Positions 1 through 64,000 of a stretch of 64,000 bases of DNA are shown here, piece after piece; positions within the stretch are counted from its first letter, which is position 1, and every line of letters starts with the position of its first letter. The translations under genes were made by a program, and so were the position numbers. A model generated the notes under the pieces. The model made no database searches. It was not told the origin of the DNA and worked only from the letters and a program-made list of their open reading frames with translations. This stretch comes from a virus (Duplodnaviria; Heunggongvirae; Uroviricota; Caudoviricetes). The stretch lies in IMG/VR virus record IMGVR_UViG_3300035698_027074; one strand, given 5' to 3'.

Positions 1-1231
1 CTTTCCCCTTACCTTTTTCAAGTAAGTTTCAATTATTTGGTATGCTAGTCCTGCTGGTTGGTTTTCATAACCATCACTTAACAACACCAATAGTTCTGGG
101 TCATCTCTTAATGCTCTTGCTATGACTGATAAATCTGTTGAACCAACTAATTTAACCAAGAATGTTGATTTTCTCTTTATTTCGTCACCCATCAAATCAG
201 ATGATTGTTCTGTATCATATATTCTGAAGTCATCAGTCAAACCAGATAGTATTTGTGATACTGACTCTGAGACTGAAATTGGATGAAATTTCTTCACTCT
301 TGAACCAAACATACTTTTACTGTTGTCTAAAACGACAGCTATTGACTCGAAATTGAATGGTATTCTGTCTGATATTCTCTTACAGGATTTTTCGTATGCG
401 TCCCTGTCTGATTTATCTGGATGTTCCCTGAAATATTTCAACATTTTTATTGGTGGGTATTTATCTAAACTAATATCTACCTTAACACCATGTTTTTCTG
501 CTGTTGATTGGACCCTTAATTTTTCTCCATGTGTCAATTTCCCTTTTATTTTTTCATAGAATTCTTTGTCTGGTATTTTATGTAGTTCCTTGTAACCTAC
601 TGCTATTGAGTAAGGTAATTCGTATATCTTATCTTTGTTTTTCTTCACTTCAATACATGTCTTCAAAAGAACTGATTTTTTAATTTTTGGTTTCTTTGAA
701 AATAAGAATTCCCAAACTTCTGGTAACATTTTCTTTAGTCTTAAATGGTTATGAACTGACATGTCATGAATCCATCTACTATACTTTACTGTTTCAAAAT
801 CAATGTTCTTCCTTGACAAAAGAAAGTCTCTTGCCAATGTCCTTGTTCTGTTATTGTTTACCTTGTTTAATTGAAGGATTTTAAATGTCTTGTAAGCTCT
901 GTTTGTTGGTAGATATGATAATGCAATTCTTACCAATCTATCTTCCCAAATCCTGTGTTCCAGTGACTTGATTTCCTTACCAGTCTTCAACAAATTAAAC
1001 ACAATCAATTGTTTATGTATGTCGTTGATTGGTAACAATAATGTCAAGGAATAGATTTCTCTTTGCTTTTCTTTCATTTTATTGTGTATATCTAAAACTT
1101 GTTTCATTTGTTCGTCTGGTTTACTGTAATATTCAGTTTGTATTGTACTTGTCATAACAGTATTCAAAAAAGAATCTAACAAACTAACATCCAAGTCTTT
1201 TCTCTCTTCTACTAATTCTTTCCAACCCATA
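1..1231 (-). CDS. Partial CDS, 5' part in window (start ATG at 1231-1229, runs off the window start). Protein with a C-terminal von Willebrand A domain (MIDAS-like VVLDNSKSM) after a roughly 300-aa helical N-terminal region; possible TROVE/Ro60-like architecture
   Basis: Manual translation of the minus strand from 1231 gives MGWKELVEERKDLDV...IAVVLDNSKSMFGSRV... with no stop before position 1. It is missing from the ORF track because it is open-ended. The DxSxS motif is typical of vWA MIDAS. The TROVE assignment is only architectural inference. Confidence 0.55.
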
Positions 1232-1330
1232 TTAATCATCTCCAGGAAGGTAAGGGGGATATTTACTGTTGGACAACAACGTTCCGTTTTCACGGATTTT
1301 GCGTCCTGGTTGTATGTTTACAATTTCATA

Positions 1331-1360
1331 CTTCGGTATTCTCCCTAAAGTCCTAGATTA
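1331..1360. repeat. 30-nt direct repeat copy 1 (cttcggtattctccctaaagtcctagatta)
   Basis: Near-identical copy at 1446-1475 (26/30 identical), 115 nt away, in the noncoding region upstream (minus-strand sense) of the vWA gene. Confidence 0.7.
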
Positions 1361-1445
1361 TCATTCAGACATTTTCCAGTCCTATATGACCATTAAACTA
1401 GGAAGGTAAAAGAGACATTTGAAGTTTACACATTGGCTGTATTTA

Positions 1446-1475
1446 TTTCGGTATTCTCTTTAAAGTCCTAGATAA
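1446..1475. repeat. 30-nt direct repeat copy 2 (tttcggtattctctttaaagtcctagataa)
   Basis: Pairs with 1331-1360; immediately abuts the conserved promoter-like motif at 1477-1508. Confidence 0.7.
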
Positions 1476-1476
1476 T

Positions 1477-1508
1477 AATTATATTGCATTTACTAATATA
1501 TAAATGTT
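1477..1508 (-). promoter_or_regulatory. Recurrent promoter-associated motif, site 1. Minus-strand sense: TATA-like TTTATATA followed by TAGTAAATGCAATATAATTA
   Basis: Plus-strand text taattatattgcatttactaatatataaatg. Close variants occur at 2307-2335, 6927-6956, 8797-8826 and 17164-17190, always oriented toward minus-strand genes or tRNAs. Confidence 0.45.
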
Positions 1509-1620
1509 TCTATATTAGAAAAAAAGTTTTAAATACTCAGTTCTCAATATTTTAATCATGTTTAGAATCAACTATCCACCATAAAAAATCACTTCGTTAG
1601 TAATACGAGGTGATGAATTT

Positions 1621-1785
1621 ATGCAATTTTTTGTTAAAAGACTCTCCTATTGGGAGAGAAGAGAAGGATATTTCATGACAAAAAAATGTCGTGTCGTATC
1701 AAGTAAATCTGGTATCCAGTACTGTAAATGTAAGGAATTTCCAGATTGTTTGTCGTGTAAGAAGTGGATGGGAATAAAAGAATAA
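1621..1785 (+). CDS. Small Cys-rich protein (54 aa, CxxC...CxxC zinc-ribbon-like), below the ORF-track size cut-off
   Basis: ATG at 1621 reads MQFFVKRLSYWERREGYFMTKKCRVVSSKSGIQYCKCKEFPDCLSCKKWMGIKE, stop at 1783-1785. It is one of the few plus-strand ORFs and is speculative. Confidence 0.3.
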   Translation: MQFFVKRLSYWERREGYFMTKKCRVVSSKSGIQYCKCKEFPDCLSCKKWMGIKE

Positions 1786-1860
1786 GGACTCATTTCGGGA
1801 ATCGAACCCAAACCTAGAGGGTCACAACCTCTTATGCTATACCACTACACCAAACGAGTC
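1786..1860 (-). tRNA. tRNA-His (anticodon GTG), no intron, G-1 encoded
   Basis: Reverse complement is GACTCGTTTGGTGTAGTGGTATAGCATAAGAGGTTGTGACCCTCTAGGTTTGGGTTCGATTCCCGAAATGAGTCC. Anticodon stem AGAGG/CCTCT, loop TTGTGAC, T-loop TTCGATT; the extra 5' G pairs with discriminator C, which is the His hallmark. Confidence 0.8.
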
Positions 1861-1867
1861 ATATTTA

Positions 1868-2020
1868 CGGTGGGGAGGAGATTTGAACTCCTGGTACCAT
1901 TTCTGGTACACCACATTTCTGTGTATCAGATTTAGCAGTTTAGCTGCTTTCCAGTTTAACTCTCAAGTTTAGCCCTGTTTTTCGAGTGTGGCTCATTAAA
2001 CCTGACTTTGATACCCCACC
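1868..2020 (-). tRNA. tRNA-Ser (anticodon CGA) with roughly 64-nt intron at the canonical 37/38 position; type II tRNA
   Basis: Acceptor GGTGGGG/CCCCACC with G73. D-arm TCA-AAGTCAGGTTTAA-TGA. Anticodon stem CCACA...TGTGG with loop CTCGAA interrupted by the intron. Long variable-arm hairpin GTACC-AGAAAT-GGTAC. T-arm AGGAG-TTCAAAT-CTCCT. The intron contains three TAAACT repeats. Confidence 0.6.
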
Positions 2021-2025
2021 ATCAA

Positions 2026-2182
2026 TGGCGGTGACAGGATTTGAACCTGTGTTGTTATCCACTAAGGTCGAGATTTCTCCGCGTTTTATCTTTTAAGTTT
2101 CGTGCATCTAAGTTTCACGCTAAGATTTGAGTTTCACGCTTCTTAGTCTCGTGCGTTCGACCAGACTCCGCTACACACCGCC
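2026..2182 (-). tRNA. tRNA-Leu-like type II tRNA with roughly 66-nt intron in the anticodon loop; anticodon ambiguous (AAG if cut canonically, or UAA)
   Basis: Acceptor GGCGGTG/CACCGCC with A73 (Leu identity). D-loop GAGTCTGGTCGAA matches the archaeal Leu pattern. Anticodon stem CGAGA...TCTCG separated by the intron. Long variable arm, T-arm ACAGG-TTCAAAT-CCTGT. It lies only 5 nt from the Ser gene. Confidence 0.55.
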
Positions 2183-2306
2183 ATTAGAAATAGTAATCAC
2201 TAAGAAAAACCAATGAGTCAATCACCTACTGAGTGACGACAGTAGATGTGACAATCCAGACAATAATATATCTCTCATCATAGATTTCAACTCTTTAATT
2301 TATAGG

Positions 2307-2335
2307 AATATATTTCCTTTGCAAGTATTTAAATG
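2307..2335 (-). promoter_or_regulatory. Recurrent promoter-associated motif, site 5 (variant), about 125 nt upstream of the His-Ser-Leu tRNA cluster on the minus strand
   Basis: aatatatttcctttgcaagtatttaaatg resembles the other four sites; minus-strand sense ATTTAAATACTTGCAAAGGAAATATATT. Confidence 0.4.
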
Positions 2336-2347
2336 TTAACTATTTAT

Positions 2348-2623
2348 TTATCTTCTCCTGGTTACCCTTTCCCATCTATCAGCTAATTTGCCAGAATAAA
2401 TATAATCCCATACACAAATCTCTCTGTCCGTATATAGTCTTTTCTTCTTGAAGTTCTTAGGGTCTACAAAAATCACATAAAAATGGTCATGACCAGACTT
2501 TGGAAATATCTTTGTCACATGTGCATAATTTGTTGATTTAAATTGTTTAGAATGAGTTCTAAATGTCATTCCTACCTTTACATTTTTCATTTTTGGTTTT
2601 TTTAATCTTACAATTCTTGACAT
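2348..2623 (-). CDS. Hypothetical basic protein (91 aa)
   Basis: ORF track; lysine/arginine-rich, co-directional with its neighbours. Confidence 0.4.
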   Translation of the reverse strand: MSRIVRLKKPKMKNVKVGMTFRTHSKQFKSTNYAHVTKIFPKSGHDHFYVIFVDPKNFKKKRLYTDREICVWDYIYSGKLADRWERVTRRR

Positions 2624-2929
2624 ATTTTCACCTTCACATTAACTTCAATTTTTTATAATCATTAAGTTAACAATTTCCTCTCTTATAACCAGATTTCTTT
2701 CCCTTTCTTCCAGATTTATACATAGCAGACCCTTTTCTTGGACCTTTTCCATCTCTATCTGACATTTTTCACACCTTTTGTTCCTTAATCCATTTTCTTA
2801 TTTTCTTGTTGTTTGTTGAACCTAACAATCCCAATTTTAATCCTTTTCTAAATTGTTTACTTTCACCTTTTATCTCTTTCTTCCAATATCTTTTATAATT
2901 ATTCAATGTTTTTTTCATTTGTTTCACCC

Positions 2930-3271
2930 TTAAAAGAACATAAAACCAGATAATGCTCTAGCAATTGTTATCATAACAAATAACACTATTAAGATAGGTA
3001 TCTGTGATAAAATCAAATATATTATCCATCCCTTTCTTTTTTTATGTTTGGTCTTTATAATTTTTATGATAGACATAATCAATGCAGTCAAAGAATATGG
3101 GACCAGATAAAATAATGATATAAAACCAGATATGAATGGTAATCCTATGTTTTCATACAAAAACCCTATTATTGTAAGTAATATTACAGATATGAACATA
3201 AAATAATTTATTCCTAAGAAAATCCATCTTAGTTTAATTTTTTTTGGTTTTTTTCTTTTCACCATATACAT
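2930..3271 (-). CDS. Hypothetical membrane protein (113 aa, about 3 TM helices)
   Basis: Hydrophobic stretches ISVILLTIIGFLY, LFYLVPYSLTALIMSIIKII, IIYLILSQIPILIVLFVMI. Confidence 0.45.
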   Translation of the reverse strand: MYMVKRKKPKKIKLRWIFLGINYFMFISVILLTIIGFLYENIGLPFISGFISLFYLVPYSLTALIMSIIKIIKTKHKKRKGWIIYLILSQIPILIVLFVMITIARALSGFMFF

Positions 3272-3522
3272 TACCCTTTAGGATGTGCTTTCATCCATTT
3301 CATTGTGAATTTATATGCCTTCAACTTGGTTTTCAGAACCTTAATTGTCCTTCCACCACCAGATTTGGTTGTTCCACCTTTCATAACATTACTGACCATT
3401 ACGTGATATGGAGATACACCAAAAACTCCTCTAATTGATATACTTCTTTTCTTTGGAACAAACCATCTATCTTTGCTCCATTTATCTTTTTTCCATCTTC
3501 CTATTTTTGGCATCTTTTTCAC
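3271..3522 (-). CDS. Hypothetical small basic protein (83 aa), paralog of 3519..3731
   Basis: K/R-rich; shares a G(I/V)SPY...GG motif with the adjacent ORF. The antisense plus-strand ORFs are Phe-rich artefacts of AAA codons. Confidence 0.4.
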   Translation of the reverse strand: MKKMPKIGRWKKDKWSKDRWFVPKKRSISIRGVFGVSPYHVMVSNVMKGGTTKSGGGRTIKVLKTKLKAYKFTMKWMKAHPKG

Positions 3523-3731
3523 CTTTTCTTTTTAGGATAATGTCTTCCCCAAATTATAGCATAAGCTCCACCGACTTTCCTGTATTTACCTTTTCTATAA
3601 GGAGAAATTCCATATCTTTCCTTGAATGTACTGGTAGTTATTATTTTAGTCCTTCCTATTTTCTTATCAGTCCATTTATCAAGAATTTCAACCTTCCATT
3701 TGACAGATGTTCTTTTCTTTTTTCTTACCAT
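3519..3731 (-). CDS. Hypothetical small basic protein (70 aa)
   Basis: K/R-rich, 4-nt overlap with the downstream gene, motif YGISPYRKGKYRKVGG. Confidence 0.4.
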   Translation of the reverse strand: MVRKKKRTSVKWKVEILDKWTDKKIGRTKIITTSTFKERYGISPYRKGKYRKVGGAYAIIWGRHYPKKKR

Positions 3732-3765
3732 ATTAATCTAATTAATTATATAACACCTTGAATAT

Positions 3766-4002
3766 TTAAATCTTTTTCAATATCTCATAAACGAATTCTG
3801 GGACTCTCTCTTTTGTTTGTATCTCCATGAATTTGATTGCAGTTCTCTTGTTTCCATCAAAAAATGGGTGTCTCTCTGCAATTATCTTTGCTATCTCTAT
3901 GTTTGTCTTGTTTGCAATACTATCTAAATCCCCGTCATACCTTATAGAACCGTCATGGAACTGTTTGTTTATCTCAATTATCTTGTTTTTCATAAAATTC
4001 AC
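3766..4002 (-). CDS. doc: Fic/Doc-family protein fragment (Doc-type motif HPFFDGNKRTA), 78 aa
   Basis: HxFx(D/N)(A/G)NKR is the Doc toxin active-site signature. The protein is shorter than canonical Doc and may start at GTG 4002 or ATG 3993. A 55-aa Cys-rich ORF (MSYRCCKCKVRC...) sits immediately upstream. Confidence 0.55.
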   Translation of the reverse strand: MNFMKNKIIEINKQFHDGSIRYDGDLDSIANKTNIEIAKIIAERHPFFDGNKRTAIKFMEIQTKERVPEFVYEILKKI

Positions 4003-4175
4003 TCTACTTTTATATTAGGTCTCCTTTTGAAACCCATTCTATGGTCTACTGGGTCAAACCAAAAATATTCTTTATGACCACAGTGGATACAGGGTTCGTT
4101 TGTATCAAACGTACCATAACTCATACTACATCTCACCTTGCATTTACAACACCTGTAACTCATACCATCTCCCCA

Positions 4176-4808
4176 TTAGAAGTTTGTTTCATTATTAACA
4201 CCCAATTTGTTTGATATAAGAGGTTTTCTCATCCAATGTTTTGAATCCTCTAGTTCTTTTTGAAATTTATGAGTAGTGTACTTGAACATCTGAATGTCAT
4301 TCCTTAGTGACTTAACAATAAACCCTTCCATTTGTTCTGAACCAAAGTTTGAAGTTCCTATGAGTTTTTTTGATTTTTCCAGTGTGGTTATTCCTGAAAA
4401 GAGAACTGGTACTATTTCAAACCCAACATCTTTACAAAACTTCCTTTTTTTCCTGTTTGGGAGGAATTTCTGACCTGTCCAGATGTCAAAACATATGAAC
4501 CAATCTGGTAGAAGATTATATGGTATGTTATGTTTAGCAAACATGTATTCCCCATAGACTATCCAACCTCTTGGTATTTTCTTGATTTTATCTAGATTCT
4601 TCCATGCCCATCTTTCAAAATGTCTATATTGTGGGTGTGTTTTACTCTCTATCCACCCTCTTCTACCCTGTAATTTAAATTTGTGTCCCTTCCAATGTAT
4701 TCCGACATTTGCTCCATCTACCTTTTCTTCTATTATGACTTCGTTGTCGAACACTTTCTCTGTATTCCTGAATATCTTTGGGTATTTTTTCCACATTTTA
4801 ATCACCAC
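4176..4808 (-). CDS. ATP-dependent polynucleotide ligase-like nucleotidyltransferase (minimal, 210 aa; Rnl2-like RNA/DNA ligase core)
   Basis: Motif I EEKVDGANVG (KxDG), motif III IVYGEYMF, motif IIIa FICFDIW, motif IV MEGFIVKS, motif V KYTTHKFQK, in the canonical order. Confidence 0.6.
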   Translation of the reverse strand: MVIKMWKKYPKIFRNTEKVFDNEVIIEEKVDGANVGIHWKGHKFKLQGRRGWIESKTHPQYRHFERWAWKNLDKIKKIPRGWIVYGEYMFAKHNIPYNLLPDWFICFDIWTGQKFLPNRKKRKFCKDVGFEIVPVLFSGITTLEKSKKLIGTSNFGSEQMEGFIVKSLRNDIQMFKYTTHKFQKELEDSKHWMRKPLISNKLGVNNETNF

Positions 4809-5142
4809 TGTTTAAATCAGACCCCCTTAACCCTCTTATTCCATCTGGATTCTCTTTATCCAAAACATAAAAACTGATAAAATAGAAATTAACCATACCT
4901 TTTTTTATTATATGAGTCTTAGGCATTCCCTTCCTTGGTGGGGATAATAAAATTTGGAATTTGTTATTTGTTACTAATGGGAAATCACTGATATATTCCC
5001 TCACTAATTTTCGTGAACAATTCCATTTCTTTGAAAGTGATTCCATAATTTTTGGAATTGGAACATAAGAAGAATGTGATTCAAAAGTAAGTCTAAAATA
5101 TTCTTCTATTAATTCTATTTGTTTGTTCTCCACATTATTCAC
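4798..5142 (-). CDS. Hypothetical protein (114 aa)
   Basis: ORF track; no recognisable motif. Confidence 0.35.
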   Translation of the reverse strand: MNNVENKQIELIEEYFRLTFESHSSYVPIPKIMESLSKKWNCSRKLVREYISDFPLVTNNKFQILLSPPRKGMPKTHIIKKGMVNFYFISFYVLDKENPDGIRGLRGSDLNSGD

Positions 5143-5294
5143 CCAGTTTCATTTTCTAGTTCATCCAATGCTCTTTTTATTACTGACCACCTTGGTTCTT
5201 TCTTTCCCCATTGGTCCATTGGTTCTTTTGATAGAATATCTACTCTTTTCATGTCTTCTTTTAATATTTTAATTGGACTTAAATCTAAAACCAT

Positions 5295-5897
5295 TTATTT
5301 CACCCCACTTTTAACTTTTTTAAGATTCTTAACGAAATGTTCACTGAAATTACATTTAGGAAATCCATGTCCTGTATGTTCACTATAATTTTTTAATGAT
5401 ATTACTAAACTTTTTGGTGCAACTATCTTTAAAACCATACTTATACCAGTATGACCTTCACCTCCATTCCAATACTGAGTTATGACAAATTTTTCTCTAA
5501 AAAGTTTACGTATTCTATTCCACCCTCTTTTAGATAATCCAATTTGTGAATGTGCAACCCAGTTTTCCCTCACTTTTAAGACTATCATCACTTCTTTGCC
5601 CTTTACATTTATAGATATACTGAAAATATCTGCTCTTGAATGAACACCGAAATGGTTACATATTAGTTTATCACTGTATGGGTACTTATTTAGTGCTTTA
5701 AGCATCGCCTGAACCTCTGGAACCAACAAATTTATATGCTCTTTTCGGCTATTCTCAATCAACTTCATTTTTTGAAGTACTTCACCTTTTTGTCTTAAAT
5801 CAACCCGTAAAGAATGAATATTATCATCTAATGAATTGATTGTTTTTTCTAATGTATCATATTCAGTTAATAGTTCATTTATTGTTGTACTTTTCAT
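5295..5897 (-). CDS. Hypothetical protein (200 aa) with N-terminal coiled coil
   Basis: ORF track. Confidence 0.45.
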   Translation of the reverse strand: MKSTTINELLTEYDTLEKTINSLDDNIHSLRVDLRQKGEVLQKMKLIENSRKEHINLLVPEVQAMLKALNKYPYSDKLICNHFGVHSRADIFSISINVKGKEVMIVLKVRENWVAHSQIGLSKRGWNRIRKLFREKFVITQYWNGGEGHTGISMVLKIVAPKSLVISLKNYSEHTGHGFPKCNFSEHFVKNLKKVKSGVK

Positions 5898-6221
5898 TTA
5901 TTTACACCTCTTTTTTATTTTGTATCTCCTTCTTTTAGGATTCTTACAGTTATAATTATCTAATGAATCTAGATATACCCCCTCCATTTGTGTACTGTTT
6001 AATTTTTTGAATTTTGGTACAATTTTCATTATTATATTTAGTTTCTTCTCCTTTGTTGCCCCTGTTTTTACTGAATTTATAAACTCTTGGTTTGTGGATA
6101 TTTTTATCATTAGGTGTTGGTATAACATATCTGGTGGTACAAAACCCATCATATAGAGATGTTCAGTCTCATCCATTTGAAAAAATTCTTTAATTGATTG
6201 AAATATTCTTAACATTTTCAT
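5898..6221 (-). CDS. Hypothetical protein (107 aa)
   Basis: ORF track; abuts the upstream gene. Confidence 0.4.
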   Translation of the reverse strand: MKMLRIFQSIKEFFQMDETEHLYMMGFVPPDMLYQHLMIKISTNQEFINSVKTGATKEKKLNIIMKIVPKFKKLNSTQMEGVYLDSLDNYNCKNPKRRRYKIKKRCK

Positions 6222-6673
6222 TCACCTTTTGGTTTTTCTACTATGTCTCTACCAAGCTTTACTATCAAATCAATTAAGTGGTCGTCTCTTTCCATTTGTC
6301 TTAATCTCTTTTCTTTCATGTTCTTATCCTCCTTTATTCTGTTCTTTCTCACATTTTTTACATACTACATACTGTTCTTTTCCATCTATCTCACATAATC
6401 TTAATGTAGATTTACCACAAAAATAACAACCTCTAATACTACTAAATCTGCTCCTACCCTTTGTATATAAGTATTTTACTTTCATATTTTCATTCACCTT
6501 TTAATATCATTAAATGAAGCGTAATAACTGTCATAATAAAATACACGATTCCAGCCTGTAATACCACCATTGGTATATAATTTATAAATACCATCCATAT
6601 CAAAAATGGTGACACCCCAACACCAAGTATACATGATAAAAGTATAAGTCTTTTCAATATGTTCATCTTTCAT

Positions 6674-6910
6674 TCACCTCTCAAATAAATTAATTATTTT
6701 GTCTATTACTTCTGAAAAAACACCATGCTGTAAATCTACTGATATTTCCCATTTATCCCCAATCTTAAAAAATCGTTGGACAGTATAACCCATTTCATAA
6801 GACTCTTCATATATTCTCAAGCTAAAATGATTAAAATCTTTTTCAAATATTTTTGAATATTTCTCTTGTTTCCAATCTTCTTTTACTTCTTTTAATGTTT
6901 CGTAACTCAT
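6674..6910 (-). CDS. Hypothetical protein (78 aa), preceded by promoter motif site 2
   Basis: ORF track; the motif at 6927-6956 lies roughly 20-45 nt upstream of the ATG. Confidence 0.45.
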   Translation of the reverse strand: MSYETLKEVKEDWKQEKYSKIFEKDFNHFSLRIYEESYEMGYTVQRFFKIGDKWEISVDLQHGVFSEVIDKIINLFER

Positions 6911-6926
6911 CTCCCATTACCTCTAG

Positions 6927-6956
6927 TAATATATTGCATTTACTAGCATATAAAGG
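6927..6956 (-). promoter_or_regulatory. Recurrent promoter-associated motif, site 2
   Basis: taatatattgcatttactagcatataaagg; minus-strand sense CCTTTATATGCTAGTAAATGCAATATATTA immediately upstream of ORF 6674..6910. Confidence 0.5.
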
Positions 6957-6999
6957 TATCGTTTGGGTACTAATAGGTATTAGAATAAGAAAAAAAGGT

Positions 7000-7103
7000 T
7001 GCCCCGCTGGGAGTCGAACCCAGTTTGACGGTTTACTCTTATGGTAAATTCAGATTACGTTTATTCAAAGACCGCCGTCCTTTACCACACTAGACTACGG
7101 GGC
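7000..7103 (-). tRNA. tRNA-Gln-like (anticodon TTG) with roughly 31-nt intron at 37/38; possible A1/A72 mismatch
   Basis: Reverse complement GCCCCGTAGTCTAGTGTGGTAAAGGACGGCGGTCTTTGA[intron]AACCGTCAAACTGGGTTCGACTCCCAGCGGGGCA. Anticodon stem GCGGT/ACCGT, loop CTTTGA|A, T-arm CTGGG-TTCGACT-CCCAG. The acceptor register is ambiguous. Confidence 0.5.
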
Positions 7104-7107
7104 TGTA

Positions 7108-7180
7108 TAGTCCCTATCGGATTCGAACCGATGCCAACAGTTCCAAAGACTGTTATCCTTGTCCACTAGACGAAGGGACT
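7108..7180 (-). tRNA. tRNA-Gln (anticodon TTG), no intron
   Basis: AGTCCCTTCGTCTAGTGGACAAGGATAACAGTCTTTGGAACTGTTGGCATCGGTTCGAATCCGATAGGGACTA. Acceptor AGTCCCT/AGGGACT with A73 matches archaeal tRNA-Gln; anticodon loop CTTTGGA. Confidence 0.8.
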
Positions 7181-7184
7181 GTGA

Positions 7185-7274
7185 TGGGAAGTATGGGATT
7201 TGAACCCATATATCATGCGTTCTTGGAAATAAATCATCCAAGGCACGGGTGATGCCAAATTACACTAACTCCCC
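7185..7274 (-). tRNA. tRNA-Pro (anticodon TGG) with 17-nt intron at the canonical position
   Basis: Acceptor GGGGAGT/ACTTCCC with A73. Anticodon stem CGTGC...GCATG, loop CTTGGA|intron TGATTTATTTCCAAGAA|C. T-arm ATGGG-TTCAAAT-CCCAT. Confidence 0.7.
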
Positions 7275-7686
7275 CTTTCACTTTTATTATATCATTCCAT
7301 CTCATTCCGAAAATATTCATACAAAAATGAACTCCTTCATGACATTTGCCACACAATAAAACCCATTTTTCTTTTTCTTTTATTGCTTTCCTGAGTTCTT
7401 TTGTACTACTTCTATGTCTCTTTCCATCTTTTTTGTGTAAAAACATCCTCTTATTATCTTTTCTACTAATTCCACAGAAAAAACATTCTATTCCAAATAC
7501 TTCATCCCTCTTTTTCCGCAGATTTTTCCTCCATTCTCTTCTACATTCATTGTTTCTTTTTTTAATTTCATTTTCTGTTAATTTTACTCTTTTTTTACTG
7601 GTTGGGAGACCTAACTTTTTTCTTCTTGCCCATTCTCTCTGGTATTCTCTGTTTTTTTGTTTATCTTTATATGGTATACATATCAC
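7234..7686 (-). CDS. HNH endonuclease-family protein (150 aa, very basic)
   Basis: CFFCG...LLCGKCHEGVHFC, i.e. the CxxC...CxxCH HNH zinc-finger nuclease motif. Its 3' end overlaps tRNA-Pro by about 40 nt. Confidence 0.55.
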   Translation of the reverse strand: MICIPYKDKQKNREYQREWARRKKLGLPTSKKRVKLTENEIKKRNNECRREWRKNLRKKRDEVFGIECFFCGISRKDNKRMFLHKKDGKRHRSSTKELRKAIKEKEKWVLLCGKCHEGVHFCMNIFGMRWNDIIKVKGGVSVIWHHPCLG

Positions 7687-7736
7687 CTAATATGTATATT
7701 AGGTTCAATCTATAAATACTCCCCATTGACTTTTAT

Positions 7737-8294
7737 TCAACTGATTCCTTGTCTTCCGAATATCATTTTAGATTTCTCCATTACTTTTTTGTGGAATTCT
7801 CTTACTGCCTCTTTGTGTATTCGTTGGTATCTTTTCTGGGACATTCCTCCTTTCCTGGTTTTTCTTGGTATGGGAGATGACATCTTTTTCAAGATTACTT
7901 CCCTACCATTCACTTCTTTTGAAATGACTGCTCTGTCCTTTGAAATATTCACCAAACCTACTATTTTTTGTGGTTCCAACATCTTTTTCAATGGTCTGAT
8001 GTAAAATTTACCGTCACAATAGTAGATTTTTTCAAATATTTCGTATCTTGGGTATATCACATGTAATTCCTTTCCTGAAGTAAACAATGCAATTCCTTTC
8101 TCGAATGGCTTGTTTTTCTTCAGATATTCAATCATTTTCTTCAGTCCCTTCAACACATCCTTCCTGACAACTCTTGATTTCACATTTCTTGCTGTTGAGA
8201 TTTCACTGTTTAGTCTGTTTAATGTGTTCTGTTCTTGTCCTGGTGGACAATATACACTTATCAGACTTGTTCCTCGTCCTTTTATTTTTGCCAA
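7737..8294 (-). CDS. Truncated peptide-chain release factor aRF1-like protein (domains 1-2 only, 185 aa) with a non-canonical GGMSQ in place of GGQ
   Basis: Aligns by eye to eRF1. GTSLISVYCPPGQ resembles GTSMISLIIPPKDQ. NVKSRV resembles the NIKS stop-recognition motif. YYCDGKFYIRPL resembles LYLCDNKFHTEAL. PRKTRKGGMSQKRYQRI resembles KKHGRGGQSALRFARL. The ORF stops where domain 3 would begin. Confidence 0.6.
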   Translation of the reverse strand: MAKIKGRGTSLISVYCPPGQEQNTLNRLNSEISTARNVKSRVVRKDVLKGLKKMIEYLKKNKPFEKGIALFTSGKELHVIYPRYEIFEKIYYCDGKFYIRPLKKMLEPQKIVGLVNISKDRAVISKEVNGREVILKKMSSPIPRKTRKGGMSQKRYQRIHKEAVREFHKKVMEKSKMIFGRQGIS

Positions 8295-8329
8295 TTCATT
8301 GACTTTATTTAGTCCAATTATATCACCTC

Positions 8330-8377
8330 TTTGAATGTAAGATTTACATGTAAGTTCTACATGTAAAATTTACATAG
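8330..8377. promoter_or_regulatory. Cluster of (C/A)ATGTAA(G/A) repeats, including two copies of the perfect palindrome TTACATGTAA, between tRNA-Ala and the aRF1-like start
   Basis: gaatgtaagaTTTACATGTAAgttcTACATGTAAaatTTACATag; looks like a dyad operator. Confidence 0.4.
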
Positions 8378-8451
8378 TGGAGCTGTCGGGATTTGAACCC
8401 GAAGCCTCTGATTTGCAAAACCAGCGTGATTACAATTGTCACCACAACCCC
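8378..8451 (-). tRNA. tRNA-Ala (anticodon TGC), no intron
   Basis: GGGGTTGTGGTGACAATTGTAATCACGCTGGTTTTGCAAATCAGAGGCTTCGGGTTCAAATCCCGACAGCTCCA. G3-U70 wobble (Ala identity), anticodon stem CTGGT/ATCAG, loop TTTGCAA, A73. Confidence 0.75.
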
Positions 8452-8455
8452 ATAA

Positions 8456-8525
8456 TCCCCCACGTCTGAATTGAACAGACTCCAATGGTTTTACAGACCA
8501 CGATGCACCTTTACACCTGTGAGGG
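8456..8525 (-). tRNA. tRNA-Tyr (anticodon GTA), no intron
   Basis: CCCTCACAGGTGTAAAGGTGCATCGTGGTCTGTAAAACCATTGGAGTCTGTTCAATTCAGACGTGGGGGA. C1-G72 (archaeal/eukaryal Tyr identity), anticodon stem GTGGT/ACCAT, loop CTGTAAA, A73. Confidence 0.65.
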
Positions 8526-8796
8526 TTAAAATGACCTCCCACAGAAATGTAAGAATGTTAGTAAAATCTGACGCTTGAAGTGTAAGATTCTGACAGAAAA
8601 AGTGAAAGGTCTAACCAATGCTCCCGCTATGCGGCGGGATACTGTTGTGGATAGTTTCCTTTCATGTTCATTTTTATCACGTTATCATTAATGGAGGTTA
8701 TTTGAGTATAATACTCAGGGAACCCCCAACCCTCTGTCTCCCTAATTTTTTTTCATTTATCATAAAATGTCACACGTTGGTCTACCCGTGACACTG

Positions 8797-8826
8797 TAAT
8801 ATATTGCATTTTCCTATATTTAAATA
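8797..8826 (-). promoter_or_regulatory. Recurrent promoter-associated motif, site 3, about 270 nt upstream (minus sense) of the tRNA-Tyr/Ala pair
   Basis: taatatattgcattttcctatatttaaata. Confidence 0.45.
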
Positions 8827-9091
8827 TTGAGGTTTAGGTTCAGTTCTGACGACACGAAATATTAACTCCGAACATCCCCAACTATACATTTCAAACCCCA
8901 TACACCTCAAGTCTGGAATTCTAGAGGAGCCTACGTGTGTTTCTCCCCACGGAATACATGTTTTCTTTGTATACTTACCATTTATTTAATATAATATTAT
9001 ACTTTGCAATATTTATATTTATCATTAAAAAAATTAGGATAGATGTATCTATATAAATCTAGGATATTTGATTTTATTCACTTTAACCATT

Positions 9092-9490
9092 CTACATTAC
9101 CATTCTTGGTTGTAAATCTTTGAGAGAAAGTCTTCCCCCGTTAGGTTTTAGAAGACCATCAGACTTCATCCTTGAAGTCTCTCTCTTGAAAGTTGATAAT
9201 TTCCATTTTATATTTTTCTTGCCAACCATTCTCTCGTAAATATCAAACAACTCAATAGGTTTTTCTAAATCATCATGACTTGTTAAGATATATGTTATTA
9301 CTTCTCTACATTTCTTGAAATCCTTTGTCGGTACTACTGCATTTGGAAATGATTTTTTCAGTTCCTCGAAAATCTTATGTTTATCTAGTTCCCCTTGTCT
9401 TATCGAGTTCCTTCTAATATCCTTTAGTGTGAGGTTTATCAAATACTCTACCTCGTTCCTATTTAAATTCATTTTTATCATGTTCAACAC
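9092..9490 (-). CDS. Hypothetical protein (132 aa)
   Basis: ORF track. Confidence 0.4.
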   Translation of the reverse strand: MLNMIKMNLNRNEVEYLINLTLKDIRRNSIRQGELDKHKIFEELKKSFPNAVVPTKDFKKCREVITYILTSHDDLEKPIELFDIYERMVGKKNIKWKLSTFKRETSRMKSDGLLKPNGGRLSLKDLQPRMVM

Positions 9491-9656
9491 CTTTTCATCA
9501 ACCCTTACATATACATGTCAACTATATAAATTTGACTAATTTCTAAGAAGGACAATGTATAAATATATTATTTTTAAAATTTAAATAGTTATTTGAATAT
9601 TTAACATTTGCAAGATTGAAATAATAATTATCTCAAAAAGAAAAAAGTAGGGAAAA

Positions 9657-10163
9657 TTAAATTGTTTCCCACTCAAACAAGTATTCTGATGGGTTCCAGT
9701 CTGTCATTCTTCCCATATAACAAGTGACATCACTTCTCTTCACTAACCAGAATTTTTCACCAACATCATTATCAATGAAAAACCACCCATAATATGGGAA
9801 TTTTGCTACTACATTTCCTGTTCTACCATTTGAACTTGTTTTCATGTGTTTTATACATGTTGCATAAGGCCATACATCGTTATGTGAACCATCAGTCCAC
9901 CCAGTATAAATCAAGGTATATTCACTGTTTGGTTCAAGACCATAACCACTAAAAGACAAATAACGTCCTCTGTGTCCCTGTAATAGACCCCATGAACCAT
10001 CTTCAACCACTGACCAATTGTCAGTTGGGTCTTTCTCAACAAGAGGCATTCTAAAGCTCTTGTCCTTAAAGATTTTCAACACATCAAGTCCTGATGGCAT
10101 TGCCATGACAGCAGATGAAAACAGAATACTTAACACTACTAAAGTGATAAATAAATTTTTCAT
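9657..10163 (-). CDS. Secreted hypothetical protein (168 aa) with N-terminal signal peptide, Trp/Gly-rich
   Basis: MKNLFITLVVLSILFSSAVMA followed by a hydrophilic W-rich domain. Confidence 0.5.
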   Translation of the reverse strand: MKNLFITLVVLSILFSSAVMAMPSGLDVLKIFKDKSFRMPLVEKDPTDNWSVVEDGSWGLLQGHRGRYLSFSGYGLEPNSEYTLIYTGWTDGSHNDVWPYATCIKHMKTSSNGRTGNVVAKFPYYGWFFIDNDVGEKFWLVKRSDVTCYMGRMTDWNPSEYLFEWETI

Positions 10164-10176
10164 TCTTATCTTCCTC

Positions 10177-10476
10177 CTATTTTTTAAGTTCTATGGTTAT
10201 TGTGCTGATATTTATTTTTCTTATTTCCTTTGTATCTCTCATCTCCATATCCCGTTCTTCTGTTCCTAATTCAACATTTGTGACCTTCAAATCTTTTATG
10301 TATTTATTTATAACTAACTGGGATACGTCAATAGCTTTTTGCATAGACCTTCCTCTTGCTTTCAGAAAAATTGGTGAAACATTTCTATTATGTTGTTCCA
10401 ATACTGAAAAAGCATATACTTTTGTTGGTTTCTGTCCTACAAAGATTGTATTGTAGTCTTTAGACTCCTTAGACAT
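10177..10476 (-). CDS. albA: Alba (Sac10b) DNA/RNA-binding chromatin protein
   Basis: NTIFVGQKPTKVYAFSVLEQ...IFLKARGRSMQKAIDVSQLV...ISTITIELKK matches the Alba consensus (KARGRAISKAVDV...EIKK). Confidence 0.75.
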   Translation of the reverse strand: MSKESKDYNTIFVGQKPTKVYAFSVLEQHNRNVSPIFLKARGRSMQKAIDVSQLVINKYIKDLKVTNVELGTEERDMEMRDTKEIRKINISTITIELKK

Positions 10477-10531
10477 CTCTTTCTAACCTCCTTTTCTGTT
10501 TTAAACCTAGTGATATTAAATGGTCATTTGA

Positions 10532-11074
10532 CTATTTTAACATCTCTCCTCTTTCCGTTAATGATTTAAGAGCATCATCATATTTTTTCTCTTCAGAGTC
10601 CAAAAGTACCCACTGTTCTTTTAGATTATCAGCATATTTAATGATTTCTCCTTTTTGTTCTTTTATACGATTCAACCTATCACTTATAGAAGTTGCTTCC
10701 TCTCCAATCATGGACAATAATTCACCTGTTCTATTCTGTAATTTTTTATGGAGTTCGTCAATCATAGATAATTCTCCCTCTGGTTTTGGAAATTCAAATG
10801 ATTTTGGTAATTTTACTTTCTTTTCCATTACTGTCAATTCTCTTCTTTGTGGTGGTTGAGGTTGTTGGGTTATCTGTTGTTCTTCGTGTAATAATTTTTC
10901 TGCTTCTTCTGCTGCTTTTTTAACGGATTCTAAGTTCTTTTTAGATTTTTTAGTTATTTTCATACCAGCTCCTCCTAACCGTTTTTTTCTTCGTATCAGT
11001 AATATTACTAATACTGTGAATAATAAAATAAATAATCCTAATAGTATATAAACTATGTTGTCTGTTAAATTCAT
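10532..11074 (-). CDS. Membrane-anchored coiled-coil protein (180 aa), N-terminal TM, Gln/Pro-rich linker
   Basis: TM YILLGLFILLFTVLVILLI, then charged helical segments. Confidence 0.45.
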   Translation of the reverse strand: MNLTDNIVYILLGLFILLFTVLVILLIRRKKRLGGAGMKITKKSKKNLESVKKAAEEAEKLLHEEQQITQQPQPPQRRELTVMEKKVKLPKSFEFPKPEGELSMIDELHKKLQNRTGELLSMIGEEATSISDRLNRIKEQKGEIIKYADNLKEQWVLLDSEEKKYDDALKSLTERGEMLK

Positions 11075-11841
11075 TTCCTATCCCCCTTTAAAAAACTAAA
11101 ATCTGGTCCTTTTTTTCTTGTTGTTTCTTGTGGTCGTTGGAATCTCTCTTTTGGTGTAACATCCCTTCTTGGTAGTTCTACTTCCTCAGACTTTGGTGGA
11201 GTCATTGGATAATTCCCCCTTTCTGGGTAATAGTCTGGTTCTTTAGACTTTGTTGGTTTTGTTTTCCTTAACACCATTACCACCACAACTAAAACAATTA
11301 TAAAGAAAATTAATAAACCAAATATCATTATTGTTGTCTTGTATTCTTCAAAAAAACTTTCTTCATTTGAAGTTAAGTCTTCTTCTTTTTCTAATGCACA
11401 ATCAACTTCACATATACAATCTGATGGTTTTGGAAGACTACATGTAAAGTTTCTTTTTATACAATCACTCAATGAAGTTTTTAGGTTATTTCTTTCAGAA
11501 GCAATTGTGTTTAAAAACTCGGTTCTGGAACCCCTTGTATTTATTTCAATATCACAATAAACAGTATCTATTTTATGTGTTGAATTTGCTTCAAGTGTAA
11601 GTGTCTCCCCACATAATGGAATTATAGGACAATGGTCAATTTCTATCTCAGCTGTCCCTATCAGTTGACTCGTGTTACTTTGATTATAAACTTTGATGTC
11701 ATACCGTCCTTCTTCGTCATATTCTATTTTCAACCAATTGGTATTTGAATCAAAACCCAAGTCAATATTACAAATATTAAGTTCTGCAAAGGTCATTGGT
11801 AATAAAAACAGTATTACACCTAAACTCACCAATTTCTTCAT
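11071..11841 (-). CDS. Secreted Cys-rich surface protein with C-terminal TM anchor (256 aa)
   Basis: Signal peptide MKKLVSLGVILFLLPMTFA; C-terminal TM IMIFGLLIFFIIVLVVVVMVL followed by a basic tail. Confidence 0.5.
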   Translation of the reverse strand: MKKLVSLGVILFLLPMTFAELNICNIDLGFDSNTNWLKIEYDEEGRYDIKVYNQSNTSQLIGTAEIEIDHCPIIPLCGETLTLEANSTHKIDTVYCDIEINTRGSRTEFLNTIASERNNLKTSLSDCIKRNFTCSLPKPSDCICEVDCALEKEEDLTSNEESFFEEYKTTIMIFGLLIFFIIVLVVVVMVLRKTKPTKSKEPDYYPERGNYPMTPPKSEEVELPRRDVTPKERFQRPQETTRKKGPDFSFLKGDRK

Positions 11842-12092
11842 CTATTCACTCCCCCTTCATTTCTGGATGATTCTCACATAAAAACTCCACAACTTGGGCT
11901 AATGCTACTCTCTCTTCCCCACCATACCTGTGAACAAGATTGTGTTTTTTTCCTACTTTCTCCATTTTTTTGATGGTTTTTAATGGAAATTTCACAAGAA
12001 TCTTCTGAATCTTAACATTTTTCATGGTATCATTCCAATCCTATATTTAATTGATTAATATTTAGTCTTATATAGTATAAATAGATTTCTAA

Positions 12093-12785
12093 CTACTTAT
12101 TACTTAATTCTCCGACCTCTTCTTGTTCATTCTTTTGCAATCTTTTTAAGACGATGTGTCTGTCAATAAGTAGTCCTATTGGGAAAACTATCATACAAAA
12201 AACTGCAATCCAAAACCAGTCTATTCTTTTTACTTCAACTTCAACTATTTTTTCAACTGTCTGATTTTGGTAAACTGGTACTTCTACTATCTTTTCAACC
12301 TCAATTTCTTTTATTATCTCTTCTATTTGTATTGGTGATTCATCACAAACAAGACTACCATCACATACGGTCTCTTTTATGATTTGGTATTCAATTCTTT
12401 CATCAACTACAAGTGTTAAATATGTGTATATTGTATAGTTTCCTGGGCATAGGTTTATCATTGTTTTTAAAAGATAACTCAACTCATTGAATCCTGACTT
12501 TGCCACTTCGGGACATATGAAAACCCCCCTACTGATTTCTTCACAACCAACAATTTCAAATTCATTTAAATTGGTATGTGGTGTTCCATCTGAAGGAACT
12601 ATTGTTATATTTGTGTAATAAGGTATTATTGACTTATCATTATTATAAAAATTTACATTGATTAATTTTTCAGCACCTGCAACAAAATCACTTGGTAATG
12701 ATATATTTACATTTTCAAAAATATCATCTGATAAAACCATCGGTATAAGTAAGATTATTACCATTAATTTAATGTTTTTTTTCAT
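12093..12785 (-). CDS. Secreted surface protein with C-terminal TM anchor (230 aa)
   Basis: Signal peptide MKKNIKLMVIILLIPMVLS; C-terminal WFWIAVFCMIVFPIGLLI. Confidence 0.5.
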   Translation of the reverse strand: MKKNIKLMVIILLIPMVLSDDIFENVNISLPSDFVAGAEKLINVNFYNNDKSIIPYYTNITIVPSDGTPHTNLNEFEIVGCEEISRGVFICPEVAKSGFNELSYLLKTMINLCPGNYTIYTYLTLVVDERIEYQIIKETVCDGSLVCDESPIQIEEIIKEIEVEKIVEVPVYQNQTVEKIVEVEVKRIDWFWIAVFCMIVFPIGLLIDRHIVLKRLQKNEQEEVGELSNK

Positions 12786-12829
12786 ACTATTTCCTCGTTA
12801 AAATAAAAAAAAGAAAAATCTTCGGTAAT

Positions 12830-13492
12830 TTAAACTGGTAACACCTTAACATCAAATGTGTATGTTCCTGGTACCAATGCTGGATTTGTTGAAATGTATA
12901 ATACACCATAAACTGTTGTTTCTGATGGTATTGTTGCATCTTCTAATAATAATGTATTTCCTGTATATCCTACTTCATTAAAACTATCGTCATTTGTATT
13001 AACGACTAATAAACTTGGATATAATGTATCACTGTATGCATGTGATGCGTCCCAATCATTCCAATCTATATTGTTTCCCATCCAAACTAGATAATCTGAT
13101 TCACAATTACTTATTCCTGTCATATTTCCCATACTTACGAAACAATAGTTGATGTCTTCAGTTAATGCCATTCTTATTCCACTTACATCTGGACTTACTG
13201 TAATTTCTATATCTCCAGTTATTTCTGTATCTGCACTGTTAATTAATTTAATTAATACAAATCCGTCTTCTCCACTATAATCCACTTCAAAATCAAATTC
13301 TGTTCCAATCAATTCTAATGGTGAATCGACTGTTATACTTGTAGATATTGTGTTACTCAAGTATCCTACTAGTGCCGCTGAACCTAGTCCACCTAACAAC
13401 AACAATGTTAAAATGAAAACAGGTATTCCTTTACCGAAGATATTAACTTTTCTTTTCAAAAAACTTTCATTTTTCTCCTCTTCCATTAACAT
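12830..13492 (-). CDS. Putative archaeal type IV pilin-like/adhesin protein with a class III-like signal peptide (220 aa)
   Basis: N-terminus ...KRKVNIFGKG/IPVFILTLLLLGGLGSAALVGY (basic residues, then G, then a hydrophobic stretch). The Thr/Asn-rich extracellular domain carries N-glycosylation sequons. Confidence 0.4.
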   Translation of the reverse strand: MLMEEEKNESFLKRKVNIFGKGIPVFILTLLLLGGLGSAALVGYLSNTISTSITVDSPLELIGTEFDFEVDYSGEDGFVLIKLINSADTEITGDIEITVSPDVSGIRMALTEDINYCFVSMGNMTGISNCESDYLVWMGNNIDWNDWDASHAYSDTLYPSLLVVNTNDDSFNEVGYTGNTLLLEDATIPSETTVYGVLYISTNPALVPGTYTFDVKVLPV

Positions 13493-13582
13493 CTTCCTCC
13501 GTTATATTTTTTTGAGAAAATACCTTTGAAAGTATTTTCCCCTTGTTAAGTAGTAAATATATAATAGTTAACATTTAAATCC

Positions 13583-13942
13583 TTATTCTTCCCCCTTTCT
13601 TCTATATTTGGGTACACCCATTAAAAAGATTATTATCAAAAATATTAACATTATAGTACAAATAAAATTTAATGTTATTGATAATACAAACAATGTAATC
13701 AAATATCTAAGTGACAAAATGTTTTTTGTAGGTGACTGTGTTTTATAGATTGATGTTGTCCTTGTACTACCATATATATTACTTATTGAAACACCTGAAC
13801 AATCTTCCGGGCAATTCTCAGTATTCTCTCCGTAATATACCCAATCACAGTTGTCGTCCCCACAATACTTTATTTCAATACCATTGGAAAAAACCATTGG
13901 TACTAAAAATAAAAATAAAATGGAAAATAAAATCTTTTTCAT
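13583..13942 (-). CDS. Secreted Cys-rich protein with C-terminal TM (119 aa)
   Basis: Signal peptide MKKILFSILFLFLVPMVFS; C-terminal TM. Confidence 0.45.
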   Translation of the reverse strand: MKKILFSILFLFLVPMVFSNGIEIKYCGDDNCDWVYYGENTENCPEDCSGVSISNIYGSTRTTSIYKTQSPTKNILSLRYLITLFVLSITLNFICTIMLIFLIIIFLMGVPKYRRKGEE

Positions 13943-14247
13943 CTGACCTCAACCTCCACTTCTTTTTCCTTTACTATTGTTGGGTGGAACATTGCAAAAA
14001 AACCAAAAGCAACCACCACAAATCCACACACACTTATGGTTATCACACTTAGGGTATCCATGAGTGTTGATATTGTTGAACCAACACTAGACGTTATATA
14101 AATCATTGCAAAACCAACCCATATCATAATCAGGGAAAATACTGTATATAAAGGTTCATATTCAGTTACTTCAACTTTTACCTTCCTAATCCTTTTTTGT
14201 TTTTTTGGTCTTCCTCTTCCTTGTTTCTTTTTTATCATCCTTATCAA
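13939..14247 (-). CDS. Small membrane protein (102 aa)
   Basis: Basic N-terminus followed by two TM helices. Confidence 0.4.
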   Translation of the reverse strand: MIRMIKKKQGRGRPKKQKRIRKVKVEVTEYEPLYTVFSLIMIWVGFAMIYITSSVGSTISTLMDTLSVITISVCGFVVVAFGFFAMFHPTIVKEKEVEVEVR

Positions 14248-14349
14248 CCTCTTTCTTTCTAATTCTCTCTGAGAGAGAATCTATAAATTTAGATATTTCT
14301 TTGTGGAATACAACGACCACAATCAAAAATGTTACAAATCCTAAAAACG

Positions 14350-16677
14350 TCATTTTCCTAACCTCTCCAATATTTTTTTAGCAGTTTCTTCATCTACCCG
14401 TGTATAAAGGTCTGGATGAAGTTCAGTCTTATCATCAAATTCCACTTGATATATTTTAACTTGATTATTAAAAAACAATAGGTGGAATTTATCAAGACCT
14501 ATTCCATTATAAAAGAATGTTTTTACAAATACACTTTCTTTTATTTCACCTGGAATATAAGCTACCATTCCCCTTTCTAAATCTAAATAAAGAACACCGT
14601 CTAAATGTGGCATGTGTGTCATTTCTTCCTCTAAACTATACAATTCAACATCAGGAATTCCCTCACCTTCTGTAACTATTGCCATATAGTTGATGATATA
14701 TTGATTCTGGAATACGGGAATATAACTTTCACCTTTCTTCATGAGTGTAAACTTAAGTCCAGAGAAGTCATAAACTATATTTTCATCCTGTTGACTTGCA
14801 GATTGCATCAACCATGGACACCATACCCATTGTTTAGATTCACCAGCTTCACATTGACCAGGAAGTATAACTCCTATGTCTTCTAAATATACTGGTTCGT
14901 GGGAATACCCACCAAAATAGTTCATCCAGACAAATTTCATAACCAAATCATCTGATGATATGAAAAATACCTTATCAACTGGTTCAAATGCTTCTTCAGG
15001 AATATCTGGGAATAGTTCTCTTGATGTTTCTATTTGTTCTGGTGTCATTGAAGTATATTTTCTTATCAATTCTAATGCCTCTGTCTCATTACTTGTTGAC
15101 ATCATTCTTCCCATATCTTGTATTCTTATATTATGTCCATATGGATAACACCATTGGTCACTACAATGTGCCCCATCTGCGTGGACTTTTAATCCTGTTT
15201 CATGTGCCAATATATGACCTGGGTCCCACCAAGTCATTATCAATGAATTGTTTGTTGCGTATGATTCATTTTTCAAATAATCCAAAGCCCATACCCATTC
15301 ATTCGAAATATCAAATCCTCTCATTTCATGTGATTGGGTTGAATACATTATTGATGGATATGTAGAAACCAACAACAAACCAATTACTATGGAAGAATAT
15401 ACTACCTTCGTTTTTTTAACATATTCTATTATATTTCCTACTACCACTCCAGTTGCGATAGCACTTGGAATAGAAAATAAGAGAGTAAACCTCCAACCCC
15501 AGTTCATCATATAAAAAGATGTAAAATACCATAAACCAATAAATAATAATGATATTGTTATTTTTTCCTTCTTGATAAATTTATATGTGAAAAGAGGGAG
15601 TATTAAAGCTCCTAAAATCATTGGATACCCTATCCTTCTGAAAATAGATGTTAATCCCCCTTTAGAGAACAACTTTCCTATAGGTTGTAATTCAGCTACT
15701 GATATGTTGACCATCATCTTCTTACCAACAAACCCTATACTCTCCATCATTGACTCCCAAATATTGATTGTTGGTGTGAATAGATTGAAAAATGTTACTA
15801 TAACTAGTATAGAAACCATAACAATTATAATCGGAAGTATCTCTTTGAATGGGAATTCTATCTTTTTCTTTGGTTGTGATTCTAACATATTCCTATATTC
15901 CCTCATTGCCCTTTTTCTTTCTTTTTTTGACATGTTATCCGTGTCTGGTTTTTTGATTTCTTTTTTCTTACTTACTAAATTCTGTGCAAAAAGGTAGACA
16001 AAATATGACGGGATTATTCCTAAAAGTAAAATGAATATGTACCAAGAAGCTTGCCAAAAATATGTCCATATTAACATGACAAGTGATGCTAAACCAATTG
16101 ACAAATATGTCTTCCATCCCCATTTGTTTTTAAGATATGATTCCAATGTGTTAAGTGTCACCAACACTACACTTACTATAAAGAAAACTACAATACCATC
16201 AGAATCAATATAACCTGCTGGTGAGACACCAATATACGCAGGTGCAAGTACTACGAAAAAAGTTGTTACAAGACCACCATATTTATTGGTTAATTTTGTT
16301 CCCAATATAAATGAAACTACTGCCGTGACTCCAACTACAACAAGATTTGCGTACATCATTGATTTAAAGAATGTAATCGTTGGTATGAACAATTTCATTA
16401 GATAATGAATTAAAATTAATGTATATTCCCAACCCAACTGATAAGGAAATGGTCTTCCAGGTGGTGAGAAACTTTTGAAATCCCATTCTGGTCTCTTAAG
16501 GTCATTATTAAGTATATCCTCAGCGTGTCTTCCATGCCAATGAGGGTCGTAGTCAAGTAATAATGGTGAATCAAAACTTCCTGACCTAGAATAGACTGCT
16601 AAAAAAATAATTCCACTCAAGGTTAACAAAATAAAAAGAAATTCCACCAATGACTTTAATTCTACTTTTATTTTCAT
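14350..16677 (-). CDS. aglB: Archaeal oligosaccharyltransferase AglB (STT3 family), 775 aa, multi-TM
   Basis: WWDPGH (WWDYG-type catalytic motif) in MTWWDPGHILAHETGL; conserved EL1 acidic motif LLDYDPHWHGRHAEDIL; about 13 N-terminal TM helices followed by a soluble C-terminal domain. Confidence 0.8.
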   Translation of the reverse strand: MKIKVELKSLVEFLFILLTLSGIIFLAVYSRSGSFDSPLLLDYDPHWHGRHAEDILNNDLKRPEWDFKSFSPPGRPFPYQLGWEYTLILIHYLMKLFIPTITFFKSMMYANLVVVGVTAVVSFILGTKLTNKYGGLVTTFFVVLAPAYIGVSPAGYIDSDGIVVFFIVSVVLVTLNTLESYLKNKWGWKTYLSIGLASLVMLIWTYFWQASWYIFILLLGIIPSYFVYLFAQNLVSKKKEIKKPDTDNMSKKERKRAMREYRNMLESQPKKKIEFPFKEILPIIIVMVSILVIVTFFNLFTPTINIWESMMESIGFVGKKMMVNISVAELQPIGKLFSKGGLTSIFRRIGYPMILGALILPLFTYKFIKKEKITISLLFIGLWYFTSFYMMNWGWRFTLLFSIPSAIATGVVVGNIIEYVKKTKVVYSSIVIGLLLVSTYPSIMYSTQSHEMRGFDISNEWVWALDYLKNESYATNNSLIMTWWDPGHILAHETGLKVHADGAHCSDQWCYPYGHNIRIQDMGRMMSTSNETEALELIRKYTSMTPEQIETSRELFPDIPEEAFEPVDKVFFISSDDLVMKFVWMNYFGGYSHEPVYLEDIGVILPGQCEAGESKQWVWCPWLMQSASQQDENIVYDFSGLKFTLMKKGESYIPVFQNQYIINYMAIVTEGEGIPDVELYSLEEEMTHMPHLDGVLYLDLERGMVAYIPGEIKESVFVKTFFYNGIGLDKFHLLFFNNQVKIYQVEFDDKTELHPDLYTRVDEETAKKILERLGK

Positions 16678-16678
16678 A

Positions 16679-16957
16679 TCAATCCTTTCCTGTTAGACTT
16701 ATCAACTTAGCCCTACCGACATTCCTGATTTTTATTATTTTTTTAACCTCAAGAATTGCAATGTACTTTGATATTGTTGGTTTTGAATATCCATTTGGTT
16801 TTTTATCTGAAACAAGAATACTCGTAATCTCTGTAATAGTTGGTGGTTCTTTTGTGTCTTCTAAGACCCTGACTATTCCTTTCTCTATTTCGTTCATATC
16901 AACCACTGATTGTTTATTCGGATTCATACGACTCTTCTGTTGTTTCTTCCTTTTCAA
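16679..16957 (-). CDS. Small winged-helix DNA-binding protein (92 aa)
   Basis: HTH-like PTITEITSILVSDKKPNGYSKPTISKYIAILEVKKII. Confidence 0.45.
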   Translation of the reverse strand: MKRKKQQKSRMNPNKQSVVDMNEIEKGIVRVLEDTKEPPTITEITSILVSDKKPNGYSKPTISKYIAILEVKKIIKIRNVGRAKLISLTGKD

Positions 16958-17102
16958 CTGGTTTAGTTTTTATACCAAGTGCTTCCCTAACTTTTACCAC
17001 AGCGTCTTCGTATGTTAAATCCTTTGGCAAAACTTTACAAAAATTCACACTCCCCTTATATCTCCCCTTTTCAGTTTCAACAACTCTTACAAGAACACCC
17101 AT
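16914..17102 (-). CDS. Hypothetical small protein (62 aa), acidic C-terminus
   Basis: ORF track; promoter motif site 4 lies upstream. Confidence 0.4.
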   Translation of the reverse strand: MGVLVRVVETEKGRYKGSVNFCKVLPKDLTYEDAVVKVREALGIKTKPVEKEETTEESYESE

Positions 17103-17163
17103 AATATAACCTCCTTGTTATTTAATGTCATAAACCATTGTCATCTCTTATTATCATATTATC

Positions 17164-17190
17164 TAATATTGCATAAACTTATATTTAAAG
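17164..17190 (-). promoter_or_regulatory. Recurrent promoter-associated motif, site 4 (variant)
   Basis: taatattgcataaacttatatttaaag; about 60-80 nt upstream of the 17102 start codon on the minus strand. Confidence 0.35.
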
Positions 17191-18204
17191 TTTACCACCC
17201 CTTATCATATATTTCATAAATTCAAAAGTTCCTCCAACCAAACCAATCATCCATGCTATGTTTCTTATTAAGAACATCTTATGGTAGAAAAGTACCTCGT
17301 TGAAGTTTCTTTTAATTCTCCATATATCAACAATCCACAAATTCCATGTCAGAAGTAAACCTCCACAAGACATTACTACAAACCCGTTTTTACCCGTCAA
17401 AATTCCGATAATCATTGAAATTAGACTGAAACCAAGAGTAAATAGTTGTAGTATCATATTTGGTTTTGAAATATGGTCACCCCCTGACTTATTTTTATGT
17501 TCCCAATATAATATTGGAACTGTTTTTGCATATTTTTTTTGTTGATTAAAAAATCCCTTCCATGTGGGTCTATGATAATGATATATTATTGCATTTGGGT
17601 TATAAGATATTAATCTTTTTTTATTTTCCGTCACCCTATACCCCATATCTGTATCATAAGCAACTGGTAAATTTTCTCTCCATTTTAAATTTTTCATTAT
17701 ATCTGTCCTTATCAATAAATTCATGGTAGCGGCTCTACTTATGAATTTACCGAAATGTTTATACCTATCTTCAAGTTCTCTCCCTATTAATTCTTGAAGT
17801 TTAGATTCAGGAATTTTAGGGTTTATAGCTATCCCAGCTACTGCAACGACTTCTTGCCCTTCCTCTGGTGGTCTCACATCCAAACCTTTGATAAGTTGTT
17901 TTAACCAATCCTTTTCTACTTCAACATCCCCGTCTGTTATTACAGTATATTCCGAATCTATTTCTTCCATTGCTTTGTTGTATACTGCAGGGACAGTTCC
18001 TACCATTTGGACAACTTTAAAATTCTTTAAACTTCCGTATTTTTTTTTCATAAACTCAAACGTTCCATCTGTGGACATATTATCCACTATTATTGCCTTG
18101 AAATTTGGATAATCTACATCTCTTATAGAGTCTAAACATCTTTCTATTGTTCTCATTGAGTCCTTTACACTCATCAGAACAGTTATTTCTGGATATTCCA
18201 TCAT
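17185..18204 (-). CDS. Family 2 glycosyltransferase (GT-A fold) with C-terminal membrane segments (339 aa)
   Basis: EITVLMSVKD...AIIVDNMSTDGT...VITDGDVEV, i.e. the GT2 DxD-type motifs. Confidence 0.65.
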   Translation of the reverse strand: MMEYPEITVLMSVKDSMRTIERCLDSIRDVDYPNFKAIIVDNMSTDGTFEFMKKKYGSLKNFKVVQMVGTVPAVYNKAMEEIDSEYTVITDGDVEVEKDWLKQLIKGLDVRPPEEGQEVVAVAGIAINPKIPESKLQELIGRELEDRYKHFGKFISRAATMNLLIRTDIMKNLKWRENLPVAYDTDMGYRVTENKKRLISYNPNAIIYHYHRPTWKGFFNQQKKYAKTVPILYWEHKNKSGGDHISKPNMILQLFTLGFSLISMIIGILTGKNGFVVMSCGGLLLTWNLWIVDIWRIKRNFNEVLFYHKMFLIRNIAWMIGLVGGTFEFMKYMIRGGKL

Positions 18205-18210
18205 TTCACC

Positions 18211-18669
18211 TCATCTGAAAACAGCACCTATCACACATCTTATATTATCCTTAGAAATTTTGTATGGGTCTGTTCCTGGATTATTAAAACCTTTTGTTAT
18301 ATACCAATCTCCTTCCTCTTCATAAATCATATGTAATGCGTATGGTGTTATCACATAATCACCTAGATTAATAGTAACATTCTTTGCGTCAAGACACACA
18401 ACCCAATCATTACCACCAATCAATGGAACCATTGACCCTGTCTCTGGTACTTCATAAAATGTTCTTATTGGTAAATCAAATGTTACGTTACATGACCTTC
18501 CCCTACATTCTATTGACTCCAAATGGGAAGATACATCATCATATGGAATATTTTCTCTTCTCCCTAAATCTTTCCACATTAAATATGTCCATGAAGCAAG
18601 AAATCCTGTTATAGATAAAAAAATCACGATGTTTCCAATAACTTTAAGTGTTTTAAACCAATCAACCAC
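18211..18669 (-). CDS. Signal peptidase I, Sec11/archaeal type (S26B), 152 aa
   Basis: N-terminal TM; box B ETGSMVPLI (catalytic Ser), box C GDYVI, His-containing YALHMIY, box E TKGFNNPGTDP. Confidence 0.55.
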   Translation of the reverse strand: MVDWFKTLKVIGNIVIFLSITGFLASWTYLMWKDLGRRENIPYDDVSSHLESIECRGRSCNVTFDLPIRTFYEVPETGSMVPLIGGNDWVVCLDAKNVTINLGDYVITPYALHMIYEEEGDWYITKGFNNPGTDPYKISKDNIRCVIGAVFR

Positions 18670-20116
18670 CGAATAACCTCCTTGTAGTTTTTATGAGTTC
18701 AGACAATTCTTTCAAACTCCTTATTTTTGATATTCTCATCCATAGATATTTTGGTCTCAAATAATATGATTTATAACACCATTTCACCCATTTTTCAAGT
18801 TCTTTATGTGACATATCAGGAAAATCAACTATAGATTCTTTATATGTGTCAACGGGCTCAAAATCATGTGATTTTGTGGCAAACCAATTGTTTTTTTGGA
18901 TTATTTTATAAAACTCTGTCTGTGGGTGTGGAATGACAACAGCAAAACTAACCCAATCAATCTCCAACATTTTAAGGACTTCCATATTCCATTTTATGGT
19001 TTCTTCAGTTTCAAGTGGGCTTGCACCAAGAAGTATATTAACTTTTGGTTCTATCCCAATTCTTTTCAGATTTAAAACTGCCGTGAATATATCCCCAACT
19101 TTTGTATTCTTCTTGGTGTAGTTTAGTATTTCTTGAGTAAAACTTTCAATTCCTATATCAACCCATTTAAATCCTGCACGTTTCAACCATTCACATGTTT
19201 CTATATCAGTCAATGTGTCTGCACGTAACAAACATCCCATTTCCAAATCCAATGGTTCAAGTAGTTTACATATCTCTATTGTTCTCTCTTTTCCGTTTAC
19301 AAAATTATCATCAATGAATGCTATTGAATTATAACCTTCTTCCTTTAACATTTTCACTTCTTCATATATGTTTTGTGGACTTCTTAATGACATCTGTGGT
19401 TTACACCCAAAATGTTTTTTATGTTCTATTTCCCTTGAGAATGTAAAGGATGATGGTATACAAAAAATACATTGTCCATAACAATTCCTACTCGCCATAA
19501 CTACAGTACTTGGTTTTTTTCTCAATTTAAAATTATAATATTTTCCTTTGTATTTATTTATTAGATGTCTTGATGGGAATGGTAACCTGTCTATATCAAA
19601 ATCTAATTTTCTTGGTGGATTACTTTTTGGATAATCTTTACCCATGTATGTTATCCCCATTATAGTTTTCAATTCTTTGAAGTTGTTACCCATTAATTCA
19701 ACTATCGTATCTTCTGGTTCACCCCTTACAACAAACGTATCTCTATCTGTTACAAAATCACTTGGTCTTCCAGTAGGTTCTGGTCCTAGAAATATTATCT
19801 TTACATTTTCTTTGATTTCCCTGATTTTATCTCTCCAGTATTTATCTAATTTTTCTGACAAGAAAACAGTATAGAAAATATAAACATCAGAGTTGTCTTC
19901 TTTTATAAATTCAATAAAATCTTTTGATTTTCTATCCGTGACTATAAAATCTTCAATAACAACTTCATGCCCCTCTTTTTCTAACATAGCAGCAGGATAG
20001 AGTATGAAAACTGGTTCTGAAAAATATAACCCGAAGTTGCAGCCGTACAAACGCTCGGGAGCTCTCCCATTATTTATTTCATCTATTGCTGGTGGTATTA
20101 AAAATGTTACTTTCAT
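18662..20116 (-). CDS. Cobalamin-binding (class B) radical SAM enzyme, 484 aa
   Basis: N-terminal B12-binding-like Rossmann segment (MKVTFLIPPAID...); radical SAM CxxxCxxC in SRNCYGQCIFCIPSS; C-terminal HKFY..RP..Y motif shared with the five paralogs. Confidence 0.7.
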   Translation of the reverse strand: MKVTFLIPPAIDEINNGRAPERLYGCNFGLYFSEPVFILYPAAMLEKEGHEVVIEDFIVTDRKSKDFIEFIKEDNSDVYIFYTVFLSEKLDKYWRDKIREIKENVKIIFLGPEPTGRPSDFVTDRDTFVVRGEPEDTIVELMGNNFKELKTIMGITYMGKDYPKSNPPRKLDFDIDRLPFPSRHLINKYKGKYYNFKLRKKPSTVVMASRNCYGQCIFCIPSSFTFSREIEHKKHFGCKPQMSLRSPQNIYEEVKMLKEEGYNSIAFIDDNFVNGKERTIEICKLLEPLDLEMGCLLRADTLTDIETCEWLKRAGFKWVDIGIESFTQEILNYTKKNTKVGDIFTAVLNLKRIGIEPKVNILLGASPLETEETIKWNMEVLKMLEIDWVSFAVVIPHPQTEFYKIIQKNNWFATKSHDFEPVDTYKESIVDFPDMSHKELEKWVKWCYKSYYLRPKYLWMRISKIRSLKELSELIKTTRRLFGG

Positions 20117-20400
20117 CTCAATCCCTCCGAATCATTAATGAAAAATTTCTTCAATCCTTTTTTTCCTAGATAAATTAAAAATCCTACAAAAAATACTAGA
20201 AATGCTAGTAAACCAAATATTAACCTAGAAGTCCTAATTCTCAATACAAATTGGGGAAGTGGAAGGAAAATCCAATTTGGCATAATTACCACCATGAAAA
20301 TATACGCACCCAAGAACATCAATAAAATACCAATGAATTTCTTGACTTCAAATTTATTCATTTCAACCCCTCCACAATTTCTTTTGCACTCAACATACAT
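20113..20400 (-). CDS. Small membrane protein (95 aa)
   Basis: Three hydrophobic helices. Confidence 0.4.
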   Translation of the reverse strand: MYVECKRNCGGVEMNKFEVKKFIGILLMFLGAYIFMVVIMPNWIFLPLPQFVLRIRTSRLIFGLLAFLVFFVGFLIYLGKKGLKKFFINDSEGLR

Positions 20401-21641
20401 TTGTCTATGTTGATATATTCAAAATAACCAAACCTTCCAGCCAATATCAACCCCTTTCTTTGATAATAACTTCTTATCTTTTCAATGTTTTTGTAATAAA
20501 AATTATCTGGAACAATGTAGGCAAATTTATTCTTTTTTAATTTTGTAAACATTATATCCTTTTCTTTGATTATTCCATTCTTGACCAAAATATTTACTGC
20601 TCTCTTCTCAACATTTTTTGGTTTCTTGTCTCTGAATGTTATTTCAGTAGTTATCATTCCCCTTCCTTTTGGAACATTATGAGGACTGTAATTGGCAGGA
20701 AAACTTGCTCTTGTTATGAAATCACCAAAATTAATCCAAGATACCCTTTTCATTGTAGGTTTCTTTAGAGCAATTAAAATTGTATATAGTGAATTCACCT
20801 TTAATTTCCCTATCTTTTCTTCTATGTCTTTACTTGTACCAATTACCGATGGTAAAAGAGGTAATGGTATTGTTGAAATCAGTTTATCAAATTTATAATA
20901 GTCTTTGTCTGTCTTAACTACCCACTTATTTCCTTTTTTTCTTATTTCAGTTACTTTTTCATTAAATATATATTCTCCAAAATCACAGACTTCAGAAAAT
21001 AATCCATCTGCAATTGTCTGACTTCCACCTTCCTTTGGATAATAAAATGTCGCTTGTGCCTTAAGACCAGTCACTTCCATGTCCAACGTAGATTTAATCA
21101 TTTCGTCTATTGTTGGTTGAGGTATTCTCTCTACTAATTTTACACTCAATTCCTTTGGGTCAATATTCCACCAAGTTCTATTGACTGGAATAAGATATTT
21201 ATCTGATAATGATTTACCAAAATACTGATAGAACCACTCCACAACGTTTTTTGGTTCTCTAAATTGGCCCTTCATCATTTTAGCTTCTATGAAATCCCTT
21301 AAGAATTCAAATCTATCCTCCTTATTCAATTTTCCTATTCCACTTTCAAATGGATATTTAATTATTTTTCCCTTATAAAAATTCTTTGCATACCTTGTCC
21401 TTTTGTAAAGATTCTCTTTCCCCATAACTTTGACAAAAATATCAAGGATGTCCTTATATTTAGACCAGAGTAAATGTTCACCACCTGTGTTGAATGTGAA
21501 TCCTTCTACAAAATCAGTGTTCATCAGTTCACCACCAGGTTTGTCTCTTTTTTCAATTACAGTAAATTCATGTTTGGTATCTTTCATAAAATAAGCCAAA
21601 CCTAAACCAGTTATTCCTGCTCCTATTATTCCTATTTTCAT
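20358..21641 (-). CDS. FAD-dependent oxidoreductase, UDP-galactopyranose mutase-like (427 aa)
   Basis: N-terminal GxGxxG (MKIGIIGAGITGLGLAY, EKRDKPGG). C-terminal GLILAGRFGYFEYINIDKCM resembles Glf GGRLAEYKYYDMHQV. Internal YLIPVNRTWWNIDPKEL resembles Glf YTEKQWG..ELP. Confidence 0.5.
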   Translation of the reverse strand: MKIGIIGAGITGLGLAYFMKDTKHEFTVIEKRDKPGGELMNTDFVEGFTFNTGGEHLLWSKYKDILDIFVKVMGKENLYKRTRYAKNFYKGKIIKYPFESGIGKLNKEDRFEFLRDFIEAKMMKGQFREPKNVVEWFYQYFGKSLSDKYLIPVNRTWWNIDPKELSVKLVERIPQPTIDEMIKSTLDMEVTGLKAQATFYYPKEGGSQTIADGLFSEVCDFGEYIFNEKVTEIRKKGNKWVVKTDKDYYKFDKLISTIPLPLLPSVIGTSKDIEEKIGKLKVNSLYTILIALKKPTMKRVSWINFGDFITRASFPANYSPHNVPKGRGMITTEITFRDKKPKNVEKRAVNILVKNGIIKEKDIMFTKLKKNKFAYIVPDNFYYKNIEKIRSYYQRKGLILAGRFGYFEYINIDKCMLSAKEIVEGLK

Positions 21642-21999
21642 CTTCCCACCTCAATCAATTATTTTCACAATTACAACAATCACCAATATAATAAGTATAA
21701 TCGGTGAGAGTATCAATATAATAGATGACAATACCATAAGGATTATCAACACAAATATTCCTATAACTAGGAAATATGGTATTGATAATAACAATAATAA
21801 TCCAAATATTATATTTTCCTTATCCATTTTTCATCTCCTTCAACATTTTTAGTATTTCATCCAATCTTTGGAGAATTATTCCATTCCCCCCATACAAACG
21901 GCTGAAATATGGTTCTTGTAAGACACCACAATGTGGGCAATATATTGCCCCATCACTTATTTTTGACTTACATCTATGACATTTCATTATCTCACTCTC

Positions 22000-22485
22000 C
22001 TACATTACATAATATTTTTCGCCTACTTTGAGACAGATTGTATTTCCATATCGAGACATGTCCACTTTATTTGGTGGTTTTACAAACTGAATCTTTTCAG
22101 CTTTCATAATTTCTTCCAATTCTTCTAATCCAAAATTGTAGAAGAGAGCACTAAAAACAATTTTTTTAAGTCTTTCTTCGACAAAATCAGTATGTTTTAA
22201 AATCTTATTTAGTTTTTCAGTTATTTGGTCTATCTTCTTTCCTGGTAAAGGTTTGTCCTTCATTTTAATATCAAAAATCAACTTTCTTCCAGTATCAGTA
22301 ATCTTTTCTATTCTTCCTTGTTCATCTCCAACTATTAGGTTCGTTACATTTTGTGTTTCAAGGAATGGAAAATAATTATATGGGTTTTCTGCAGTTCCCA
22401 TAAAAATATACTTACCAGCACGAATAGTCCCTGGTTTAACAAAAATTACATCCTCTGTCCTTGACTTGATTTTATTTTCTGGCAT
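22000..22485 (-). CDS. Hypothetical protein (161 aa)
   Basis: ORF track. Confidence 0.4.
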   Translation of the reverse strand: MPENKIKSRTEDVIFVKPGTIRAGKYIFMGTAENPYNYFPFLETQNVTNLIVGDEQGRIEKITDTGRKLIFDIKMKDKPLPGKKIDQITEKLNKILKHTDFVEERLKKIVFSALFYNFGLEELEEIMKAEKIQFVKPPNKVDMSRYGNTICLKVGEKYYVM

Positions 22486-22715
22486 TAAAATTCAACTATT
22501 GGTTTTTTTTCATTTGATTTTTTTATTTTGAAACATGATGTCCCATAATCTGGTTTTATTTCCTTGATTTCTTTATCTAGTTCTGTTTTCTTTTCTTCTA
22601 AGGCATCAGTAACATCTTCCTTTAGTCCTTCTAAAATGTTTTTTGTTATCTCACTTTCTATTCCTTTATTATTTAGGTATTTCTTTAATCCCAACTCTAT
22701 TTCTTTCATTCCCAT
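22485..22715 (-). CDS. Hypothetical small protein (76 aa)
   Basis: ORF track. Confidence 0.35.
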   Translation of the reverse strand: MGMKEIELGLKKYLNNKGIESEITKNILEGLKEDVTDALEEKKTELDKEIKEIKPDYGTSCFKIKKSNEKKPIVEF

Positions 22716-23097
22716 CCATTCTCTCCTCCAAATTTTTTAGGTCTTTTGAGGTTATATCCCCCATCATAATAGATTTTTCAATTGATTCAACAAAACTTGT
22801 AACAAGACCATATTTTGAATTATTGAAATGTTTATTTAAGATTAGATTGACCAAATCATATCTTTTTTTATCCTCTTTCTTTAAATTAACTCTTTTGAAG
22901 GTCAATTTTAACCTTGTTTTTTTATCTAAATATTCAAAATCTTCTAGTATATATTTTTCATAAATATTAACGTCTTCCATAACTGGTGACCAGTCACATA
23001 CCTCGACAGTAAATCCTTTTTTCAATTTAATGAATAATGACTTACTTGGGAATTCTCTCCCTTCATGAAATCTACTAAATACTTCCATTATTATCAC
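22669..23097 (-). CDS. Hypothetical protein (142 aa)
   Basis: ORF track. Confidence 0.35.
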   Translation of the reverse strand: MIIMEVFSRFHEGREFPSKSLFIKLKKGFTVEVCDWSPVMEDVNIYEKYILEDFEYLDKKTRLKLTFKRVNLKKEDKKRYDLVNLILNKHFNNSKYGLVTSFVESIEKSIMMGDITSKDLKNLEERMDGNERNRVGIKEIPK

Positions 23098-23218
23098 TTC
23101 AGAGATGAAATTATACTAGCACATTTTGCCATTTTATGAAATTTCATTTTACATGTTTTTTTGTAGGAACAATGTTCACAATATTTGTTCCTAAACTCTT
23201 TAATTCTATCTATCATTA

Positions 23219-24634
23219 TTAAACCCCTATTAATTGTTTTAACACCTTTGTCATCATACTTGGGTTCTTAAGGAAATAAGAACCTAAAGATATTGGATGA
23301 GAAATATTACTTCTTACTTTTGATATTGTACATGCACCTAACACCTTCTTATAAATCTCACTGAACTTCTCTTTATCCATTTTACTTAGAATAACATTAT
23401 CACCATGGAAGAACTGGTTTATTTTATTCCAGTCCATATTATCAGAAACAAGACCTTGTTTTTTTGCATATTCCCATAACTCTGTTCCAGGTAATGGTGT
23501 TGTTATATAAGCTGTACAACTATCCATATCGTTCCCTTTAATGAATTTTAATGTATCATTCATTTCTTCTTCAGTTTCTTCTGGATTTCCCAACATAAAA
23601 CCAGAACCCATTGCAAATCCATGTTTTTTACATTGTTTTACGGCATTCCTGTTATCTTCAACTGTTACAGTTCCACGTTTTAAATATTTTAAAACTCTCT
23701 CATTTCCACTTTCCAGTCCAAAACCAATATAATAAACATTCATTTTTTTAAGGAGTTCACATACTTTATCTGACATCATATTTGCTCTTCCCTGTATTCC
23801 AAATTCAACTTTTTCATGTATTCCTTCTTCCCTAACTAAATCAACTATTTTTTTGAGTCTTTCAATGTTAACTGCGAATATATCATCAAAAATGTTGATA
23901 TATTTGACATTATATTTTTCTATCAAAAACTTCATTACATCAACAGAATACTCTGGTGAATTATATCTAAGGACCTTCCAGAAATGTGAACTTCCACAAA
24001 ATACACAATTATAAGGACATCCTCTAGAAGTCATCATAGACATTCCTTTACCGAATTTTCTTGGAAAGTGGTCCTGTTTTCTTAGATAATATTTTAGATT
24101 AAAGGAATCATAATCAGGAACACCAACTTTATCCAATGGTTTGATAAGTTCCCTTCTTCCAGTATTGATTCTTTCCTTATTTCTATGAAAAACTAGACCT
24201 TTTATTTTCTTTAATTTCTTGTTATCCCAACCCATTTTTGAGCTGTCTTTTTCAAATAAATTCAATAATTCAACTAAAGTTTCTTCACCCTCACCCAAAA
24301 TACCAACATCAAAACAATCCTGTAACATATGAGGTAATGCCGTCACATGATGACCACCAATCATTATTGGGATTCCATCATCCTCTTGTATTTTCTCTGC
24401 CAAGAGTATCGTCTCATGAAATTCCAGTGTTGATGATGAAATTCCTATAACATCTGGTTTGTCTTGTTTCAATCTTTGTTGTATATTATCACAAGCAGCA
24501 TCAATAATAGAAGTCTTCCAATCTGTATGTTGTTTAATAAAGGACGATAAAAAACCTACACCCAATGGTGGATAATGAAGACTAAGTGGAGTAGGTTTAT
24601 ACATTGCTAAAAAACTTATTTTGATAATTCCCAC
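23219..24634 (-). CDS. Cobalamin-binding (class B) radical SAM enzyme, 471 aa
   Basis: TSRGCPYNCVFCGSS (CxxxCxxC); N-terminal B12-domain-like region with GISSSTLEF...GGHHVT. Confidence 0.7.
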   Translation of the reverse strand: MGIIKISFLAMYKPTPLSLHYPPLGVGFLSSFIKQHTDWKTSIIDAACDNIQQRLKQDKPDVIGISSSTLEFHETILLAEKIQEDDGIPIMIGGHHVTALPHMLQDCFDVGILGEGEETLVELLNLFEKDSSKMGWDNKKLKKIKGLVFHRNKERINTGRRELIKPLDKVGVPDYDSFNLKYYLRKQDHFPRKFGKGMSMMTSRGCPYNCVFCGSSHFWKVLRYNSPEYSVDVMKFLIEKYNVKYINIFDDIFAVNIERLKKIVDLVREEGIHEKVEFGIQGRANMMSDKVCELLKKMNVYYIGFGLESGNERVLKYLKRGTVTVEDNRNAVKQCKKHGFAMGSGFMLGNPEETEEEMNDTLKFIKGNDMDSCTAYITTPLPGTELWEYAKKQGLVSDNMDWNKINQFFHGDNVILSKMDKEKFSEIYKKVLGACTISKVRSNISHPISLGSYFLKNPSMMTKVLKQLIGV

Positions 24635-24975
24635 CTCACTATTATAAAATCCATCGGTAGTTTGTACATTTTGTCAAACCATTTACACATCTCTTCTGAA
24701 TTTTCAAATCCATCCTTTCTTGCTATCTCATCGGGATGTTCATCTGTACCGTAAAATATTGGATAAACACAAACGTCATTCTTTTCAAATTTCATCTTTA
24801 TTACGTCTGTTATTGTTCCTTCCCCTAACTTTTCACAATTCTTTGTCCTCATTCCTTTGTATAAATATGCTGTCTGACCAACCTTTGGCATGTTCTTCCT
24901 GATTGTTCTTATTGTCTGTGTTTTTTCTCCTGACTTCACTTTGTCTAAAAAGACACTGAAACTGAATGATGGCAT
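24616..24975 (-). CDS. ASCH (PUA-like) domain protein, 119 aa
   Basis: N-terminal FLDKVKSGEKTQTIRT is typical of the ASCH fold. Confidence 0.4.
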   Translation of the reverse strand: MPSFSFSVFLDKVKSGEKTQTIRTIRKNMPKVGQTAYLYKGMRTKNCEKLGEGTITDVIKMKFEKNDVCVYPIFYGTDEHPDEIARKDGFENSEEMCKWFDKMYKLPMDFIIVRWELSK

Positions 24976-25268
24976 TATTTTTTCCCTCGTTTTTCCTCAA
25001 GATATGTTATTTTTATGATTGCTGTCTTTTTCGGAAATATGTGAAGATATTTGAAACCACCTTCTTCCCATATTTCTTTTGCAATATAATAATTATTCTT
25101 GTTCTCATGTACCAACCAACCAATAATACTACATTTAGATGGTTCTAGGTCTTTAATATCTTCTACTTCTAAAATAGAACTATCCCAACTCTGGACATCT
25201 ATCCAATCTATCTTTACCATTTTTGGTAATTTCTCTTTCATGTATGTATCATCTCTTTTTCTAACCAC
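24975..25268 (-). CDS. Hypothetical protein (97 aa)
   Basis: ORF track. Confidence 0.35.
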   Translation of the reverse strand: MVRKRDDTYMKEKLPKMVKIDWIDVQSWDSSILEVEDIKDLEPSKCSIIGWLVHENKNNYYIAKEIWEEGGFKYLHIFPKKTAIIKITYLEEKRGKK

Positions 25269-26305
25269 TTGTCAAATTTATCAACAACATTCTTCCAGTT
25301 GAATTCACGTGCTGTTTCAAGTCCATTTTTACTTAATTTCTTCCTTAATTCGTCATCTCCTAAGACCTTCAAGATTGCATCTGCCATTATTTTTGGTTTT
25401 TGTGGTTCAATAACAAGACTATTCTTTCCGTCTACTGCGTAGTCCTCTGTTCCATATTTAGTTGTGAGTATTGGAGTCCCACATGCCATTGCTTCTAGTG
25501 GTGGGAGAGGGAATGACTCATACCATGACGGGCAAACAACCAAATCAGCAGAATTATAAAGTTTGACTAATTCTTCATCAGATGGGAATTTAACGAATTT
25601 ATGTGGTATTTTCAGGTCTTTTGGACCCCTTAGACCATAAAAAGTAAGTTCAATTTTATCAAACATCTTCTTGTTTTCTTTCTTTATGATTTCCATTGAT
25701 TTTATTAAATCTGGTAATCCTTTCCATTCTATATAATCCTTAGCCAATGATATTATCCTGAATTTTCCCTCTTCTTTTGGTTCATATGTATTATATTCTT
25801 CTTCTTTCATTGGTCTGAATAGTTTGGTATCAATACCATTTGGTATGTACTCACTTTCTATCCCCTCCTCTTTAAATAACCTCTTTTTAGCCCATGTTGA
25901 ATTTATTGTACCTTTAAAACCTAAATGATAACTCTTCTTTGCAAAATATTTCATCACAAAATTATCAAAAAATAATGGTTCATAATGTTGTATCCTGTAA
26001 ACCTTAAAACCAGAATGTAATTTTACTGGGAATGTGGTGAAACACCAGGTAGCTACTTGAACTTCTGCTTTTGGTATACCCATAGCAAGTTTCTTAAGAC
26101 CGAACAACATATGTGGTAATGATGGATATTTGAATGGTGTGTTCAATAAATTTATCTCGGCTCTCAGAGGAAACCAAGATACATCACCACTAGCAGCAGT
26201 GACACTCACATTATGACCCTTGTCAACAAGTCCATTAGCTAATTCAAAAATACATCGGTTTCCACCTGTACATTTACTGTTAAAAATTGTAAAGTTTATT
26301 CTCAT
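25238..26305 (-). CDS. Family 4 glycosyltransferase (GT-B fold), 355 aa
   Basis: EAMACGTPILTTKYGTEDYAVDGKNSLVIE (the GT4 E-x7-E motif). Confidence 0.7.
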   Translation of the reverse strand: MRINFTIFNSKCTGGNRCIFELANGLVDKGHNVSVTAASGDVSWFPLRAEINLLNTPFKYPSLPHMLFGLKKLAMGIPKAEVQVATWCFTTFPVKLHSGFKVYRIQHYEPLFFDNFVMKYFAKKSYHLGFKGTINSTWAKKRLFKEEGIESEYIPNGIDTKLFRPMKEEEYNTYEPKEEGKFRIISLAKDYIEWKGLPDLIKSMEIIKKENKKMFDKIELTFYGLRGPKDLKIPHKFVKFPSDEELVKLYNSADLVVCPSWYESFPLPPLEAMACGTPILTTKYGTEDYAVDGKNSLVIEPQKPKIMADAILKVLGDDELRKKLSKNGLETAREFNWKNVVDKFDKWLEKEMIHT

Positions 26306-26661
26306 CTTGATAACACCCCAAAAAATACACTGAAATCATTAAATGCGTCCATAAACGCAACCAAAAGGAACATCGTAGTGATTATATCTAACATGATAGG
26401 TTCAACGACAATCTTTCCTCTTCTAACCATTACATATATACTTAAAATGAAAGTTGGTAATATTATATAAGTTATGAACTCTGCCATTCCACCCAAAGTA
26501 TATGATAACCTTGCTAGAGGATTTATCTCAATAATTGACGATACTTCCTGTGTAGTCCCACATAAATCCGATGTTTTATAAATGATGACTCTTGAAAACA
26601 TATATGCGAATAACAGGAAAAATATTCCCATAATTACATACCAATCATTTCTAATCATCAT
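26302..26661 (-). CDS. Small polytopic membrane protein (119 aa)
   Basis: Four hydrophobic helices; overlaps both neighbours by 4 nt. Confidence 0.4.
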   Translation of the reverse strand: MMIRNDWYVIMGIFFLLFAYMFSRVIIYKTSDLCGTTQEVSSIIEINPLARLSYTLGGMAEFITYIILPTFILSIYVMVRRGKIVVEPIMLDIITTMFLLVAFMDAFNDFSVFFGVLSR

Positions 26662-26777
26662 AATTCAACTCCCTTAACCTATAGATGATATTATCACTGT
26701 TCATGAATATTGGTTCGTATAAATTTACGTCATTCCCTATAACTTCTACAAACATAGGAGTCATAGCACCGATTAAA

Positions 26778-28202
26778 TTAGATTCTGGAAGTACATACTT
26801 CTCTGCCATTATTCCCCTCACACATGAATGTAAGAACATTATATCCTATCAATGTATCAAATATAAACCTTGAATCTGTTGTTGTCATTAGTTCAGGAAA
26901 TTCCTCCATTGCCCATACATTTTCCTGCCCACTAAAATATTTCACACTTCCACCATATGCTGTAAAAACACCGACAGTCTCATTACCAGCGTATTTCTTA
27001 ATTTCTGAAAGTCCTTCAATATAATTTTGTGGCCAACGATGTATCATGGTAGTGTTCCTAGCTTGTACTATTCCACTGTAAATACACCATCCACAAATTA
27101 TAAAAATTATGAAAATAAACCATCTGTCCTCATCAAAGAGTTTTCCCAAAAATAGTCCACCAATTATTGCCAATTGTGGGAATATGATTGACAAATATCT
27201 ACTTTCTATTACCATCAATTTTGTGAAATAAAGGAAAAAGAATAGTGTGGAAAACGTGACCAAGAAAATCATTGGTAAAACCATTTTTTCGTCTGTTGAT
27301 TGTATATAATAAATAATACCAAAAATACAAAGAACGGTAGTTATTTGACCAAATGTTGCTAATATATCCAATTTAGGACTAATCAGTTTGAATGCTGATA
27401 ACATCCATTCTGGATGTTGTGTTGGAGATTTCCCTTTAAAGAAAATATCCAATGGTTGGAAATACGGAAAACCATATGCAACAAGATTTCTTATGATTAT
27501 AGGACTAAAAACAAGAGCTGCTACTATACAACTCATAATAGAAAATTTCAGGAATTTATAATCATTATTCTTTAATACCTTCCATAATGCATAAATCATT
27601 AAAAATATTGGGAAAACAAATCCACTTGTCTTGATATACATTGAAAGACCCATAAAAATACCTGTTAATATAGAAGATTTCATTGAAGTCATTTTTAAAA
27701 TAGAATATGTAATCAGTATTGAAAAGAATGCTATTGGTATATCAACATAAGCTAGTAATGAATAATGTGTAAAGGTTGGAATAACCATCAATAATGAAAC
27801 AGATGCCACAGAAGCTATAGGGAATATCTCAATGTCACCCCACATACTCTTTTTTGACAGTTCTTTTGAAACTATATAAACCATAACCAGTGTTCCTGTC
27901 GCAAACAATGCAGATACCATTTTACAGACTGAGAGTGAAACACCAAAAATCTTGAAGAAAATAGCGTATATTATTGGTATACCCAGTGAATATGATAATG
28001 GTCTTGGGTTTATGGTTCTAAAATATGTTGGTAACTTTCCAGTGGATATTAATTCACCAATTTCCATATAGAGGATTTCATCTTCACCCAAATAATCAGT
28101 TTTAGTAGAATAGTAGACTAAAATCCCACCTAATAGTATTAAGATGATTATAGGTAGGTGTTTTAATTGTTTTAAACTTATATCCACTTCCATTAGTATC
28201 AA
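26778..28202 (-). CDS. GT-C fold membrane glycosyltransferase, ArnT/PMT-like (GT39/83 family), 474 aa
   Basis: First extracytoplasmic loop GEDEILYMEIGELISTGKLPTYFRTINPRPLSY (DE catalytic motif plus PL.Y) followed by about 10 more TM helices. Confidence 0.6.
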   Translation of the reverse strand: MILMEVDISLKQLKHLPIIILILLGGILVYYSTKTDYLGEDEILYMEIGELISTGKLPTYFRTINPRPLSYSLGIPIIYAIFFKIFGVSLSVCKMVSALFATGTLVMVYIVSKELSKKSMWGDIEIFPIASVASVSLLMVIPTFTHYSLLAYVDIPIAFFSILITYSILKMTSMKSSILTGIFMGLSMYIKTSGFVFPIFLMIYALWKVLKNNDYKFLKFSIMSCIVAALVFSPIIIRNLVAYGFPYFQPLDIFFKGKSPTQHPEWMLSAFKLISPKLDILATFGQITTVLCIFGIIYYIQSTDEKMVLPMIFLVTFSTLFFFLYFTKLMVIESRYLSIIFPQLAIIGGLFLGKLFDEDRWFIFIIFIICGWCIYSGIVQARNTTMIHRWPQNYIEGLSEIKKYAGNETVGVFTAYGGSVKYFSGQENVWAMEEFPELMTTTDSRFIFDTLIGYNVLTFMCEGNNGREVCTSRI

Positions 28203-28378
28203 CTTTTCGATTCTTTTCTTTTTTTAACAATTACATCAATAAAATCCCCTTTCTTGATAAATTCCTTCATATCATTTGGGATTTTTATGTAAAGCATCGT
28301 CCCTGTACTCTTGATTTTTGTGAAAAATTTATATTCAGAACCCATTAGTTTACACCTTCTCATATTTATTTGTATCTT

Positions 28379-29449
28379 TCAGTATTTAAAATTACCTCGA
28401 CTTTGATAATCTTTATCATTCCTAAGACCTTTTACAAATTCGTCAATCTTTTCTATAACCTCTGGTGTTGGATGGTGTGGGATTAATACCTCATAATAAT
28501 TTGTTTTGAGTTCTGAAAAGTTTTTTCCCATCATTTCTTTAAAATCATCTATAACATTATTGTAAGATAATGAATTAATAGCTTCCAACATGTTATCCAA
28601 TTCAAAATTATTTATCAGTTTTAACTTTCGTACTGCTGTTTTTTTTGGTATTTTCCTTATGTGTATTTCATCCCTGTTACATTTGGTCAAGATGAAAATT
28701 CCCCCTATATCCGTTGGTTTGTCTATTATATATTTGGTTATAGTCTCCACATTGACATCTATTGGTATTTGTGCCCATTTCATACTTAAGTTGTAAATCA
28801 AACTCTTTATTTCAAGTTCTAACCTTTGTTTATTGTTCAATCTCTTTTTTAAAAATGGACATGATAAAAAGTTGTGGTTCATTAATCTTATGGTAGTTGC
28901 ATAATCATGTATCTTGTTCCCTCTCAATAAATTATACTCATCACCCAAGAAACCATAACCTTTATTTGATAGATAAAGAGCTGTTGATGTCTTACCTGTA
29001 TGAGCACATGCCGAGAAAAGATATGTCTTCTCTTTGATTGGGTCAAACAGTCCAGAAGAATGAATGAAAACAAATCCCTTTTTTGCCATAAGATATATTA
29101 TGACTGGTTCTACAACCATTCTCCATATAAACCTTTCAGAAAATAGTTTGTTACCACACGTAACTATTCTAACTGGCTTTTCACCAAAATTAACTATTGA
29201 TTTCCATTTGACAAACTTATAGGATTCTTCAAAGTAAACTGATTTTCTTTTTACATAATATTTCCCATCTAAAAGCATTTCCCAATCTTTTGGTTTTTCA
29301 AATTTAGTAAATATAACTTCCAAATCAACATCAGACGGTTCTGCAGTATATCTGTAATACATCTCACTAATAAATTTCATTGGAACACTTTTACTGTCAC
29401 CAATCAACTTAAACTTAAACCCATGTAGGTTAAAATAAACTGTTTTCAT
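28379..29449 (-). CDS. HprK-related (HPr kinase C-terminal domain-like) P-loop kinase, 356 aa
   Basis: GFVFIHSSGL...YLFSACAHTGKTSTALYLSNKGYGFLGDEYNLL matches the HprK core G.L.HG....G.GVLI.G.SG.GKSE.AL.L...G..L.ADD. Confidence 0.55.
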   Translation of the reverse strand: MKTVYFNLHGFKFKLIGDSKSVPMKFISEMYYRYTAEPSDVDLEVIFTKFEKPKDWEMLLDGKYYVKRKSVYFEESYKFVKWKSIVNFGEKPVRIVTCGNKLFSERFIWRMVVEPVIIYLMAKKGFVFIHSSGLFDPIKEKTYLFSACAHTGKTSTALYLSNKGYGFLGDEYNLLRGNKIHDYATTIRLMNHNFLSCPFLKKRLNNKQRLELEIKSLIYNLSMKWAQIPIDVNVETITKYIIDKPTDIGGIFILTKCNRDEIHIRKIPKKTAVRKLKLINNFELDNMLEAINSLSYNNVIDDFKEMMGKNFSELKTNYYEVLIPHHPTPEVIEKIDEFVKGLRNDKDYQSRGNFKY

Positions 29450-29455
29450 TATTCA

Positions 29456-29695
29456 TCAACACACAACAACTCTCATACAAATTTTACATTGAAATCCTTC
29501 AACTGCTCCATAACCAGCGTAACCAGCCATTGCCTTTAATTCCATCTTTTTTCCACAACAAGTTGGTGGCATATATGTATCTTTAATTGGAGGAACACGA
29601 TTTCTATGTTCTTCTTGTTCTTCTTCTTGCCTTTTTAATTCCTGTTTTCTTTCTTTTTTCATTTCTTCTTTTGTTTTAATTCTTAAACCAAACAT
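29456..29695 (-). CDS. Small peptide (79 aa) with a charged helical N-terminus and a Cys/Gly/Ala/Tyr-rich C-terminus; possible RiPP-like precursor or metal-binding peptide
   Basis: MFGLRIKTKEEMKKERKQELKRQEEEQEEH then RVPPIKDTYMPPTCCGKKMELKAMAGYAGYGAVEGFQCKICMRVVVC. It lies immediately upstream of the HprK-like kinase. Confidence 0.4.
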   Translation of the reverse strand: MFGLRIKTKEEMKKERKQELKRQEEEQEEHRNRVPPIKDTYMPPTCCGKKMELKAMAGYAGYGAVEGFQCKICMRVVVC

Positions 29696-29697
29696 TG

Positions 29698-30054
29698 TTA
29701 ATCCTCTCTTAATTTCTTTTTTACTTCTTTCATCTGTCCTATAGCATATTCTCTATTTTCAAGTTCCATTAAAACAGATAATCTTTGAATAACCCAGTTT
29801 TGAACATTATGTGATTTCAACATCTCCTTGACTTTTTTTAGTAAATATTCTTTCCCTTTTGGTTGCATTATCCCAAAAAGAAAATTCAAGTTTCCTATAA
29901 TTTCTTCCATTTCATTGAATGTTAATTCCTGTCTTTCTTTCTCTTCATTTTTAAATGTCTTTAAAACATTTGGATAATTTGTTTTAACCCATTCTGGATT
30001 AAGAACTTCTTGTTTTGTTCCTTTTGGAATATAAAATTTTTCAATCTTTCCCAT
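29698..30054 (-). CDS. Hypothetical protein (118 aa)
   Basis: ORF track. Confidence 0.4.
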   Translation of the reverse strand: MGKIEKFYIPKGTKQEVLNPEWVKTNYPNVLKTFKNEEKERQELTFNEMEEIIGNLNFLFGIMQPKGKEYLLKKVKEMLKSHNVQNWVIQRLSVLMELENREYAIGQMKEVKKKLRED

Positions 30055-30144
30055 TCATTATCACCAATAAAAATAAAAAAACGAAGGTTTCCCTTCAAAC
30101 GAAAGTCTATCTTATTCTTTTGAAGAAGATTTGTGTTTCTAAGA

Positions 30145-30495
30145 TTATTCTGGTAAATGATAATTTGGTAAATTACATCTATTACCTGAAACTATCATGA
30201 TTTCTCCAGATTTACTCTCTTTGTATGTTGGTTTTTCTGTTGTTCCTGATTCAACAAGTACAACTTGCCCCCAACTGTCTTCTTTGTAGATTGCCCCATT
30301 TCTTCCTCGAAATTCACCCTTTTTCAATTCTCTTGGTTCATTTTTAACTTCAAGAAATTCACTTTCTTGTTTTGGTTGGGTTTTGAATTCCTCTGGAACT
30401 TTTCTAGTGTTTTCTCCAAAGACTTCTCCCATTTTTCTGTCAATCATTTCAAAGACTGTTTCTCCTTCATAGTCTCCTATTCCTATTTTTCCCAT
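30145..30495 (-). CDS. Hypothetical protein (116 aa)
   Basis: ORF track. Confidence 0.4.
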   Translation of the reverse strand: MGKIGIGDYEGETVFEMIDRKMGEVFGENTRKVPEEFKTQPKQESEFLEVKNEPRELKKGEFRGRNGAIYKEDSWGQVVLVESGTTEKPTYKESKSGEIMIVSGNRCNLPNYHLPE

Positions 30496-30507
30496 TTGTT
30501 TTTCACC

Positions 30508-31452
30508 TTATTTAGATTTTTTAGATTTTGGTACCTGTAACCCTGATGTTGCTGACATTGTCTCTCTTAATGCTTCAAGTGGTACTGCGAAAACTATTGT
30601 ATTACTTTGGTCTTGACTTATATCTGAAAGTGTCGAAAGTCTTCTTAATTCCATTGCTCCTCTTGTTTTCAAAAGTTCGTCTGCTGCTAACTTCAAGTTC
30701 TTTGCTGCTTCTAGTTCACCTGTTGATTTAATTACTACAGCTCTCTTTTCTCTTTCTGCCTCTGCTTGTCGAGCCATGATTCTTTCCATGTCTCCTTCTA
30801 GTTTTATGTTCTGTAACTCAACTGATTGTATGTCAATTCCCCATGCTTCAACATGTTTGTCTACTTGTTTCTTGATTTCTTTTGCAATTTCTTCCCTCTT
30901 TGCTAGTAAACCATCAAGTTCATACTGACCTGATATATTTTTAAGTGTTACTTGTGATTTGTTCATCACTGCGTGTCTGTAATCTTCTATGTTCAATATA
31001 CTCTTTTTTGTGTTAACCACTTTCATATAGACAACACCATCTATGTTAACTGAAACATTATCTTTTGTCAAAACTCTCTGTGGTTCAATGTCCATAACCC
31101 TAATTCTTGTATCTCTCCAAATTACTGATTCTATGAAAGGTATTTTGAAATAAATACCTGCACCAACTTTCCTGTTGAATTTTCCTAATTTTAGAATTAT
31201 AGCTTCTTCCCATTGTTTATTGACACCAAAAGAAGAAAATAATACACCTAACCCTAAAATAACAGCTATACCTGTTCCGATAAGTCCACCTAATTGTATT
31301 CCACCAAAAATAAGACTATACCCGAAATATACCATTGCTATTATTGTTGGTATTAAAACAAACCAAAGAAGTGTTCCTCCTGATTTTTCTGGTTCACTTG
31401 TCTTCACTATCTCTTCTTCATATTCTTCATCTTCGTGTTCTTCATCTGTCAT
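30508..31452 (-). CDS. SPFH/Band 7 family protein, stomatin-like, 314 aa
   Basis: N-terminal TM region then IILKLGKFNRKVGAGIYFKIPFIESV...VNIDGVVYMKVVN and coiled-coil AEREKRA. Confidence 0.7.
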   Translation of the reverse strand: MTDEEHEDEEYEEEIVKTSEPEKSGGTLLWFVLIPTIIAMVYFGYSLIFGGIQLGGLIGTGIAVILGLGVLFSSFGVNKQWEEAIILKLGKFNRKVGAGIYFKIPFIESVIWRDTRIRVMDIEPQRVLTKDNVSVNIDGVVYMKVVNTKKSILNIEDYRHAVMNKSQVTLKNISGQYELDGLLAKREEIAKEIKKQVDKHVEAWGIDIQSVELQNIKLEGDMERIMARQAEAEREKRAVVIKSTGELEAAKNLKLAADELLKTRGAMELRRLSTLSDISQDQSNTIVFAVPLEALRETMSATSGLQVPKSKKSK

Positions 31453-31514
31453 TTCTTCACCAATTTGTATTTATCTGTATCTACTTGTATCTTCTAGTAT
31501 TTATATTTAACTCA

Positions 31515-32174
31515 CTAATTCTGAGAAGTTTTCTCAAATTTGATTATATTAAAGAGTGGTAATAAGAAAGGTATTCTGACTTTCTTCATCATTTTAAAAC
31601 GTTCTTTGATTAATTTTTCAACATTCTTTGTTGACTGAATGTGTTTCTCTTTCATTGAATGTTTTTTAAACCCTGTAAAATTTTGTAAAAATCTATATAC
31701 CAAAGAATCTGACGGATTTGAAACAACAAACTTCCCTTCTGGTTTTAAGACCCTGTGAATTTCTTTAATAGTAAAATATATGTTATTAATATGTTCAAGG
31801 ACATCAGAACAAAAAACAATATCAAATTTATTATCTTCAAATGGAAGTGATTTCCTTATATCATGTTCAATTAATTCTATGTCATCATACTCACAATGAT
31901 TTTCAATTATTTTTTTAGTTCCTTCTTCTATTTTTTTATCAAGGGCAACTACGTGAGAAAATTCTTGTAATGTTGGAATAAACAATCCACTCCCACAACC
32001 TAAATCCAATACATTTAATTCATCTACTCCCCCATCCCAATCTATTTCCGAAATTTCTAACATGACATTCAATCTCTTCCAGAACAACCATCCTGTCTTG
32101 AAATTGGTATATGCTTTACATCTGGTTAACCCATATTCTTTTATCTTCTTATTGGATATTTTATACAGTGACAT
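31515..32174 (-). CDS. Class I SAM-dependent methyltransferase, 219 aa
   Basis: Motif I VLDLGCGSGLF; motif II/III DIVFCSDVLEHI. Confidence 0.65.
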   Translation of the reverse strand: MSLYKISNKKIKEYGLTRCKAYTNFKTGWLFWKRLNVMLEISEIDWDGGVDELNVLDLGCGSGLFIPTLQEFSHVVALDKKIEEGTKKIIENHCEYDDIELIEHDIRKSLPFEDNKFDIVFCSDVLEHINNIYFTIKEIHRVLKPEGKFVVSNPSDSLVYRFLQNFTGFKKHSMKEKHIQSTKNVEKLIKERFKMMKKVRIPFLLPLFNIIKFEKTSQN

Positions 32175-33447
32175 TCAACACATCCCCCGTTCTCTTTATC
32201 CACCCTTCGTCTACATTAACATACCATACTGAATCATTTATACTTACTATATTCAATTTACATCTGTGAATAACAAACCAATCGTGGTATGCTTTTAGAT
32301 AAGTTGGTTCATCTTTCGTTATATCTTTTATTTGAATACATGACCTATCTACATAATCAGAAAATTCTCCCCTGTAGGAATATTTTGGTATATTAAATAA
32401 CCATATAAAAAGTAAAATAAAACATATTCCATATAAATACAACCTATACTTTTCTGGTATGGATTTCACTATTTCCATAGCAAGGAATGGGAAAATAATT
32501 ATGTAATATCTCCAACTCATAAAAAAGTTAATTCCTATTATCTGAACTACTATAAACAAAAGAAGAAAAACCGATATAAAAATTGTTGATACCCCTATTT
32601 CTTTTGTCTTGATAAGATTATAAATAGTTGATAAAATACCGATAATCAAAAGTAAATCTATTGGAAGAAGGTAGAAACCACTCCCATCTATGAAATTTCT
32701 TTCTGGTTGATTGGATTGTATCCCCTCTTTCAACCATTCCTCACCAGACTCTATATTCGTTAGAGATTGACCAGTAAATGTTGCTATTATATCCCCATTT
32801 GTAAAAATAAAATTCCTTAAATATAATGGAGTAATAATCAATAATGCAATCAATATTGATAAGAAATATGGGTTCTTATAAAATTGTTTGGTAAATATTT
32901 CTTTCCATTTAAAAATAAGAACAGAAAGACCATAACACCCTAAAATCAAAAACCCTGTTCCTTTCACTAAAGGGCATAGACCAGCAAAGATACCAGATAA
33001 TATTGGTTTTTTATGGAAAAAATAATAACATGATAATGCAAAAACCAACATTATAGTATCGTTAGCTCCGAATATTAATAATCTTACGAACATAAATGAC
33101 AAGAAAAGGACTGGTATAGCCTCTTTCTTTATCTTCCACATCAAAACACCAAGTGAAATCATTATTAAAACATCAACTATACTTGGTGTTAACCCGATTA
33201 TTATAAAGAAACCATATAATAATGGTCCTAGTGGTGGATAAAAATATGGATATGTTTTATAAACAAAAACCCTTTTGTTTGCAGTAAACCCCTCACCAGT
33301 AAACATTTTAATTGGGTCTTGATAAATCTCTTTTCCTGTAACATAATGGACATAATTATCTGAATGTGAAGAAATATAATAGAGGGACATTATTGGCATC
33401 ACTATTACCAAAATGAAAAGGAATATTTTTTCAATTTCAATTTTCAT
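32161..33447 (-). CDS. Polytopic membrane protein, GT-C-like glycosyltransferase candidate (428 aa, about 11 TM helices)
   Basis: YPYFYPPLGPLLYG loop after the first TM and a large hydrophobic core. GT-C membership is inferred from topology and context. Confidence 0.4.
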   Translation of the reverse strand: MKIEIEKIFLFILVIVMPIMSLYYISSHSDNYVHYVTGKEIYQDPIKMFTGEGFTANKRVFVYKTYPYFYPPLGPLLYGFFIIIGLTPSIVDVLIMISLGVLMWKIKKEAIPVLFLSFMFVRLLIFGANDTIMLVFALSCYYFFHKKPILSGIFAGLCPLVKGTGFLILGCYGLSVLIFKWKEIFTKQFYKNPYFLSILIALLIITPLYLRNFIFTNGDIIATFTGQSLTNIESGEEWLKEGIQSNQPERNFIDGSGFYLLPIDLLLIIGILSTIYNLIKTKEIGVSTIFISVFLLLFIVVQIIGINFFMSWRYYIIIFPFLAMEIVKSIPEKYRLYLYGICFILLFIWLFNIPKYSYRGEFSDYVDRSCIQIKDITKDEPTYLKAYHDWFVIHRCKLNIVSINDSVWYVNVDEGWIKRTGDVLNVTV

Positions 33448-33644
33448 TGGTCTACACCCACCACTTTAATAATTACTTCTACATCATCACCTTCACCAAA
33501 TGAATAATCACCATCAAACATTCTTGAAACAGATTGGGATATATTAATGATAAAGGATTTATTTCCCAAAATTCTGAGAAATCTTCCATGTTCATTGGTT
33601 TTCATTTTAGATACTTTCCCTATTATTTTCAGTTCGTTTTTCAT
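33444..33644 (-). CDS. Small hypothetical protein (66 aa)
   Basis: ORF track; wedged between a radical SAM gene and the GT-C-like gene, overlapping both by 4 nt. Confidence 0.35.
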   Translation of the reverse strand: MKNELKIIGKVSKMKTNEHGRFLRILGNKSFIINISQSVSRMFDGDYSFGEGDDVEVIIKVVGVDQ

Positions 33645-35065
33645 TCAGGCACCTGTTTCTGATTACTCAAGAGATAATGAAAAACTGGTTTGACAAACCT
33701 CAACATTCTAAACATCTCCATTGGTTTGAATATGATTCTTCTTATATAACCAAGATTGAAATAACATTCTCTGATTGCCTTCTTACACCAGTTATCCAAA
33801 TCCTTGAATGTTAAATGTGGATAACTTACCTTCCCATTTTCATTTAAATGATTATCTTGTTTTAATTTGTAATACAAAGGTGTTTCTTTATAGACCCTTG
33901 GAACAGCGAATTGATATGTTGATATTTTTAAATTTTTAGCCCAATTTATTGTTTCTTTTATGGTCTCATCAGTTTCTAATTTTGATGTTCCAAAAAGAAA
34001 ATCACCATGTATCTCAATATCAAGTTCATTACATACTTTTGTGAATTCTTCCAATTGTTTTTTTGTTACTCCCTTATTCATTTCTTTTAATATCTTGTCA
34101 CTACCAGACTCATAACCAACATGTAATACATGAAGACCACTCTTCTTACATTTCTTCAGAATTTCTTTTGTGTACAACATGTCTCCTCTTGCGTATGTTG
34201 ACCATCTTATTTTTATTCCTCTCTCCAAAATCCCTTCTGCAATTTTTTCCAACCTTTCTGGAGGAACAGTTCCGTCCTGAAAAAATACTTCTTTTATTTT
34301 TGGTGGTTTTCCTATACAAAATGATGTTATATGTTGTTTTGAAATCCAATTAATTTCATTTAATACGTCATCCAATTTTCTTTCTGATGTACCACATGTT
34401 TTGAAAATTGTGTTTGGATAAAGACAAAATGTACAATTTCCCCAATAACATCTTCTAGAACTAACAAACATATCAACAAATGGATGGAATAAACTACCTA
34501 TCCTATAATTTTTTATATTAAGGTATTTCAGATATGTTTTTGATACCCAAGGTAAATCATCTATTTCTTCTTGGTTCATTCTACCCCCAAGAATAACTTT
34601 ATCAAAATTTTCACCGTCTGCAATTCTTTTAACAATATATTCGAATTCACCTAAAACATAATGGTCAACAAACTTAGAATCTGTTGGTATCATACTAACC
34701 CAAGGACCCACAAATATTGTTTTAGAACCTATCGTCTTGAACATCTTTGCTAACTCTAAATTAACCTTCAGGCCATCTTCTGATATGTATATTACAACAA
34801 CATCTGGTTCTGGATTATCTTTCATAGTTCTTGAATCATAATAATCATAAAAACATGAATATTTTTCAAAAACAAAATCGTTGGGTATGCCCTCAGTTTC
34901 TGCATCTATTATTTTACATTTATGTTTATGTTTTTCGAGTAACCCAAGTGTTGATGCAAGAAATATTGGTGGCCATTGACTCCCACTAATCGTTGTGCCA
35001 TCCCATCTAGCATTGTGGATATAATTTTTCCTAATAAATGGATTAATCAATAATACTTTTGTCAT
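33641..35065 (-). CDS. Cobalamin-binding (class B) radical SAM enzyme, 474 aa (tandem array member 1)
   Basis: SSRRCYWGNCTFCLYP (CxxxxxCxxC variant); N-terminal MTKVLLINPF... B12-domain-like region. Confidence 0.65.
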   Translation of the reverse strand: MTKVLLINPFIRKNYIHNARWDGTTISGSQWPPIFLASTLGLLEKHKHKCKIIDAETEGIPNDFVFEKYSCFYDYYDSRTMKDNPEPDVVVIYISEDGLKVNLELAKMFKTIGSKTIFVGPWVSMIPTDSKFVDHYVLGEFEYIVKRIADGENFDKVILGGRMNQEEIDDLPWVSKTYLKYLNIKNYRIGSLFHPFVDMFVSSRRCYWGNCTFCLYPNTIFKTCGTSERKLDDVLNEINWISKQHITSFCIGKPPKIKEVFFQDGTVPPERLEKIAEGILERGIKIRWSTYARGDMLYTKEILKKCKKSGLHVLHVGYESGSDKILKEMNKGVTKKQLEEFTKVCNELDIEIHGDFLFGTSKLETDETIKETINWAKNLKISTYQFAVPRVYKETPLYYKLKQDNHLNENGKVSYPHLTFKDLDNWCKKAIRECYFNLGYIRRIIFKPMEMFRMLRFVKPVFHYLLSNQKQVPE

Positions 35066-35697
35066 TATTTATCATCTTTTCTTTTAAATAACATTACCCA
35101 AAAACCATTCAAACATGTTGTCTCAAAATCAAATAAAATAAAATTATTTTTCTTGAACGATTCTGTAAATTCGTCAAATTCATAGTCTTGTTCTGGTGGT
35201 CCTTTTTCTGGAGTAAATTTGTAATATAAATCTGCTAATTTTCTGAACAAGGAATCCTTGTTTGGTTGAACTAGAAGGACATATTTATCACTTATCCTAC
35301 ACATCTCATCCACGTAAGGTTGAAGGTTTGACTTATTAAAATGTTCTATCAATCCTTCAGAATGTATCAAACCGATTTCCCTGTCTTCAAAATTAGTGTC
35401 AAATGCATCCATACAATAGACCTTCAATCCCAATTTTTTACTACAGTGTTGGGCTGATGTTTCTGAAGTGTCTATACCGACTATATCCTTAAATCCCATT
35501 TCTTTATACCATAACATAGACCTCCCTGTTCCACATCCAATATCAACCATCTTCAAATCTCTTGGTATATTTTTTAGAATTTTTTTCATACTTCTCTTAA
35601 CAATCCCCAAAAAAAATCTAGCTAAGAAACTCAACTTCATTTCTGGGAAATCTTTCCATGTCTTTTCCCACTCCTCTATTACTTCTTTTCTATCCAT
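35065..35697 (-). CDS. Class I SAM-dependent methyltransferase, 210 aa
   Basis: MVDIGCGTGRS (motif I); LIHSEGLIEH. Confidence 0.6.
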   Translation of the reverse strand: MDRKEVIEEWEKTWKDFPEMKLSFLARFFLGIVKRSMKKILKNIPRDLKMVDIGCGTGRSMLWYKEMGFKDIVGIDTSETSAQHCSKKLGLKVYCMDAFDTNFEDREIGLIHSEGLIEHFNKSNLQPYVDEMCRISDKYVLLVQPNKDSLFRKLADLYYKFTPEKGPPEQDYEFDEFTESFKKNNFILFDFETTCLNGFWVMLFKRKDDK

Positions 35698-35701
35698 ATT
35701 C

Positions 35702-37141
35702 TCACCCCGTTACATAAAAAAATGCTCTTGCCATTTCCTTAATTTCTTTCCATGACCTTATTCTCGTCAATCTTTTCAGAATATATTTTGGTCTCATATA
35801 AAATTTTTTATGAACATACCTCAATGCTTTCATTAAATCTACATTACTCATCTCATCTGTCCTTATTACAGCCTCTTCAGCTAATCCATATGCGTCATAA
35901 CCACCAAAATTATAATCCCTAATAAGGTAACCATTTTCTTTAAAAAAATCATATAATTTTGTTCCTGGGTATGGTGTTGTCAATACAAATTGACAGAATT
36001 CTGGTTCTAATTCAAGAGCAAATTGTAATGTATTTTCAACTGTTTCCCATGTCTCACCTGGTAATCCTATCATAAATGACCCTGAAGCATGTATTCCAGA
36101 CTTTTTTGTCAGTTCAAACGTTTTTCTGATGTCATCAATTTTTATACCTTTGTTGACAATATCCAATAACTTTTGGTTTCCTGACTCCACCCCAAAAAGA
36201 ATATTCCAACAACCAGATTTTTTCATCACTTTTAACATTTCCTCATCTAGTGTATCAACACGACTATTACATGACCATGAAACCTTTATTTTTCTTTCAA
36301 TAATTCCATTGCATACTTCTATTACTCTTTTCTTGTTTACTGTAAACGTCTCGTCAAATATGTAAATTTCTTTGATTCCATATTTGTTCACTAGAAGTTC
36401 TATTTCATCAAGTATATTTTCTGATGACCTAGAATACCATCCTTTCCCAGAACCTCTCCATACAGTAGAACCACCAACAATACAAAAATCACATTTATAT
36501 GGGCATCCCCTACTTGAAATTAATGTCATAAATGGAAACTTTTTTGCAAAAGTGATTGAATTATATTTTTTAATTGATAATAAATCATATGCAGGAAATG
36601 GTAGGTCATCTAAATTTTTGAATGGTTCTGTTGGTGGGGTACTTATTATCTCCTTGTCTTTTCTGTAACTGATTCCAGTAACCCATTCCAAATCTCCATT
36701 ATTTTCCAAAACATTTAATAATTTTTCCAGTGTTTTTTCTGACTCACCACGAATCAAAATATCAATATCCATGAATGTCTCTAATGTTCTCTCTGGTAGG
36801 ATTGGTGCTATGTGAGCATCATCAAGAATTGTTATAATTTTTTTGTTGACTCTCTTCGCTACCGTAGCTGTCTGTGCATCAAAAGACATTGTAGATGGTG
36901 AAGATTTAAACAGAACTATGTCTGGACTGAACTCCTCAATTATCTTTTCTATATCAATCCATTTCAAATCAAGAGCATTTGCATCTAAAAGTTTTATATC
37001 AACCTTGTCCCTCAGATAAGACGCAATGTAAGCTAAATCTATTGGTGGATATATTGAAACTGGGGAAGTTCCAGCACATCTTATCTCTCTGACTACGGGT
37101 ATTCCGTGAAATCTTGGGGGGTTAATTAACATCAACTTCAT
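35702..37141 (-). CDS. Cobalamin-binding (class B) radical SAM enzyme, 479 aa (tandem array member 2)
   Basis: SSRGCPYKCDFCIVGG; N-terminal MKLMLINPPRF...; C-terminal HKKFYMRPKYI. Confidence 0.7.
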   Translation of the reverse strand: MKLMLINPPRFHGIPVVREIRCAGTSPVSIYPPIDLAYIASYLRDKVDIKLLDANALDLKWIDIEKIIEEFSPDIVLFKSSPSTMSFDAQTATVAKRVNKKIITILDDAHIAPILPERTLETFMDIDILIRGESEKTLEKLLNVLENNGDLEWVTGISYRKDKEIISTPPTEPFKNLDDLPFPAYDLLSIKKYNSITFAKKFPFMTLISSRGCPYKCDFCIVGGSTVWRGSGKGWYSRSSENILDEIELLVNKYGIKEIYIFDETFTVNKKRVIEVCNGIIERKIKVSWSCNSRVDTLDEEMLKVMKKSGCWNILFGVESGNQKLLDIVNKGIKIDDIRKTFELTKKSGIHASGSFMIGLPGETWETVENTLQFALELEPEFCQFVLTTPYPGTKLYDFFKENGYLIRDYNFGGYDAYGLAEEAVIRTDEMSNVDLMKALRYVHKKFYMRPKYILKRLTRIRSWKEIKEMARAFFYVTG

Positions 37142-38757
37142 TTTTTATCACCCACCGACTTCAATAATGATAAGGCACTCTTTATGTTTTCCTTGAATTC
37201 TGAAAATGACCTTATTGAAAAGAATTTTCTCATTATATATTTTGGTCTAAAATAGAACTCTTTATATGCAGTTTTTACTGCTTCTTCCAAGTCTTCTGGT
37301 GTTAAATTGTCATATTTGACAACTGCTTTATTTGTAGCACTATAGAAGTCCGACCAATCATCTACAAACAACTTCACCAACCACCCGTTATCAACACACA
37401 TATTATAGAATTCAGTACCAGGATATGGCATACATATAGGAAATTGTGCTGTATCTGGATTTAATTCTTTTGCAAAATCAATTGTTTGTCTTATTGTTTC
37501 TTTTGTTTCCCCTGGTGCTCCAAACATGAATGTAGCATGAATCCTTATCCCAACCTTCTTTGTATTCTTTATTGTTTCTCTTATTTGTTTAAGAGTTATA
37601 CCTTTTTTCATATTATTTAATATTTTTTGACTTCCTGATTCTACCCCATAAACAATCATGTCACACCCTGACTTCTTCATTCTTTCCAACATCTCTAAAT
37701 CAATTGAATTCACTCTGGATAATGTTCCCCATCTGATTTTCTTATGGATTCCTTTCTCAATCATTAGGTCACAAATATCTAGAACACGTTGCTTGTCAAT
37801 TGTGAATGTGTCATCGTCTATGTAAATATATTTTACTTTATAGTCATCAAGAAGGAATTCCATCTCTTTTATTACATTTTTCGGACTCCTAGCACGGAAT
37901 TGTCTATTGAACAGAACTTGATTCCATACACAAAAAATACATCTACCATAACACCCACGTGACGATAACATTCTAACAAATGGTGTTCTTGTTGTGTTTG
38001 TTTCACGATATTTTCTCATTGGAAGATGGTGTCTTGCAGGAAATGGTAGGTCATCCAAGTTTTGGATTAGTTCTCTGGGTTGTGTTATAATAACTTTTCC
38101 GTCTTTTTTAAATCCTATTCCCTTAACCTTTTCTAGATTATCCAAATTATTAACAACATCCCTTACAGTGTAATCAAATTCACCTATAGCAACCACATCA
38201 ACTGGATATTTTTCCAACAATTCTTTGGGAAAAACCGATGGGTGTGTTCCGACCATCATTAATTTTGAACCATATCTCTTGACTATATCAAATATTTTTT
38301 TGTCATTATCAAATGATGGTGTAGAAGTTTCTATAATTATTAAATCTGGTCTCTGGATTTGGACATATTTCTCAAAACCATCCCAACCTCCCCCTTCAGC
38401 TAAAAAATCACCTAACTTCACTTCTACATTAGTATCCCTTTCAAGGACTGCTGTCGCATAAGCTAATAATAATGGTTCTGAATATGTCCCTGAAACTGAT
38501 TTAGAACTCCATCTACTAAATCTGTTGAATCCTTCTTCCCATGGTAAATTTGCCAATAATACTTTCATTCTCTTTGTTTTCTTGAACATATGATTTTTCT
38601 TGAAATAGTCCTGTGACTCTTTAGATATTCCCAAATCTTTCATCTCTCCCATTGTTGTTCCCTGAATTCCTTCATTTTCTTGAATAGTTAAATCCCATTC
38701 ATTTGTAGTAAATGATAACAATTCTTTTAGAATTTTATTTTCTTTATTAACATCCAT
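37138..38757 (-). CDS. Cobalamin-binding (class B) radical SAM enzyme, 539 aa (tandem array member 3), with an N-terminal extension
   Basis: SSRGCYGRCIFCVWNQ; KEFYFRPKYIM. Confidence 0.7.
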   Translation of the reverse strand: MDVNKENKILKELLSFTTNEWDLTIQENEGIQGTTMGEMKDLGISKESQDYFKKNHMFKKTKRMKVLLANLPWEEGFNRFSRWSSKSVSGTYSEPLLLAYATAVLERDTNVEVKLGDFLAEGGGWDGFEKYVQIQRPDLIIIETSTPSFDNDKKIFDIVKRYGSKLMMVGTHPSVFPKELLEKYPVDVVAIGEFDYTVRDVVNNLDNLEKVKGIGFKKDGKVIITQPRELIQNLDDLPFPARHHLPMRKYRETNTTRTPFVRMLSSRGCYGRCIFCVWNQVLFNRQFRARSPKNVIKEMEFLLDDYKVKYIYIDDDTFTIDKQRVLDICDLMIEKGIHKKIRWGTLSRVNSIDLEMLERMKKSGCDMIVYGVESGSQKILNNMKKGITLKQIRETIKNTKKVGIRIHATFMFGAPGETKETIRQTIDFAKELNPDTAQFPICMPYPGTEFYNMCVDNGWLVKLFVDDWSDFYSATNKAVVKYDNLTPEDLEEAVKTAYKEFYFRPKYIMRKFFSIRSFSEFKENIKSALSLLKSVGDKK

Positions 38758-40194
38758 CTAATTAACCTCCTTTCTGTCTTTCCCACTCTGGGTATGAAAT
38801 ATCGCTTTAAGAAATGCAATACCAGCGTTTGTCATCATTTTAAATTGTCTCCAATTTCTGATACTTATTGCTCGTTTAATTATATATTTTGGTCTCATAT
38901 AAAATTCTTTATGTGCTTTTGCATAAAATTCTTCCACCACTTCTGGATTTGGAACATCTGGGTGTGTGAACATAAATTTTCCTGATGTGTGCTGAATGTT
39001 TTCCCAACTGTTAGTATCAAAAAGGAATTTTCCATCTTTTTTAATCATTTCATACATTCTCGTCCCTGGATATGGTGTTGCCATATTGAACAATGCAACA
39101 TCAACATCTAATTCTTTTGCAAAATCAATTGTTTGTCTCATGGAATATATCGTATCACCAAATAAACCAAACATAAAAAATCCCGATATGATTTGTATTT
39201 TTGCTTCCTTAGCACATTTTACTGCGTTTCTTGACATATCTAAAGTAATTGATTTAGGTATTTTATTTAAAACCTCTTGATTACCAGACTCAAACCCAAA
39301 AGCTACATAATCACAACCAGCTTTCTTCATTTTAACCATAAACTCTTTTGTTACCCCATTTACCCTTATTCCATTAGTTGTTCTGATGTGAATCTTAAGA
39401 CCAGAATCAATAATCAAATCCAACATTTTTTCAGCCCTTTTCATGTCCATATTAAAATTATCATCATAAATTGCAATTTCTTTTACACCATATTCATTAA
39501 CCAAAAATTTAATCTCTTTGAAAACATTTTCTGGTGTTCTTGCTCTGAATTTATATCCGAATATTTTTTTACAACAAAAATTACAGTCAAAAGGACAACC
39601 ACGTGAAGTAAATATACATGCCCATGGGGTATATTGAGTTCCTGCTGAGATATATGGTTTATCAACACCATTACTTTCTAGTAGATGTCTTGATGGGAAT
39701 GGAATTTTATTTGGGTCAAGTGGTTCTCTAGATGGATTATGAAATATTTTCTCATTCTTCTTATAAGATATTCCTTTTATTTTTTCCAATGATTTTCCTT
39801 GAACTATTTCTAAAAATGTATACTCACCTTCAGCCCTGACAACAATATCAAATCCTTGTCTTAAAATATCATCTGGTAATGCAGTAGGGTGTGGACCACC
39901 ACAAACTTTGAGAACATTATCTGGAAGTAAATTGATAAAATCAGTACTCCATTTTTGAGCTGGACTTAATATACTAACTCCAATAATATTATAATCTTTT
40001 GCATATTCTAAAGTCTGTTCTGGTGACAGATTTTTGAGATTAGCATCAAAAATTTTAGGTTTAAAACCATTTTCTTCAAGAACTGATGCTATATAACACA
40101 AACCTATTGGTGGATTGAGCATCCATGCACCAGACTTTCTTGCTTCTGCATAATTTGGTTGGACCAATAATATTTTTTTATTCATCCTTATCAA
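38758..40194 (-). CDS. Cobalamin-binding (class B) radical SAM enzyme, 478 aa (tandem array member 4)
   Basis: TSRGCPFDCNFCCKK; MIRMNKKILLVQPNY...; HKEFYMRPKYI. Confidence 0.7.
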   Translation of the reverse strand: MIRMNKKILLVQPNYAEARKSGAWMLNPPIGLCYIASVLEENGFKPKIFDANLKNLSPEQTLEYAKDYNIIGVSILSPAQKWSTDFINLLPDNVLKVCGGPHPTALPDDILRQGFDIVVRAEGEYTFLEIVQGKSLEKIKGISYKKNEKIFHNPSREPLDPNKIPFPSRHLLESNGVDKPYISAGTQYTPWACIFTSRGCPFDCNFCCKKIFGYKFRARTPENVFKEIKFLVNEYGVKEIAIYDDNFNMDMKRAEKMLDLIIDSGLKIHIRTTNGIRVNGVTKEFMVKMKKAGCDYVAFGFESGNQEVLNKIPKSITLDMSRNAVKCAKEAKIQIISGFFMFGLFGDTIYSMRQTIDFAKELDVDVALFNMATPYPGTRMYEMIKKDGKFLFDTNSWENIQHTSGKFMFTHPDVPNPEVVEEFYAKAHKEFYMRPKYIIKRAISIRNWRQFKMMTNAGIAFLKAIFHTQSGKDRKEVN

Positions 40195-40582
40195 CTCTCT
40201 TTATATAAGTAGTATTCCATGGGTCATGAAATACCCTATCTGAAATTGTCTTTAAACTTCCTCTATGATAATCTGGTTTCATCTTTCCCTGAACAATATA
40301 GTTATCATATGCAGAAACATTATTTTCAAACATGTGGCTATAAGATGGAGCGTCTATTAAAAAGACGTGAATAAATAATCCTATTCCAAAAAATAAAATA
40401 AAATATCTTATGAAATCATGTTGAAGGAACTTAATATTACTAGAGAAATATGCTAAAATCATCCCTATTGATGCCATTAAAAACCACATAAAATGGTGTA
40501 CAAATATCATTTTTCCTTCCCTCCTGTGAATATAAAAAATCCTATTGCAAAGAATGTAATAAAAAATACTGTACCTAACCAA
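40178..40582 (-). CDS. Small membrane protein (134 aa)
   Basis: Three TM helices. Confidence 0.4.
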   Translation of the reverse strand: MVRYSIFYYILCNRIFYIHRREGKMIFVHHFMWFLMASIGMILAYFSSNIKFLQHDFIRYFILFFGIGLFIHVFLIDAPSYSHMFENNVSAYDNYIVQGKMKPDYHRGSLKTISDRVFHDPWNTTYIKRVDKDE

Positions 40583-40688
40583 TGAAAAATGTATATAGGA
40601 AATATTCTAAGATGGTCAACATCAATGAGTATTTCAGAAAGAAATCCAAAAATTGATGATATTAATATTATAATTTTTTTTTCATTTT

Positions 40689-41708
40689 TCATTTTATCAC
40701 ACCAAATTGATTTTTTCTTATATTTTTCTCAGTTATTTCAAAATATTTGTTTTTCAATGATTTTTTTAATAATTTAGAAACAGAATTTATACTCACATTA
40801 TATAATTTTGAAATTTCTTTGAGTGTTGTTCCATTTAAATATTTTTTTTTCACATTGTCTCTCTTATTTTTCATTCTTATTTGGGGTGTATTATTCATCA
40901 AATTAATAACATCAAAATCAATCAAACAACATCTTGGTTTCTTTCCATGTAATAAACACCACACTATCCTCTCTTTGATACCCATTATTTTTGATATTTT
41001 TCTCCTCCCAAATCCAAAATTAATTCTATAATATTTTATTTTTTCATAATCTTTTTTACTTATGATTTTTAAAGGATTTATTTCTAGATATTTATTTATT
41101 TTATACTGTTTTCTTTTAATTGTAAAACCTATTTTTTCATTAAATTTTTTAAGATTTCTAACATTTGATATATTTAAATTAAATACGATATTGTTTTTAA
41201 CTGTCCTTCTCTTTACTGTTAATATTTTTGATTCGATTCCTATTTTGTTTAAAAGTTCCCATATTTGAAACAATCCATTTCTATTAATACTTTGAATACT
41301 AATAGTACAACCAGAAAAACTACCTTCTGAATCAACATAACCTTTTAAAAAATTACAAATAATATTTTCATTTTTAGAATTCATTATTTCTCTAGGAACA
41401 GCCCATGATTTTGTTCTGAATAACCCAAATTTTTTTTCTATATAATTTATTAAAATGATGGAATTAATCCCAGTATAAAAAATCCCTTTACTTTCAAAAA
41501 AGAATGACTTACCAAACTTTTTTTTGACTTCATTCTTAAATTTAAGAACAAACTCTTTATCCTTTGCAGATAAACGGATTTTACCAGATTTTTGATATTT
41601 TGAAATAGACCCATCACCACATAAAGTACCCAAAATGTATGAAAAGGAATTTGTAATATCCATCCTATTTAGATTCATTGTTTTATTTCTCATTCTTCTC
41701 CACCACAT
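40689..41708 (-). CDS. LAGLIDADG homing endonuclease-family protein (two motifs) with a C-terminal HTH domain, free-standing, 339 aa
   Basis: YILGTLCGDGSI and FLKGYVDSEGSF (two LAGLIDADG-type motifs); C-terminal TLKEISKLYNVSINSVSKLLKK helix-turn-helix. Confidence 0.6.
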   Translation of the reverse strand: MWWRRMRNKTMNLNRMDITNSFSYILGTLCGDGSISKYQKSGKIRLSAKDKEFVLKFKNEVKKKFGKSFFFESKGIFYTGINSIILINYIEKKFGLFRTKSWAVPREIMNSKNENIICNFLKGYVDSEGSFSGCTISIQSINRNGLFQIWELLNKIGIESKILTVKRRTVKNNIVFNLNISNVRNLKKFNEKIGFTIKRKQYKINKYLEINPLKIISKKDYEKIKYYRINFGFGRRKISKIMGIKERIVWCLLHGKKPRCCLIDFDVINLMNNTPQIRMKNKRDNVKKKYLNGTTLKEISKLYNVSINSVSKLLKKSLKNKYFEITEKNIRKNQFGVIK

Positions 41709-41834
41709 GAAATGTCACTGTAGATTGTGGTGCTTTGCCACATTGTGATTGGTTAAGAATCCAACTTTGCATGTTTTTACAATCCTCCTTGTTTTCAAAA
41801 CCCAATTCAAGTACGTATTTCTCTTTCATTTCAT

Positions 41835-42089
41835 TCACCCCATTACCCTCTCCAAAACTAATGCCAATGCAAGTAAAAAAAATAATAGACCCATATACAA
41901 CCATGCCTCTCTTTTCCTAAACCATTTTGATATTTTTTCCAGACCACCACTCTTTTCATTGATTGTTATAAGTATCATTAATCCTATTATCCATTTCCAA
42001 AGTCCCCAGTTGTAGTCAATACAGAACTGTCTGAGTAACCACCCTATTATTATTGACAATATAACAGTTACTTCATAAAATTGAACCAA
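41835..42089 (-). CDS. Small membrane protein (84 aa)
   Basis: Two or three TM helices. Confidence 0.35.
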   Translation of the reverse strand: MVQFYEVTVILSIIIGWLLRQFCIDYNWGLWKWIIGLMILITINEKSGGLEKISKWFRKREAWLYMGLLFFLLALALVLERVMG

Positions 42090-42093
42090 TATA

Positions 42094-42909
42094 TCACCTT
42101 GACAACCTCTGTGTTAATATTATCTTTGTTAAACACAACGTAACTCCTATTGCATTCATTACACCATCAATTGTTTTAGTCCCTGTCCTTAGATATGGTG
42201 TTTTTATGTCAACGTATTTGACGTTATATCCTCTTCTCGTCACCTTGTCTTTAACTCTACCTGCGATTACATTCATTTCTCCTTCTATAGCATATCTTCT
42301 ACTACTGGAAAATCTCAGGACATCCTTAAGAAATGAAACAGTGAATGCACGAAAACCAGATTCACTATCAATGACATTAAAACCAGATATTACTCTTCCC
42401 CATATATTTAAAAACTTGTTACCAAACTTCTTATAATCTGGGTAGTCTGATGTATCTCTTGCCCCGACCACAAGGTCGACAACCTCTTCTTCATTTTCCA
42501 TTGCTTCAATAAGTTTAGGCAAATCTTCTGGGTTGTGTTGACCATCTGAATCCATCGTAATAATAATATCATTATTTAGTTCTGAAATATTCCTATTACA
42601 CAATAACCACCAAAAGGCGTATCTTAGTGTTGCTCCCTTACCTAAATTAATAGGATTAGAAATAACATCATTTGCACCACTGGATTTGGATATTAAACTA
42701 GTTGTATCTGTTGAACCATCGTCAAAAACACATATGTTCGCATATGGTAATACATGTCTACATCCCTTTATAACATCACTAATCGTTTTTTCTTCATTTT
42801 TAGCAGGGATTACAATAAAAATCCTCTGTTTTCTTCCATACAAATCTTTTTTCATTTGTTCATCAAAATCTTTTTGATTCATTAATTCACACCTCCAGTT
42901 ACAAACCAA
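42094..42909 (-). CDS. GT2 polyprenyl/dolichyl-phosphate sugar synthase (DPM1/ArnC/AglD-like), 271 aa
   Basis: IVIPAKNEEKTISDVI...VFDDGSTDTT...IITMDSDGQHNPEDL (GT2 DPM-synthase-type motifs). Confidence 0.7.
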   Translation of the reverse strand: MVCNWRCELMNQKDFDEQMKKDLYGRKQRIFIVIPAKNEEKTISDVIKGCRHVLPYANICVFDDGSTDTTSLISKSSGANDVISNPINLGKGATLRYAFWWLLCNRNISELNNDIIITMDSDGQHNPEDLPKLIEAMENEEEVVDLVVGARDTSDYPDYKKFGNKFLNIWGRVISGFNVIDSESGFRAFTVSFLKDVLRFSSSRRYAIEGEMNVIAGRVKDKVTRRGYNVKYVDIKTPYLRTGTKTIDGVMNAIGVTLCLTKIILTQRLSR

Positions 42910-43292
42910 ACTCCTATAAATGTAATAATCATTCCAAAAGTTGAGAACCCAAGACCCATTAATTGAGAAGATGTTAGAACCTCATTAAGAATTTTTGTAT
43001 TGAGGTACATATTTATCAATAAAATTGGGATTCCCATTCCCATGAAAGCAACAATGACCTTACTTGCGTCTGTTAGAGAAAATGCCCACATTGTTACTCC
43101 CCACATCACAAAATTCAATGATAAAATCAAAATTGCATGGGGGTTTGTTAGTAATTTAAACCAAGTATCAAAACTCAAGAAACTCTTTAATGTTATCTCT
43201 CCAAAACTTGTCATTATGTATTTCTTTGATATATTAATGAAAATATTCACTAAACTCACCAACACAACTAATCCCCATACCAATAATCTCAC
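42882..43292 (-). CDS. Small 4-TM membrane protein (136 aa), candidate ArnE/F- or GtrA-like flippase partner of the adjacent GT2
   Basis: Four hydrophobic helices; overlaps the GT2 gene. Function is inferred from context only. Confidence 0.35.
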   Translation of the reverse strand: MRLLVWGLVVLVSLVNIFINISKKYIMTSFGEITLKSFLSFDTWFKLLTNPHAILILSLNFVMWGVTMWAFSLTDASKVIVAFMGMGIPILLINMYLNTKILNEVLTSSQLMGLGFSTFGMIITFIGVWFVTGGVN

Positions 43293-43918
43293 TTCTTATC
43301 ACCTTCTAATAATATTACTGTTTTAGTGTTTCCCATCCATTTGACCTTGACTTTTCCTTCTTTTTCTAAAATATCAACATATTTTGAAACTGTTGCAGAA
43401 CATATAGTTGATTTCTTTGCAATTTTATTAATCCATGTAAATTTTCCCAAATCACGTATTGTATCCAAAATATGTTCTTTTACAAGGCCATGAGACCCAG
43501 AACTTTTTCTGTATTTTGCCCATTTTCCCCCATTATTATAAAGAGGATTAAGTTTATTTATCAATTTTTTTTCTGACTCCAATATTTCTTTCCAATCTTT
43601 ATCATTTTCATTTTTCATTTTAATATAAGAAAAATATTTTACCTCATCAAAATGTAAACTGTTGCTTTTATGACCTTCTCTAATTCTTTTACCTATATTT
43701 GAACTGGCACCAATATATAATGGTTCCTTTCTTTCATTAAATAATATATATAAACCAGAAATTTTGAAAAGTTTTTCTATATCCTCTATTTCTATCATAT
43801 CAGAGTTTTCTTTTTTAATAAGTTCTGATATAACATCTGCTAACCTTTTCTTATTCATATCTATTTTAATTTTTGAAAGTTTACTCCAGTCACCATCATA
43901 AACCTTAACATTCTTCAT
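43289..43918 (-). CDS. GIY-YIG nuclease-family protein with a C-terminal winged-helix domain, 209 aa
   Basis: ISGLYILFNERKEPLYIGASSNIGKRIREGH...NKLNPLYN (GIY...YIG...R...E...N); C-terminal CSATVSKYVDILEKEGKV. Confidence 0.55.
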   Translation of the reverse strand: MKNVKVYDGDWSKLSKIKIDMNKKRLADVISELIKKENSDMIEIEDIEKLFKISGLYILFNERKEPLYIGASSNIGKRIREGHKSNSLHFDEVKYFSYIKMKNENDKDWKEILESEKKLINKLNPLYNNGGKWAKYRKSSGSHGLVKEHILDTIRDLGKFTWINKIAKKSTICSATVSKYVDILEKEGKVKVKWMGNTKTVILLEGDKK

Positions 43919-44218
43919 AAAAAATATGTTATCTTTTTATATTTATATACTTTTATCTTTTTACCACTATAAAGTTATCAACAAGTATCATCTGATAACT
44001 TTATATACTTGTTTGCACAATAATAATTATGAAAAAAAATATAAAACCCCATTGTTGGGAAAAATCCAAGAGGAACGTGTTGGTAGATAAAATTAATCCT
44101 TTCTTCCACCAACATGGAAAAATAAAAATTTTTTTCTTAACTCACCGTTCAATTCCTCGATTCCAGTCAACATTGGGGTTTATGGTTTTTCCAAAAAAGT
44201 CACTAAATTGGTGAAATT

Positions 44219-44536
44219 ATGTATAAATATAATCTTGAACCCGATGTTAAAAGAATAATGAATATTGTTCCTGTTTTTTCTTCTAAAAGGGCATTACAAC
44301 TATTGATGAAGATGAATAAGTTTGAAGAACCACTTACAACATATAGAATTATAAAATTGGTAACAAACACCTCTAAACCAGTTGTTGGTTGTACGTGGTA
44401 CAATGCAATGAGAATACTGAGAGAATCGGGGTGTGTTGTAACTATCAAAGATAAATTCTCAAAACTCAAAAGGTATAGAATAAGTAAAAGGGGAATTAAA
44501 GTACTTGAATTCCTCAATGAGATGGTAGAAACATGA
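44219..44536 (+). CDS. Winged-helix transcriptional regulator (ArsR/TrmB/MarR-like), 105 aa
   Basis: RALQLLMKMNKFEEPLTTYRIIKLVTNTSKPVVGCTWYNAMRILRESGCV. Confidence 0.5.
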   Translation: MYKYNLEPDVKRIMNIVPVFSSKRALQLLMKMNKFEEPLTTYRIIKLVTNTSKPVVGCTWYNAMRILRESGCVVTIKDKFSKLKRYRISKRGIKVLEFLNEMVET

Positions 44537-44817
44537 AAGGTTCGTTTGCTATTGCATTAGTTATATCATTAGTATTTGTTGCAGGGTTATTCTTATTATA
44601 TCTTATAACTTACACATACAACCCACCAATGAATCGGAGGGTATGTTGTGAAGAGATGTGTAAAGACAAAGAACTAACATTTTATGAAACCAAATATATA
44701 GAAAAGACGTTAATGTGTATTTGTAAAGATAAGTCAGGGTCATTTAGTGATTTTGAATTAAATGATGATGTTTGTATTAAAATACTAGGTGGTAACAATG
44801 AAACAGAAAATGGGTAA
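44533..44817 (+). CDS. Small membrane-anchored Cys-rich protein (94 aa)
   Basis: N-terminal TM then a Cys-rich ectodomain; 4-nt overlap with the upstream gene. Confidence 0.4.
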   Translation: MKGSFAIALVISLVFVAGLFLLYLITYTYNPPMNRRVCCEEMCKDKELTFYETKYIEKTLMCICKDKSGSFSDFELNDDVCIKILGGNNETENG

Positions 44818-44995
44818 ACATTATTTTTGTCGAATTCCAAACAACGAAATTGTTGATATAAATGGAAAGAATTATGAACTCCATGAACTATTAGAAGAAA
44901 TAAGGATATATTATGCTTCAAGGTCTAAAAAACAAGCTTTAATTCAATTAATAATTGAAAAAAATAAAGAAATTAAAAAGGAGGTAGAAAAGTAA
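44789..44995 (+). CDS. Hypothetical small protein (68 aa)
   Basis: ORF track; stop overlaps the prohibitin start. Confidence 0.35.
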   Translation: MVTMKQKMGKHYFCRIPNNEIVDINGKNYELHELLEEIRIYYASRSKKQALIQLIIEKNKEIKKEVEK

Positions 44996-45888
44996 TGCCA
45001 ATAAAAACAGAAAAAGACCGACCAATGTATGAAATTCCTGGTTATTTGAAAGTAATGATAGGAATTTTTGTAATTTTGGTCATTGGTTTGATTTTTAACC
45101 CCCTTGTATTTGTAGGAGCAGGTGAACGAGGAGTAGTGATGAAGTTCGGAGCGGTACAGGACAAGATAATGGGTGAAGGTTTGAATTTCAAAACACCTAT
45201 TGTTGAATCAGTGGAGAAAATGGATGTTAAAAAACAGAAATATGAAACAGATTCTTCAGCAGCATCAAAGGATTTACAGATAGTCAGTTCAATAGTAGCA
45301 GTGAATTACAGATTGAATGAACATTCAGTTAATTGGTTGTACCAGAATATCGGTTTGAACTATAAACAACTGATAATTGAACCATCTGTACAGGAAGCAG
45401 TGAAAGCAGCGACAGCACAATATACAGCAGAAGAACTAATAACACAAAGACCATTAGTGAGGGATTTGATGTTACAAAAATTCAGAGAAAAAATGTCAGA
45501 ACTTTCAAGTGGCTCTATAATTGTTGAGGATATTAATATCATTGATTTTGATTTCTCAGAAGAGTTTAACGACGCTATTGAAAAGAAAGTTACAGCAGAA
45601 CAGAAAGCATTGGAAGAAGAGTGGAATTTGGAAAAAGTCAAATTTGAAGCACAACAATCTATAGAGAGAGCAACAGCTGAAGCGAAAGCATTACAGCTAC
45701 AGGGAGAATCAGTAAGAGAATCACCAGAACTTATAGAACTTAGAAAAGTTGAAGTTGAAAAATTAAAACTAGAAGTTCAAACTCAAGCAATAGAAATGTA
45801 CAAGGAAAAATGGGATGGTAAATTACCAATGTGGGTAACAGAAGGTAATATGATGCCATTCATTAGTGTGGGAGGGGTCCCAAGTTAA
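44995..45888 (+). CDS. SPFH/Band 7 family protein, prohibitin/HflK-like, 297 aa
   Basis: SD AGGAGGT 8 nt upstream; TM then GERGVVMKFGAVQD...GLNFKTPIVESVEKMDVK...; coiled-coil AEAKALQ. Confidence 0.7.
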   Translation: MPIKTEKDRPMYEIPGYLKVMIGIFVILVIGLIFNPLVFVGAGERGVVMKFGAVQDKIMGEGLNFKTPIVESVEKMDVKKQKYETDSSAASKDLQIVSSIVAVNYRLNEHSVNWLYQNIGLNYKQLIIEPSVQEAVKAATAQYTAEELITQRPLVRDLMLQKFREKMSELSSGSIIVEDINIIDFDFSEEFNDAIEKKVTAEQKALEEEWNLEKVKFEAQQSIERATAEAKALQLQGESVRESPELIELRKVEVEKLKLEVQTQAIEMYKEKWDGKLPMWVTEGNMMPFISVGGVPS

Positions 45889-45927
45889 GTTTTTTTTTCT
45901 TTTTTCTTTTTTTAAGACCAAATATTG
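45889..45927 (+). terminator. T-rich tract (archaeal-type terminator) after the prohibitin-like gene
   Basis: taagtttttttttcttttttctttttttaag. Confidence 0.5.
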
Positions 45928-46088
45928 GAATTCTATTATTAAGTGGTTGTACTAAGAAAGGAGAAGAAAGACCGATATGTATTGGAAACCGTTAAAGATA
46001 AGATATTAAACCTTGAAAAGTCATTAAATAAACTAAACAAATAATTCATATCTATGTAGGATTGAAATAAGTACAATAAAGAGAAGGG

Positions 46089-46388
46089 ATGTTAACATTG
46101 AAAAGTCCATATTATTTCTCATTAAGAGAAGTTAAATTATACTGTTCTAAACTACACTTAAGTACAAAAATTGCAAAAAAATCAAAGAAAATGATGGATA
46201 AGATACGGTCAAATGGTGGAATAGATGGTACATCACCAAAATCATGGTTAGCAGCATCAATATATATTTCTGCAAGTTCAGAGAATGAAATAAGGACACA
46301 AGAAGAACTTTCAGATATAATGTGTTGTGGAAAAAGTACTATAAATGGTAAAATAAAAAGAGTTCTAGAAATCAGTCAGAAATGGTAA
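46089..46388 (+). CDS. Standalone TFB/TFIIB second-cyclin-repeat protein (99 aa)
   Basis: YCSKLHLSTKIAKKSKKMMDKIRSNGGIDGTSPKSWLAASIYISASSENEIRTQEELSDIM...TINGKIKRVLE aligns with the TFB C-terminal repeat (GRSPISVAAAAIYMASQ...KRTQKEIGDIAGV...TIRQSYRLI). It has no zinc ribbon, B-reader or first cyclin repeat, and there is an in-frame stop 12 nt upstream. Confidence 0.55.
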   Translation: MLTLKSPYYFSLREVKLYCSKLHLSTKIAKKSKKMMDKIRSNGGIDGTSPKSWLAASIYISASSENEIRTQEELSDIMCCGKSTINGKIKRVLEISQKW

Positions 46389-47354
46389 TTACCAATTTTG
46401 ACATTTGTTTATTAACCATTCATCAGATATTGAACATTGTTGCATTGTTCTAATTGGATTCTTGTAATAAACATCATAATCCAGACATTCTGTTGGATAC
46501 ATTACACCACGTGTTGACTCTACAAACACCCACCCTTTATCTGGTAACCAAGAAGATAACCATGAATGTCCACCACCAGCTACTAACATTACACCATCTT
46601 CCATCTTTGATGGTCCTACCAAAGAAATTGTCGTCAATTCAGGACATCTACCACTAGGTTTTACACAACCAGTATTTTGATGTGATGCTATCCCCATACA
46701 CCTGAGTAATGCTAAGTTTACTCTTGACATTGTTGAACATACACCCTTGCCAACTTCTATTATACCTGTAGCATCAGTGTCTCTACAATAACTGAGTGAA
46801 TAGATTTCATCTGACAAGTCATATTTTATATTGTTTCTTGTCCATGAGATGGTATTTCTTATTGACTGTTCTGGGTCATCATCGACTCTTAATTCATTTA
46901 CTAGATTTTGTATTGTTTCATCAGAACAACTGAACATATTTTCTTCCAAATAAGAATCTGATATTGAATATTCTAACATGTTGTTCCTATATTCATCTGA
47001 AAAGATTTCCTTTCTTTCACATGTTGAAGTATAGTCTGGTAACCACTCACTATTGAAACAAATATATGGTATATTTCCAAAACAATCCCTTTGCCCTTCA
47101 TAACAATCTATTGAATAACAACTACCATCAAGGCAATTTCCTCCACAAACATCAACTACAACATAACCAACATTCTCCTTACAATACAAAACAAAATTAC
47201 CAGCACATGCGTATTCTCCCACTTCACAATCCATATCTTGGTAACTTATTAACTTCAATCTATAATAAATGAATAAACCACCGAGTATTATAATCACTGG
47301 TATTAAGATTAAAAATACTTTTTTGAATTTTTTATCCTTAGACTTCTTTGCCAT
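46389..47354 (-). CDS. Transglutaminase-like Cys-protease-fold protein with N-terminal TM and a Cys-rich ectodomain, 321 aa
   Basis: GVCSTMSRVNLALLRCMGIASH (the Cys of the TGase core) and later GGGHSWLSSWL...GWVFVESTRG (the His/Asp part). Confidence 0.55.
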   Translation of the reverse strand: MAKKSKDKKFKKVFLILIPVIIILGGLFIYYRLKLISYQDMDCEVGEYACAGNFVLYCKENVGYVVVDVCGGNCLDGSCYSIDCYEGQRDCFGNIPYICFNSEWLPDYTSTCERKEIFSDEYRNNMLEYSISDSYLEENMFSCSDETIQNLVNELRVDDDPEQSIRNTISWTRNNIKYDLSDEIYSLSYCRDTDATGIIEVGKGVCSTMSRVNLALLRCMGIASHQNTGCVKPSGRCPELTTISLVGPSKMEDGVMLVAGGGHSWLSSWLPDKGWVFVESTRGVMYPTECLDYDVYYKNPIRTMQQCSISDEWLINKCQNW

Positions 47355-47433
47355 GTATAATTATTGTAATAAGAAATATTTAAATATTAGTGATGTTATA
47401 TAATTAATTAGTTAATTAGTTGGAGGTAATAAT

Positions 47434-47640
47434 ATGGTAAGAAAATCAAACAGAAAGACCTACAAAAAGAAAACTACAGCTAAGAATGCTAGGAAGAAAG
47501 GTCAGTCTCTTTATAAAGTAAAGGGTGGATACAGATTGACTAAACCAAGAAGAACAAAGAGAAGAACTACTAGAAGAAAAACCACAAGGAGAAGGACTAC
47601 AAAGAGAAAATCCACTAGAAGAAGGTCAAAAAGAAGGTAA
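47434..47640 (+). CDS. Protamine/histone H1-like extremely basic protein (68 aa) with RRTT/KRK repeats
   Basis: SD GGAGGT upstream; MVRKSNRKTYKKKTTAKNARKKG...RRTKRRTTRRKTTRRRTTKRKSTRRRSKRR. Confidence 0.5.
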   Translation: MVRKSNRKTYKKKTTAKNARKKGQSLYKVKGGYRLTKPRRTKRRTTRRKTTRRRTTKRKSTRRRSKRR

Positions 47641-47744
47641 GTAGATGATTTTAATGGGTCTTGGAAATCTAAATGACCGATTTAGGTTTGTTTAGGTTGA
47701 AGAGTAACCCTCTATTCTACTCCTTATAACTAGGTGTCTTTCAA

Positions 47745-48500
47745 ATGAAAAAGAAAAAAAATAGAAAGTGGTTAATTGTTGTTTTATTTATATTTTTCAT
47801 TGGTATTTCTCTTTCTCTCATAAAATTTTTTAATGTTGACTTACCATTTGAAATAAAATGGACTGGTGGTGTTGTAACACATCCTCCAAGTATATGTGAT
47901 GACGTGTCCGTAGAGGATATTTGTGTCAGATGTGTAAAGGAAGATACAAAATATAAATGTTCCTTTGAATTGATAGAAGAAAATGACTGGTATGTTGAAA
48001 GTGGTGATGAAAATTACTATTGTTCACCAACAAGTGCTTTTGAAGATGGAAAGGAAAAGACTTTCATTTGTAGTAATGAAGATTGTTTAAATGATGTTTA
48101 TAATGAAGTTAAGAAATGTACTGGTTCGTATGGACAAGCATATAAAATAGAACAACTGTATGTCAAAGACGAAGATATGCAGAGAATTAAAGAAGGGATT
48201 GAATTAGATAGTGGTGAATATAAACTTTATATAACTGGTGGAACTGAAAGATTTCATAAACTAAAATTTTATGTTGATTTATGTGATGATTCAGATGGTA
48301 TTTATTGTGTTCAAATAAGAATGGAAGGAAGAAAGGGTGTTTTCCCTGAATCATGTTCAATAACTGACAATATTGGATTTGGAACATCGGAAGAAGTTAC
48401 CCTTGTTCCTGGTGTCAGAGAAGTTTTCCTAAAGGTCAATACTCCAACGAAATTGAAAGTATGTGATGTCTACGCAGAAGGGATTTACCTATGGGATTAA
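47745..48500 (+). CDS. Membrane-anchored Cys-rich extracellular protein (251 aa)
   Basis: N-terminal TM LIVVLFIFFIGISLSLI then 14 Cys. Confidence 0.5.
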   Translation: MKKKKNRKWLIVVLFIFFIGISLSLIKFFNVDLPFEIKWTGGVVTHPPSICDDVSVEDICVRCVKEDTKYKCSFELIEENDWYVESGDENYYCSPTSAFEDGKEKTFICSNEDCLNDVYNEVKKCTGSYGQAYKIEQLYVKDEDMQRIKEGIELDSGEYKLYITGGTERFHKLKFYVDLCDDSDGIYCVQIRMEGRKGVFPESCSITDNIGFGTSEEVTLVPGVREVFLKVNTPTKLKVCDVYAEGIYLWD

Positions 48501-48547
48501 TTTAAATATTAGAATACATATATAATTAATTAGTTACTGGTGATTAT

Positions 48548-48748
48548 ATGTGTGGAATTTGTGGAGTTATAAATTTAAAGGGTCTTACAAAGCATGACCT
48601 AGATTATTTTACTGAAGTTTTAAAGAAATCTACTCCTAGAGGGACTGATGCTTCTGGTGTTGCGGTACAAAGTTTATCATATACAAAATCTAGTGTACCA
48701 TCAACTAAATTGGTTAAAACTGACCAGATAAATATAAACCCAGCCTGA
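48548..48748 (+). pseudogene. N-terminal remnant (66 aa) of a class II glutamine amidotransferase / asparagine synthetase (AsnB-like)
   Basis: MCGICGVINLKG...KSTPRGTDASGVAV matches the AsnB N-terminus (MCGI.G......RGPD.SG). The ORF ends after 66 codons with no continuation in any frame. Confidence 0.5.
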
Positions 48749-48864
48749 CACGTCTGTTCATACTGGGGACTTTATAATTATAATTAAATTCCTATATATA
48801 AATAACCATATTAAAAAATAAAAAAAAGAAAAAAAGTCAATTTGGACTAATGTCCATACGTCAG

Positions 48865-51105
48865 TTACAATGGTGTTATTACTGCGGTTTGAAGTGATGT
48901 ACCCTCAATCTTAACTCCTGCGGAATTAAAATCAAGATAATCTTCATATTTCTGTGCAATTTCAGATGCTAGTCTTGTCTCTTCTTTCTCGTACCCTGCT
49001 ATTAGAGTTACTGTTTTACCTTCGGTAAATGCGTCTTCTACAACAAGAATGTACCCTGTGTTGTCAACCCATGCTGAACCCCCACATTTGAAAGTCTCGT
49101 CTAATTTACCTGTATCAACTAATTGTTGAGCTAGGTCATTAGCACAAGGACCCCCAACTAAAACGAGGTTTCTGTCTTTCAAACCAGCTTCATTGTCTAG
49201 TTTTCCAACAGATTGTTTCATTGGATTGATTGTTTCCTTAGTACATCCAGATTCTTCAACGTCTGGTTTACCAAAATATGTCTCTACTTCCAAGTCTTTT
49301 GATGGAACTCTGAAAACTACTGAATCATCTTCACTATTTTCTTCAGGAGAAAGTAAAATTAATCCTGAGTCATCTAATATTTCATTCAAGTCTTCATCAC
49401 CAACATCATAACTTGTTCCTTCAGACATTACTGTTACATCTGTATCTTCTGCAGAACTATCTATTCCGAGTTTGAATTCAGGTGGTTGTGTTGTTGTCCA
49501 TGCATCTGATTTCATATAATCAAATGTCATCCCTCCTACTGAGAACATATCTATAATATCTGAGTTTGTTCCTGTTTCAGAAACACCAACATCTAGACTA
49601 TATGATACATCCCCTACACTTCCATAATTCAGTTCAAATGAATAAACTGTAGATGGATTTCCTGTGTTCAAAATCTCTTCAGATTCGAGAACAATTTTTC
49701 CCATTACATCGTCATAGTATGCAAAGTAAACAGGATAATCTGTTCCTGATACTTCACCAAACAAGACGTAGGCTTTTGAATAACCTGTTCCTGATGGGTC
49801 TACAATTGTTCCACTAACATCAGAGATAATCTCAAAACCGTTAGTTCCTGTTACATAACTTGTTCCACTTGGTAAGTAAATTCTTCTAGAGTCAATAGGT
49901 TCAACTTTAACTTCAGCAAATTTGTCTGTGTTAAAACCAAGAAATCCTAATTCACCAAAATCATTTGGTAATTTGACTTCTGATTCAGACTCGAAATAAA
50001 TCGTGTCTTCTGGTTTATAGACTACTTGAACCGTGTCTCCAACATCAATTACATTGTCCGTTGCAAATCCAATAACTTGGATTCCCCATTCTGTTGTCTC
50101 TGGGAACTCATCCCCATCTTCTACGTCTGCAAAAGTATCGTATATCTTCTCAACAGAACCAGTTTCTCCAACGACTAATTCAACGTATATGTAATCTCCT
50201 GTCTCGAACACTTCAGTTAACTGAATTGTCAAGTCTGCTTCAGATAAATCTTTACTATCACCTATCTTCACAATAGTTGCATCTACTATATTACCACTTT
50301 TGTCTCTTACTTCAACTTTTGCCCAGTCTTCATCACTTCCATATGGAGTGTAAATATCATAATCCCCATATTTTAATGGTGTCGTATCTGTGGCTGAACC
50401 AACTTTTCCCTGTAAAACTTTTATTCTGTTTCCTCCTGTACCAACTATCATGAAATCTTTTCCTAATAGTTGAATACTTACAGGATTTGAATATTCAGGG
50501 TCACTGATTGTTCCTTTTCCATTTGCGTCTGAGAGGTCTAATTGTTTGTCAAAAACATATTCATAAAGAATATCTCCTGAACCAACAACCATCTTTTCCA
50601 TACCATCAATTTTACTTGGACTGACAGCATATCTCATCTCGACTTCGGAAATGTCTATCTGTTCATGGTAATCATAGTCATCTCCTCTCCAAGTGATAAC
50701 ATCATCACTCAATACATCATAATGAAATGTTTTGAGGACTCCATTTCCTGGATAGGAAACACCTAACTTTCCCGATAATGGTATTTCTCTTCTGATACCA
50801 TTTATTACTGCAGTGTCTGTTGACACAACTTCTGTCTCTTTTAAGAGTTCTGGATACCTAGATGCTACATCAAGTGCTCCGATAACATCTGATGTGTGAG
50901 CTTTATGACCCACTACAACATATGTATCAAAATTACTCTCGTCTACCAAATAACTTGGATAGTCTTGTATTACTGTTCCCTGTGATAATATCACAAGGTC
51001 TTCACCACTTGTCCCTCCGCCTGTACCATCCGCTAATGCAATAGTACCAAACGAACTGACGATTGTCATTACTGACAATACCAGTGCTAAGATTTTATCT
51101 TTCAT
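48865..51105 (-). CDS. Large secreted acidic surface protein (746 aa), candidate S-layer/surface glycoprotein
   Basis: Signal peptide MKDKILALVLSVMTIVSSFGTIALA; very D/E/T/S/G-rich, predicted beta-rich; no internal TM. Confidence 0.5.
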   Translation of the reverse strand: MKDKILALVLSVMTIVSSFGTIALADGTGGGTSGEDLVILSQGTVIQDYPSYLVDESNFDTYVVVGHKAHTSDVIGALDVASRYPELLKETEVVSTDTAVINGIRREIPLSGKLGVSYPGNGVLKTFHYDVLSDDVITWRGDDYDYHEQIDISEVEMRYAVSPSKIDGMEKMVVGSGDILYEYVFDKQLDLSDANGKGTISDPEYSNPVSIQLLGKDFMIVGTGGNRIKVLQGKVGSATDTTPLKYGDYDIYTPYGSDEDWAKVEVRDKSGNIVDATIVKIGDSKDLSEADLTIQLTEVFETGDYIYVELVVGETGSVEKIYDTFADVEDGDEFPETTEWGIQVIGFATDNVIDVGDTVQVVYKPEDTIYFESESEVKLPNDFGELGFLGFNTDKFAEVKVEPIDSRRIYLPSGTSYVTGTNGFEIISDVSGTIVDPSGTGYSKAYVLFGEVSGTDYPVYFAYYDDVMGKIVLESEEILNTGNPSTVYSFELNYGSVGDVSYSLDVGVSETGTNSDIIDMFSVGGMTFDYMKSDAWTTTQPPEFKLGIDSSAEDTDVTVMSEGTSYDVGDEDLNEILDDSGLILLSPEENSEDDSVVFRVPSKDLEVETYFGKPDVEESGCTKETINPMKQSVGKLDNEAGLKDRNLVLVGGPCANDLAQQLVDTGKLDETFKCGGSAWVDNTGYILVVEDAFTEGKTVTLIAGYEKEETRLASEIAQKYEDYLDFNSAGVKIEGTSLQTAVITPL

Positions 51106-51245
51106 AGTCCAAAATATTAACCTGACATCCCTATATATCTTTATTGTAACTGTTTCTGAGGAGAATTTAATATTACATAAGACATATTTAAATTTAAAAA
51201 TGGGTTCTTAAAAGTTAGATAAAAGTTTTTAGGTAGATTTAACGT

Positions 51246-52178
51246 TTATATGAAATCTTTCCTCAGTAATGTAACCTTATTTCTCCGACCCATTCTTTCA
51301 ACACCGACTAATTTACGTCTCTCTGATAAATCTTTAATTATCCTACTGACCTTTGCTTTGGAGAAACCACTTTCCTTTACTATTATATTCTGGGAAGTAG
51401 AACCACCATGTTCTTTAATTATTTCCATCACTTTTCTTTCGTAATCATCCAGTATGGATATGACTGATTTTTGTGTCTTTTTGAATTTTATTCTTACATA
51501 AATATATATCGGGATACTAAAAACTAAAACAATTGAGAGTATCAATAATCCCCAGTTCCTTTGTGGTGGATTTATGTATTCATAATACATCAAAATACTT
51601 CTTTCTGGTATCTCTTCCAGTTCCCATATAAGTATGACAGACCTTCCATCACTGACTATTGATGTCTGTTCTGGTGATGAAATCGTATTTTTATGTATTC
51701 CTGCACCCTCTGGTAATTTTATTGTTAAAAGTAATTTATTAAATTCCAAATCTTCACCTATAAAAGCAAGGACTCTATTGGTCTTTATGGTTTCTTCAAC
51801 AACTTGATTGTAAAATTCATATTTTTTTTCAATAAAATCATTTGTTTCATAACTGAATTTTATTGTCTTGATGTCACTTAAGGATGAACACTTCACAAAT
51901 GAACTATATTCAGTTGGATATAATTGGCATCTTTGTTCTGTTTCCAAATCAAATTTAAATTTATCTATCTTTCCTCTTATTAGATAACCAAATTCTGTTT
52001 CATTCTCTGGTAATGTCATTGTTATATCAACAAAAGACCTTCCTTTGTCGTCAATTTCCATGTTCATCTCGAAATAATTCACCCGTTTGTTATCAGGAAC
52101 CAAAACAACTGAATTAACAGAAATAAAAGTAAGCAAAAATAAAAATAAAACTAACTGAAATCTTCTTTGACTTTTCAT
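51246..52178 (-). CDS. Membrane-anchored transcription regulator: signal/TM, an extracytoplasmic domain of about 190 aa, a second TM, and a C-terminal winged HTH (310 aa)
   Basis: TM LLILSIVLVFSIPIYIYV followed by KVMEIIKEHGGSTSQNIIVKESGFSKAKVSRIIKDLSERRKLV (wHTH). Confidence 0.5.
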   Translation of the reverse strand: MKSQRRFQLVLFLFLLTFISVNSVVLVPDNKRVNYFEMNMEIDDKGRSFVDITMTLPENETEFGYLIRGKIDKFKFDLETEQRCQLYPTEYSSFVKCSSLSDIKTIKFSYETNDFIEKKYEFYNQVVEETIKTNRVLAFIGEDLEFNKLLLTIKLPEGAGIHKNTISSPEQTSIVSDGRSVILIWELEEIPERSILMYYEYINPPQRNWGLLILSIVLVFSIPIYIYVRIKFKKTQKSVISILDDYERKVMEIIKEHGGSTSQNIIVKESGFSKAKVSRIIKDLSERRKLVGVERMGRRNKVTLLRKDFI

Positions 52179-52188
52179 GTAATCACTT

Positions 52189-52941
52189 TTAATCGTCAGT
52201 AACTCTTGGTGCTATGATGAATTCCATCAATAATTTGTCTTCAGTTTCAAATTTTATCTTGATTGGATAGTCTTGTGACCATTTTAATTCCACTTCATCA
52301 GATATTTTTGAAGCTTTTGCCACCTTTTCCATATATTCCAATGGGTATTTTGATGTTGTTTTTTCTGGTACAATAAAGTCCTTCACTTGTTCTTTATCTA
52401 ACTTAAGTTCATTTGATGTTAAATCACCACTAGATTTCATTATAAAGTCGTTTTTTTCACCAACTATACTAATTGCATCTGATGTGATTTTTGAATCTTG
52501 TAAACCTTCTTTAAAAACTTCTGAAGACAATTTAACTGTACATTTGAACTCCATATCTTCTATTGGTGGTATTGCCTCTTCTTGTAATTCCAATATTGGT
52601 ATAGTGAATTTTCTTGTCATGTCTCCTGTCATTCCAATCTTCAATTTATTCCCATCTAATTTCATTTCCAGTTTATCATTTGATTTCAATCTTTTCAGAA
52701 CAGATGATAAATTTGTTATATTTAATGACAATTTCGGATTTCCTTCTTGTTCAAATACTTCAAACATCTCTTTTGGCATCTTAAAGTTAACCACTGCTAC
52801 CATTGCCCTGTCTGCTGCTTTGAAGGAAAGACCATCATCCTTGACTTCAAATATACCTTCATCTATTAACTCTCCTATAGTTGTTATAGAATCTTTCAAA
52901 AGACTACTTCTTGTTAATTCACAAATAAATTTTTTAGTCAT
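52189..52941 (-). CDS. pcn: DNA polymerase sliding clamp PCNA, 250 aa
   Basis: Length, N-terminus (MTKKFICELTRSSLLKDSITTIGELIDEGIFEVKDDGLSFKAADRAMVAVVNFKMP) and overall pattern are typical of archaeal PCNA. Confidence 0.7.
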   Translation of the reverse strand: MTKKFICELTRSSLLKDSITTIGELIDEGIFEVKDDGLSFKAADRAMVAVVNFKMPKEMFEVFEQEGNPKLSLNITNLSSVLKRLKSNDKLEMKLDGNKLKIGMTGDMTRKFTIPILELQEEAIPPIEDMEFKCTVKLSSEVFKEGLQDSKITSDAISIVGEKNDFIMKSSGDLTSNELKLDKEQVKDFIVPEKTTSKYPLEYMEKVAKASKISDEVELKWSQDYPIKIKFETEDKLLMEFIIAPRVTDD

Positions 52942-53164
52942 TCTTCTTACCCCCCCTTTTTAAATGTTTATAATAATTATGGACAATTTTCCAGTGCCTT
53001 GAACAATATCCAAATGTTTCTTGTTTTGTTTTGCCCTTGTCCTCGAACTCGACAGTTACGAATTCTTTTGCTGGTCTATCACATTCCTTTTCATCTTCTC
53101 CTTTTCCGACATGAAATGAACAATTCATAAATTCTGGTTTTAAGTCAAATCTCTTTTTATCCAC
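52934..53164 (-). CDS. Hypothetical small Cys/His-containing protein (76 aa)
   Basis: ORF track; overlaps the PCNA start. Confidence 0.35.
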   Translation of the reverse strand: MDKKRFDLKPEFMNCSFHVGKGEDEKECDRPAKEFVTVEFEDKGKTKQETFGYCSRHWKIVHNYYKHLKRGGKKND

Positions 53165-53172
53165 TACACCAC

Positions 53173-53607
53173 CTACTTTCTTAATTCTCTTGTTACATGA
53201 ATAAACAAAGTATTCACTATGTCATTATCTACTTTTTCCATTACTTGTTCACATGCTTTCTTACATTTTGACAAGATATTAGCTGCTTCCGAAACAATAG
53301 TGTCTACATCAGTAATTTCAGATGCTCTTTTCATATCTAATTTCTTCTCTCCTTCTTCCGTTTCTTTTGTCCCTAATGTTGATTGGTTTGGGTTCTTTTC
53401 TATAATTCTAATTTCACCATCTACATTATTGTACTGTCCTGATTTCTTTGAATTGAACTCTATTTTATCTCCGTTCATCAGCCCTTCTGGTATTATACTA
53501 AATGCGGAATACATCACATCCTCTACTTTAAATGTATAGTAACACTTACCTTCTGTTTTTGTTGGTCTTTTTTCCAATTCCTTACATACTCCCCTAATTT
53601 CATCCAT
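53173..53607 (-). CDS. Hypothetical protein (144 aa)
   Basis: ORF track. Confidence 0.4.
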   Translation of the reverse strand: MDEIRGVCKELEKRPTKTEGKCYYTFKVEDVMYSAFSIIPEGLMNGDKIEFNSKKSGQYNNVDGEIRIIEKNPNQSTLGTKETEEGEKKLDMKRASEITDVDTIVSEAANILSKCKKACEQVMEKVDNDIVNTLFIHVTRELRK

Positions 53608-53642
53608 TATTCTTCACCCCTTTTTTTATTATTTTATTGTTG

Positions 53643-54470
53643 TCATTTTTTACTTACTTCTATATTTTTAATAATTTTTTTGATGTCTTTTGGTGTTACT
53701 TTACCCTTCTTGTTTTTAACTTTCTTTACCTCCCTGTCTAACTGGGTAGTTATTGGTACTTTAATATCGTTTGGTATTGAACCTTCGTTTATAATCATGT
53801 TTCGCCTTAGTTTTTTCAAATAGGTTTTATAAGTTTTTCTCTGCCATTCAACACCTTTATACTTAACTCCATTCTTGCCTAAATTAGATATATGTTCATG
53901 AGTTGGGTTCTTGCAATAACCACACATAATATCCTTAATACCATCTAAGTCAAGCCAATCTCTTCCCAATCCTATTATTCCGATATTACCCCAACTAGCA
54001 TATTTGCTTCTTGGTGGTCTGTGTTCTTTAAGAACCCACAGTAATGAGTGAATCCTACCCCATCTCTCATCAATATTTAACCAATCATCTCTAGCTATCA
54101 AGATTTCGAAAGCAGTCTTTGCTATCTGCAATCTTATGTCATATTCATCAACCTTCTTCCAGTGTCTTGTAATTAGTGGTCTCTTATCTATATCTGCCCA
54201 TCTCTTCTTCCGTTGTCTTTCGTGTTTTCTCTTTTCCTCTTTTGTCATTTTTTTGTATTCTTCTCTTTGTTTCTTGAACATATCTACAAACAAATCATTA
54301 TCATGTCTTATTCTAAATATAACTCCAAACCTGTCATCAACATACATATCTACCAATGTCCACATCTTATCTTTACAGTCTTTCCTAATAAAATTATGTT
54401 TCATATGTTTTGTTAAGTGGTAAAAACTAGCTACTCTCTCTTTTTTATCCCAATTTATTTGTTTAACCAT
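53643..54470 (-). CDS. Hypothetical basic protein (275 aa)
   Basis: ORF track; Lys/Arg-rich with a CGYCKNPTHEH motif. Confidence 0.45.
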   Translation of the reverse strand: MVKQINWDKKERVASFYHLTKHMKHNFIRKDCKDKMWTLVDMYVDDRFGVIFRIRHDNDLFVDMFKKQREEYKKMTKEEKRKHERQRKKRWADIDKRPLITRHWKKVDEYDIRLQIAKTAFEILIARDDWLNIDERWGRIHSLLWVLKEHRPPRSKYASWGNIGIIGLGRDWLDLDGIKDIMCGYCKNPTHEHISNLGKNGVKYKGVEWQRKTYKTYLKKLRRNMIINEGSIPNDIKVPITTQLDREVKKVKNKKGKVTPKDIKKIIKNIEVSKK

Positions 54471-54770
54471 TTATTTCACACCTCTTTTTAAATATTCAGG
54501 TTCATTGGTTGTTTTCTTGCCTTTTGTCTTGTTTCCAATGAAATCAACAAATATAAATCCTATTGGAGTAAAGTAAAAAAACATTCCCATAACACATAAA
54601 AATAAACCTGTAATTCCTATTATATCAAATCCAGTTATAGGTGTATTCAAGTAATTACCACCACCTATTATTTTAACTAAAATAAGCAAAATGCCTATAA
54701 ACATTAAAAATATACTGACACCATCAGATTTATGTAATATATCATTCATTATTCTAACACCCTTAAACAT
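54471..54770 (-). CDS. Small membrane protein (99 aa)
   Basis: Three TM helices. Confidence 0.4.
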   Translation of the reverse strand: MFKGVRIMNDILHKSDGVSIFLMFIGILLILVKIIGGGNYLNTPITGFDIIGITGLFLCVMGMFFYFTPIGFIFVDFIGNKTKGKKTTNEPEYLKRGVK

Positions 54771-55300
54771 ATATTTTTTGAATACTTATCACAAACAACT
54801 CCTTGTAGTTCATCATAAGTTACATTTTCTTTTATTAATTTGTTATCAAAATAACAATCATACGTCCACTTACATTCGGGAATTCTAATCAAGAATCTAA
54901 GTAATGCCATACATGGAATTTGTTTTGTTTGTTCAAATCCTTCTATAACTGGGGTTTTTATTGTTATATTTGCTCCTTCCATAACTCTTGTTTCAGTAAA
55001 TCTTCTTGAACCAACGACATAGTCTTCTCTATGATTTACTTGGTTACATTCCACGATTAAACCCCCCATATCGGTAACATAACCATTATCACAGTTTACT
55101 TCATAGGAATATGAGAATGGAACATTTTCCAAAGGTTCATAATTATAATCCCTGAATTCTACATCTATATCTATTTCATTTATTTCACATCTTGGAAAGT
55201 CAAATTCAACTTCTGGAATTGTTTTTTTAGTACACCCACTAAGTAAAAGAATTCCAATTATTGATAATATAATTAATATTCTTTTCATTCTAACTACCAT
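54749..55300 (-). CDS. Cys-rich lipoprotein-like secreted protein (183 aa)
   Basis: MKRILIILSIIGILLLSGCTKK (lipobox-like LSGC). The N-terminus is paralogous to that of 61857..62528. Confidence 0.45.
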   Translation of the reverse strand: MVVRMKRILIILSIIGILLLSGCTKKTIPEVEFDFPRCEINEIDIDVEFRDYNYEPLENVPFSYSYEVNCDNGYVTDMGGLIVECNQVNHREDYVVGSRRFTETRVMEGANITIKTPVIEGFEQTKQIPCMALLRFLIRIPECKWTYDCYFDNKLIKENVTYDELQGVVCDKYSKNICLRVLE

Positions 55301-55504
55301 TATCCAGTATTTTATCTTTCTCTATTACCTTTTTAAGTCTTTTTTTAATATCATCAACAGAAAGTTTACAGTCATGAACTGGAAGTGTCTTACTTCCTAT
55401 CTGTGTTTTACCATCTATAATTCCTTGAATAATAATTTGATGAGTTTTATTTTTTTCAACTGTTACCATACATTCACCCATAAAAAATAAAAAAAGAAAA
55501 AAAA

Positions 55505-55735
55505 TTATTTCCTTTTTGATACTCTCTTTTGATTACGTCCTGTTCTTGACACCCTTCTTCTTTGAGTTCTTTTTGCAACTCTTTTCTTCACTACTCTCTT
55601 TTTAGGTTTCAATTTTTCTCTTCTCTTTTTTGTCCTATAACTTCTTAAAGTATCTGTTAGAAGTCTTGTCTCTGCTCTATTGAGTGGTTCAACTCTTGGA
55701 CCACCTGTTTTTCTTTCATGTACTAGAAATCCCAT
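55505..55735 (-). CDS. Small very basic protein (76 aa), possible nucleic-acid-binding or ribosomal-like
   Basis: HERKTGGPRVEPLNRAETRLL... then a KRK-rich tail. Confidence 0.4.
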   Translation of the reverse strand: MGFLVHERKTGGPRVEPLNRAETRLLTDTLRSYRTKKRREKLKPKKRVVKKRVAKRTQRRRVSRTGRNQKRVSKRK

Positions 55736-55915
55736 TTATTCACCATTTTAACATTTAATTAATGTTTTATTAATAAATTATTAACTTTCTAGTTTAAATA
55801 CTTTTCTTTCCTTTAGAATTCTCAAATTTTCTTAAAAGAAATATATATCCGATGAATAATAGTAACAAAATAAATGTTAATATCCATGCTCTTGGGTCTG
55901 TTGGAAATCCTTCTA

Positions 55916-56137
55916 TCATTTCACCACATCCATTTTCTTCCTAATACGATTTGTTCCTATGATACTCATCTGTTTGTCAGCATGTTCTTTACAATAATAT
56001 CCTTTCACATCTGATAATGGGTGAATGAGTATATCAGTTGCCTTTTTATGGCAACAGTGGTCTTTCGTCCCACGTTCTACGGCTTTATATTCACATTCTA
56101 TACACTGCATGTTACACACTGACCACAATTTGGACAT
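55916..56137 (-). CDS. Small zinc-finger protein (73 aa)
   Basis: CNMQCIECEYK...HCCHKK...YCKEH. Confidence 0.35.
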   Translation of the reverse strand: MSKLWSVCNMQCIECEYKAVERGTKDHCCHKKATDILIHPLSDVKGYYCKEHADKQMSIIGTNRIRKKMDVVK

Positions 56138-56715
56138 ATTCTTCCATTAGTTTCACAACCACAGTTTGGACATATTTTCGGATTCATAATTTATACCTCA
56201 TATTATCTCTATTTAATTAATTTTTTTCCAATAATTATTTTGTTTGATTTTGATTTCTGAAAATTCAAAGTGTTTTAGTAGTATTGTAAAAGATAAGAGG
56301 ACTGTCATCATTAAACCTACTACAATACCTTCTAAAAATGTGAAAAATATTGTTATAAGAAATATTGGATAAAAAATTTCAATATTACCTATCCTTACAA
56401 ATAGATAATCAATTATTCTCATTCCACCACCTCAAATATTATTGTGTCTTGGTCCGAACAGTATTTCTTTCCTCCAATATAACTACATTCCATCTCTGGT
56501 TTACAATAAAATGTAGATGTTCCATAGTAATCATCACATTCCATCTCAACCTTTCTACAAAAACTTTCACATAAATCTCTTGATGGATTTAAGTCTGTAC
56601 TTTCAGATGTTTCAGATGTTTCATTTGAATTTGGTAAATTAAAAAATGTCATTAAAAGTGGTGTCATTGTAACCACCATCATTATAACTAACCCATTCCT
56701 TTCCAACCAACCCAT

Positions 56716-57225
56716 TTAAACACCTGCCATTACCTTTAACTCGGATATTTTTCCTTCCATCTCATCTGGTTCTGTAACTGTCCTTCTTAAAACAGTCAAT
56801 TTCTCCCCTAGTATTCTCAAGTCTTCATCCATTCTATTCGCCTCCCTCATTACATATTCTATAAATCTTTTTGGGGGTTTATAGTTATGTACTTCCATAT
56901 AATGAAAAATCATTCCTGGGAAAATATATTCAATTTTATTCTTATAATCTGGTAGTATTTTCTCACGACTACTTTTATGTGGTTCTTTCCCCTCTGTTAT
57001 ACAAAATTCACACTCATGAAACCCTAGTGTCGCTATCATTGGTCCTGTTTCAAAAAGTTTTCTTAATTTTTTAACAAACTCTTCTGATACATCTCCCTTT
57101 TCATATTCTTCAGTTACATCCAACCAACCCACAGCAACAGTCTTAAATAATTCCTCCTTAAACCCCTCTTTTCTCATTCTCTCTTTTAATTTGTTGTGTA
57201 TGTTCTCTACTTCTTTATTATTCAT
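56716..57225 (-). CDS. Hypothetical protein (169 aa)
   Basis: ORF track. Confidence 0.4.
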   Translation of the reverse strand: MNNKEVENIHNKLKERMRKEGFKEELFKTVAVGWLDVTEEYEKGDVSEEFVKKLRKLFETGPMIATLGFHECEFCITEGKEPHKSSREKILPDYKNKIEYIFPGMIFHYMEVHNYKPPKRFIEYVMREANRMDEDLRILGEKLTVLRRTVTEPDEMEGKISELKVMAGV

Positions 57226-57671
57226 TCTATCACATCCTTATCTAAATTTTCATTCTTTTCTTTCAAAGAATTGAATGCTTTCTCATCTTCGTCCAGTGAC
57301 ATATCATTTTTTGAAGTGGTTTCTTCTTCAAATTGTTCCATTGAAAAATCAAGAAATGTTTTCCAGTCTTCCAACCACTCTTTCCAAATATTTTTGTGTC
57401 TGTTCTTAAGGAAATTGTTCATGTGTGTATATTTTATCGCATTCATTCTATTATAACCATCAAACCTCTGATACATAATCAGGTGTTCTATGAATGCAAA
57501 ATGTATTCCCCTATGACATCTATCACAAACGTCTATTTTCCAATGTTTCAATGAACATTTTGGATTAATTCTTCTCATTACACTCCATGGTATGACATGG
57601 TGTCTTGAAGTTGATTTATTTTTTTCACAAATTTGACATAAACCACCTATTGGCATGTTCTCATCCTCCAT
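57222..57671 (-). CDS. HNH endonuclease-family protein (149 aa)
   Basis: CQICEKNKSTSRHHVIPWS...VCDRCHRGIHF. Confidence 0.5.
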   Translation of the reverse strand: MEDENMPIGGLCQICEKNKSTSRHHVIPWSVMRRINPKCSLKHWKIDVCDRCHRGIHFAFIEHLIMYQRFDGYNRMNAIKYTHMNNFLKNRHKNIWKEWLEDWKTFLDFSMEQFEEETTSKNDMSLDEDEKAFNSLKEKNENLDKDVIE

Positions 57672-58066
57672 TTTTTAAACAATCTTTTAATTATATTATT
57701 AATAGAAACTTTACAACTTTTTGTGAGAGTATTTGATTCAAAAGTATTGAATAACCACTTTTCAATAACTGATATGTTATCATAAGATGTACATGTCTCC
57801 TTAGATTCTTCCCTCAACAACAAATGATGCATGAACTCATGAGAGATTACTGGTAAGACTAAATTTATTGCCATATTCCTATTTTTTTCATTCCAATTAG
57901 AAATACACATAAAAGCAGATTCTTTTGACCCCTGATAAGTTGCTAAGACAGATGTATCATTAATAAAATGTCTTATTTTTTCAAAAACCCCTGGATTACA
58001 AGAACTACAGTTTTTGTTTTTACAATGAATTTTTATTTCCATATGGTCTATTAACATTCTTATCAC
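57647..58066 (-). CDS. HExxH zinc metallopeptidase-like protein (SprT-like), 139 aa
   Basis: VISHEFMHHLLL (HExxH); Cys cluster CKNKNCSSC. Confidence 0.4.
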   Translation of the reverse strand: MIRMLIDHMEIKIHCKNKNCSSCNPGVFEKIRHFINDTSVLATYQGSKESAFMCISNWNEKNRNMAINLVLPVISHEFMHHLLLREESKETCTSYDNISVIEKWLFNTFESNTLTKSCKVSINNIIKRLFKKWRMRTCQ

Positions 58067-58485
58067 TCTGACAAAATTTTTTGTATTAGTTCTTCTTTTC
58101 GTTTTTCTATTTCAAAATCTAAATCAATCGTGTCTAACATCTTCTTAGCTAGTATAACAGCTCCTTCGTTTGGTTTGTGTTTTATAATTGAACCATCATC
58201 CACCTGATAACTACATACTTCTTTAGTTTCTCCATCTATCCTTTTGGTACTTCTTGCTAAAATTGGATTCCCATTGATTGAAATCACCACACTAATCATT
58301 ATATAAACTCCAATAATTTTTTGGTTTAATTCCTTCATTTGCAAATTTTGTAATAACTGTAGACATTACAAAAGCCAAAGACGTGAAAAATACTGTCCTG
58401 AATATTCCCCAGAATGTTCCTTCATGATTCATAGCCAACCCTAAATAAGAACTGACCATCATTATCACAAATAAATTTGCCCTTT

Positions 58486-59142
58486 TCAACATTCCCACCT
58501 ATCACTAACCTCATGTAGTAGTTGAGCAAATAGATATGCAATTTCTAATTTTCCACCACAATATTCAGCCATTCTATTTTCTTTGACTTTTAGATGTTCA
58601 CCATCTTTTTCAAATTCAGGTTCAAATTTTGTTTTATCCTTGTTAATCACACACATTGGATATTTTTTCTTTAATATCTCTCTCTGCTTATTTTCAATAA
58701 TTTTGATGAAACTTTTCCTAAAAGTTTCTAGTCCTCTATGGACAACCACCTCTTTAGGTGGGGTGTTTAGACTCTTTGTTTCTCCTTTTCCTGTTTTCGG
58801 ATTATATTCATACCAATTATCCCCTACTTTCAAATCTTCTTTTTTATCTTTCTCACATTCTTCTATTGTGAAGTCCATTATCATATCCCAATGTATATTT
58901 ACATCGTTGTCTATTGCTTTCTTTAATTTCTCTAACACTCTCTTTTTTATCTCAGTTTTGTTGAAACTTTTTCTAAAAGTTTCTAGTCCTTTAGGGACAA
59001 CCACCTCTTTAGGTGGAGTATATCCTATCTTTCCAAACTTTTCCATTTGATAATCAACAAATAATCCTTCATCCATTACTCTAAGTATTCTCTCCAATAC
59101 TGCTCTTAAACATTTTATTTCTTGTAATTCTTCTTTATCCAT
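58486..59142 (-). CDS. Hypothetical protein (218 aa) containing an internal 54-nt tandem duplication
   Basis: Protein repeats YTPPKEVVVPKGLETFRKSFNK and NTPPKEVVVHRGLETFRKSFIK; DNA repeats at about 58708-58762 and 58963-59016. Confidence 0.45.
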   Translation of the reverse strand: MDKEELQEIKCLRAVLERILRVMDEGLFVDYQMEKFGKIGYTPPKEVVVPKGLETFRKSFNKTEIKKRVLEKLKKAIDNDVNIHWDMIMDFTIEECEKDKKEDLKVGDNWYEYNPKTGKGETKSLNTPPKEVVVHRGLETFRKSFIKIIENKQREILKKKYPMCVINKDKTKFEPEFEKDGEHLKVKENRMAEYCGGKLEIAYLFAQLLHEVSDRWEC

Positions 59143-59150
59143 AATGACAC

Positions 59151-59501
59151 CTACGGTTTTGTGCTTTCCTCATCATCTATTTTCCATGTGCGGTATTCTA
59201 CGCTAAATTCTTTTGATAGTTTATATTTTTTATTACAACTTCCACAATCTATTACTTGTTCATCGTTAGATAATTCCCAAGCATCTTCATCTATATCTCC
59301 ACAATGAGGGCATATTGCTCCAAAACTAGAACAAGCCTCTCCATTTTCTATTGCCATTTCACTTTCTCTTATTATATCTTTTAATCTTTCTTCTTTCATA
59401 TTACACCAAATACATATCCCTCTCCAAAATTTATCCATATTAGTTTTTGTGTCGTTTATTTTTCCACATTTTGGACATGGTACTTTCTTTTCTTTATCCA
59501 T
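59151..59501 (-). CDS. Multi-zinc-ribbon protein (116 aa)
   Basis: CPKCGK...CIWC...CPHCGD...CGSCNKK. Confidence 0.4.
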   Translation of the reverse strand: MDKEKKVPCPKCGKINDTKTNMDKFWRGICIWCNMKEERLKDIIRESEMAIENGEACSSFGAICPHCGDIDEDAWELSNDEQVIDCGSCNKKYKLSKEFSVEYRTWKIDDEESTKP

Positions 59502-61856
59502 CTATATCAACTCTCATCCATGTTCCAACCAATATTCCTATACAAATTCCAATTACTACGAAAAGAGTATAAATAAAATAAATTTTATCCATCTAATATC
59601 TCCTTCTCACCTATGACCAATAACCTATATATTAGACTATCCATGTTTTTCATTCCAGATTTAACCTTTAATATAGTCAATCTAGACCAAGTATTATCTT
59701 CTATTGATATTGTTTTCATTTACTTCCTCTCTTTAATATAATTTCAAATCCACCTAAATTTTTAAAAAGCATGATCCAAGAAATTACAAATAAAATATTC
59801 GTTAAAAGAAATAATCTTGTTTCAAAAAGAATACCTGAACTAAACCCCAATAATGCTGTTAAACTACACCAAACTAAACCCATTGTTTTTTTACTCATAT
59901 TTCCAACCTCTCTTTTAGTTTTCATTTTTCATCAACTTAACAATTGTTTTAGTTTAAAAATATCATCATTGTTATCAAACAATATACCACGTCTTCTGAG
60001 TTCATGTTTAATATCAACTCTATTTTTAGCTAATTCCATTTTATCTAGCCATTTTAGAGTTTCTTCTTCCATTTCTTCTTCTGTTTCAAAATCTATTTGT
60101 TTTTCAATCATTCAATCCCCACATTGTAAACAAACTCCATTTTTATGAATTAAATTTACTCCACATCTATCACACCATTCAAAAGTATATTTCTCAATTT
60201 TCTTACCAAATATACCGTACTTCCCTATATTCCATCCAATACCTAAAAACAATATCATAAAAAGAATTGAATCCCAAAAACAATTACAACTCATAATTCA
60301 CTCATCCCTTTTGACCCCTAATTTTCTTAAGTCTTTGATAAACATCACAACCATCTCTGCCATACATGGATTATTTTTTCTGAAATGATTAAATTCCTCT
60401 GTGTCTATCAGATCATCATAAGTTAGTTTTTTTCCTAAGATATTGTATTTTATTCTTATCCAATTCTCGAATATCTCATCGACAATCCTCTGTTTGTCAA
60501 TAATAGTGTTAGTGTCTTTGTCAATCAGACTCCTTCCTTCAATAAACAATTCATCCATAACAAATTAATAGATTAATAGATTTATAAGAATTTCTATATT
60601 TATTTAGTAGTGTCATTTTATACATTTCTTTATATTTTAGTTTTACTGTAATTATATTATGAAAAGAACATGGGGAACTATTAAGGAACAAAGAAAAAAA
60701 ACAAGAGCAAAACATCAATCTTTTAAAGAAACAAAAAGAATGAAAGGAGAAACAGCAGGAAGTTATCTTGATAGAGTAAACAAAAAATATTTGAAGAAAT
60801 TAAAATAAATAATCTTTTATATTCTCACTAGTCCATTTTCACATCTAAAGAGGAATGGAAATAATAAACACACTAACAATTTCTGGATAACACTAAGGTT
60901 TTCGTATTCTATTCCACAAATTTTAATTTTAGTCATTCAATCCCCGATTTTTTTTCTATTTCTTTAATTACATATCCTTCGTCTTTACAAGTATCCAAAA
61001 ATGACTCGTAAAGGGTCTTGACAACCAAATATTTTGTTGCTAAATTTAATCCCATACCACTAATAAAATCTATTACTTTATTACAAACATCTGTTAGTTC
61101 ATCGTCTGTTAGTGTTGTCTGTTGTTCATTAACCATTTTAATCATCCCACACTCATTATTAGATTAGGTTCACATTCACAAACCCAAGAGTGTTCTTGTA
61201 ACTGACCTTTAAATTCTCCCTCTGTTGGTATGTACCTTTTCATTGCCTTTTTACATACTGGGCATCGTGGTGTCTTTCCGTCTGGCATAAACATAATTTC
61301 TTTCATTTCCTTTTCTTTGTCCATTTTAATCACTACTGTTCTTTATTCAACTCATCTTGTCACATACTTTACCTATTAAGTCATGACCACAGGTAGTTTT
61401 ACCTTTTTTCCATTCAGTCAAAGCAACTTCTTCCCTTCTTTCATTCAAAAAATACTCAAAAAAATTTTCGTTTGTTGAAGCAAAACATAAAGCTTCATGA
61501 ATACAAAGCCAATCTTTTCTTGTTAATTCTCCAGTCATTCAACCACCTTTTCTATTGTTATTTTAACTTTTCCCTTCCATATATTTTTAGTGAATATAAC
61601 ATTTCTGTGAGTTTTTGTTTCAAAGCTGGTTTCATATAATCCAGCATGATTATAATCCGAACCATCTGCTTCTGCTAGGATTTCCTCTTTCTTATTCATT
61701 TTTACACCTTCCATTCATGATTTTTATCTGGGACAAATGTCAACCCACCAGTACTTGTAGTTCTTGAAACTAACCATCCACCAAATACTTTTAACCTCAC
61801 TAGTTTTATTGCACCACCATCATTTAATTCAATTGATTCCCAATCTTTTTCTTCTA

Positions 61857-62528
61857 TCATTTAATCACTTCCCAATTTTTTGTTGTATAGTTCCAGTAAT
61901 AATTATCTGGATTATGATAACAACCAATTAATGTACAACTACAAATTCCACCAGGAATACAACAACACCAATTACAATCTTGTCTAACACAACCTGCTAA
62001 TGTTCCATTTCTACTACAATCCATAGTTCCTCTACATCTATCTAAAATTGTAGTAGTTGTAGTTCCTATTGTTGTTGTAGTTGTTTTCAAACAAACATGG
62101 TTATCTAGAAATCCTCTTATCATTTCTAATCCATCGGTATCTGTATCATAAACATACCCACATTCCTTACATATCCATTTGTATCTAATTTCACCTTCAT
62201 CACCGTAATATGTTTCAAAGTGATATTCTTCTGAATAATCAAAATTCTCTTCTATTGTGGTTGTGGTTGTTGTTAAATTAATTTCAATATATACAATATC
62301 CCAAGCACTTGTCTGATTCTTTGGTAATTCTTTAAACCTATATTCTATACACACATCTCCGCAAATCCATCCACATTTACAACCAATACAAAATTTATTA
62401 CATGGTTCATAATGACAAACAGTAGTATATTCTGAACAATAAAAATCATCTAAAAAATCATCTAACTTAGTGCATCCACTCAGGAATAATATTCCAAGTA
62501 AACAAATTATCAATATTATTTTTTTCAT
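61857..62528 (-). CDS. Cys-rich lipoprotein-like secreted protein with poly-Thr linkers (223 aa)
   Basis: MKKIILIICLLGILFLSGCTKL (lipobox-like), 20 or more Cys, two TTTTT runs. Confidence 0.45.
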   Translation of the reverse strand: MKKIILIICLLGILFLSGCTKLDDFLDDFYCSEYTTVCHYEPCNKFCIGCKCGWICGDVCIEYRFKELPKNQTSAWDIVYIEINLTTTTTTIEENFDYSEEYHFETYYGDEGEIRYKWICKECGYVYDTDTDGLEMIRGFLDNHVCLKTTTTTIGTTTTTILDRCRGTMDCSRNGTLAGCVRQDCNWCCCIPGGICSCTLIGCYHNPDNYYWNYTTKNWEVIK

Positions 62529-64000
62529 TGTTCATCCTCTCCTATTAATAAACTAACAAATATGTAACAAAAACTAAAAAATGTTAATCCTGCACCTAAC
62601 GAAAAAATACTATTTATAACATCTAAACCTTCACACATTAAAAAAATCCCAACACCTAAAGTAATTGAAAATCCTAATATATCATCATCTTTCATTTTTA
62701 TCACGTTTATTTTTATTATTTGTCTTCTATCATGACCTCAGTCTTGTTCCAGTTTGCTCTTACAAATAAATCTACATTACCTTTCAATATTTTTTTAACT
62801 TTCTCAAGATTTTCTGGTAAGACCATCAATTCAAATTTATAAGCTTTTCTCATATTTATTTCACCCCTTTCTTTTTAACTTTTTTCTTCTTTGATTTTAA
62901 TTTTTTTTGTTTTAGTCTTTCTTTTTCTTTACTATCCTCCCATAATTCAGGATTAACCCAAATTATTATAATAAACATAGTATATAGTAAACTAAAAAAC
63001 AAACAATACCAAAAATTTAGTTTAAATTCAACAGTGCCTGCTCTTAATGCCGATAATACTCCAAATGCACCCAATAAATAAAATAAAAACCACATCGGAA
63101 CATCAACCATTGCAAATGTTGGTAATGGTATCATCATTTTTTTTCACCTCCTATTTTTATAGTTCTCACTCTAAATGTAGCAAAATTTCTATTAAGATGA
63201 TTTTTTATAGATTCTTCTATTTGTTTTTTTGTTATCTCTGGTATTTTTATAGTTCTATCCACTTTTTTCTCGATTACTTCTTTTGCAACTTTTTTAACTA
63301 TGATTCCTAACTCATAATGACTCCAATTTACTCTTGTTCTTATTACTTCTTCAATTATTTCTTTTAAACTTCCATCTGACATTTTATTTTTAATCTCTGC
63401 ATTAATTGTCTTCTGCATCTCTGTCCTAATCACACTTTTTATTTGAGATTTTATCATCTCTTTTGTAGATTTTCTCATTTCTTCATCGTTTATATTAATA
63501 GTTAATTTCATCATCATTACCTCATTTCAATGTTTTAATTTCCCAGTTTCCATCTTCACTTGGAATATCCACAATCTTAACTTGGTCTACATGAACTCTT
63601 CCTTCCAGACCAATTGTTGTCATATCCCAAAAAGACAGATACCTCTCTTTAATATCCTCTTTCGTTTTGCATCCTTTGAAGACCTCATTCTTTTCTGTGT
63701 CAATAAATTCTGTCCTGTATGCAATATCTCCTGTTTTCTCATCCATTCCTCTGGACCATATCTTTGTTATCACTTGTTTCACCTCAATCATTCACTTTTG
63801 TAATTAAATCTTCCATACCTTTATCATCATAATATCTACTAAAACGAACTCTTTTTCTTGTTTTCTTACCATTTGGATTATTTAATTTTTTTATCATTTT
63901 GTAATATTTATCCAATTCTTCATAATTCCTCTCACCAACTTTAGAATTATCAAGAATCTTAATTACTTCCATCATGATTTCACATTGTTTCTTCTTAACC

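Follow-up and report, generated by a model that had tools for sequence, protein, structure and literature searches.

The 356-aa protein encoded near the middle of the 64,000-nucleotide stretch of DNA analysed here (the window) is probably a kinase of a glycan or glycolipid pathway. The evidence consists of the fold of the protein, its conserved catalytic residues and a conserved neighbourhood that includes a GT4-kinase fusion, and from these we infer both the kinase activity and the type of acceptor. The first-pass annotation had favoured a peptide-maturation (RiPP) module made up of the kinase, the 79-aa product of the adjoining gene (pep79) and radical-SAM enzymes, and had offered action on a sugar or lipid intermediate as the alternative; the alternative fits the conserved gene context. 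The kinase is most likely a glycan-pathway rather than a peptide-maturation enzyme, since glycan genes accompany it in all 14 related gene arrangements and pep79 lies beside it in none.

Organisation of the kinase locus

The window originates from an AT-rich archaeal genome, and the archaeon is probably a DPANN member related to Aenigmatarchaeota. The genes at and around the kinase locus are listed below; L002 and L013 are two related loci with the same gene order.

14350-16677 (-), STT3/AglB-type oligosaccharyltransferase, adjoining the cluster
17185-26305 (-), remainder of the conserved cluster, with non-conserved small ORFs scattered in it and including the next five genes
17185-18204 (-), GT2 glycosyltransferase
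18662-20116 (-), B12-radical-SAM enzyme
20358-21641 (-), FAD oxidoreductase
23219-24634 (-), B12-radical-SAM enzyme
25238-26305 (-), GT4 glycosyltransferase
26651-28202 (-), PMT_2-like (GT-C type) membrane glycosyltransferase, split here into ORFs of 474 aa and 62 aa
28199-28363 (-), 54-aa protein encoded between the genes for the kinase and the GT-C-like enzyme, kept at the equivalent site in L013
28379-29449 (-), probable kinase of the PEPCK/HprK superfamily, 356 aa, uncharacterised family, with core residues H130, G152-K153-T154 (Walker A) and D170
29456-29695 (-), pep79, orphan protein of 79 aa, charged in its N-terminal half, Cys residues at 46, 47, 69, 72 and 79
29698-30054 (-), p118, 118-aa protein without family match, in a lineage-specific block
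30145-30495 (-), p116, 116-aa protein without family match, in the same block
30508-31452 (-), SPFH/Band-7 membrane protein, heading the four-gene block that is missing in the syntenic relatives
31515-32174 (-), SAM-dependent methyltransferase, kept in L002 and L013
32161-33447 (-), 428-aa polytopic membrane protein, distantly like the PMT_2-like protein
33641-40194 (-), four HpnJ-like radical-SAM genes, assigned by domain matches, as follows
33641-35065 (-), radical-SAM gene with a Radical_SAM match only
35702-37141, 37138-38757 and 38758-40194 (-), radical-SAM genes with B12-binding and Radical_SAM matches
35065-35697 (-), methyltransferase among the radical-SAM genes

An S-layer gene and AglB are both within the window. 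A transglutaminase-core protein is encoded at 46389-47354, 17 kb off and unlinked to the kinase locus.

The translations of both the 356-aa and the 79-aa ORF were recovered as annotated, with corrected spacing. The stop codon of pep79 (TGA) is separated from the kinase ATG by 6 nt, not 4, and the stop codon of the 118-aa gene from the pep79 ATG by 2 nt, not 6; the pep79 sequence quoted earlier also lacked two residues, the actual sequence being ...EEH-RN-RVPP.... Given the 6-nt spacer and the common strand, pep79 and the kinase gene are probably co-transcribed.

The best model for the radical-SAM enzymes of the cluster is HpnJ (E 1e-53 to 1e-100), with every score below the cutoff of 577 bits. 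For two radical-SAM enzymes, HpnJ and the calditol synthase of archaea (Cds), ring contraction of the head-group sugar of a lipid has been proposed or shown genetically (PMC13459092). As in HpnI/HpnK/HpnJ and Cds remodelling, the radical-SAM enzymes of the cluster sit with glycosyltransferases. Unlike those pathways, the window cluster has six radical-SAM paralogs and a kinase, and hopanoid genes are absent from it.

Family and predicted fold of the kinase

The kinase translation contains the segments GFVFIHSSGL, SACAHTGKTSTALYL and GFLGDEYNLL, which had been read as the C-terminal core of an HPr kinase. No meaningful match was obtained in Pfam and none in the PDB by phmmer, and NCBIfam gave only a weak match to FomB (NF000361; E 0.004, 16.2 bits against a cutoff of 400). 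A word-index homolog search returned just one or two relatives, also when a profile was used, and a first metagenome scan with the kinase-family alignment A3 found nothing; phmmer against 1.8 billion representatives produced 403 matches at E<=1e-3, the top one with 39% identity. The sole source name found for any member of the family is 'hypothetical protein'.

An alignment of 61 kinase-family sequences showed that K153 is invariant and that K78, W82, G125, H130, G152, T154, D170 and P324 are nearly invariant, K78 and W82 being specific to this family. The profile built from the 61 members matched ATP-PEPCK (2e-4) and HprK (5e-4) across the His/P-loop/Asp core. Sub-threshold matches were given by 19 of the 61 relatives to PF07475 and by 17 to TIGR00679 (hpr-ser), and weak ones by 56 to TIGR04352 and 40 to TIGR04355 (best E 2e-11), by eight to ScmC and by four to PF01293; six matched FomB, down to 3e-10, and PF27840 is on record for one relative (P0052). 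The window kinase itself matched neither PF07475 and TIGR00679 nor TIGR04352 and TIGR04355 at E<=0.1. Judged by sequence, the protein carries an HprK-type C-terminal core at the level of the superfamily only: the earlier assignment stands to the extent of the family profile and the PF07475 matches of relatives, and does not extend to a match of the window protein with any HprK model.

The AlphaFold model of the kinase has a pLDDT of 92 and a pTM of 0.90, as compared with a pLDDT of only 36 from the single sequence. Its full-length fold match is PEPCK. ATP-dependent PEPCK (PDB 1ii2, 1aq2, 2pc9) has the two-domain fold, the kinase-1a P-loop and the His and Asp residues in common with the kinase, but is longer (about 510-540 aa versus 356 aa), is only 10-12% identical and belongs to models (PF01293/TIGR00224) that the window kinase does not match; PEPCK serves central carbon metabolism, whereas the context of the window kinase is glycan biosynthesis. 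The structural match to HprK (PF07475, TIGR00679; PDB 1jb1, 1knx, 3tqf) covers the P-loop domain only, the N-terminal domain being different. FomB, a fosfomycin-monophosphate kinase and hence a small-molecule kinase, is the only curated model touched by the window kinase. The FomB pathway also uses a class-B radical-SAM enzyme (Fom3); among the annotated ORFs, neither PEP mutase nor any other gene for phosphonates was seen. Overall, the protein is probably a P-loop phosphotransferase of the PEPCK/HprK superfamily with intact catalytic residues and predicted kinase activity.

Neighbourhood of the kinase in related loci and its proposed role

Related loci are mostly metagenomic contigs without known taxonomy. 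They provide 14 distinct gene arrangements, in which the kinase is always amid glycan-biosynthesis genes, the partners being GT4/GT2 glycosyltransferases, HpnJ-like B12-radical-SAM enzymes, sugar epimerase/aminotransferase genes, flippases and large membrane proteins. The same cluster of radical-SAM, methyltransferase, membrane-protein, kinase and PMT_2-like genes as in the window is found in L002, from an Aenigmatarchaeota MAG, and in a closer relative, L013. A homologue of the 428-aa membrane protein is the immediate neighbour of the kinase in both of these loci and lies 3' of the kinase in L016, where the genes encode a DegT aminotransferase, a methyltransferase, a radical-SAM enzyme, an epimerase, GT4, the kinase, a GT-C-like protein and GT2 enzymes. 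Radical-SAM, GT4 and kinase genes occur together in L003, L004, L007 and L008, the first of which additionally has an O-carbamoyltransferase. GT4 is immediately upstream of the kinase in L006, and GT4 and GT2 are downstream in L009. L018 combines a radical-SAM enzyme, the kinase, GT4, DUF2206 and a Wzx-type flippase, and L015 has two GT2 genes, a flippase and a fused double kinase. In P0150, GT4 and the kinase form a natural fusion, with GT2 alongside. This large, unannotated family thus appears likely to be a conserved part of archaeal-type envelope-glycan clusters.

The kinase gene is followed by a second paralog in L004, L006 and L007, and L003, L005 and L009 have the same tandem pair. Members of the family are often found as such pairs, in which one paralog is presumably catalytic and the Walker A motif of the other is degenerate. 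Such pairs recall the A/B pairing of the HprK-related kinases.

The tandem paralogs with degenerate Walker A (GGTFKT) in six loci could indicate that the protein is not a usual kinase and instead serves as an ATPase, as a phosphorylase or pyrophosphate-dependent enzyme, or in a structural role alongside a glycosyltransferase. The superfamily permits non-kinase chemistry, as seen in the phosphorylase activity of HprK/P and in the PEPCKs that depend on PPi. However, the window kinase has retained GKT, His and Asp, a triad that varies little or not at all across the family and is typical of active phosphotransferases of this fold, and a non-kinase role is considered quite unlikely.

For a glycan-pathway kinase, the most likely course would be ATP-dependent phosphoryl transfer involving Walker A K153/T154, H130 and D170, with a carbohydrate or a lipid-linked glycan intermediate from the partner GT4 as the putative acceptor. 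The product would then be remodelled by the HpnJ/Cds-like B12-radical-SAM enzymes and methyltransferases, and GT-C-type membrane transferases and AglB would handle it last, if the steps follow the predicted order.

The acceptor may also be a protein, since the nearest named families (the HprK-related kinases A/B, ScmC, the lasso-peptide kinases and HprK) have peptide or protein substrates or belong to cassettes for peptide modification. A protein kinase inside the glycan pathway would target Ser/Thr of an envelope glycoprotein, for example that of the S-layer, or of a partner glycosyltransferase, either for regulation or to provide phospho-Ser for sugar addition, as happens in pseudomycoidin, a phosphoglycosylated lasso peptide in which sugars are added onto the Ser phosphate (PMC8498205). 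This would agree with the phosphorylation of Ser on HPr or peptides by characterised HprK-type enzymes, with the S-layer and AglB genes of the window and with the tight coupling or fusion of the kinase to GT4. Nevertheless, it is unlikely: over its full length the enzyme matches the fold of PEPCK, which has a substrate-binding N-domain and is a small-molecule kinase, another such kinase, FomB, is among the weak matches, and no conserved gene for a candidate protein substrate is seen in the loci.

More broadly, it is suggested tentatively that this PEPCK-fold family might carry out an undescribed phosphorylation in the synthesis of envelope glycans or glycolipids of archaea (DPANN-type), together with several HpnJ/Cds-like B12-radical-SAM sugar remodellers. 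Literature searches for kinases of HprK type in glycan clusters of archaea or DPANN yielded nothing relevant. If confirmed, this would add a glycan kinase to a fold whose only known examples to date are PEPCK, HPr/peptide Ser kinases and FomB. The family is widespread (403 cluster representatives) and consistently located in glycan clusters rich in B12-radical-SAM genes, and such clusters are found in small-genome archaea, the surface chemistry of which is almost unknown. The kinase and GT4 pair and its natural fusion offer a testable handle on this unexplored envelope-glycan pathway.

The 79-aa protein and its gene block

Codon usage of pep79 scores 0.39 bits/codon, as compared with 0.25-0.45 for bona fide genes of the window and -0.16 to 0.19 for the other five frames of pep79, and a GAGAGGA sequence is present 6 nt upstream of its ATG; thus, pep79 is probably a real gene. 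Searches for relatives returned only pep79 itself among 5.8 billion proteins (by the word-index search, which has low sensitivity for short, divergent sequences such as this), no other relative among viral contigs, a single chance-level match in the PDB (E 0.04) and no match in Pfam, NCBIfam, PHROGs or PADLOC. By tblastn, it is missing in all 16 related loci, so that the co-occurrence expected for a precursor family was not observed. An exact-sequence look-up found three short contigs only, which are 100% identical to the window and hence give no signal of population variation.

The RiPP proposal held that pep79 is a precursor in which a charged leader precedes a core rich in Cys, Gly and Ala, and that it is phosphorylated by the kinase and methylated by class-B radical-SAM enzymes. 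Besides the leader-plus-core appearance of pep79 and the adjoining position of the two genes on one strand, it draws on the nearest named families for the kinase relatives, namely the HprK-related kinases A/B (TIGR04352/TIGR04355), ScmC (TIGR04249, PF27840) and the lasso-peptide kinases, whose models come from peptide-modification cassettes and are weakly matched by the relatives. HprK-related kinase A/B cassettes have a PqqD-like partner. In the ORFs near the kinase, no RRE/PqqD (E<=0.1 for PqqD), peptidase, SPASM or exporter domain was detected, where divergent RREs can escape Pfam/NCBIfam HMMs, and neither a lasso cyclase (C) nor a leader protease/RRE (B) was among the ORFs scanned at 14-43 kb. 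In contrast to the HprK-related and lasso cassettes, the conserved partners of the kinase family are glycosyltransferases, with GT4 fused to one member. Some radical-SAM genes have secondary matches to RiPP C-methyltransferase models (E 1e-25 to 1e-51), but these are below cutoffs, and the best matches are to HpnJ. Characterised lasso-peptide kinases of HprK type phosphorylate a C-terminal Ser (PMC8498205), whereas pep79 has no Ser at all and ends in Cys (...RVVVC).

The four genes for SPFH, p116, p118 and pep79 are present in the window and missing in both L002 and L013, where the kinase starts 2-5 nt past the stop codon of the membrane-protein gene, leaving no space for a peptide gene. In L001-L009, no free small ORF was found up to 2.5 kb away from the kinase. 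It is this synteny that speaks against the RiPP proposal and makes it highly improbable, rather than homology of pep79 to a zinc-ribbon family, of which there was none, or a PTS context; HPr/PTS domains were absent from the scanned ORFs (those of 100 aa or more and, at 20-38 kb, also shorter ones), and the host is archaeal. Phosphorylation and C-methylation of a RiPP core in an archaeon would have been a notable finding, but the evidence opposes it, and pep79 is probably not a substrate of the kinase. An HprK-like kinase beside radical-SAM genes should accordingly be treated with caution and not as a RiPP marker.

Probably, pep79 is a translated, lineage-specific small protein containing Cys. 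It may be a small protein that binds zinc in the manner of a zinc ribbon and acts together with SPFH, p116 and p118, apart from the glycan cluster. Its Cys pattern, CC-x21-CxxC-x6-C, its location in the SPFH-headed block absent from L002 and L013 and its gene-like codon usage are consistent with this suggestion, which would be less expected from the lack of homology to zinc-ribbon families or solved structures and from the presence of one canonical CxxC knuckle only, in addition to CC and the terminal Cys. The p116 and p118 proteins matched no family model. The block was not recognisable as a defence or phage module by PHROGs or PADLOC, and no anomaly in its composition points to recent transfer. 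That p118 and pep79 are one frameshifted gene is possible but unsupported: ahead of the ATG, the pep79 frame stays open for just 19 codons, and three assemblies concur.

The kinase family and its superfamily

The kinase gene occupies 28379-29449 on the minus strand, and its 356-aa translation contains the motifs quoted in the first-pass annotation. Taken alone, the protein gave no meaningful match in Pfam, no match in a PDB sequence search, and in NCBIfam only FomB (16 bits, E 0.004). Exhaustive phmmer searching of 1.84 billion representatives returned 403 relatives at E<=1e-3, typically about 350 aa long, the closest being 39% identical; a family member from Aenigmatarchaeota is named 'hypothetical protein' at NCBI. 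In an alignment of 61 family sequences K153 is invariant, and K78, W82, G125, H130, G152, T154, D170, and P324 are near-invariant. The conserved Walker A/His/Asp set of catalytic residues is intact in the 356-aa protein, and chemistry other than that of a kinase is a possible alternative.

The family profile matches ATP-PEPCK at 2e-4 and HprK at 5e-4, over the core formed by the His, GxGKT, and GDD motifs. Nineteen of the 61 members touch PF07475 and 56 touch, weakly, TIGR04352 (HprK-related kinase A); further weak matches are to TIGR04355 (40/61), ScmC (8/61), and FomB (6/61). On these profile and member matches the family is assigned to the PEPCK/HprK superfamily, so the HprK-like P-loop core proposed earlier holds as a superfamily assignment. 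For the protein as a whole, a compact two-domain kinase resembling PEPCK is the better description, and the protein is predicted to work like a phosphotransferase of this superfamily. By the membership criteria tested, it falls outside PTS HprK, HprK-related kinase A/B, the lasso-peptide kinases, FomB, and PEPCK proper.

Gene neighbourhoods and a proposed role

Scanning metagenomes with a distant subfamily, and exact look-ups, supplied further loci encoding family kinases. Gene content near the kinases is consistent across loci.

Gene content at related loci (L numbers)
L003, L004, L007, L008: B12-rSAM (radical-SAM), GT4, kinase; L003 has an O-carbamoyltransferase in addition
L004 in full: GT2, GT2, rSAM, GT4, kinase, kinase paralog, GT4, GT4, GT4, 619-aa protein, GT4
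L018: rSAM, kinase, GT4, DUF2206, methyltransferase, Wzx-type flippase
L016: ScmC-like protein, DegT aminotransferase, methyltransferase, rSAM, NAD-epimerase, GT4, kinase, GT-C-like membrane protein, three GT2, further 467-aa protein
L015: GT2, GT2, flippase, fused double kinase
L001: PHP, ATP-grasp, kinase, dTMP-kinase-like protein, DUF354, GT2
L014, 1216-3498: P0150, one 760-aa polypeptide, GT4 N-terminal and kinase domain C-terminal

P0150 is a natural, Rosetta-stone fusion of GT4 (about residues 22-369) with the kinase (residues 423-696); its flanking genes encode a GT2 and an LPG_synthase_TM membrane protein. Six loci (L003-L007 and L009) carry a tandem kinase pair, e.g. L004 4338-5366 and 5373-6431, in which the first copy has the canonical GxGKT and the second GGTFKT instead; the L004 copies are 34% identical to each other. 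Another family protein, P0126 (729 aa), consists of two fused kinase-family domains. A branch of the PEPCK/HprK superfamily that is tied to glycan clusters and shows tandem paralogs and fusion to GT4 was not found in literature searches.

The analysis establishes the fold, the conserved Walker A/His/Asp residues, and the recurring neighbourhood with its fusion to GT4; the role outlined next is inferred. The 356-aa protein is probably a glycan-pathway phosphotransferase and not a peptide kinase; a protein acceptor or a regulatory role is possible. As a glycan-pathway enzyme, the kinase would move phosphate from ATP onto a sugar or lipid-linked glycan intermediate, which the partner GT4 may make. 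The HpnJ/Cds-like rSAM enzymes and methyltransferases would modify the glycan further, and the product may then be used at the envelope by GT-C-type membrane enzymes and AglB. Remodelling of sugar head groups by HpnJ and Cds has been proposed or genetically shown (PMC13459092).

The window cluster and its counterparts

The window has a GC content of 31%, and almost every gene from about 14 to 43 kb lies on the minus strand. Pfam matches to PCNA, the STT3/AglB oligosaccharyltransferase, an S-layer protein, and a LAGLIDADG protein place its predicted source among archaea. Around the kinase and the 79-aa gene (pep79) are six HpnJ-like class-B rSAM genes (five matching the B12-binding domain, one Radical_SAM alone), two SAM methyltransferases, GT2 and GT4 glycosyltransferases, an FAD oxidoreductase, an SPFH protein, and a PMT_2-like (GT-C) membrane protein with its distant paralog. 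HpnJ is the best match of five rSAM genes (E 1e-53 to 1e-100) and the third of the one at 23219-24634, which matches BchE best, all under the curated cutoffs of these models. For a small-genome archaeon the glycan cluster is unusually rich in radical-SAM genes.

Features of the window
18662-40194, minus: six paralogous rSAM genes in one cluster (HpnJ is a hopanoid cyclitol-ether enzyme)
21651-23216 and 24616-25268, minus: interspersed runs of small ORFs without family, missing in L002; one of them, of 97 aa, matches a PHROG weakly
24616-24975, minus: ASCH-domain protein among these ORFs
26651-28202, minus: PMT_2-like GT-C gene in two ORFs (474 aa, 26778-28202; 62 aa, 26651-26839) overlapping by about 60 nt
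28199-28363, minus: 54-aa ORF (p54), same position in L013, weakly similar to a segment of the HTH protein encoded at 51246-52178
33444-33644, minus: 66-aa ORF within the cluster
40689-41708, minus: free-standing homing-endonuclease-like LAGLIDADG protein flanking the rSAM cluster
43289-43918, minus: free-standing homing-endonuclease-like GIY-YIG protein with MarR-like HTH, likewise flanking
44995-45888, plus: second SPFH/Band-7 gene, 13 kb from the first (30508-31452, opposite strand)
1786-1859, minus: tRNA His-GTG
7108-7180, minus: tRNA Gln-TTG
8377-8451, minus: tRNA Ala-TGC

The 54-aa and 66-aa ORFs gave no family match and could be small regulators. In L016 an rSAM gene (14317-16147) contains an intein bearing a LAGLIDADG domain.

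The cluster is also found in L002, a Candidatus Aenigmatarchaeota MAG, and in L013, which encodes the closest homolog, P0003. Identities to the window are 49-72% for the radical-SAM enzymes, 45-54% for the methyltransferases, 44-54% for the membrane protein, 38-48% for the PMT_2-like protein, and 34-38% for the kinase. The MAG keeps all six rSAM paralogs, one-to-one. The PMT-like parts form a single reading frame in both loci, which suggests a frameshift, pseudogene, or assembly error in the window.

Gene order
Window: membrane protein, methyltransferase, [SPFH, p116, p118, pep79], kinase, p54, PMT-like
L013: membrane protein, kinase, methyltransferase, p54, PMT-like
L002: methyltransferase, membrane protein, kinase, PMT-like

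The genes for SPFH, the 116-aa and 118-aa proteins (p116, p118), and pep79 are absent from both L002 and L013, where the kinase ATG lies 2-5 nt past the membrane-protein stop. Hence, this SPFH-headed four-gene block is a lineage-specific addition; no compositional anomaly was detected in it.

The 79-aa gene

The ORF reported directly 5' of the kinase is present at 29456-29695 on the minus strand and is probably a genuine gene. For codon usage it reaches 0.39 bits/codon (20 bona fide window genes, 0.25-0.45; its other five frames, -0.16 to 0.19), and GAGAGGA lies 6 nt 5' of its ATG, where neighbouring genes have GGTG-like motifs. Small corrections apply to the earlier description: the spacers are 2 nt from the p118 TAA stop to the pep79 ATG and 6 nt from the pep79 TGA stop to the kinase ATG, and two residues (RN) had been missed in the peptide.

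The first-pass annotation proposed pep79 as a candidate RiPP precursor for the kinase and the class-B rSAMs. The synteny is decisive against this pairing, pep79 being missing from the L002 and L013 clusters, and L001-L009 have no free ORF of 30-130 aa closer than 2.5 kb to the kinase. The lasso-peptide HprK homologs so far characterised phosphorylate a C-terminal Ser (PMC8498205), whereas pep79 lacks Ser altogether and its last residue is Cys. In a 5.8-billion-protein index, by a search of limited sensitivity for short sequences, pep79 found only itself, which also speaks against a precursor, and viral contigs, PDB, PHROGs, and PADLOC gave no relatives. Pfam scans found no SPASM domain in the cluster rSAM genes, and the window ORFs that were scanned gave no hit to an RRE/PqqD, peptidase, or ABC exporter domain. 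A precursor role is thus very improbable, and the standing of the finding as a RiPP candidate should be lowered.

Most likely, pep79 is a small lineage-specific protein of the SPFH block. The spacing of its cysteines, CC-x21-CxxC-x6-C, is as such compatible with metal binding. The peptide also occurs, 100% identical, on three short contigs from other samples. A p118-pep79 frameshift fusion is conceivable but without support, because three independent assemblies give the same sequence; the pep79 frame is open for 19 codons 5' of its ATG.

Follow-up and report, generated by a model that had tools for sequence, protein, structure and literature searches.

Six distinct B12-type radical SAM genes in an archaeal surface-glycosylation locus and their possible role in tailoring lipid-linked sugars

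Analysis of a 64,000-nt stretch of DNA (the window) revealed six intact genes for radical SAM (rSAM) proteins with an N-terminal B12-type domain, all encoded on the minus strand within 22 kb. Six genes of this PF04055-plus-PF02310 type in such an interval, conserved as a block in relatives, are far beyond chance. With moderate confidence, we favor the view that their products modify lipid-linked sugars by radical chemistry in the cytoplasm, prior to export, as part of a surface-glycosylation pathway. The recurrence of three of the genes (rS1 to rS3) alongside sugar transferase genes in remote archaeal and bacterial lineages suggests undescribed radical chemistry on surface sugars, and no prior description of the cassette was found in the literature. 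As proposed in an earlier note on this DNA, the setting is that of a glycan or surface locus of an AT-rich archaeon: the sequence is DPANN-like (~31% GC), with intron-bearing tRNAs, AglB, an S-layer protein and PCNA. The S-layer-like gene is located ~9 kb from the rSAM genes.

Four of the rSAM genes lie back to back and two further copies are found outside this array, both as previously described (Table 1). rS1, rS2, rS3, a class I methyltransferase gene (MTa) and rS4 form a tight operon with junctions of 0, –4, +4 and –1 nt: the stop codon of rS1 abuts the start of rS2, rS2 and rS3 overlap by 4 nt (ATGA; 37141/37138), and a 4-nt gap separates rS3 from MTa. The second 4-nt overlap claimed for the array, at 35065, turned out to comprise a single nucleotide (TAATG). 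Likewise, of the methyltransferases said to be interleaved with the rSAM genes, one (MTa) is indeed inside the array, whereas the other (MTb) is located two genes downstream. Translation of rS1 probably starts from the ATG at 40185, giving a 475-aa protein as called on an identical contig (L170), and rS2, an HpnJ-like core member, carries a 63-aa N-terminal extension. Transmembrane (TM) prediction returned no TM segments for the rSAMs and class I methyltransferases and classified the glycosyltransferases (GTs) as membrane-bound. The C-terminal helices of the rSAMs are basic and amphipathic.

Table 1. Genes of the rSAM-containing locus, in order of decreasing coordinates (scores are Pfam bit scores).
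Gene	Position	Strand	Description
GT2b	42094..42909	–	GT2, putative polyprenyl-phosphate sugar synthase type (AglJ/PpgS/Dol-P-hexose/ArnC-like); PF00535 69.3
Small 2-TM protein	40178..40582	–	Just upstream of rS1; 110–134 aa; two TM-like segments
rS1	38758..40194	–	Class B-type rSAM, CPFDCNFC; PF04055 88.1, PF02310 58.9
rS2	37138..38757	–	Class B-type rSAM, CYGRCIFC; PF04055 89.9, PF02310 41.8
rS3	35702..37141	–	Class B-type rSAM, CPYKCDFC; PF04055 109.9, PF02310 49.7
MTa	35065..35697	–	Class I SAM methyltransferase, 210 aa; PF13649 50.2, PF08241 48.2
rS4	33641..35065	–	Divergent rSAM, Cx4Cx2C (CYWGNCTFC); PF04055 44.7, PF02310 17.7
428-aa protein	32161..33447	–	Polytopic membrane protein; candidate GT-C-fold glycosyltransferase, previously unannotated
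MTb	31515..32174	–	Class I SAM methyltransferase, 219 aa; PF08241 74.3
356-aa protein	28379..29449	–	Conserved; between GT-C genes
PMT_2	26778..28202	–	PMT_2-type GT-C glycosyltransferase (ArnT/PMT-like); PF13231 33.1 (cut-off 26.1)
GT4	25238..26305	–	GT4 glycosyltransferase, paired with rS5; PF00534 98.3
rS5	23219..24634	–	Class B-type rSAM, CPYNCVFC; PF04055 83.3, PF02310 60.8, PF19864 30.7
FAD oxidoreductase	20358..21641	–	FAD-dependent amine-oxidase/phytoene-desaturase type, after rS5; PF01593 51.1; PRK07208-type matches
rS6	18662..20116	–	Class B-type rSAM, CYGQCIFC; PF04055 56.7, PF02310 40.9
GT2a	17185..18204	–	GT2, two TM segments (MftF/PgaC/EpsD-like); PF00535 56.2
AglB/STT3	14350..16677	–	Oligosaccharyltransferase, closes locus; PF02516 56.2

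All six proteins passed PF04055 (E-values of 2e-11 to 2e-31), and the cysteine triad and a GE motif are invariant among them. The cluster of rS4, previously read as Cx5Cx2C, has the Cx4Cx2C spacing found in OxsB. A B12-binding N-terminal domain had been claimed for every copy; five of the six exceed the PF02310 cut-off of 32.1 bits (40.9–60.8 bits) and rS4 fails it. Similarly, the C-terminal FYxRPKY motif is not shared by all copies: rS1, rS2, rS3 and rS6 have it in full, rS4 has a degenerate form (CYFNLGY), and rS5 lacks it.

HpnJ (TIGR03471) was the best NCBIfam match for five of the six, with 113–336 bits (the maximum being reached by rS2) compared to an equivalog cut-off of 577.6. The outlier, rS5, best matched BchE/MJ_1487-like proteins (BchE, 159 bits vs. 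a cut-off of 481), and scores against the AprD4 family (NF033070) were 37–144 bits vs. a cut-off of 500. Two outcomes that had been named as contrary to the earlier interpretation were thus not seen: PF02310 matches exist, and the six do not collapse into one characterized family, since HpnJ scores fall far below the equivalog cut-off. More generally, every match to a characterized-family HMM lies under its curated cut-off and, as judged from sequence, none of the six belongs to a characterized family. The predicted structure of rS2 (AF2 pLDDT of 94.3) best matched AprD4 (TM-scores of 0.78/0.82), which is also the closest PDB sequence to rS3 (E = 6e-31, single-sequence search) and the top sequence match in a profile search (E = 9e-51). 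The closest named relatives, HpnJ and BchE by HMM and AprD4 by structure, are proposed or proven non-methylases.

Cobalamin motifs, compared as defined in PMC9204698, were clearest in rS1 (GVSIL, GGPH, EGE) and complete in rS5 (GISSS, GGHH, GE), in both cases conforming to the textbook GxSxL/GG/GE pattern. The rS2 family profile spans the cobalamin domains of OxsB (42–369), TokK (71–365) and MgmA (105–392) with motif positions kept; the downstream motif, the β4 glycine and GE are conserved in this alignment, and D54, D89, G107, H109 and E130 of the N-terminal domain are invariant in 89 orthologue sequences. These features are suggestive of cobalamin use. However, a PF02310-like domain is insufficient as proof, because AprD4 and ArsL, although members of the class B network by sequence, do not bind cobalamin. 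The Rossmann domain at the N-terminus might, as in AprD4, be a structural relic, with sugars being tailored solely by radical dehydration, deoxygenation or epimerization, a scenario that we regard as unlikely. It would be consistent with AprD4 being the top match by both sequence and fold and of similar overall size, with the missing β4 glycine of rS3 (DAH), and with the B12-type domain of rS4, which is the weakest of the six, no longer has the Ser/Thr in its downstream motif and fails PF02310. It would also resolve the paradox that an organism with probably no B12 synthesis of its own carries six B12 enzymes, as cobalamin biosynthesis is mostly missing from DPANN archaea (PMC8407392); Pfam and family searches found no cobalamin uptake genes within the window. 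Yet the rS2 family profile aligns with AprD4 at the rSAM and C-terminal part only (168–429) and not at its N-terminal domain, whereas the true cobalamin domains of OxsB, TokK and MgmA align, and the invariant N-terminal residues and the motifs of rS1 and rS5 likewise argue against a relic.

One-to-one orthologues of rS1, rS2 and rS3, arranged as in the cassette, were identified in a second DPANN archaeon, a bacterium of the CPR and Methanoperedens, with margins of 130–480 bits (rS1 orthologues being 52–66% identical), and their orthologue groups are represented in CPR and many bacterial phyla. An Aenigmatarchaeota MAG retains all six rSAMs at 60–70% identity. In a one-genome-per-species collection, rS2 had 330 matching stretches. 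The rS4 type is rare, with 47 representatives at E ≤ 1e-30. Orthologues of rS3 are found in loci L001, L004, L006 and L008, those of rS4 in L001 (495 bits) and as P0121 (68%), and those of rS6 in L001 (567 bits) and L004 (491 bits); the rS5 orthologue P0283 (70%) comes after a GT4 gene in L171. MTa is a conserved cassette member adjoining rS2 or rS3, with orthologues of 207–211 aa occupying the equivalent position in L001, L006, L008 and L169.

Glycosyltransferases dominate the neighborhoods of these orthologues. Of 61 rS2-orthologue loci with a length of 10 kb or more, 58 contained a GT gene of any kind, compared to 18 of 33 loci for distant class B rSAMs, and a GT2 gene was found at most four genes away from rS2 orthologues in 66 of 80 loci. 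The gene immediately upstream of the rS2 orthologue is of the GT2b type at 22 of 79 loci, and the one immediately downstream is of the GT2a type at 26 of 76. Other recurrent neighbors encode epimerases/dehydratases, NDP-sugar transferases, UDP-Glc dehydrogenase, acyltransferases, Wzx and STT3, the latter near rS2 orthologues in six loci, bacterial ones included. Gene fusions join GT4 to an rSAM (P0167), an rSAM to a class I methyltransferase (e.g. rS4-type in P0123) and rSAM to rSAM. Among the substrates considered in the earlier note (sugar, lipid carrier or peptide), context and fusions strongly favor the sugar, with a chemistry that is not fixed to methylation. We infer that the six act on a sugar and, in view of the GT2b, PMT_2, GT-C and AglB genes, that it is lipid-linked; an NDP-sugar or free glycan may be the substrate instead.

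Modification of isoprenoid lipids (dolichol as the carrier, or membrane lipids, which may be scavenged) by methylation, cyclization or cross-linking as for Gmm, GrsA/B and HpnP/HpnR, appears quite improbable. Several archaeal lipid-modifying enzymes (GrsA/B, Gmm) are B12-binding rSAMs, the ladderane-lipid family TIGR04072 gave matches of 49–113 bits, a phytoene-desaturase-type FAD enzyme is encoded inside the locus and, as a weak argument, the C-terminal helices could suit such a role; but all lipid-family HMM scores are far under cut-off, no lipid-biosynthesis gene was found within the window, and orthologues in CPR and other bacteria lie beside genes for GT2, GT4, NDP-sugar enzymes, Wzx and STT3 and not beside genes of lipid synthesis, their fusion partners being GT4 and methyltransferases. 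That the rSAMs modify side chains of an S-layer or other surface protein or peptide, as do MgmA/Mmp10-like enzymes or RiPP C-methylases, is very unlikely: while MgmA was the second-best match by structure and sequence, RiPP families (ApyD, rSAM_ocin_1) gave sub-threshold matches and the S-layer-like gene is not distant, TIGR04014 scores were 49–136 bits vs. a cut-off of 360, neither a precursor peptide nor a protease or RiPP recognition element was observed, and glycosyltransferases and sugar-nucleotide enzymes are the universal neighbors, up to fusion with GT4. Barely credible, finally, is a redundant or diversifying local expansion with overlapping functions, an option of the earlier note that is already contradicted. 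Six similar genes in 22 kb, and four to eight copies per locus in other genomes, might suggest it, but pairwise identities amount to only 25–36%, rS1–rS3 keep their order and one-to-one orthology across domains, and all six are conserved in the Aenigmatarchaeota MAG. The paralogy proposed in the earlier note is supported; on sequence grounds, the six are ancient, distinct paralogues and not a diversifying family.

In the favored tailoring of lipid-linked sugars, membrane-anchored GT2 and GT4 enzymes would attach sugars to dolichyl phosphate, or elongate those already attached, on the cytoplasmic side of the membrane, where the 5′-deoxyadenosyl radical of each rSAM would attack one specific unactivated sugar C–H bond. 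The reaction might be a methylcobalamin-dependent C-methylation or else a rearrangement, deoxygenation or ring contraction of the HpnJ/AprD4 kind, and the two class I methyltransferases would add conventional methyl groups. The modified sugar or oligosaccharide would then be flipped and transferred to surface acceptors, e.g. the S-layer protein, by three GT-C-type enzymes (the 428-aa protein, PMT_2 and AglB). The locus appears to comprise three modules, namely GT2b with rS1-rS2-rS3-MTa-rS4, GT4 with rS5 (and the FAD oxidoreductase), and rS6 with GT2a.

Among known systems, HpnJ aligns over nearly its full length with five of the six, including the C-terminal FYxRPxY region. It is proposed to contract the ring of a lipid-linked hexosamine, bacteriohopanetetrol-glucosamine, to a cyclitol ether, a reaction that has never been reconstituted, and it adjoins the GT2 gene hpnI, reminiscent of the GT2-rSAM-GT2 arrangement in rS2-orthologue loci. 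In contrast, the present host is archaeal, the window lacks hopanoid genes (shc, hpnH, hpnK), and several paralogues occur together with methyltransferases. AprD4 (PDB 6FD2; ~455–475 aa, as here), the closest solved structure by sequence and full-length fold, is the radical SAM 1,2-diol dehydratase of apramycin biosynthesis and acts on a sugar ring (paromamine), but this substrate is a soluble antibiotic intermediate, and the enzyme does not belong to a glycosylation locus. Compared by description, the rSAMs MoeK5, GenK/GenD1 and Fom3 depend on cobalamin and methylate unactivated carbons of sugars or small molecules, MoeK5 on a lipid-linked glycan, and in sequence networks HpnJ shares a cluster with Fom3 and MoeK5; unlike the present proteins, they are actinomycete secondary-metabolite enzymes and present singly. 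The archaeal radical SAM enzymes GrsA/B, Gmm and Cds, also compared by description, include a chemical parallel to HpnJ in the calditol synthase Cds, proposed to contract a lipid-linked hexose to calditol. They differ in residing in lipid-gene contexts rather than GT/AglB loci, and the cassette orthologues are shared with bacteria devoid of archaeal lipids.

The wider locus recalls GtrA/B/C, ArnC-ArnT and Dol-P-Man/PMT systems, in which a cytoplasmic GT2 makes a polyprenyl-phosphate sugar that is flipped and transferred outside by a GT-C enzyme; ArnD sets a precedent for modifying the lipid-linked sugar before flipping. GT2b, PMT_2 and the further GT-C match this three-component logic, whereas a flippase gene, which relatives have in the form of Wzx, was not found within the window. 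To our knowledge, no such lipid-linked monosaccharide glycosylation system with radical SAM tailoring steps is known. GT2b has one C-terminal TM segment (247–265) and its counterpart lies directly upstream of the array in the relative L169; its polyprenyl-phosphate specificity is suggested by sub-threshold matches, the best NCBIfam hits being AglJ (76.7 bits) and PpgS (75.3 bits), all under equivalog cut-offs. The 428-aa protein had no Pfam or NCBIfam match and only 14 homologues, including an Aenigmatarchaeota MAG protein, 'hypothetical' entries and one protein with PF09594. Its model (AF2 pLDDT of 88.3; Asp30 invariant) retrieved exclusively GT-C enzymes among the top 20 PDB fold matches, whose modest scores (TM 0.42–0.55, E-values of 1e-3 to 0.4) are consistent with a GT-C-fold glycosyltransferase.

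Several neighbors are conserved in position. PMT_2, with ~12 TM segments, is kept in L001, L004 and L006, and MTb in L001 and L169; the GT4-rS5 adjacency and the FAD oxidoreductase recur in L171, the rS6-GT2a pair in L001 and L171, and in L004 and L171, too, the locus closes with STT3. The 356-aa protein, for which Pfam and NCBIfam searches gave no family match, has syntenic homologues of 337–339 aa in L001 and L169, and the small 2-TM protein, called with 110 aa on L170, has a homologue in L004/L005.

The earlier note had described four radical SAM (rSAM) genes in a tandem array plus two further copies, and all six (rS1 to rS6) were recovered where it had placed them, on the minus strand. In line with the claimed paralogy, the encoded proteins align over their full length with 25–36% pairwise identity and an invariant cysteine triad, and each passed the Pfam rSAM profile PF04055 (44.7–109.9 bits; cut-off 29.5). 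The cysteine cluster reads Cx3Cx2C in five of the six, and the Cx5Cx2C spacing reported before turned out to be Cx4Cx2C in rS4, as in OxsB. The genes rS1-rS2-rS3-MTa-rS4, which include a class I methyltransferase (MTa), are tightly packed with junctions of 0, –4, +4 and –1 nt; of the two 4-nt overlaps previously called, one is indeed 4 nt and the other 1 nt long. Likewise, the C-terminal FYxRPKY motif proved only partly shared, being degenerate in rS4 and absent from rS5. A GGAGG box lies upstream of the long start of rS2, whose ATG abuts the rS1 stop; a 75%-identical homologue (P0002) retains the 63-aa N-terminal extension encoded from this start, which relatives of 64–72% identity lack.

Coordinates of the features discussed in the text
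Feature	Coordinates	Strand	Annotation
tRNA	2026-2179	-	Rfam
tRNA	6999-7104		Rfam
tRNA	7185-7274		Rfam
AglB	14350-16677	-	STT3 (GT-C)
GT2a	17185-18204	-	glycosyltransferase
rS6	18662-20116	-	radical SAM, outside main array
rS5	23219-24634	-	radical SAM, outside main array
GT4	25238-26305	-	glycosyltransferase
PMT_2	26778-28202	-	GT-C
356-aa protein	28379-29449	-	
SPFH	30508-31452	-	SPFH/Band 7
428-aa protein	32161-33447	-	polytopic membrane protein
rS4	33641-35065	-	radical SAM
MTa	35065-35697	-	class I methyltransferase, 210 aa
rS3	35702-37141	-	radical SAM
rS2	37138-38757	-	radical SAM
rS2 extension	38569-38757	-	N-terminal, 63 aa
rS1	38758-40194	-	radical SAM
LAGLIDADG ORF	40689-41708	-	LAGLIDADG_3, C-terminal HTH
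GT2b	42094-42909	-	glycosyltransferase
GIY-YIG ORF	43289-43918	-	GIY-YIG + MarR-like
SPFH	44995-45888	+	SPFH/Band 7
Transglutaminase-like protein	46389-47354	-	
S-layer-like protein	48865-51105	-	746 aa

The array is part of a glycan locus running from 42909 to 14350 on a single strand. Its genes encode, in order, GT2b (an AglJ/PpgS/Dol-P-hexose/ArnC-like glycosyltransferase), the LAGLIDADG ORF, a small protein with two transmembrane segments, the products of rS1-rS2-rS3-MTa-rS4, the 428-aa membrane protein, a second class I methyltransferase (MTb), SPFH, the 356-aa protein, PMT_2, GT4, rS5, two small ORFs, an FAD oxidoreductase, rS6, a 152-aa protein, GT2a and AglB. The rSAMs and methyltransferases have no transmembrane segments and the glycosyltransferases are membrane-bound. 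The rSAM C-terminal helices are amphipathic and basic (hydrophobic moment no lower than the 95th percentile of the respective protein; charges of +2 to +7), a weak sign of binding to the membrane surface to which no weight is given here.

The locus was compared with lipid-linked monosaccharide glycosylation of the Gtr/Arn/PMT type. As a candidate polyprenyl-phosphate sugar synthase, GT2b carries a single, C-terminal transmembrane segment and matched best to AglJ (76.7 bits), PpgS (75.3), Dol-P-hexose transferase (49.2) and ArnC (42.5), in each case below the cut-off. PMT_2 (33.1 vs. 26.1 bits) and STT3 (56.2 vs. 24.5 bits) exceeded theirs and qualify as GT-C transferases. The 428-aa protein gave no Pfam or NCBIfam match and has only 14 homologues, one of which carries PF09594. 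Its structural model (pLDDT 88.3) retrieved, with modest scores, GT-C proteins for all top 20 fold matches in the PDB (among them Pmt4, ArnT, ALG9/12, STT3, DPY19, Emb and AftB), which suggests that it is likely to represent a new GT-C-fold glycosyltransferase family; this family is duplicated in some relatives (L169, a locus with 72% identity). As to flippases, the window yielded no Wzx or GtrA match, and Wzx is encoded in related loci of an Aenigmatarchaeota MAG (L001) and a Methanoperedens MAG (L008).

NCBIfam scores served as a proxy for a phylogeny against HpnJ, MoeK5, GenK, Fom3, GrsA/B and Gmm. No paralogue reached the cut-off of any curated family, and the six thus do not collapse into a single characterised one, an outcome for which the earlier note had allowed. 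HpnJ (TIGR03471; equivalog cut-off 577.6 bits) was nonetheless the top match for five of them (rS2 336, rS3 277, rS1 222, rS4 209 and rS6 181 bits), rS5 (113 bits) instead matching best to BchE (TIGR02026; 159 bits for rS5, 52–234 bits overall, cut-off 481). Contraction of the glucosamine ring in a lipid-linked sugar has been proposed, though not proven, for HpnJ. Among characterised relatives of the HpnJ-like enzymes, chemistry on sugar rings appears to be a common trait. The hopanoid genes shc, hpnH, hpnI and hpnK are absent from the window; a bacterial genome survey found HpnJ domains confined to genomes with SHC and HpnH.

Gene order around the array is conserved in relatives. An Aenigmatarchaeota MAG carries rS1-rS2-rS3-MTa-rS4-MTb, followed by a GT-C gene, a 356-aa-type protein, PMT_2, rS6 and GT2a and, further along the same contig, GT4-rS5-FAD oxidoreductase-STT3. 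In the 72%-identical relative, GT2b and small ORFs accompany rS1-rS2-rS3-MT-rS4, an epimerase and two GT-C paralogues, with no LAGLIDADG gene. A Gribaldobacteria (CPR) locus and the Methanoperedens locus each combine rS1, rS2, rS3, a 210-aa methyltransferase and GT2, together with PMT_2 in the former and with Wzx and further rSAMs in the latter. When every rSAM ORF of these loci was scored against the six window proteins, one-to-one orthology was clear for rS1, rS2 and rS3, with margins of 130–480 bits, and rS1 orthologues were 52–66% identical across these hosts; rS4 and rS6 orthologues occurred, among the loci scored, only in those of Aenigmatarchaeota type. The comparison indicates that the paralogues are old and that each has a distinct conserved role. 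The alternative of a diversifying paralogue family, raised in the earlier note, is therefore rejected, and mere redundancy among the copies is highly improbable.

To chart the distribution of the family, a profile of rS2 orthologues was run against one genome per GTDB species. It matched 330 stretches, almost all from MAGs, of bacteria (Omnitrophota, Elusimicrobiota, Sumerlaeota, Dehalococcoidia, Nitrospirota, Desulfobacterota, Planctomycetota and CPR) as well as archaea (DPANN, Hydrothermarchaeota and Methanosarcinales). A GT2 gene lay within four genes of the rS2 orthologue in 66 of 80 loci, often flanking it directly on both sides (GT2b-rS2-GT2a), and a glycosyltransferase was present in 58 of the 61 rS2-orthologue loci of at least 10 kb, compared with 18 of 33 loci around less closely related class B rSAMs, which an rS1 probe had picked up. 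These window-based counts are more robust than that of the strict GT2-rS2-GT2 triad (13/72), an undercount owing to the labelling threshold. Other recurrent neighbours were sugar epimerases/dehydratases, NDP-sugar transferases, UDP-glucose dehydrogenase, hexapeptide acyltransferases, Wzx and STT3.

Metagenome contigs held many more clusters, with three to seven class B rSAMs amid methyltransferases and glycosyltransferases. Several proteins are natural fusions: of an rS2-type or rS4-type rSAM to a class I methyltransferase (P0026, P0151, P0123), of GT4 to an rS2-type rSAM (P0167), or of two to four rSAM modules joined in a single chain. Giant metagenome proteins (P0179, 2096 aa; P0203, 2331 aa) as well as P0155, P0156, P0159, P0160 and P0188 contain two to four class B modules and look like fused forms of the tandem arrays. 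The densest array, eight class B rSAM genes in 17 kb, accompanied by GT2 and a methyltransferase, was seen in an unclassified bacterial MAG (L010; JAUSHA010000053.1, 41-17116). In L007 (5754-6833), L061 (7382-8488) and four more bacterial loci, a HemN-like (class C-type) rSAM adjoins the GT2-rS2-GT2 triad and may provide a further radical tailoring step.

A tentative reading of these data, less probable than not, is that the rS1-rS2-rS3-methyltransferase cassette and its GT2 partners form a horizontally mobile, cross-domain pathway for a hitherto unseen, multiply radical-tailored sugar (C-methylated, deoxygenated and/or turned into a carbocycle by ring contraction) on polyprenyl-phosphate, destined for surface glycoproteins. 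The mechanism favoured here, which is moderately probable, is more general. It builds on the domains, orthology, synteny, fusions, fold and context shown above, and from these we infer the sugar substrate, the lipid linkage, the use of cobalamin and the type of reaction. GT2b, GT4 and GT2a would place sugars on dolichyl phosphate, or lengthen them, at the cytoplasmic face, where each soluble rSAM would abstract hydrogen from one specific sugar carbon via a 5′-deoxyadenosyl radical. With cobalamin, that carbon would be methylated; alternatively, a rearrangement or deoxygenation akin to those of HpnJ or AprD4 could ensue. MTa and MTb would attach conventional methyl groups and, after flipping, the GT-C proteins (the 428-aa protein, PMT_2 and AglB) would pass the product on to acceptors at the cell surface. 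Conserved glycosyltransferase–rSAM pairings (GT2b/rS1–4, GT4/rS5, rS6/GT2a) hint that each sugar added has its own tailoring module.

Whether this chemistry would involve cobalamin bears on the nearest rival, a cobalamin-free, AprD4-like form of the same sugar chemistry. By sequence and by fold of the rS2 model (pLDDT 94.3; TM 0.78/0.82), the closest solved protein is AprD4, a paromamine 1,2-diol dehydratase, ahead of MgmA, CysS, OxsB and TsrM, although AprD4-family scores (NF033070; 37–144 bits) fell short of the cut-off of 500. AprD4 does not bind cobalamin and, with ArsL, illustrates that the domain by itself is no proof of cobalamin use; the N-terminal domain was therefore tested specifically. 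The B12-binding profile PF02310, expected throughout from the earlier note, was passed by rS1, rS2, rS3, rS5 and rS6 (40.9–60.8 bits; cut-off 32.1) but not by rS4 (17.7 bits). Known motifs of base-off cobalamin binding comprise a downstream G/A-x-S/T-x-X, a glycine on β4 and Gly-Glu at α5 (PMC9204698). The GE motif is found in all six paralogues and the full set (GxSxL/GG/GE) in rS1 (GVSIL/GGPH/EGE) and rS5; T-S-T-P-S/GTH/GE of rS2 lines up with the motifs of OxsB and TokK, rS3 is devoid of the β4 glycine, rS4 of the Ser/Thr, and the rS6 set is partial. Moreover, an rS2-family profile aligns to AprD4 only from position 168 on, but with OxsB, TokK and MgmA the alignment extends across their cobalamin domains, with Thr at OxsB Ser184/TokK Ser72, Gly on β4 and GEYDYT against OxsB GEYTLRDL, residues that are invariant or nearly so among 89 orthologues. 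Despite the AprD4-like fold, the N-terminal domain of the rS2 family thus sides with the cobalamin-binding enzymes. Judged from this alignment and the conserved motifs, most copies are likely to use cobalamin, with rS4 a doubtful case, and the AprD4-like alternative is rather unlikely.

Two further rivals move the substrate away from the sugar. Modification of isoprenoid or dolichol, as carried out by Gmm, Grs and HpnP, would predict sequence clustering with GrsA/B, Gmm or Cds and a setting among lipid genes; neither the window nor the related loci contain such genes. Methylation of protein or peptide, as by MgmA or RiPP enzymes, would agree with the second rank of the MgmA structure (9CCB); scores for this MCR glutamine C-methyltransferase family (TIGR04014) were 49–136 bits against a cut-off of 360. 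The occurrence in bacteria, the GT4 fusion and the fact that glycosyltransferase and sugar-nucleotide genes are universal neighbours weaken both, leaving the lipid reading improbable and the peptide reading markedly more so.

Class B rSAM enzymes are known chiefly from antibiotics, RiPPs, chlorophylls and lipids. Among glycan-pathway members, two recent reviews of B12-dependent rSAMs cover only HpnJ, MoeK5 and the aminoglycoside enzymes, and in the literature searched we found no description of this cassette or of rSAM tailoring in loci for protein glycosylation or surface glycans, be they archaeal or bacterial. While the enzyme class is known and its architecture typical, novelty lies in the setting of the pathway, in the cassette of several paralogues and in its spread across domains. 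The locus offers a concrete, conserved and testable system with defined orthologue groups and partners (GT2, GT4, GT-C, AglB, methyltransferases), and the natural fusions point towards the substrate. If confirmed, a tailored sugar would add new chemistry to archaeal and bacterial glycobiology and explain what thousands of 'B12-binding radical SAM' genes do in anaerobes that are still uncultured.

With the exception of Altiarchaeota, Diapherotrites and Micrarchaeota, DPANN archaea are reported to be largely devoid of pathways for vitamins and cofactors, cobalamin among them (PMC8407392), and no cobalamin uptake or synthesis genes were present among the annotated ORFs of the 64-kb window, which is only part of the genome. 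If the rSAMs use cobalamin, the surface glycan of the host would depend on scavenged B12, and so would the cell surfaces of many uncultured anaerobes and of the ultra-small symbionts among DPANN and CPR if the tentative cross-domain pathway is real. If confirmed, such a demand of surface glycans for B12 (or at least for Fe-S/SAM) in organisms with minimal genomes would bear on the host dependence of DPANN and CPR.

The window has a GC content of ~31% throughout and bears archaeal marks (PCNA, an S-layer-like protein, AglB/STT3 and tRNAs that probably bear introns); the nearest named relatives of several of its proteins are from Candidatus Aenigmatarchaeota MAGs. Rfam added three tRNA genes missed by ARAGORN, whose lengths of 90–154 nt suggest introns, in keeping with an archaeon. 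The free-standing LAGLIDADG ORF between GT2b and the array is missing at the matching position in both L169 and L001, and the GIY-YIG ORF flanks GT2b on the opposite side. Elsewhere, a LAGLIDADG-bearing intein (P0172) or LAGLIDADG insertion (P0145) splits homologous rS2-type genes; however, the window ORF resembles the P0172 endonuclease with 23% identity (E 8e-6), a generic family similarity that leaves an origin from such inteins unsupported. SPFH/Band 7 genes, found within and beside the glycan locus, also occur in loci of Elusimicrobiota and Endomicrobia (L007, L022, L025, L027, L044), where they lie upstream of the rS2 orthologue at a distance of a few genes, with GT2b—and in L007 also the HemN-like rSAM—in between and NfeD accompanying SPFH in L007; a functional tie to membrane microdomains is possible. 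Just past the locus, the window encodes the transglutaminase-like protein and the S-layer-like protein, the latter a candidate glycan acceptor.

What the first reader, a model, noticed from the sequence alone, without database searches (positions are those of the whole stretch)
46089..46388. Standalone protein equal to the second cyclin repeat of TFB/TFIIB
From the sequence, the 99-aa ORF aligns along its length with the C-terminal cyclin fold of TFB, including the helix that contacts BRE DNA. It has its own start, an upstream in-frame stop 12 nt before the ATG, and no zinc ribbon, B-reader/linker or first cyclin repeat. It could be a remnant of a TFB paralog, or a small competitive regulator that binds TBP/BRE without recruiting RNA polymerase.
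Basis: partly seen in the sequence, partly recalled or inferred. Interest (0 to 1): 0.5.

Follow-up and report, generated by a model that had tools for sequence, protein, structure and literature searches.

The report
Stand-alone TFB second-cyclin mini-protein
A small archaeal gene encodes only the last domain of the general transcription factor TFB; the gene is real and conserved in one related genome, but the DNA-reading residues of the domain have changed, so it is probably an accessory regulator, not a transcription initiation factor.

Summary
ORF 46089..46388 (+), 99 aa, is a complete stand-alone copy of the second cyclin/HTH repeat of TFB/TFIIB. It scores 45.2 bits on Pfam PF00382 and matches only positions 211-304 of a 311-position TFB profile. 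An AlphaFold model (pLDDT 92.7) superposes on Pyrococcus TFB at TM 0.83. It is not a frameshifted tfb: an SPFH gene ends 200 nt upstream, and no frame of the spacer holds TFB-like sequence. It is not a fresh remnant either. Among 1.84 billion representative proteins there is one ortholog (100 aa, 36-38% identity, same start). That ortholog sits at the same place in a colinear contig, directly after an SPFH gene. The host is a poorly sampled DPANN archaeon; its PCNA is about 50% identical to Aenigmarchaeota. The "BRE competitor" idea is only partly supported. The HTH fold is present, but the conserved V-T-I-R-N-R recognition motif reads S-T-I-N-G-K. The HTH is also the least conserved part between the two orthologs (4/27 identical against 33/72 elsewhere). 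The protein is basic (pI 9.65). It cannot recruit RNA polymerase. It most likely modulates initiation through DNA or protein contacts, and the mechanism is untested. Moderately interesting: a new architectural variant of a known family.

The parts
46089..46388 (+). mini-TFB gene: 99 aa plus stop, consisting only of the TFB/TFIIB second cyclin/HTH repeat
46089..46121 (+). N-terminal tail (residues 1-11, MLTLKSPYYFS). It corresponds to the inter-repeat linker of full-length TFB and is the best conserved segment between the two orthologs (7/11 identical).
   Evidence: The model is less confident over this tail: mean pLDDT 72 for residues 1-10.
46299..46379 (+). Helix-turn-helix (helices 71-78 and 82-97). 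The recognition helix begins K82-S83-T84-I85-N86-G87-K88 where canonical TFBs have e-V-T-I-R-N-R.
46077..46088 (+). In-frame TAA stop (46077-46079), then AGAGAAGGG, a weak Shine-Dalgarno-like GAAGGG that abuts the ATG
   Evidence: Other genes of the window carry GGAGG/GGTG 5-9 nt before the ATG. The ortholog has GGTGA 5 nt before its ATG.
45890..45913 (+). T-rich tract (T9 C T6 C T7) right after the SPFH stop codon; a likely archaeal oligo-T terminator that separates the mini-TFB from the upstream operon
   Evidence: Read directly. That it works as a terminator is inference.
44995..45888 (+). SPFH/Band_7 gene, the conserved upstream neighbour of the mini-TFB in both genomes

Best explanation
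The ORF is a genuine, expressed-type gene for a lineage-restricted mini-paralog of TFB. It probably arose by loss of everything N-terminal to the inter-repeat linker. What remains is an 11-kDa, strongly basic (pI 9.65, net +9) five-helix cyclin/HTH domain. It has no Zn ribbon, B-reader/linker or first repeat, so it cannot recruit or position RNA polymerase. I think it most likely acts as a small accessory factor at promoters. It would bind DNA through its basic surface and a re-specified HTH, possibly next to TBP. There it would occupy or alter the site that TFB's own C-terminal repeat needs, giving a modulatory and most simply inhibitory effect without polymerase recruitment. Shown: domain identity, completeness, fold, conservation of the gene and its position, loss of the canonical BRE-reading residues, and basic charge. 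Inferred: DNA binding, promoter targeting and the direction of the effect.
For: Domain identity and fold. Real gene: the unique ortholog P0007 (100 aa) is a reciprocal best hit (56 bits against 42 or less for other hits). It has the same N-terminus (ML.KSPY.F) and sits directly after an SPFH gene in a locus colinear with window 37141..46385. Nine of the eleven columns that are at least 80% conserved in 33 TFBs are kept in P0001, including the invariant Thr of the recognition helix. The region has the genome's average GC, so it is not an obvious foreign island. Basic charge comparable to or above canonical second repeats: pI 9.65 against a median of 9.14. Precedent: an engineered N-terminally truncated Sulfolobus TFB2 still engages promoters, cannot recruit polymerase and is dominant negative (bioRxiv 10.64898/2026.09.06.749720). 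The second repeat is the BRE-binding HTH module (PMC13502027; PMC4581349).
Against: The positions equivalent to human TFIIB V283 and R286 are changed to S and N in P0001, P and Q in P0007, and A and H in P0041. The numbering follows from the human sequence; their role in BRE contact is from my memory of Lagrange 1998 and Tsai & Sigler 2000. The HTH is the least conserved part between the two orthologs (4/27 identical against 33/72 elsewhere, p 0.005). In canonical TFBs it is among the most conserved parts. This argues against a conserved sequence-specific readout by this helix. The first repeat is absent; from my own knowledge it carries most TBP contacts. The Shine-Dalgarno-like motif is weak and abuts the ATG. 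Only two family members exist, so conservation statistics are thin. There are no expression or binding data.
Confidence: 0.35

Rival explanations
1. Protein-binding module rather than DNA binder. The free cyclin fold docks on another component of the initiation machinery, such as the N-terminal Zn ribbon/B-reader of the cell's full-length TFB, TBP or RNA polymerase, and so sequesters or tunes it, like an anti-factor.
For: Between the orthologs, constraint lies on the N-terminal tail (7/11 identical), helix 2 (7/16, including three conserved Lys) and helix 3 (9/15), not on the HTH. Cyclin folds are classic protein-recognition modules. [quoted passage not shown]
Against: Helix 3 is the buried core helix and is conserved in all TFBs. 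The tail matches the linker motif of full TFBs and may simply cap the domain. So the conserved parts may be structural rather than an interface.
Confidence: 0.25
2. Relic without function: a truncated tfb paralog left in the common ancestor of the two genomes. It still has an open frame but is drifting.
For: It evolves fast: 36% identity, against 44-72% for most syntenic neighbours. It has lost the canonical recognition residues. It has a weak ribosome-binding site in the window. The family is extremely rare, with two members in 1.84 billion representatives. No hits were found in GTDB genomes, JGI metagenomes or IMG/VR.
Against: Both copies keep an intact ORF of the same length (99 and 100 aa) and the same start, at a divergence where the neighbouring SPFH proteins are only 23-25% identical. 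Fold-determining residues are retained, and the model is confident. The ortholog has a good GGTGA ribosome-binding site and overlaps its neighbours in an operon-like arrangement. A neutral 300-nt frame in a 31% GC genome would quickly acquire stop codons.
Confidence: 0.15
3. C-terminal half of a split TFB. The Zn ribbon, B-reader and first repeat are encoded elsewhere, and the two polypeptides assemble into the working factor, as with the split genes known in Nanoarchaeota.
For: The protein starts exactly at the inter-repeat linker, a natural split point. DPANN genomes are known for split genes (my own knowledge). No full-length tfb is seen in the 64-kb window or in the 12.7 kb of the related contig.
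Against: An essential general factor would be expected to keep the V-T-I-R-N-R BRE-reading motif and to evolve slowly. Here the motif is lost and the HTH is the most variable part. It is at most 35% identical to any protein in the exhaustive search (27-32% to the closest multi-repeat TFBs). No ORF for an N-terminal half lies nearby in either locus. The rest of the genome could not be examined.
Confidence: 0.05

Closest known systems
C-terminal (second) cyclin/HTH repeat of archaeal TFB / eukaryotic TFIIB (e.g. P. woesei TFBc in PDB 1AIS/1D3U)
   Same: Same domain family (PF00382) and the same five-helix fold with a terminal HTH (TMq 0.83, rmsd 1.6 A). It keeps the G..P, AA.IY and RTQ signatures and the invariant Thr of the recognition helix.
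   Different: It is a separate 99-aa protein and not part of a roughly 300-aa factor. The recognition motif V-T-I-R-N-R is replaced by S-T-I-N-G-K, and the HTH is not conserved within the mini-family.
Sulfolobus TFB3 (truncated TFB paralog, activator of the DNA-damage response; PMC6101594)
   Same: A naturally truncated TFB paralog that works as an accessory factor and not as a general factor.
   Different: TFB3 keeps the opposite end: the Zn ribbon plus a coiled coil. It lacks the C-terminal HTH domain. The present protein keeps only that C-terminal domain.
arCOG05559, a TFIIB variant with Zn finger plus a single cyclin domain in Thermoproteales T4P-like loci (PMC4858521)
   Same: A TFIIB-family protein reduced to one cyclin domain and encoded as a lineage-specific paralog.
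   Different: arCOG05559 has the Zn finger and the present protein has none. The lineage differs (Thermoproteales against DPANN) and so does the gene neighbourhood.
N-terminally truncated TFB cores: engineered Sulfolobus TFB2-deltaN (dominant negative) and natural Zn-less two-repeat proteins such as P0004
   Same: They lack the polymerase-recruiting N-terminus. The engineered form binds promoters and blocks function. P0004 is the closest two-repeat relative of the mini-TFB (42.6 bits).
   Different: Those proteins keep both cyclin repeats and hence the TBP-binding first repeat. P0004 lies on a virus- or plasmid-like contig, whereas the mini-TFB is chromosomal and syntenic.

Membership tests
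TFB/TFIIB general transcription factor (NCBIfam NF001658 / arCOG01981 type) | N-terminal Zn ribbon (CxxC...CxxC) that recruits RNA polymerase | tested here: not met
   No such motif in the 99 aa. The TFB profile matches only at positions 211-304 of 311.
TFB/TFIIB general transcription factor (NCBIfam NF001658 / arCOG01981 type) | B-reader/B-linker and first cyclin repeat | tested here: not met
   Absent from the ORF and from all forward frames of the 1.2 kb upstream.
TFB/TFIIB general transcription factor (NCBIfam NF001658 / arCOG01981 type) | Whole-protein score above the curated cut-off | tested here: not met
   NF001658 scores 39.9 bits against a cut-off of 384.
TFB/TFIIB general transcription factor (NCBIfam NF001658 / arCOG01981 type) | Conserved BRE-reading recognition helix (V-T-[IV]-R-N-R) | tested here: not met
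   S-T-I-N-G-K in P0001 and P-T-V-Q-K-R in P0007. The Arg that is 90% conserved in 33 TFBs is replaced in both.
TFB/TFIIB general transcription factor (NCBIfam NF001658 / arCOG01981 type) | Binds TBP-DNA and supports initiation | not testable with these tools
   Needs biochemistry or complex modelling.
Pfam PF00382 TFIIB repeat (cyclin-like domain superfamily) | Domain score above the gathering threshold and a five-helix cyclin fold | tested here: met
   45.2 bits against 23.6. Five helices at pLDDT 92.7. TM 0.83 to 1d3u_B.
Pfam PF00382 TFIIB repeat (cyclin-like domain superfamily) | Identity as the second repeat rather than the first | tested here: met
   32.8 against 13.2 bits versus the two repeats of 1ais_B. 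Profile positions 211-304.
Sulfolobus TFB3-type truncated TFB | Zn ribbon plus coiled coil, no C-terminal HTH domain | tested here: not met
   The protein is the C-terminal HTH domain and has no Zn ribbon.
arCOG05559 (Zn finger + single cyclin) | Zn finger preceding the single cyclin domain | tested here: not met
   No Zn finger, and the ORF cannot extend upstream.

The most novel reading that the evidence does not exclude
DPANN archaea of this lineage carry a natural anti-initiation factor. A free TFB C-terminal domain, re-specified in its HTH, would bind promoter DNA or the cell's own TFB/TBP and repress (or re-target) transcription initiation without recruiting polymerase. This would be the C-terminal counterpart of the N-terminal-only activator TFB3, and a functional analogue of anti-sigma or free sigma-4-like domains in bacteria.
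Probability: 0.25. Interest if true: 0.65.

Novelty: new variant of a known kind. Interest (0 to 1): 0.35.

Why it matters
Known archaeal regulation through TFB paralogs uses full-length alternatives or the N-terminal-only TFB3. A conserved gene for the C-terminal HTH domain alone would be the complementary case. If it binds promoters or initiation factors, it would be a very simple natural regulator of initiation in a reduced-genome DPANN archaeon. It would also be a handy minimal probe of what the second cyclin repeat does by itself. If it turns out to be inert, it documents how general-factor paralogs decay by domains.

Tried and rejected
1. Frameshifted or decayed full-length tfb. Six-frame translation of 45850-46400 and a TFB-profile search of stop-masked frames of 44900-46400 found nothing upstream of the ORF. 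Rejected.

2. Another TFB in the window or in the related contig. Searches of all stop-to-stop ORFs, by phmmer on ORFs of at least 50 aa and by TFB profile on ORFs of at least 40 aa, found none. A 314-aa ORF with a weak phmmer hit is a second SPFH protein.

3. More family members. The word-indexed search with the protein and with the two-sequence profile returned only the two proteins themselves. Scans of GTDB genomes, JGI metagenomes and IMG/VR with the profile found nothing. A JGI scan with the 69%-identical membrane-protein neighbour returned only a 1.6-kb contig of the same organism.

4. Taxonomic anchoring by PCNA in GTDB found nothing. The protein database gave about 50% identity to Aenigmarchaeota MAGs, and their PCNA loci are not syntenic with the window.

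5. The ENA contigs L001 and L002 are 100% identical in DNA to the window, so they give no information on selection.

6. dN/dS was not attempted, because synonymous sites are saturated at 36% protein identity.

7. A possible small ORF between the SPFH gene and the mini-TFB is only marginally similar to the ortholog locus's small ORF (shuffle p about 0.04). It is left open.

8. The sigma-70 promoter scan is not relevant to archaea. By eye, TATA-like A/T runs are everywhere in this 31% GC genome, so no promoter is claimed.

9. The AFDB fold library was unavailable.

10. Papers giving the BRE-contact residues could not be retrieved. That point rests on my memory plus my own conservation count.

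Full report
**1. The observation**

The ORF is exactly as described. The ATG is at 46089 and the TAA stop at 46386-46388, giving 99 codons. An in-frame TAA lies at 46077-46079, and the three codons between it and the ATG (AGA GAA GGG) cannot start translation.

Pfam PF00382 (TFIIB repeat) matches residues 13-91 at E 9.6e-12. The score is 45.2 bits, about twice the gathering score of 23.6.

Against PDB sequences, the best match is the second repeat of Pyrococcus woesei TFB (1ais_B residues 111-191, 32.8 bits). The first repeat scores only 13.2 bits.

I built a profile from 33 full-length TFBs that carry a Zn ribbon. It aligns the ORF to positions 211-304 of 311, that is, from the inter-repeat linker to the C-terminus (E 2.4e-20). 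NCBIfam's TFB model matches at positions 224-302 of 312, with 39.9 bits against a whole-protein cut-off of 384.

AlphaFold2 without an alignment already gave five helices at pLDDT 69. With a 61-sequence alignment the model reaches pLDDT 92.7 and pTM 0.85, with helices at 12-21, 26-41, 50-64, 71-78 and 82-97. It superposes on TFB in the TBP/TFB/BRE-TATA complex 1d3u_B at TMq 0.83 and rmsd 1.6 A. One caveat: the alignment consists of TFBs, so the model leans toward that fold.

**2. Not a broken full-length tfb**

The gene upstream (44995..45888, +) is an SPFH/Band_7 protein (107.8 bits). Only 200 nt separate its stop from the ATG. The missing N-terminal parts of TFB would need about 630 nt.

The spacer opens with a T9-C-T6-C-T7 tract (45890-45913), the kind of oligo-T run that ends archaeal transcripts; that role is inferred. 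No forward frame of 44900-46088 shows any TFB-like sequence, even with stops masked.

The downstream gene (46389..47354, -) is a convergent transglutaminase-like protein. No other TFB-like ORF exists in the 64-kb window.

**3. The organism**

The window is archaeal chromosome. It holds PCNA, an S-layer protein, STT3/AglB, and tRNAs that Rfam finds at intron-containing lengths. GC content is 31%.

PCNA is at best about 50% identical to proteins that sources name as Candidatus Aenigmarchaeota. No GTDB representative genome holds a close relative. This is a poorly sampled DPANN lineage. The GC content around the ORF (0.30) equals the window average.

**4. It is a conserved gene, but a very rare one**

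An exhaustive HMMER search of 1.84 billion representative proteins gave 103 hits at E up to 0.001, almost all of them ordinary TFBs matched in their second repeat at 23-32% identity.

One hit, P0007, is different. It is 100 aa long and aligns end to end at 36-38% identity. It shares the N-terminus ML.KSPY.F. It is the reciprocal best hit, at 56 bits against 42 or less for all other hits.

P0007's 23-kb contig (L003) is colinear with window 37141..46385:
- two radical-SAM genes, 72% and 66% identical
- a small membrane protein, 69-71%
- another membrane protein, 55%
- a GT2 glycosyltransferase, 44%
- a Cys-rich 94-aa protein, 39%
- a 68-aa protein, 52%
- the SPFH protein, 23-25%
- then the mini-TFB, 36%

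In L003 the gene has a GGTGA ribosome-binding site 5 nt before the ATG and overlaps both neighbours. So both copies keep an intact ORF with the same length, start and position, even though the adjacent SPFH proteins have drifted to about 25% identity. That is hard to reconcile with a neutral remnant in an AT-rich genome.

A third single-repeat protein, P0041 (114 aa, a complete gene on a short contig), is closer to other TFBs than to this pair. It looks like an independent truncation.

No further members turned up in the 5.8-billion-protein index, GTDB genomes, JGI metagenomes or IMG/VR. The only other contigs found carrying this locus are DNA-identical copies of the window.

**5. What is kept and what is lost**

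Of the eleven columns that are at least 80% conserved in the second repeat of the 33 TFBs, P0001 keeps nine: L, L, G, P, A, Y, T, Q, and the invariant Thr of the recognition helix.

It loses the two arginines of the recognition motif. The consensus V-T-I-R-N-R (T 0.9, first R 0.9, second R 0.8) reads S-T-I-N-G-K in P0001, P-T-V-Q-K-R in P0007 and A-T-M-H-K in P0041.

Counting back from the C-terminus of human TFIIB, the changed Val and Arg correspond to V283 and R286. I recall these from Lagrange et al. 1998 and Tsai & Sigler 2000 as the BRE-contacting residues. I could not retrieve those papers here, so the structural role rests on memory. The conservation count is my own computation.

The pattern of constraint is also inverted. 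Among canonical TFBs, helices 4 and 5 and the turn between them are among the most conserved segments (mean pairwise identity 0.36-0.44, against 0.20-0.25 for helices 1-2 and the linker). Between the two mini-TFB orthologs the picture is:
- N-terminal tail: 7/11 identical
- helix 2: 7/16
- helix 3: 9/15
- helix 4: 0/8
- the turn: 0/3
- helix 5: 4/16

Overall the HTH has 4/27 identical positions against 33/72 elsewhere (Fisher p 0.005). Two sequences are a thin basis, but the direction is clear.

The protein is strongly basic: pI 9.65, with 18 K+R against 9 D+E.

**6. Mechanism**

What is shown: this is a folded, conserved, free-standing TFB C-terminal domain. It cannot do the things that need the Zn ribbon, the B-reader/linker or the first repeat. 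It no longer carries the canonical BRE-reading side chains.

What is inferred: it still works on or near the initiation machinery.

My preferred reading (about 0.35) is a small basic factor that binds promoter-proximal DNA, perhaps beside TBP. It would do so with a re-specified or relaxed HTH and thereby modulate access of the real TFB, most simply by hindering it. The engineered TFB2-deltaN of Sulfolobus shows that a TFB without its N-terminus engages promoters and acts as a dominant negative, though that construct keeps both repeats.

The main rival (about 0.25) is a protein-binding role, which the shift of conservation away from the HTH suggests. The domain could dock on the Zn ribbon/B-reader of full-length TFB, a contact predicted by modelling in PMC4581349, or on TBP or RNA polymerase.

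A drifting relic (about 0.15) and the C-terminal half of a split TFB (about 0.05) are less likely, for the reasons in sections 4 and 5. The split-gene idea cannot be excluded without the rest of the genome.

The conserved adjacency to an SPFH gene is seen in only two otherwise colinear genomes. It therefore says little about function.

**7. Comparison with what is known**

The protein is a member of the PF00382 domain family. It is not a TFB in the functional sense: four defining features were tested and not met.

The truncated TFB paralogs that the literature search found are different:
- Sulfolobus TFB3 keeps the Zn ribbon and a coiled coil and lacks the HTH domain (PMC6101594).
- arCOG05559 has a Zn finger plus one cyclin domain (PMC4858521).

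Zn-less two-repeat TFB cores are frequent among the hits. The closest one (P0004) lies on a virus- or plasmid-like contig, and viral TFB-like proteins exist.

Six full-text searches of the paper library found no description of a conserved stand-alone second repeat. I therefore rate it a new architectural variant of a known kind. Interest is moderate (0.35): the anatomy is clear, the family is tiny and the function is untested.

Noticed in passing
window 40689..41708 (-): ORF with two LAGLIDADG_3 stretches and a C-terminal HTH, in a GC 0.20-0.22 island. It is absent from the otherwise colinear L003 locus. It looks like a free-standing homing-endonuclease insertion.
   Followed up: partly
window 43289..43918 (-): GIY-YIG nuclease domain fused to a MarR-like winged HTH, in a lower-GC stretch. 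It also has no counterpart in L003, so it is possibly a second mobile nuclease gene.
   Followed up: partly
window 18662..40194 (-): Six paralogous radical-SAM genes, five of them with a B12-binding-domain hit (18662..20116, 23219..24634, 33641..35065, 35702..37141, 37138..38757, 38758..40194). The cluster also holds STT3/AglB (14350..16677), several glycosyltransferases, a PMT_2 protein and a methyltransferase. This is an unusually large surface-glycan or lipid modification cluster.
   Followed up: no
window 6999..7104, 7185..7274, 2026..2179 (-): Rfam finds three tRNA matches of 90-154 nt that ARAGORN does not report. They are probably intron-containing archaeal tRNAs, next to three ordinary ones.
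   Followed up: no
window 44219..45888 (+): A tightly overlapping four-gene unit: a 105-aa winged-HTH-like protein, a 94-aa Cys-rich membrane protein, a 68-aa protein with a weak Arc/RHH-like hit, and SPFH. The last three are conserved in L003. A second SPFH paralog lies at 30508..31452.
   Followed up: partly
window 45943..46044 (+): A possible 33-aa GTG-started ORF in the spacer before the mini-TFB. It weakly resembles the 50-aa ORF that sits at the same place in L003 (9871..10023). The similarity is only marginal (shuffle p about 0.04).
   Followed up: partly
window 47434..47640 (+); L003 11363..11563: A 68-aa extremely Arg/Lys/Thr-rich ORF with a strong GGAGG ribosome-binding site. A similarly basic 66-aa ORF sits near the corresponding place in L003. 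No family hit.
   Followed up: no
proteins P0005, P0006, P0013, P0015, P0031, P0081 (one search hits): Proteins of about 310-330 aa with hydrophobic, membrane-like N-terminal regions followed by two TFIIB cyclin repeats and no Zn ribbon. They look like membrane-anchored TFB-core proteins.
   Followed up: no
protein P0003 (one search hit): P0003 (477 aa) has a Zn ribbon followed by what look like four tandem cyclin repeats.
   Followed up: no
L008 6001..6684: P0004, a 227-aa two-repeat TFB core without Zn ribbon and the closest multi-domain relative of the mini-TFB. It lies among about 30 tiny same-strand ORFs, with a PCNA_N-domain gene and an RHH gene, on a 23-kb contig. This looks like an archaeal virus or plasmid encoding its own TFB core.
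   Followed up: partly
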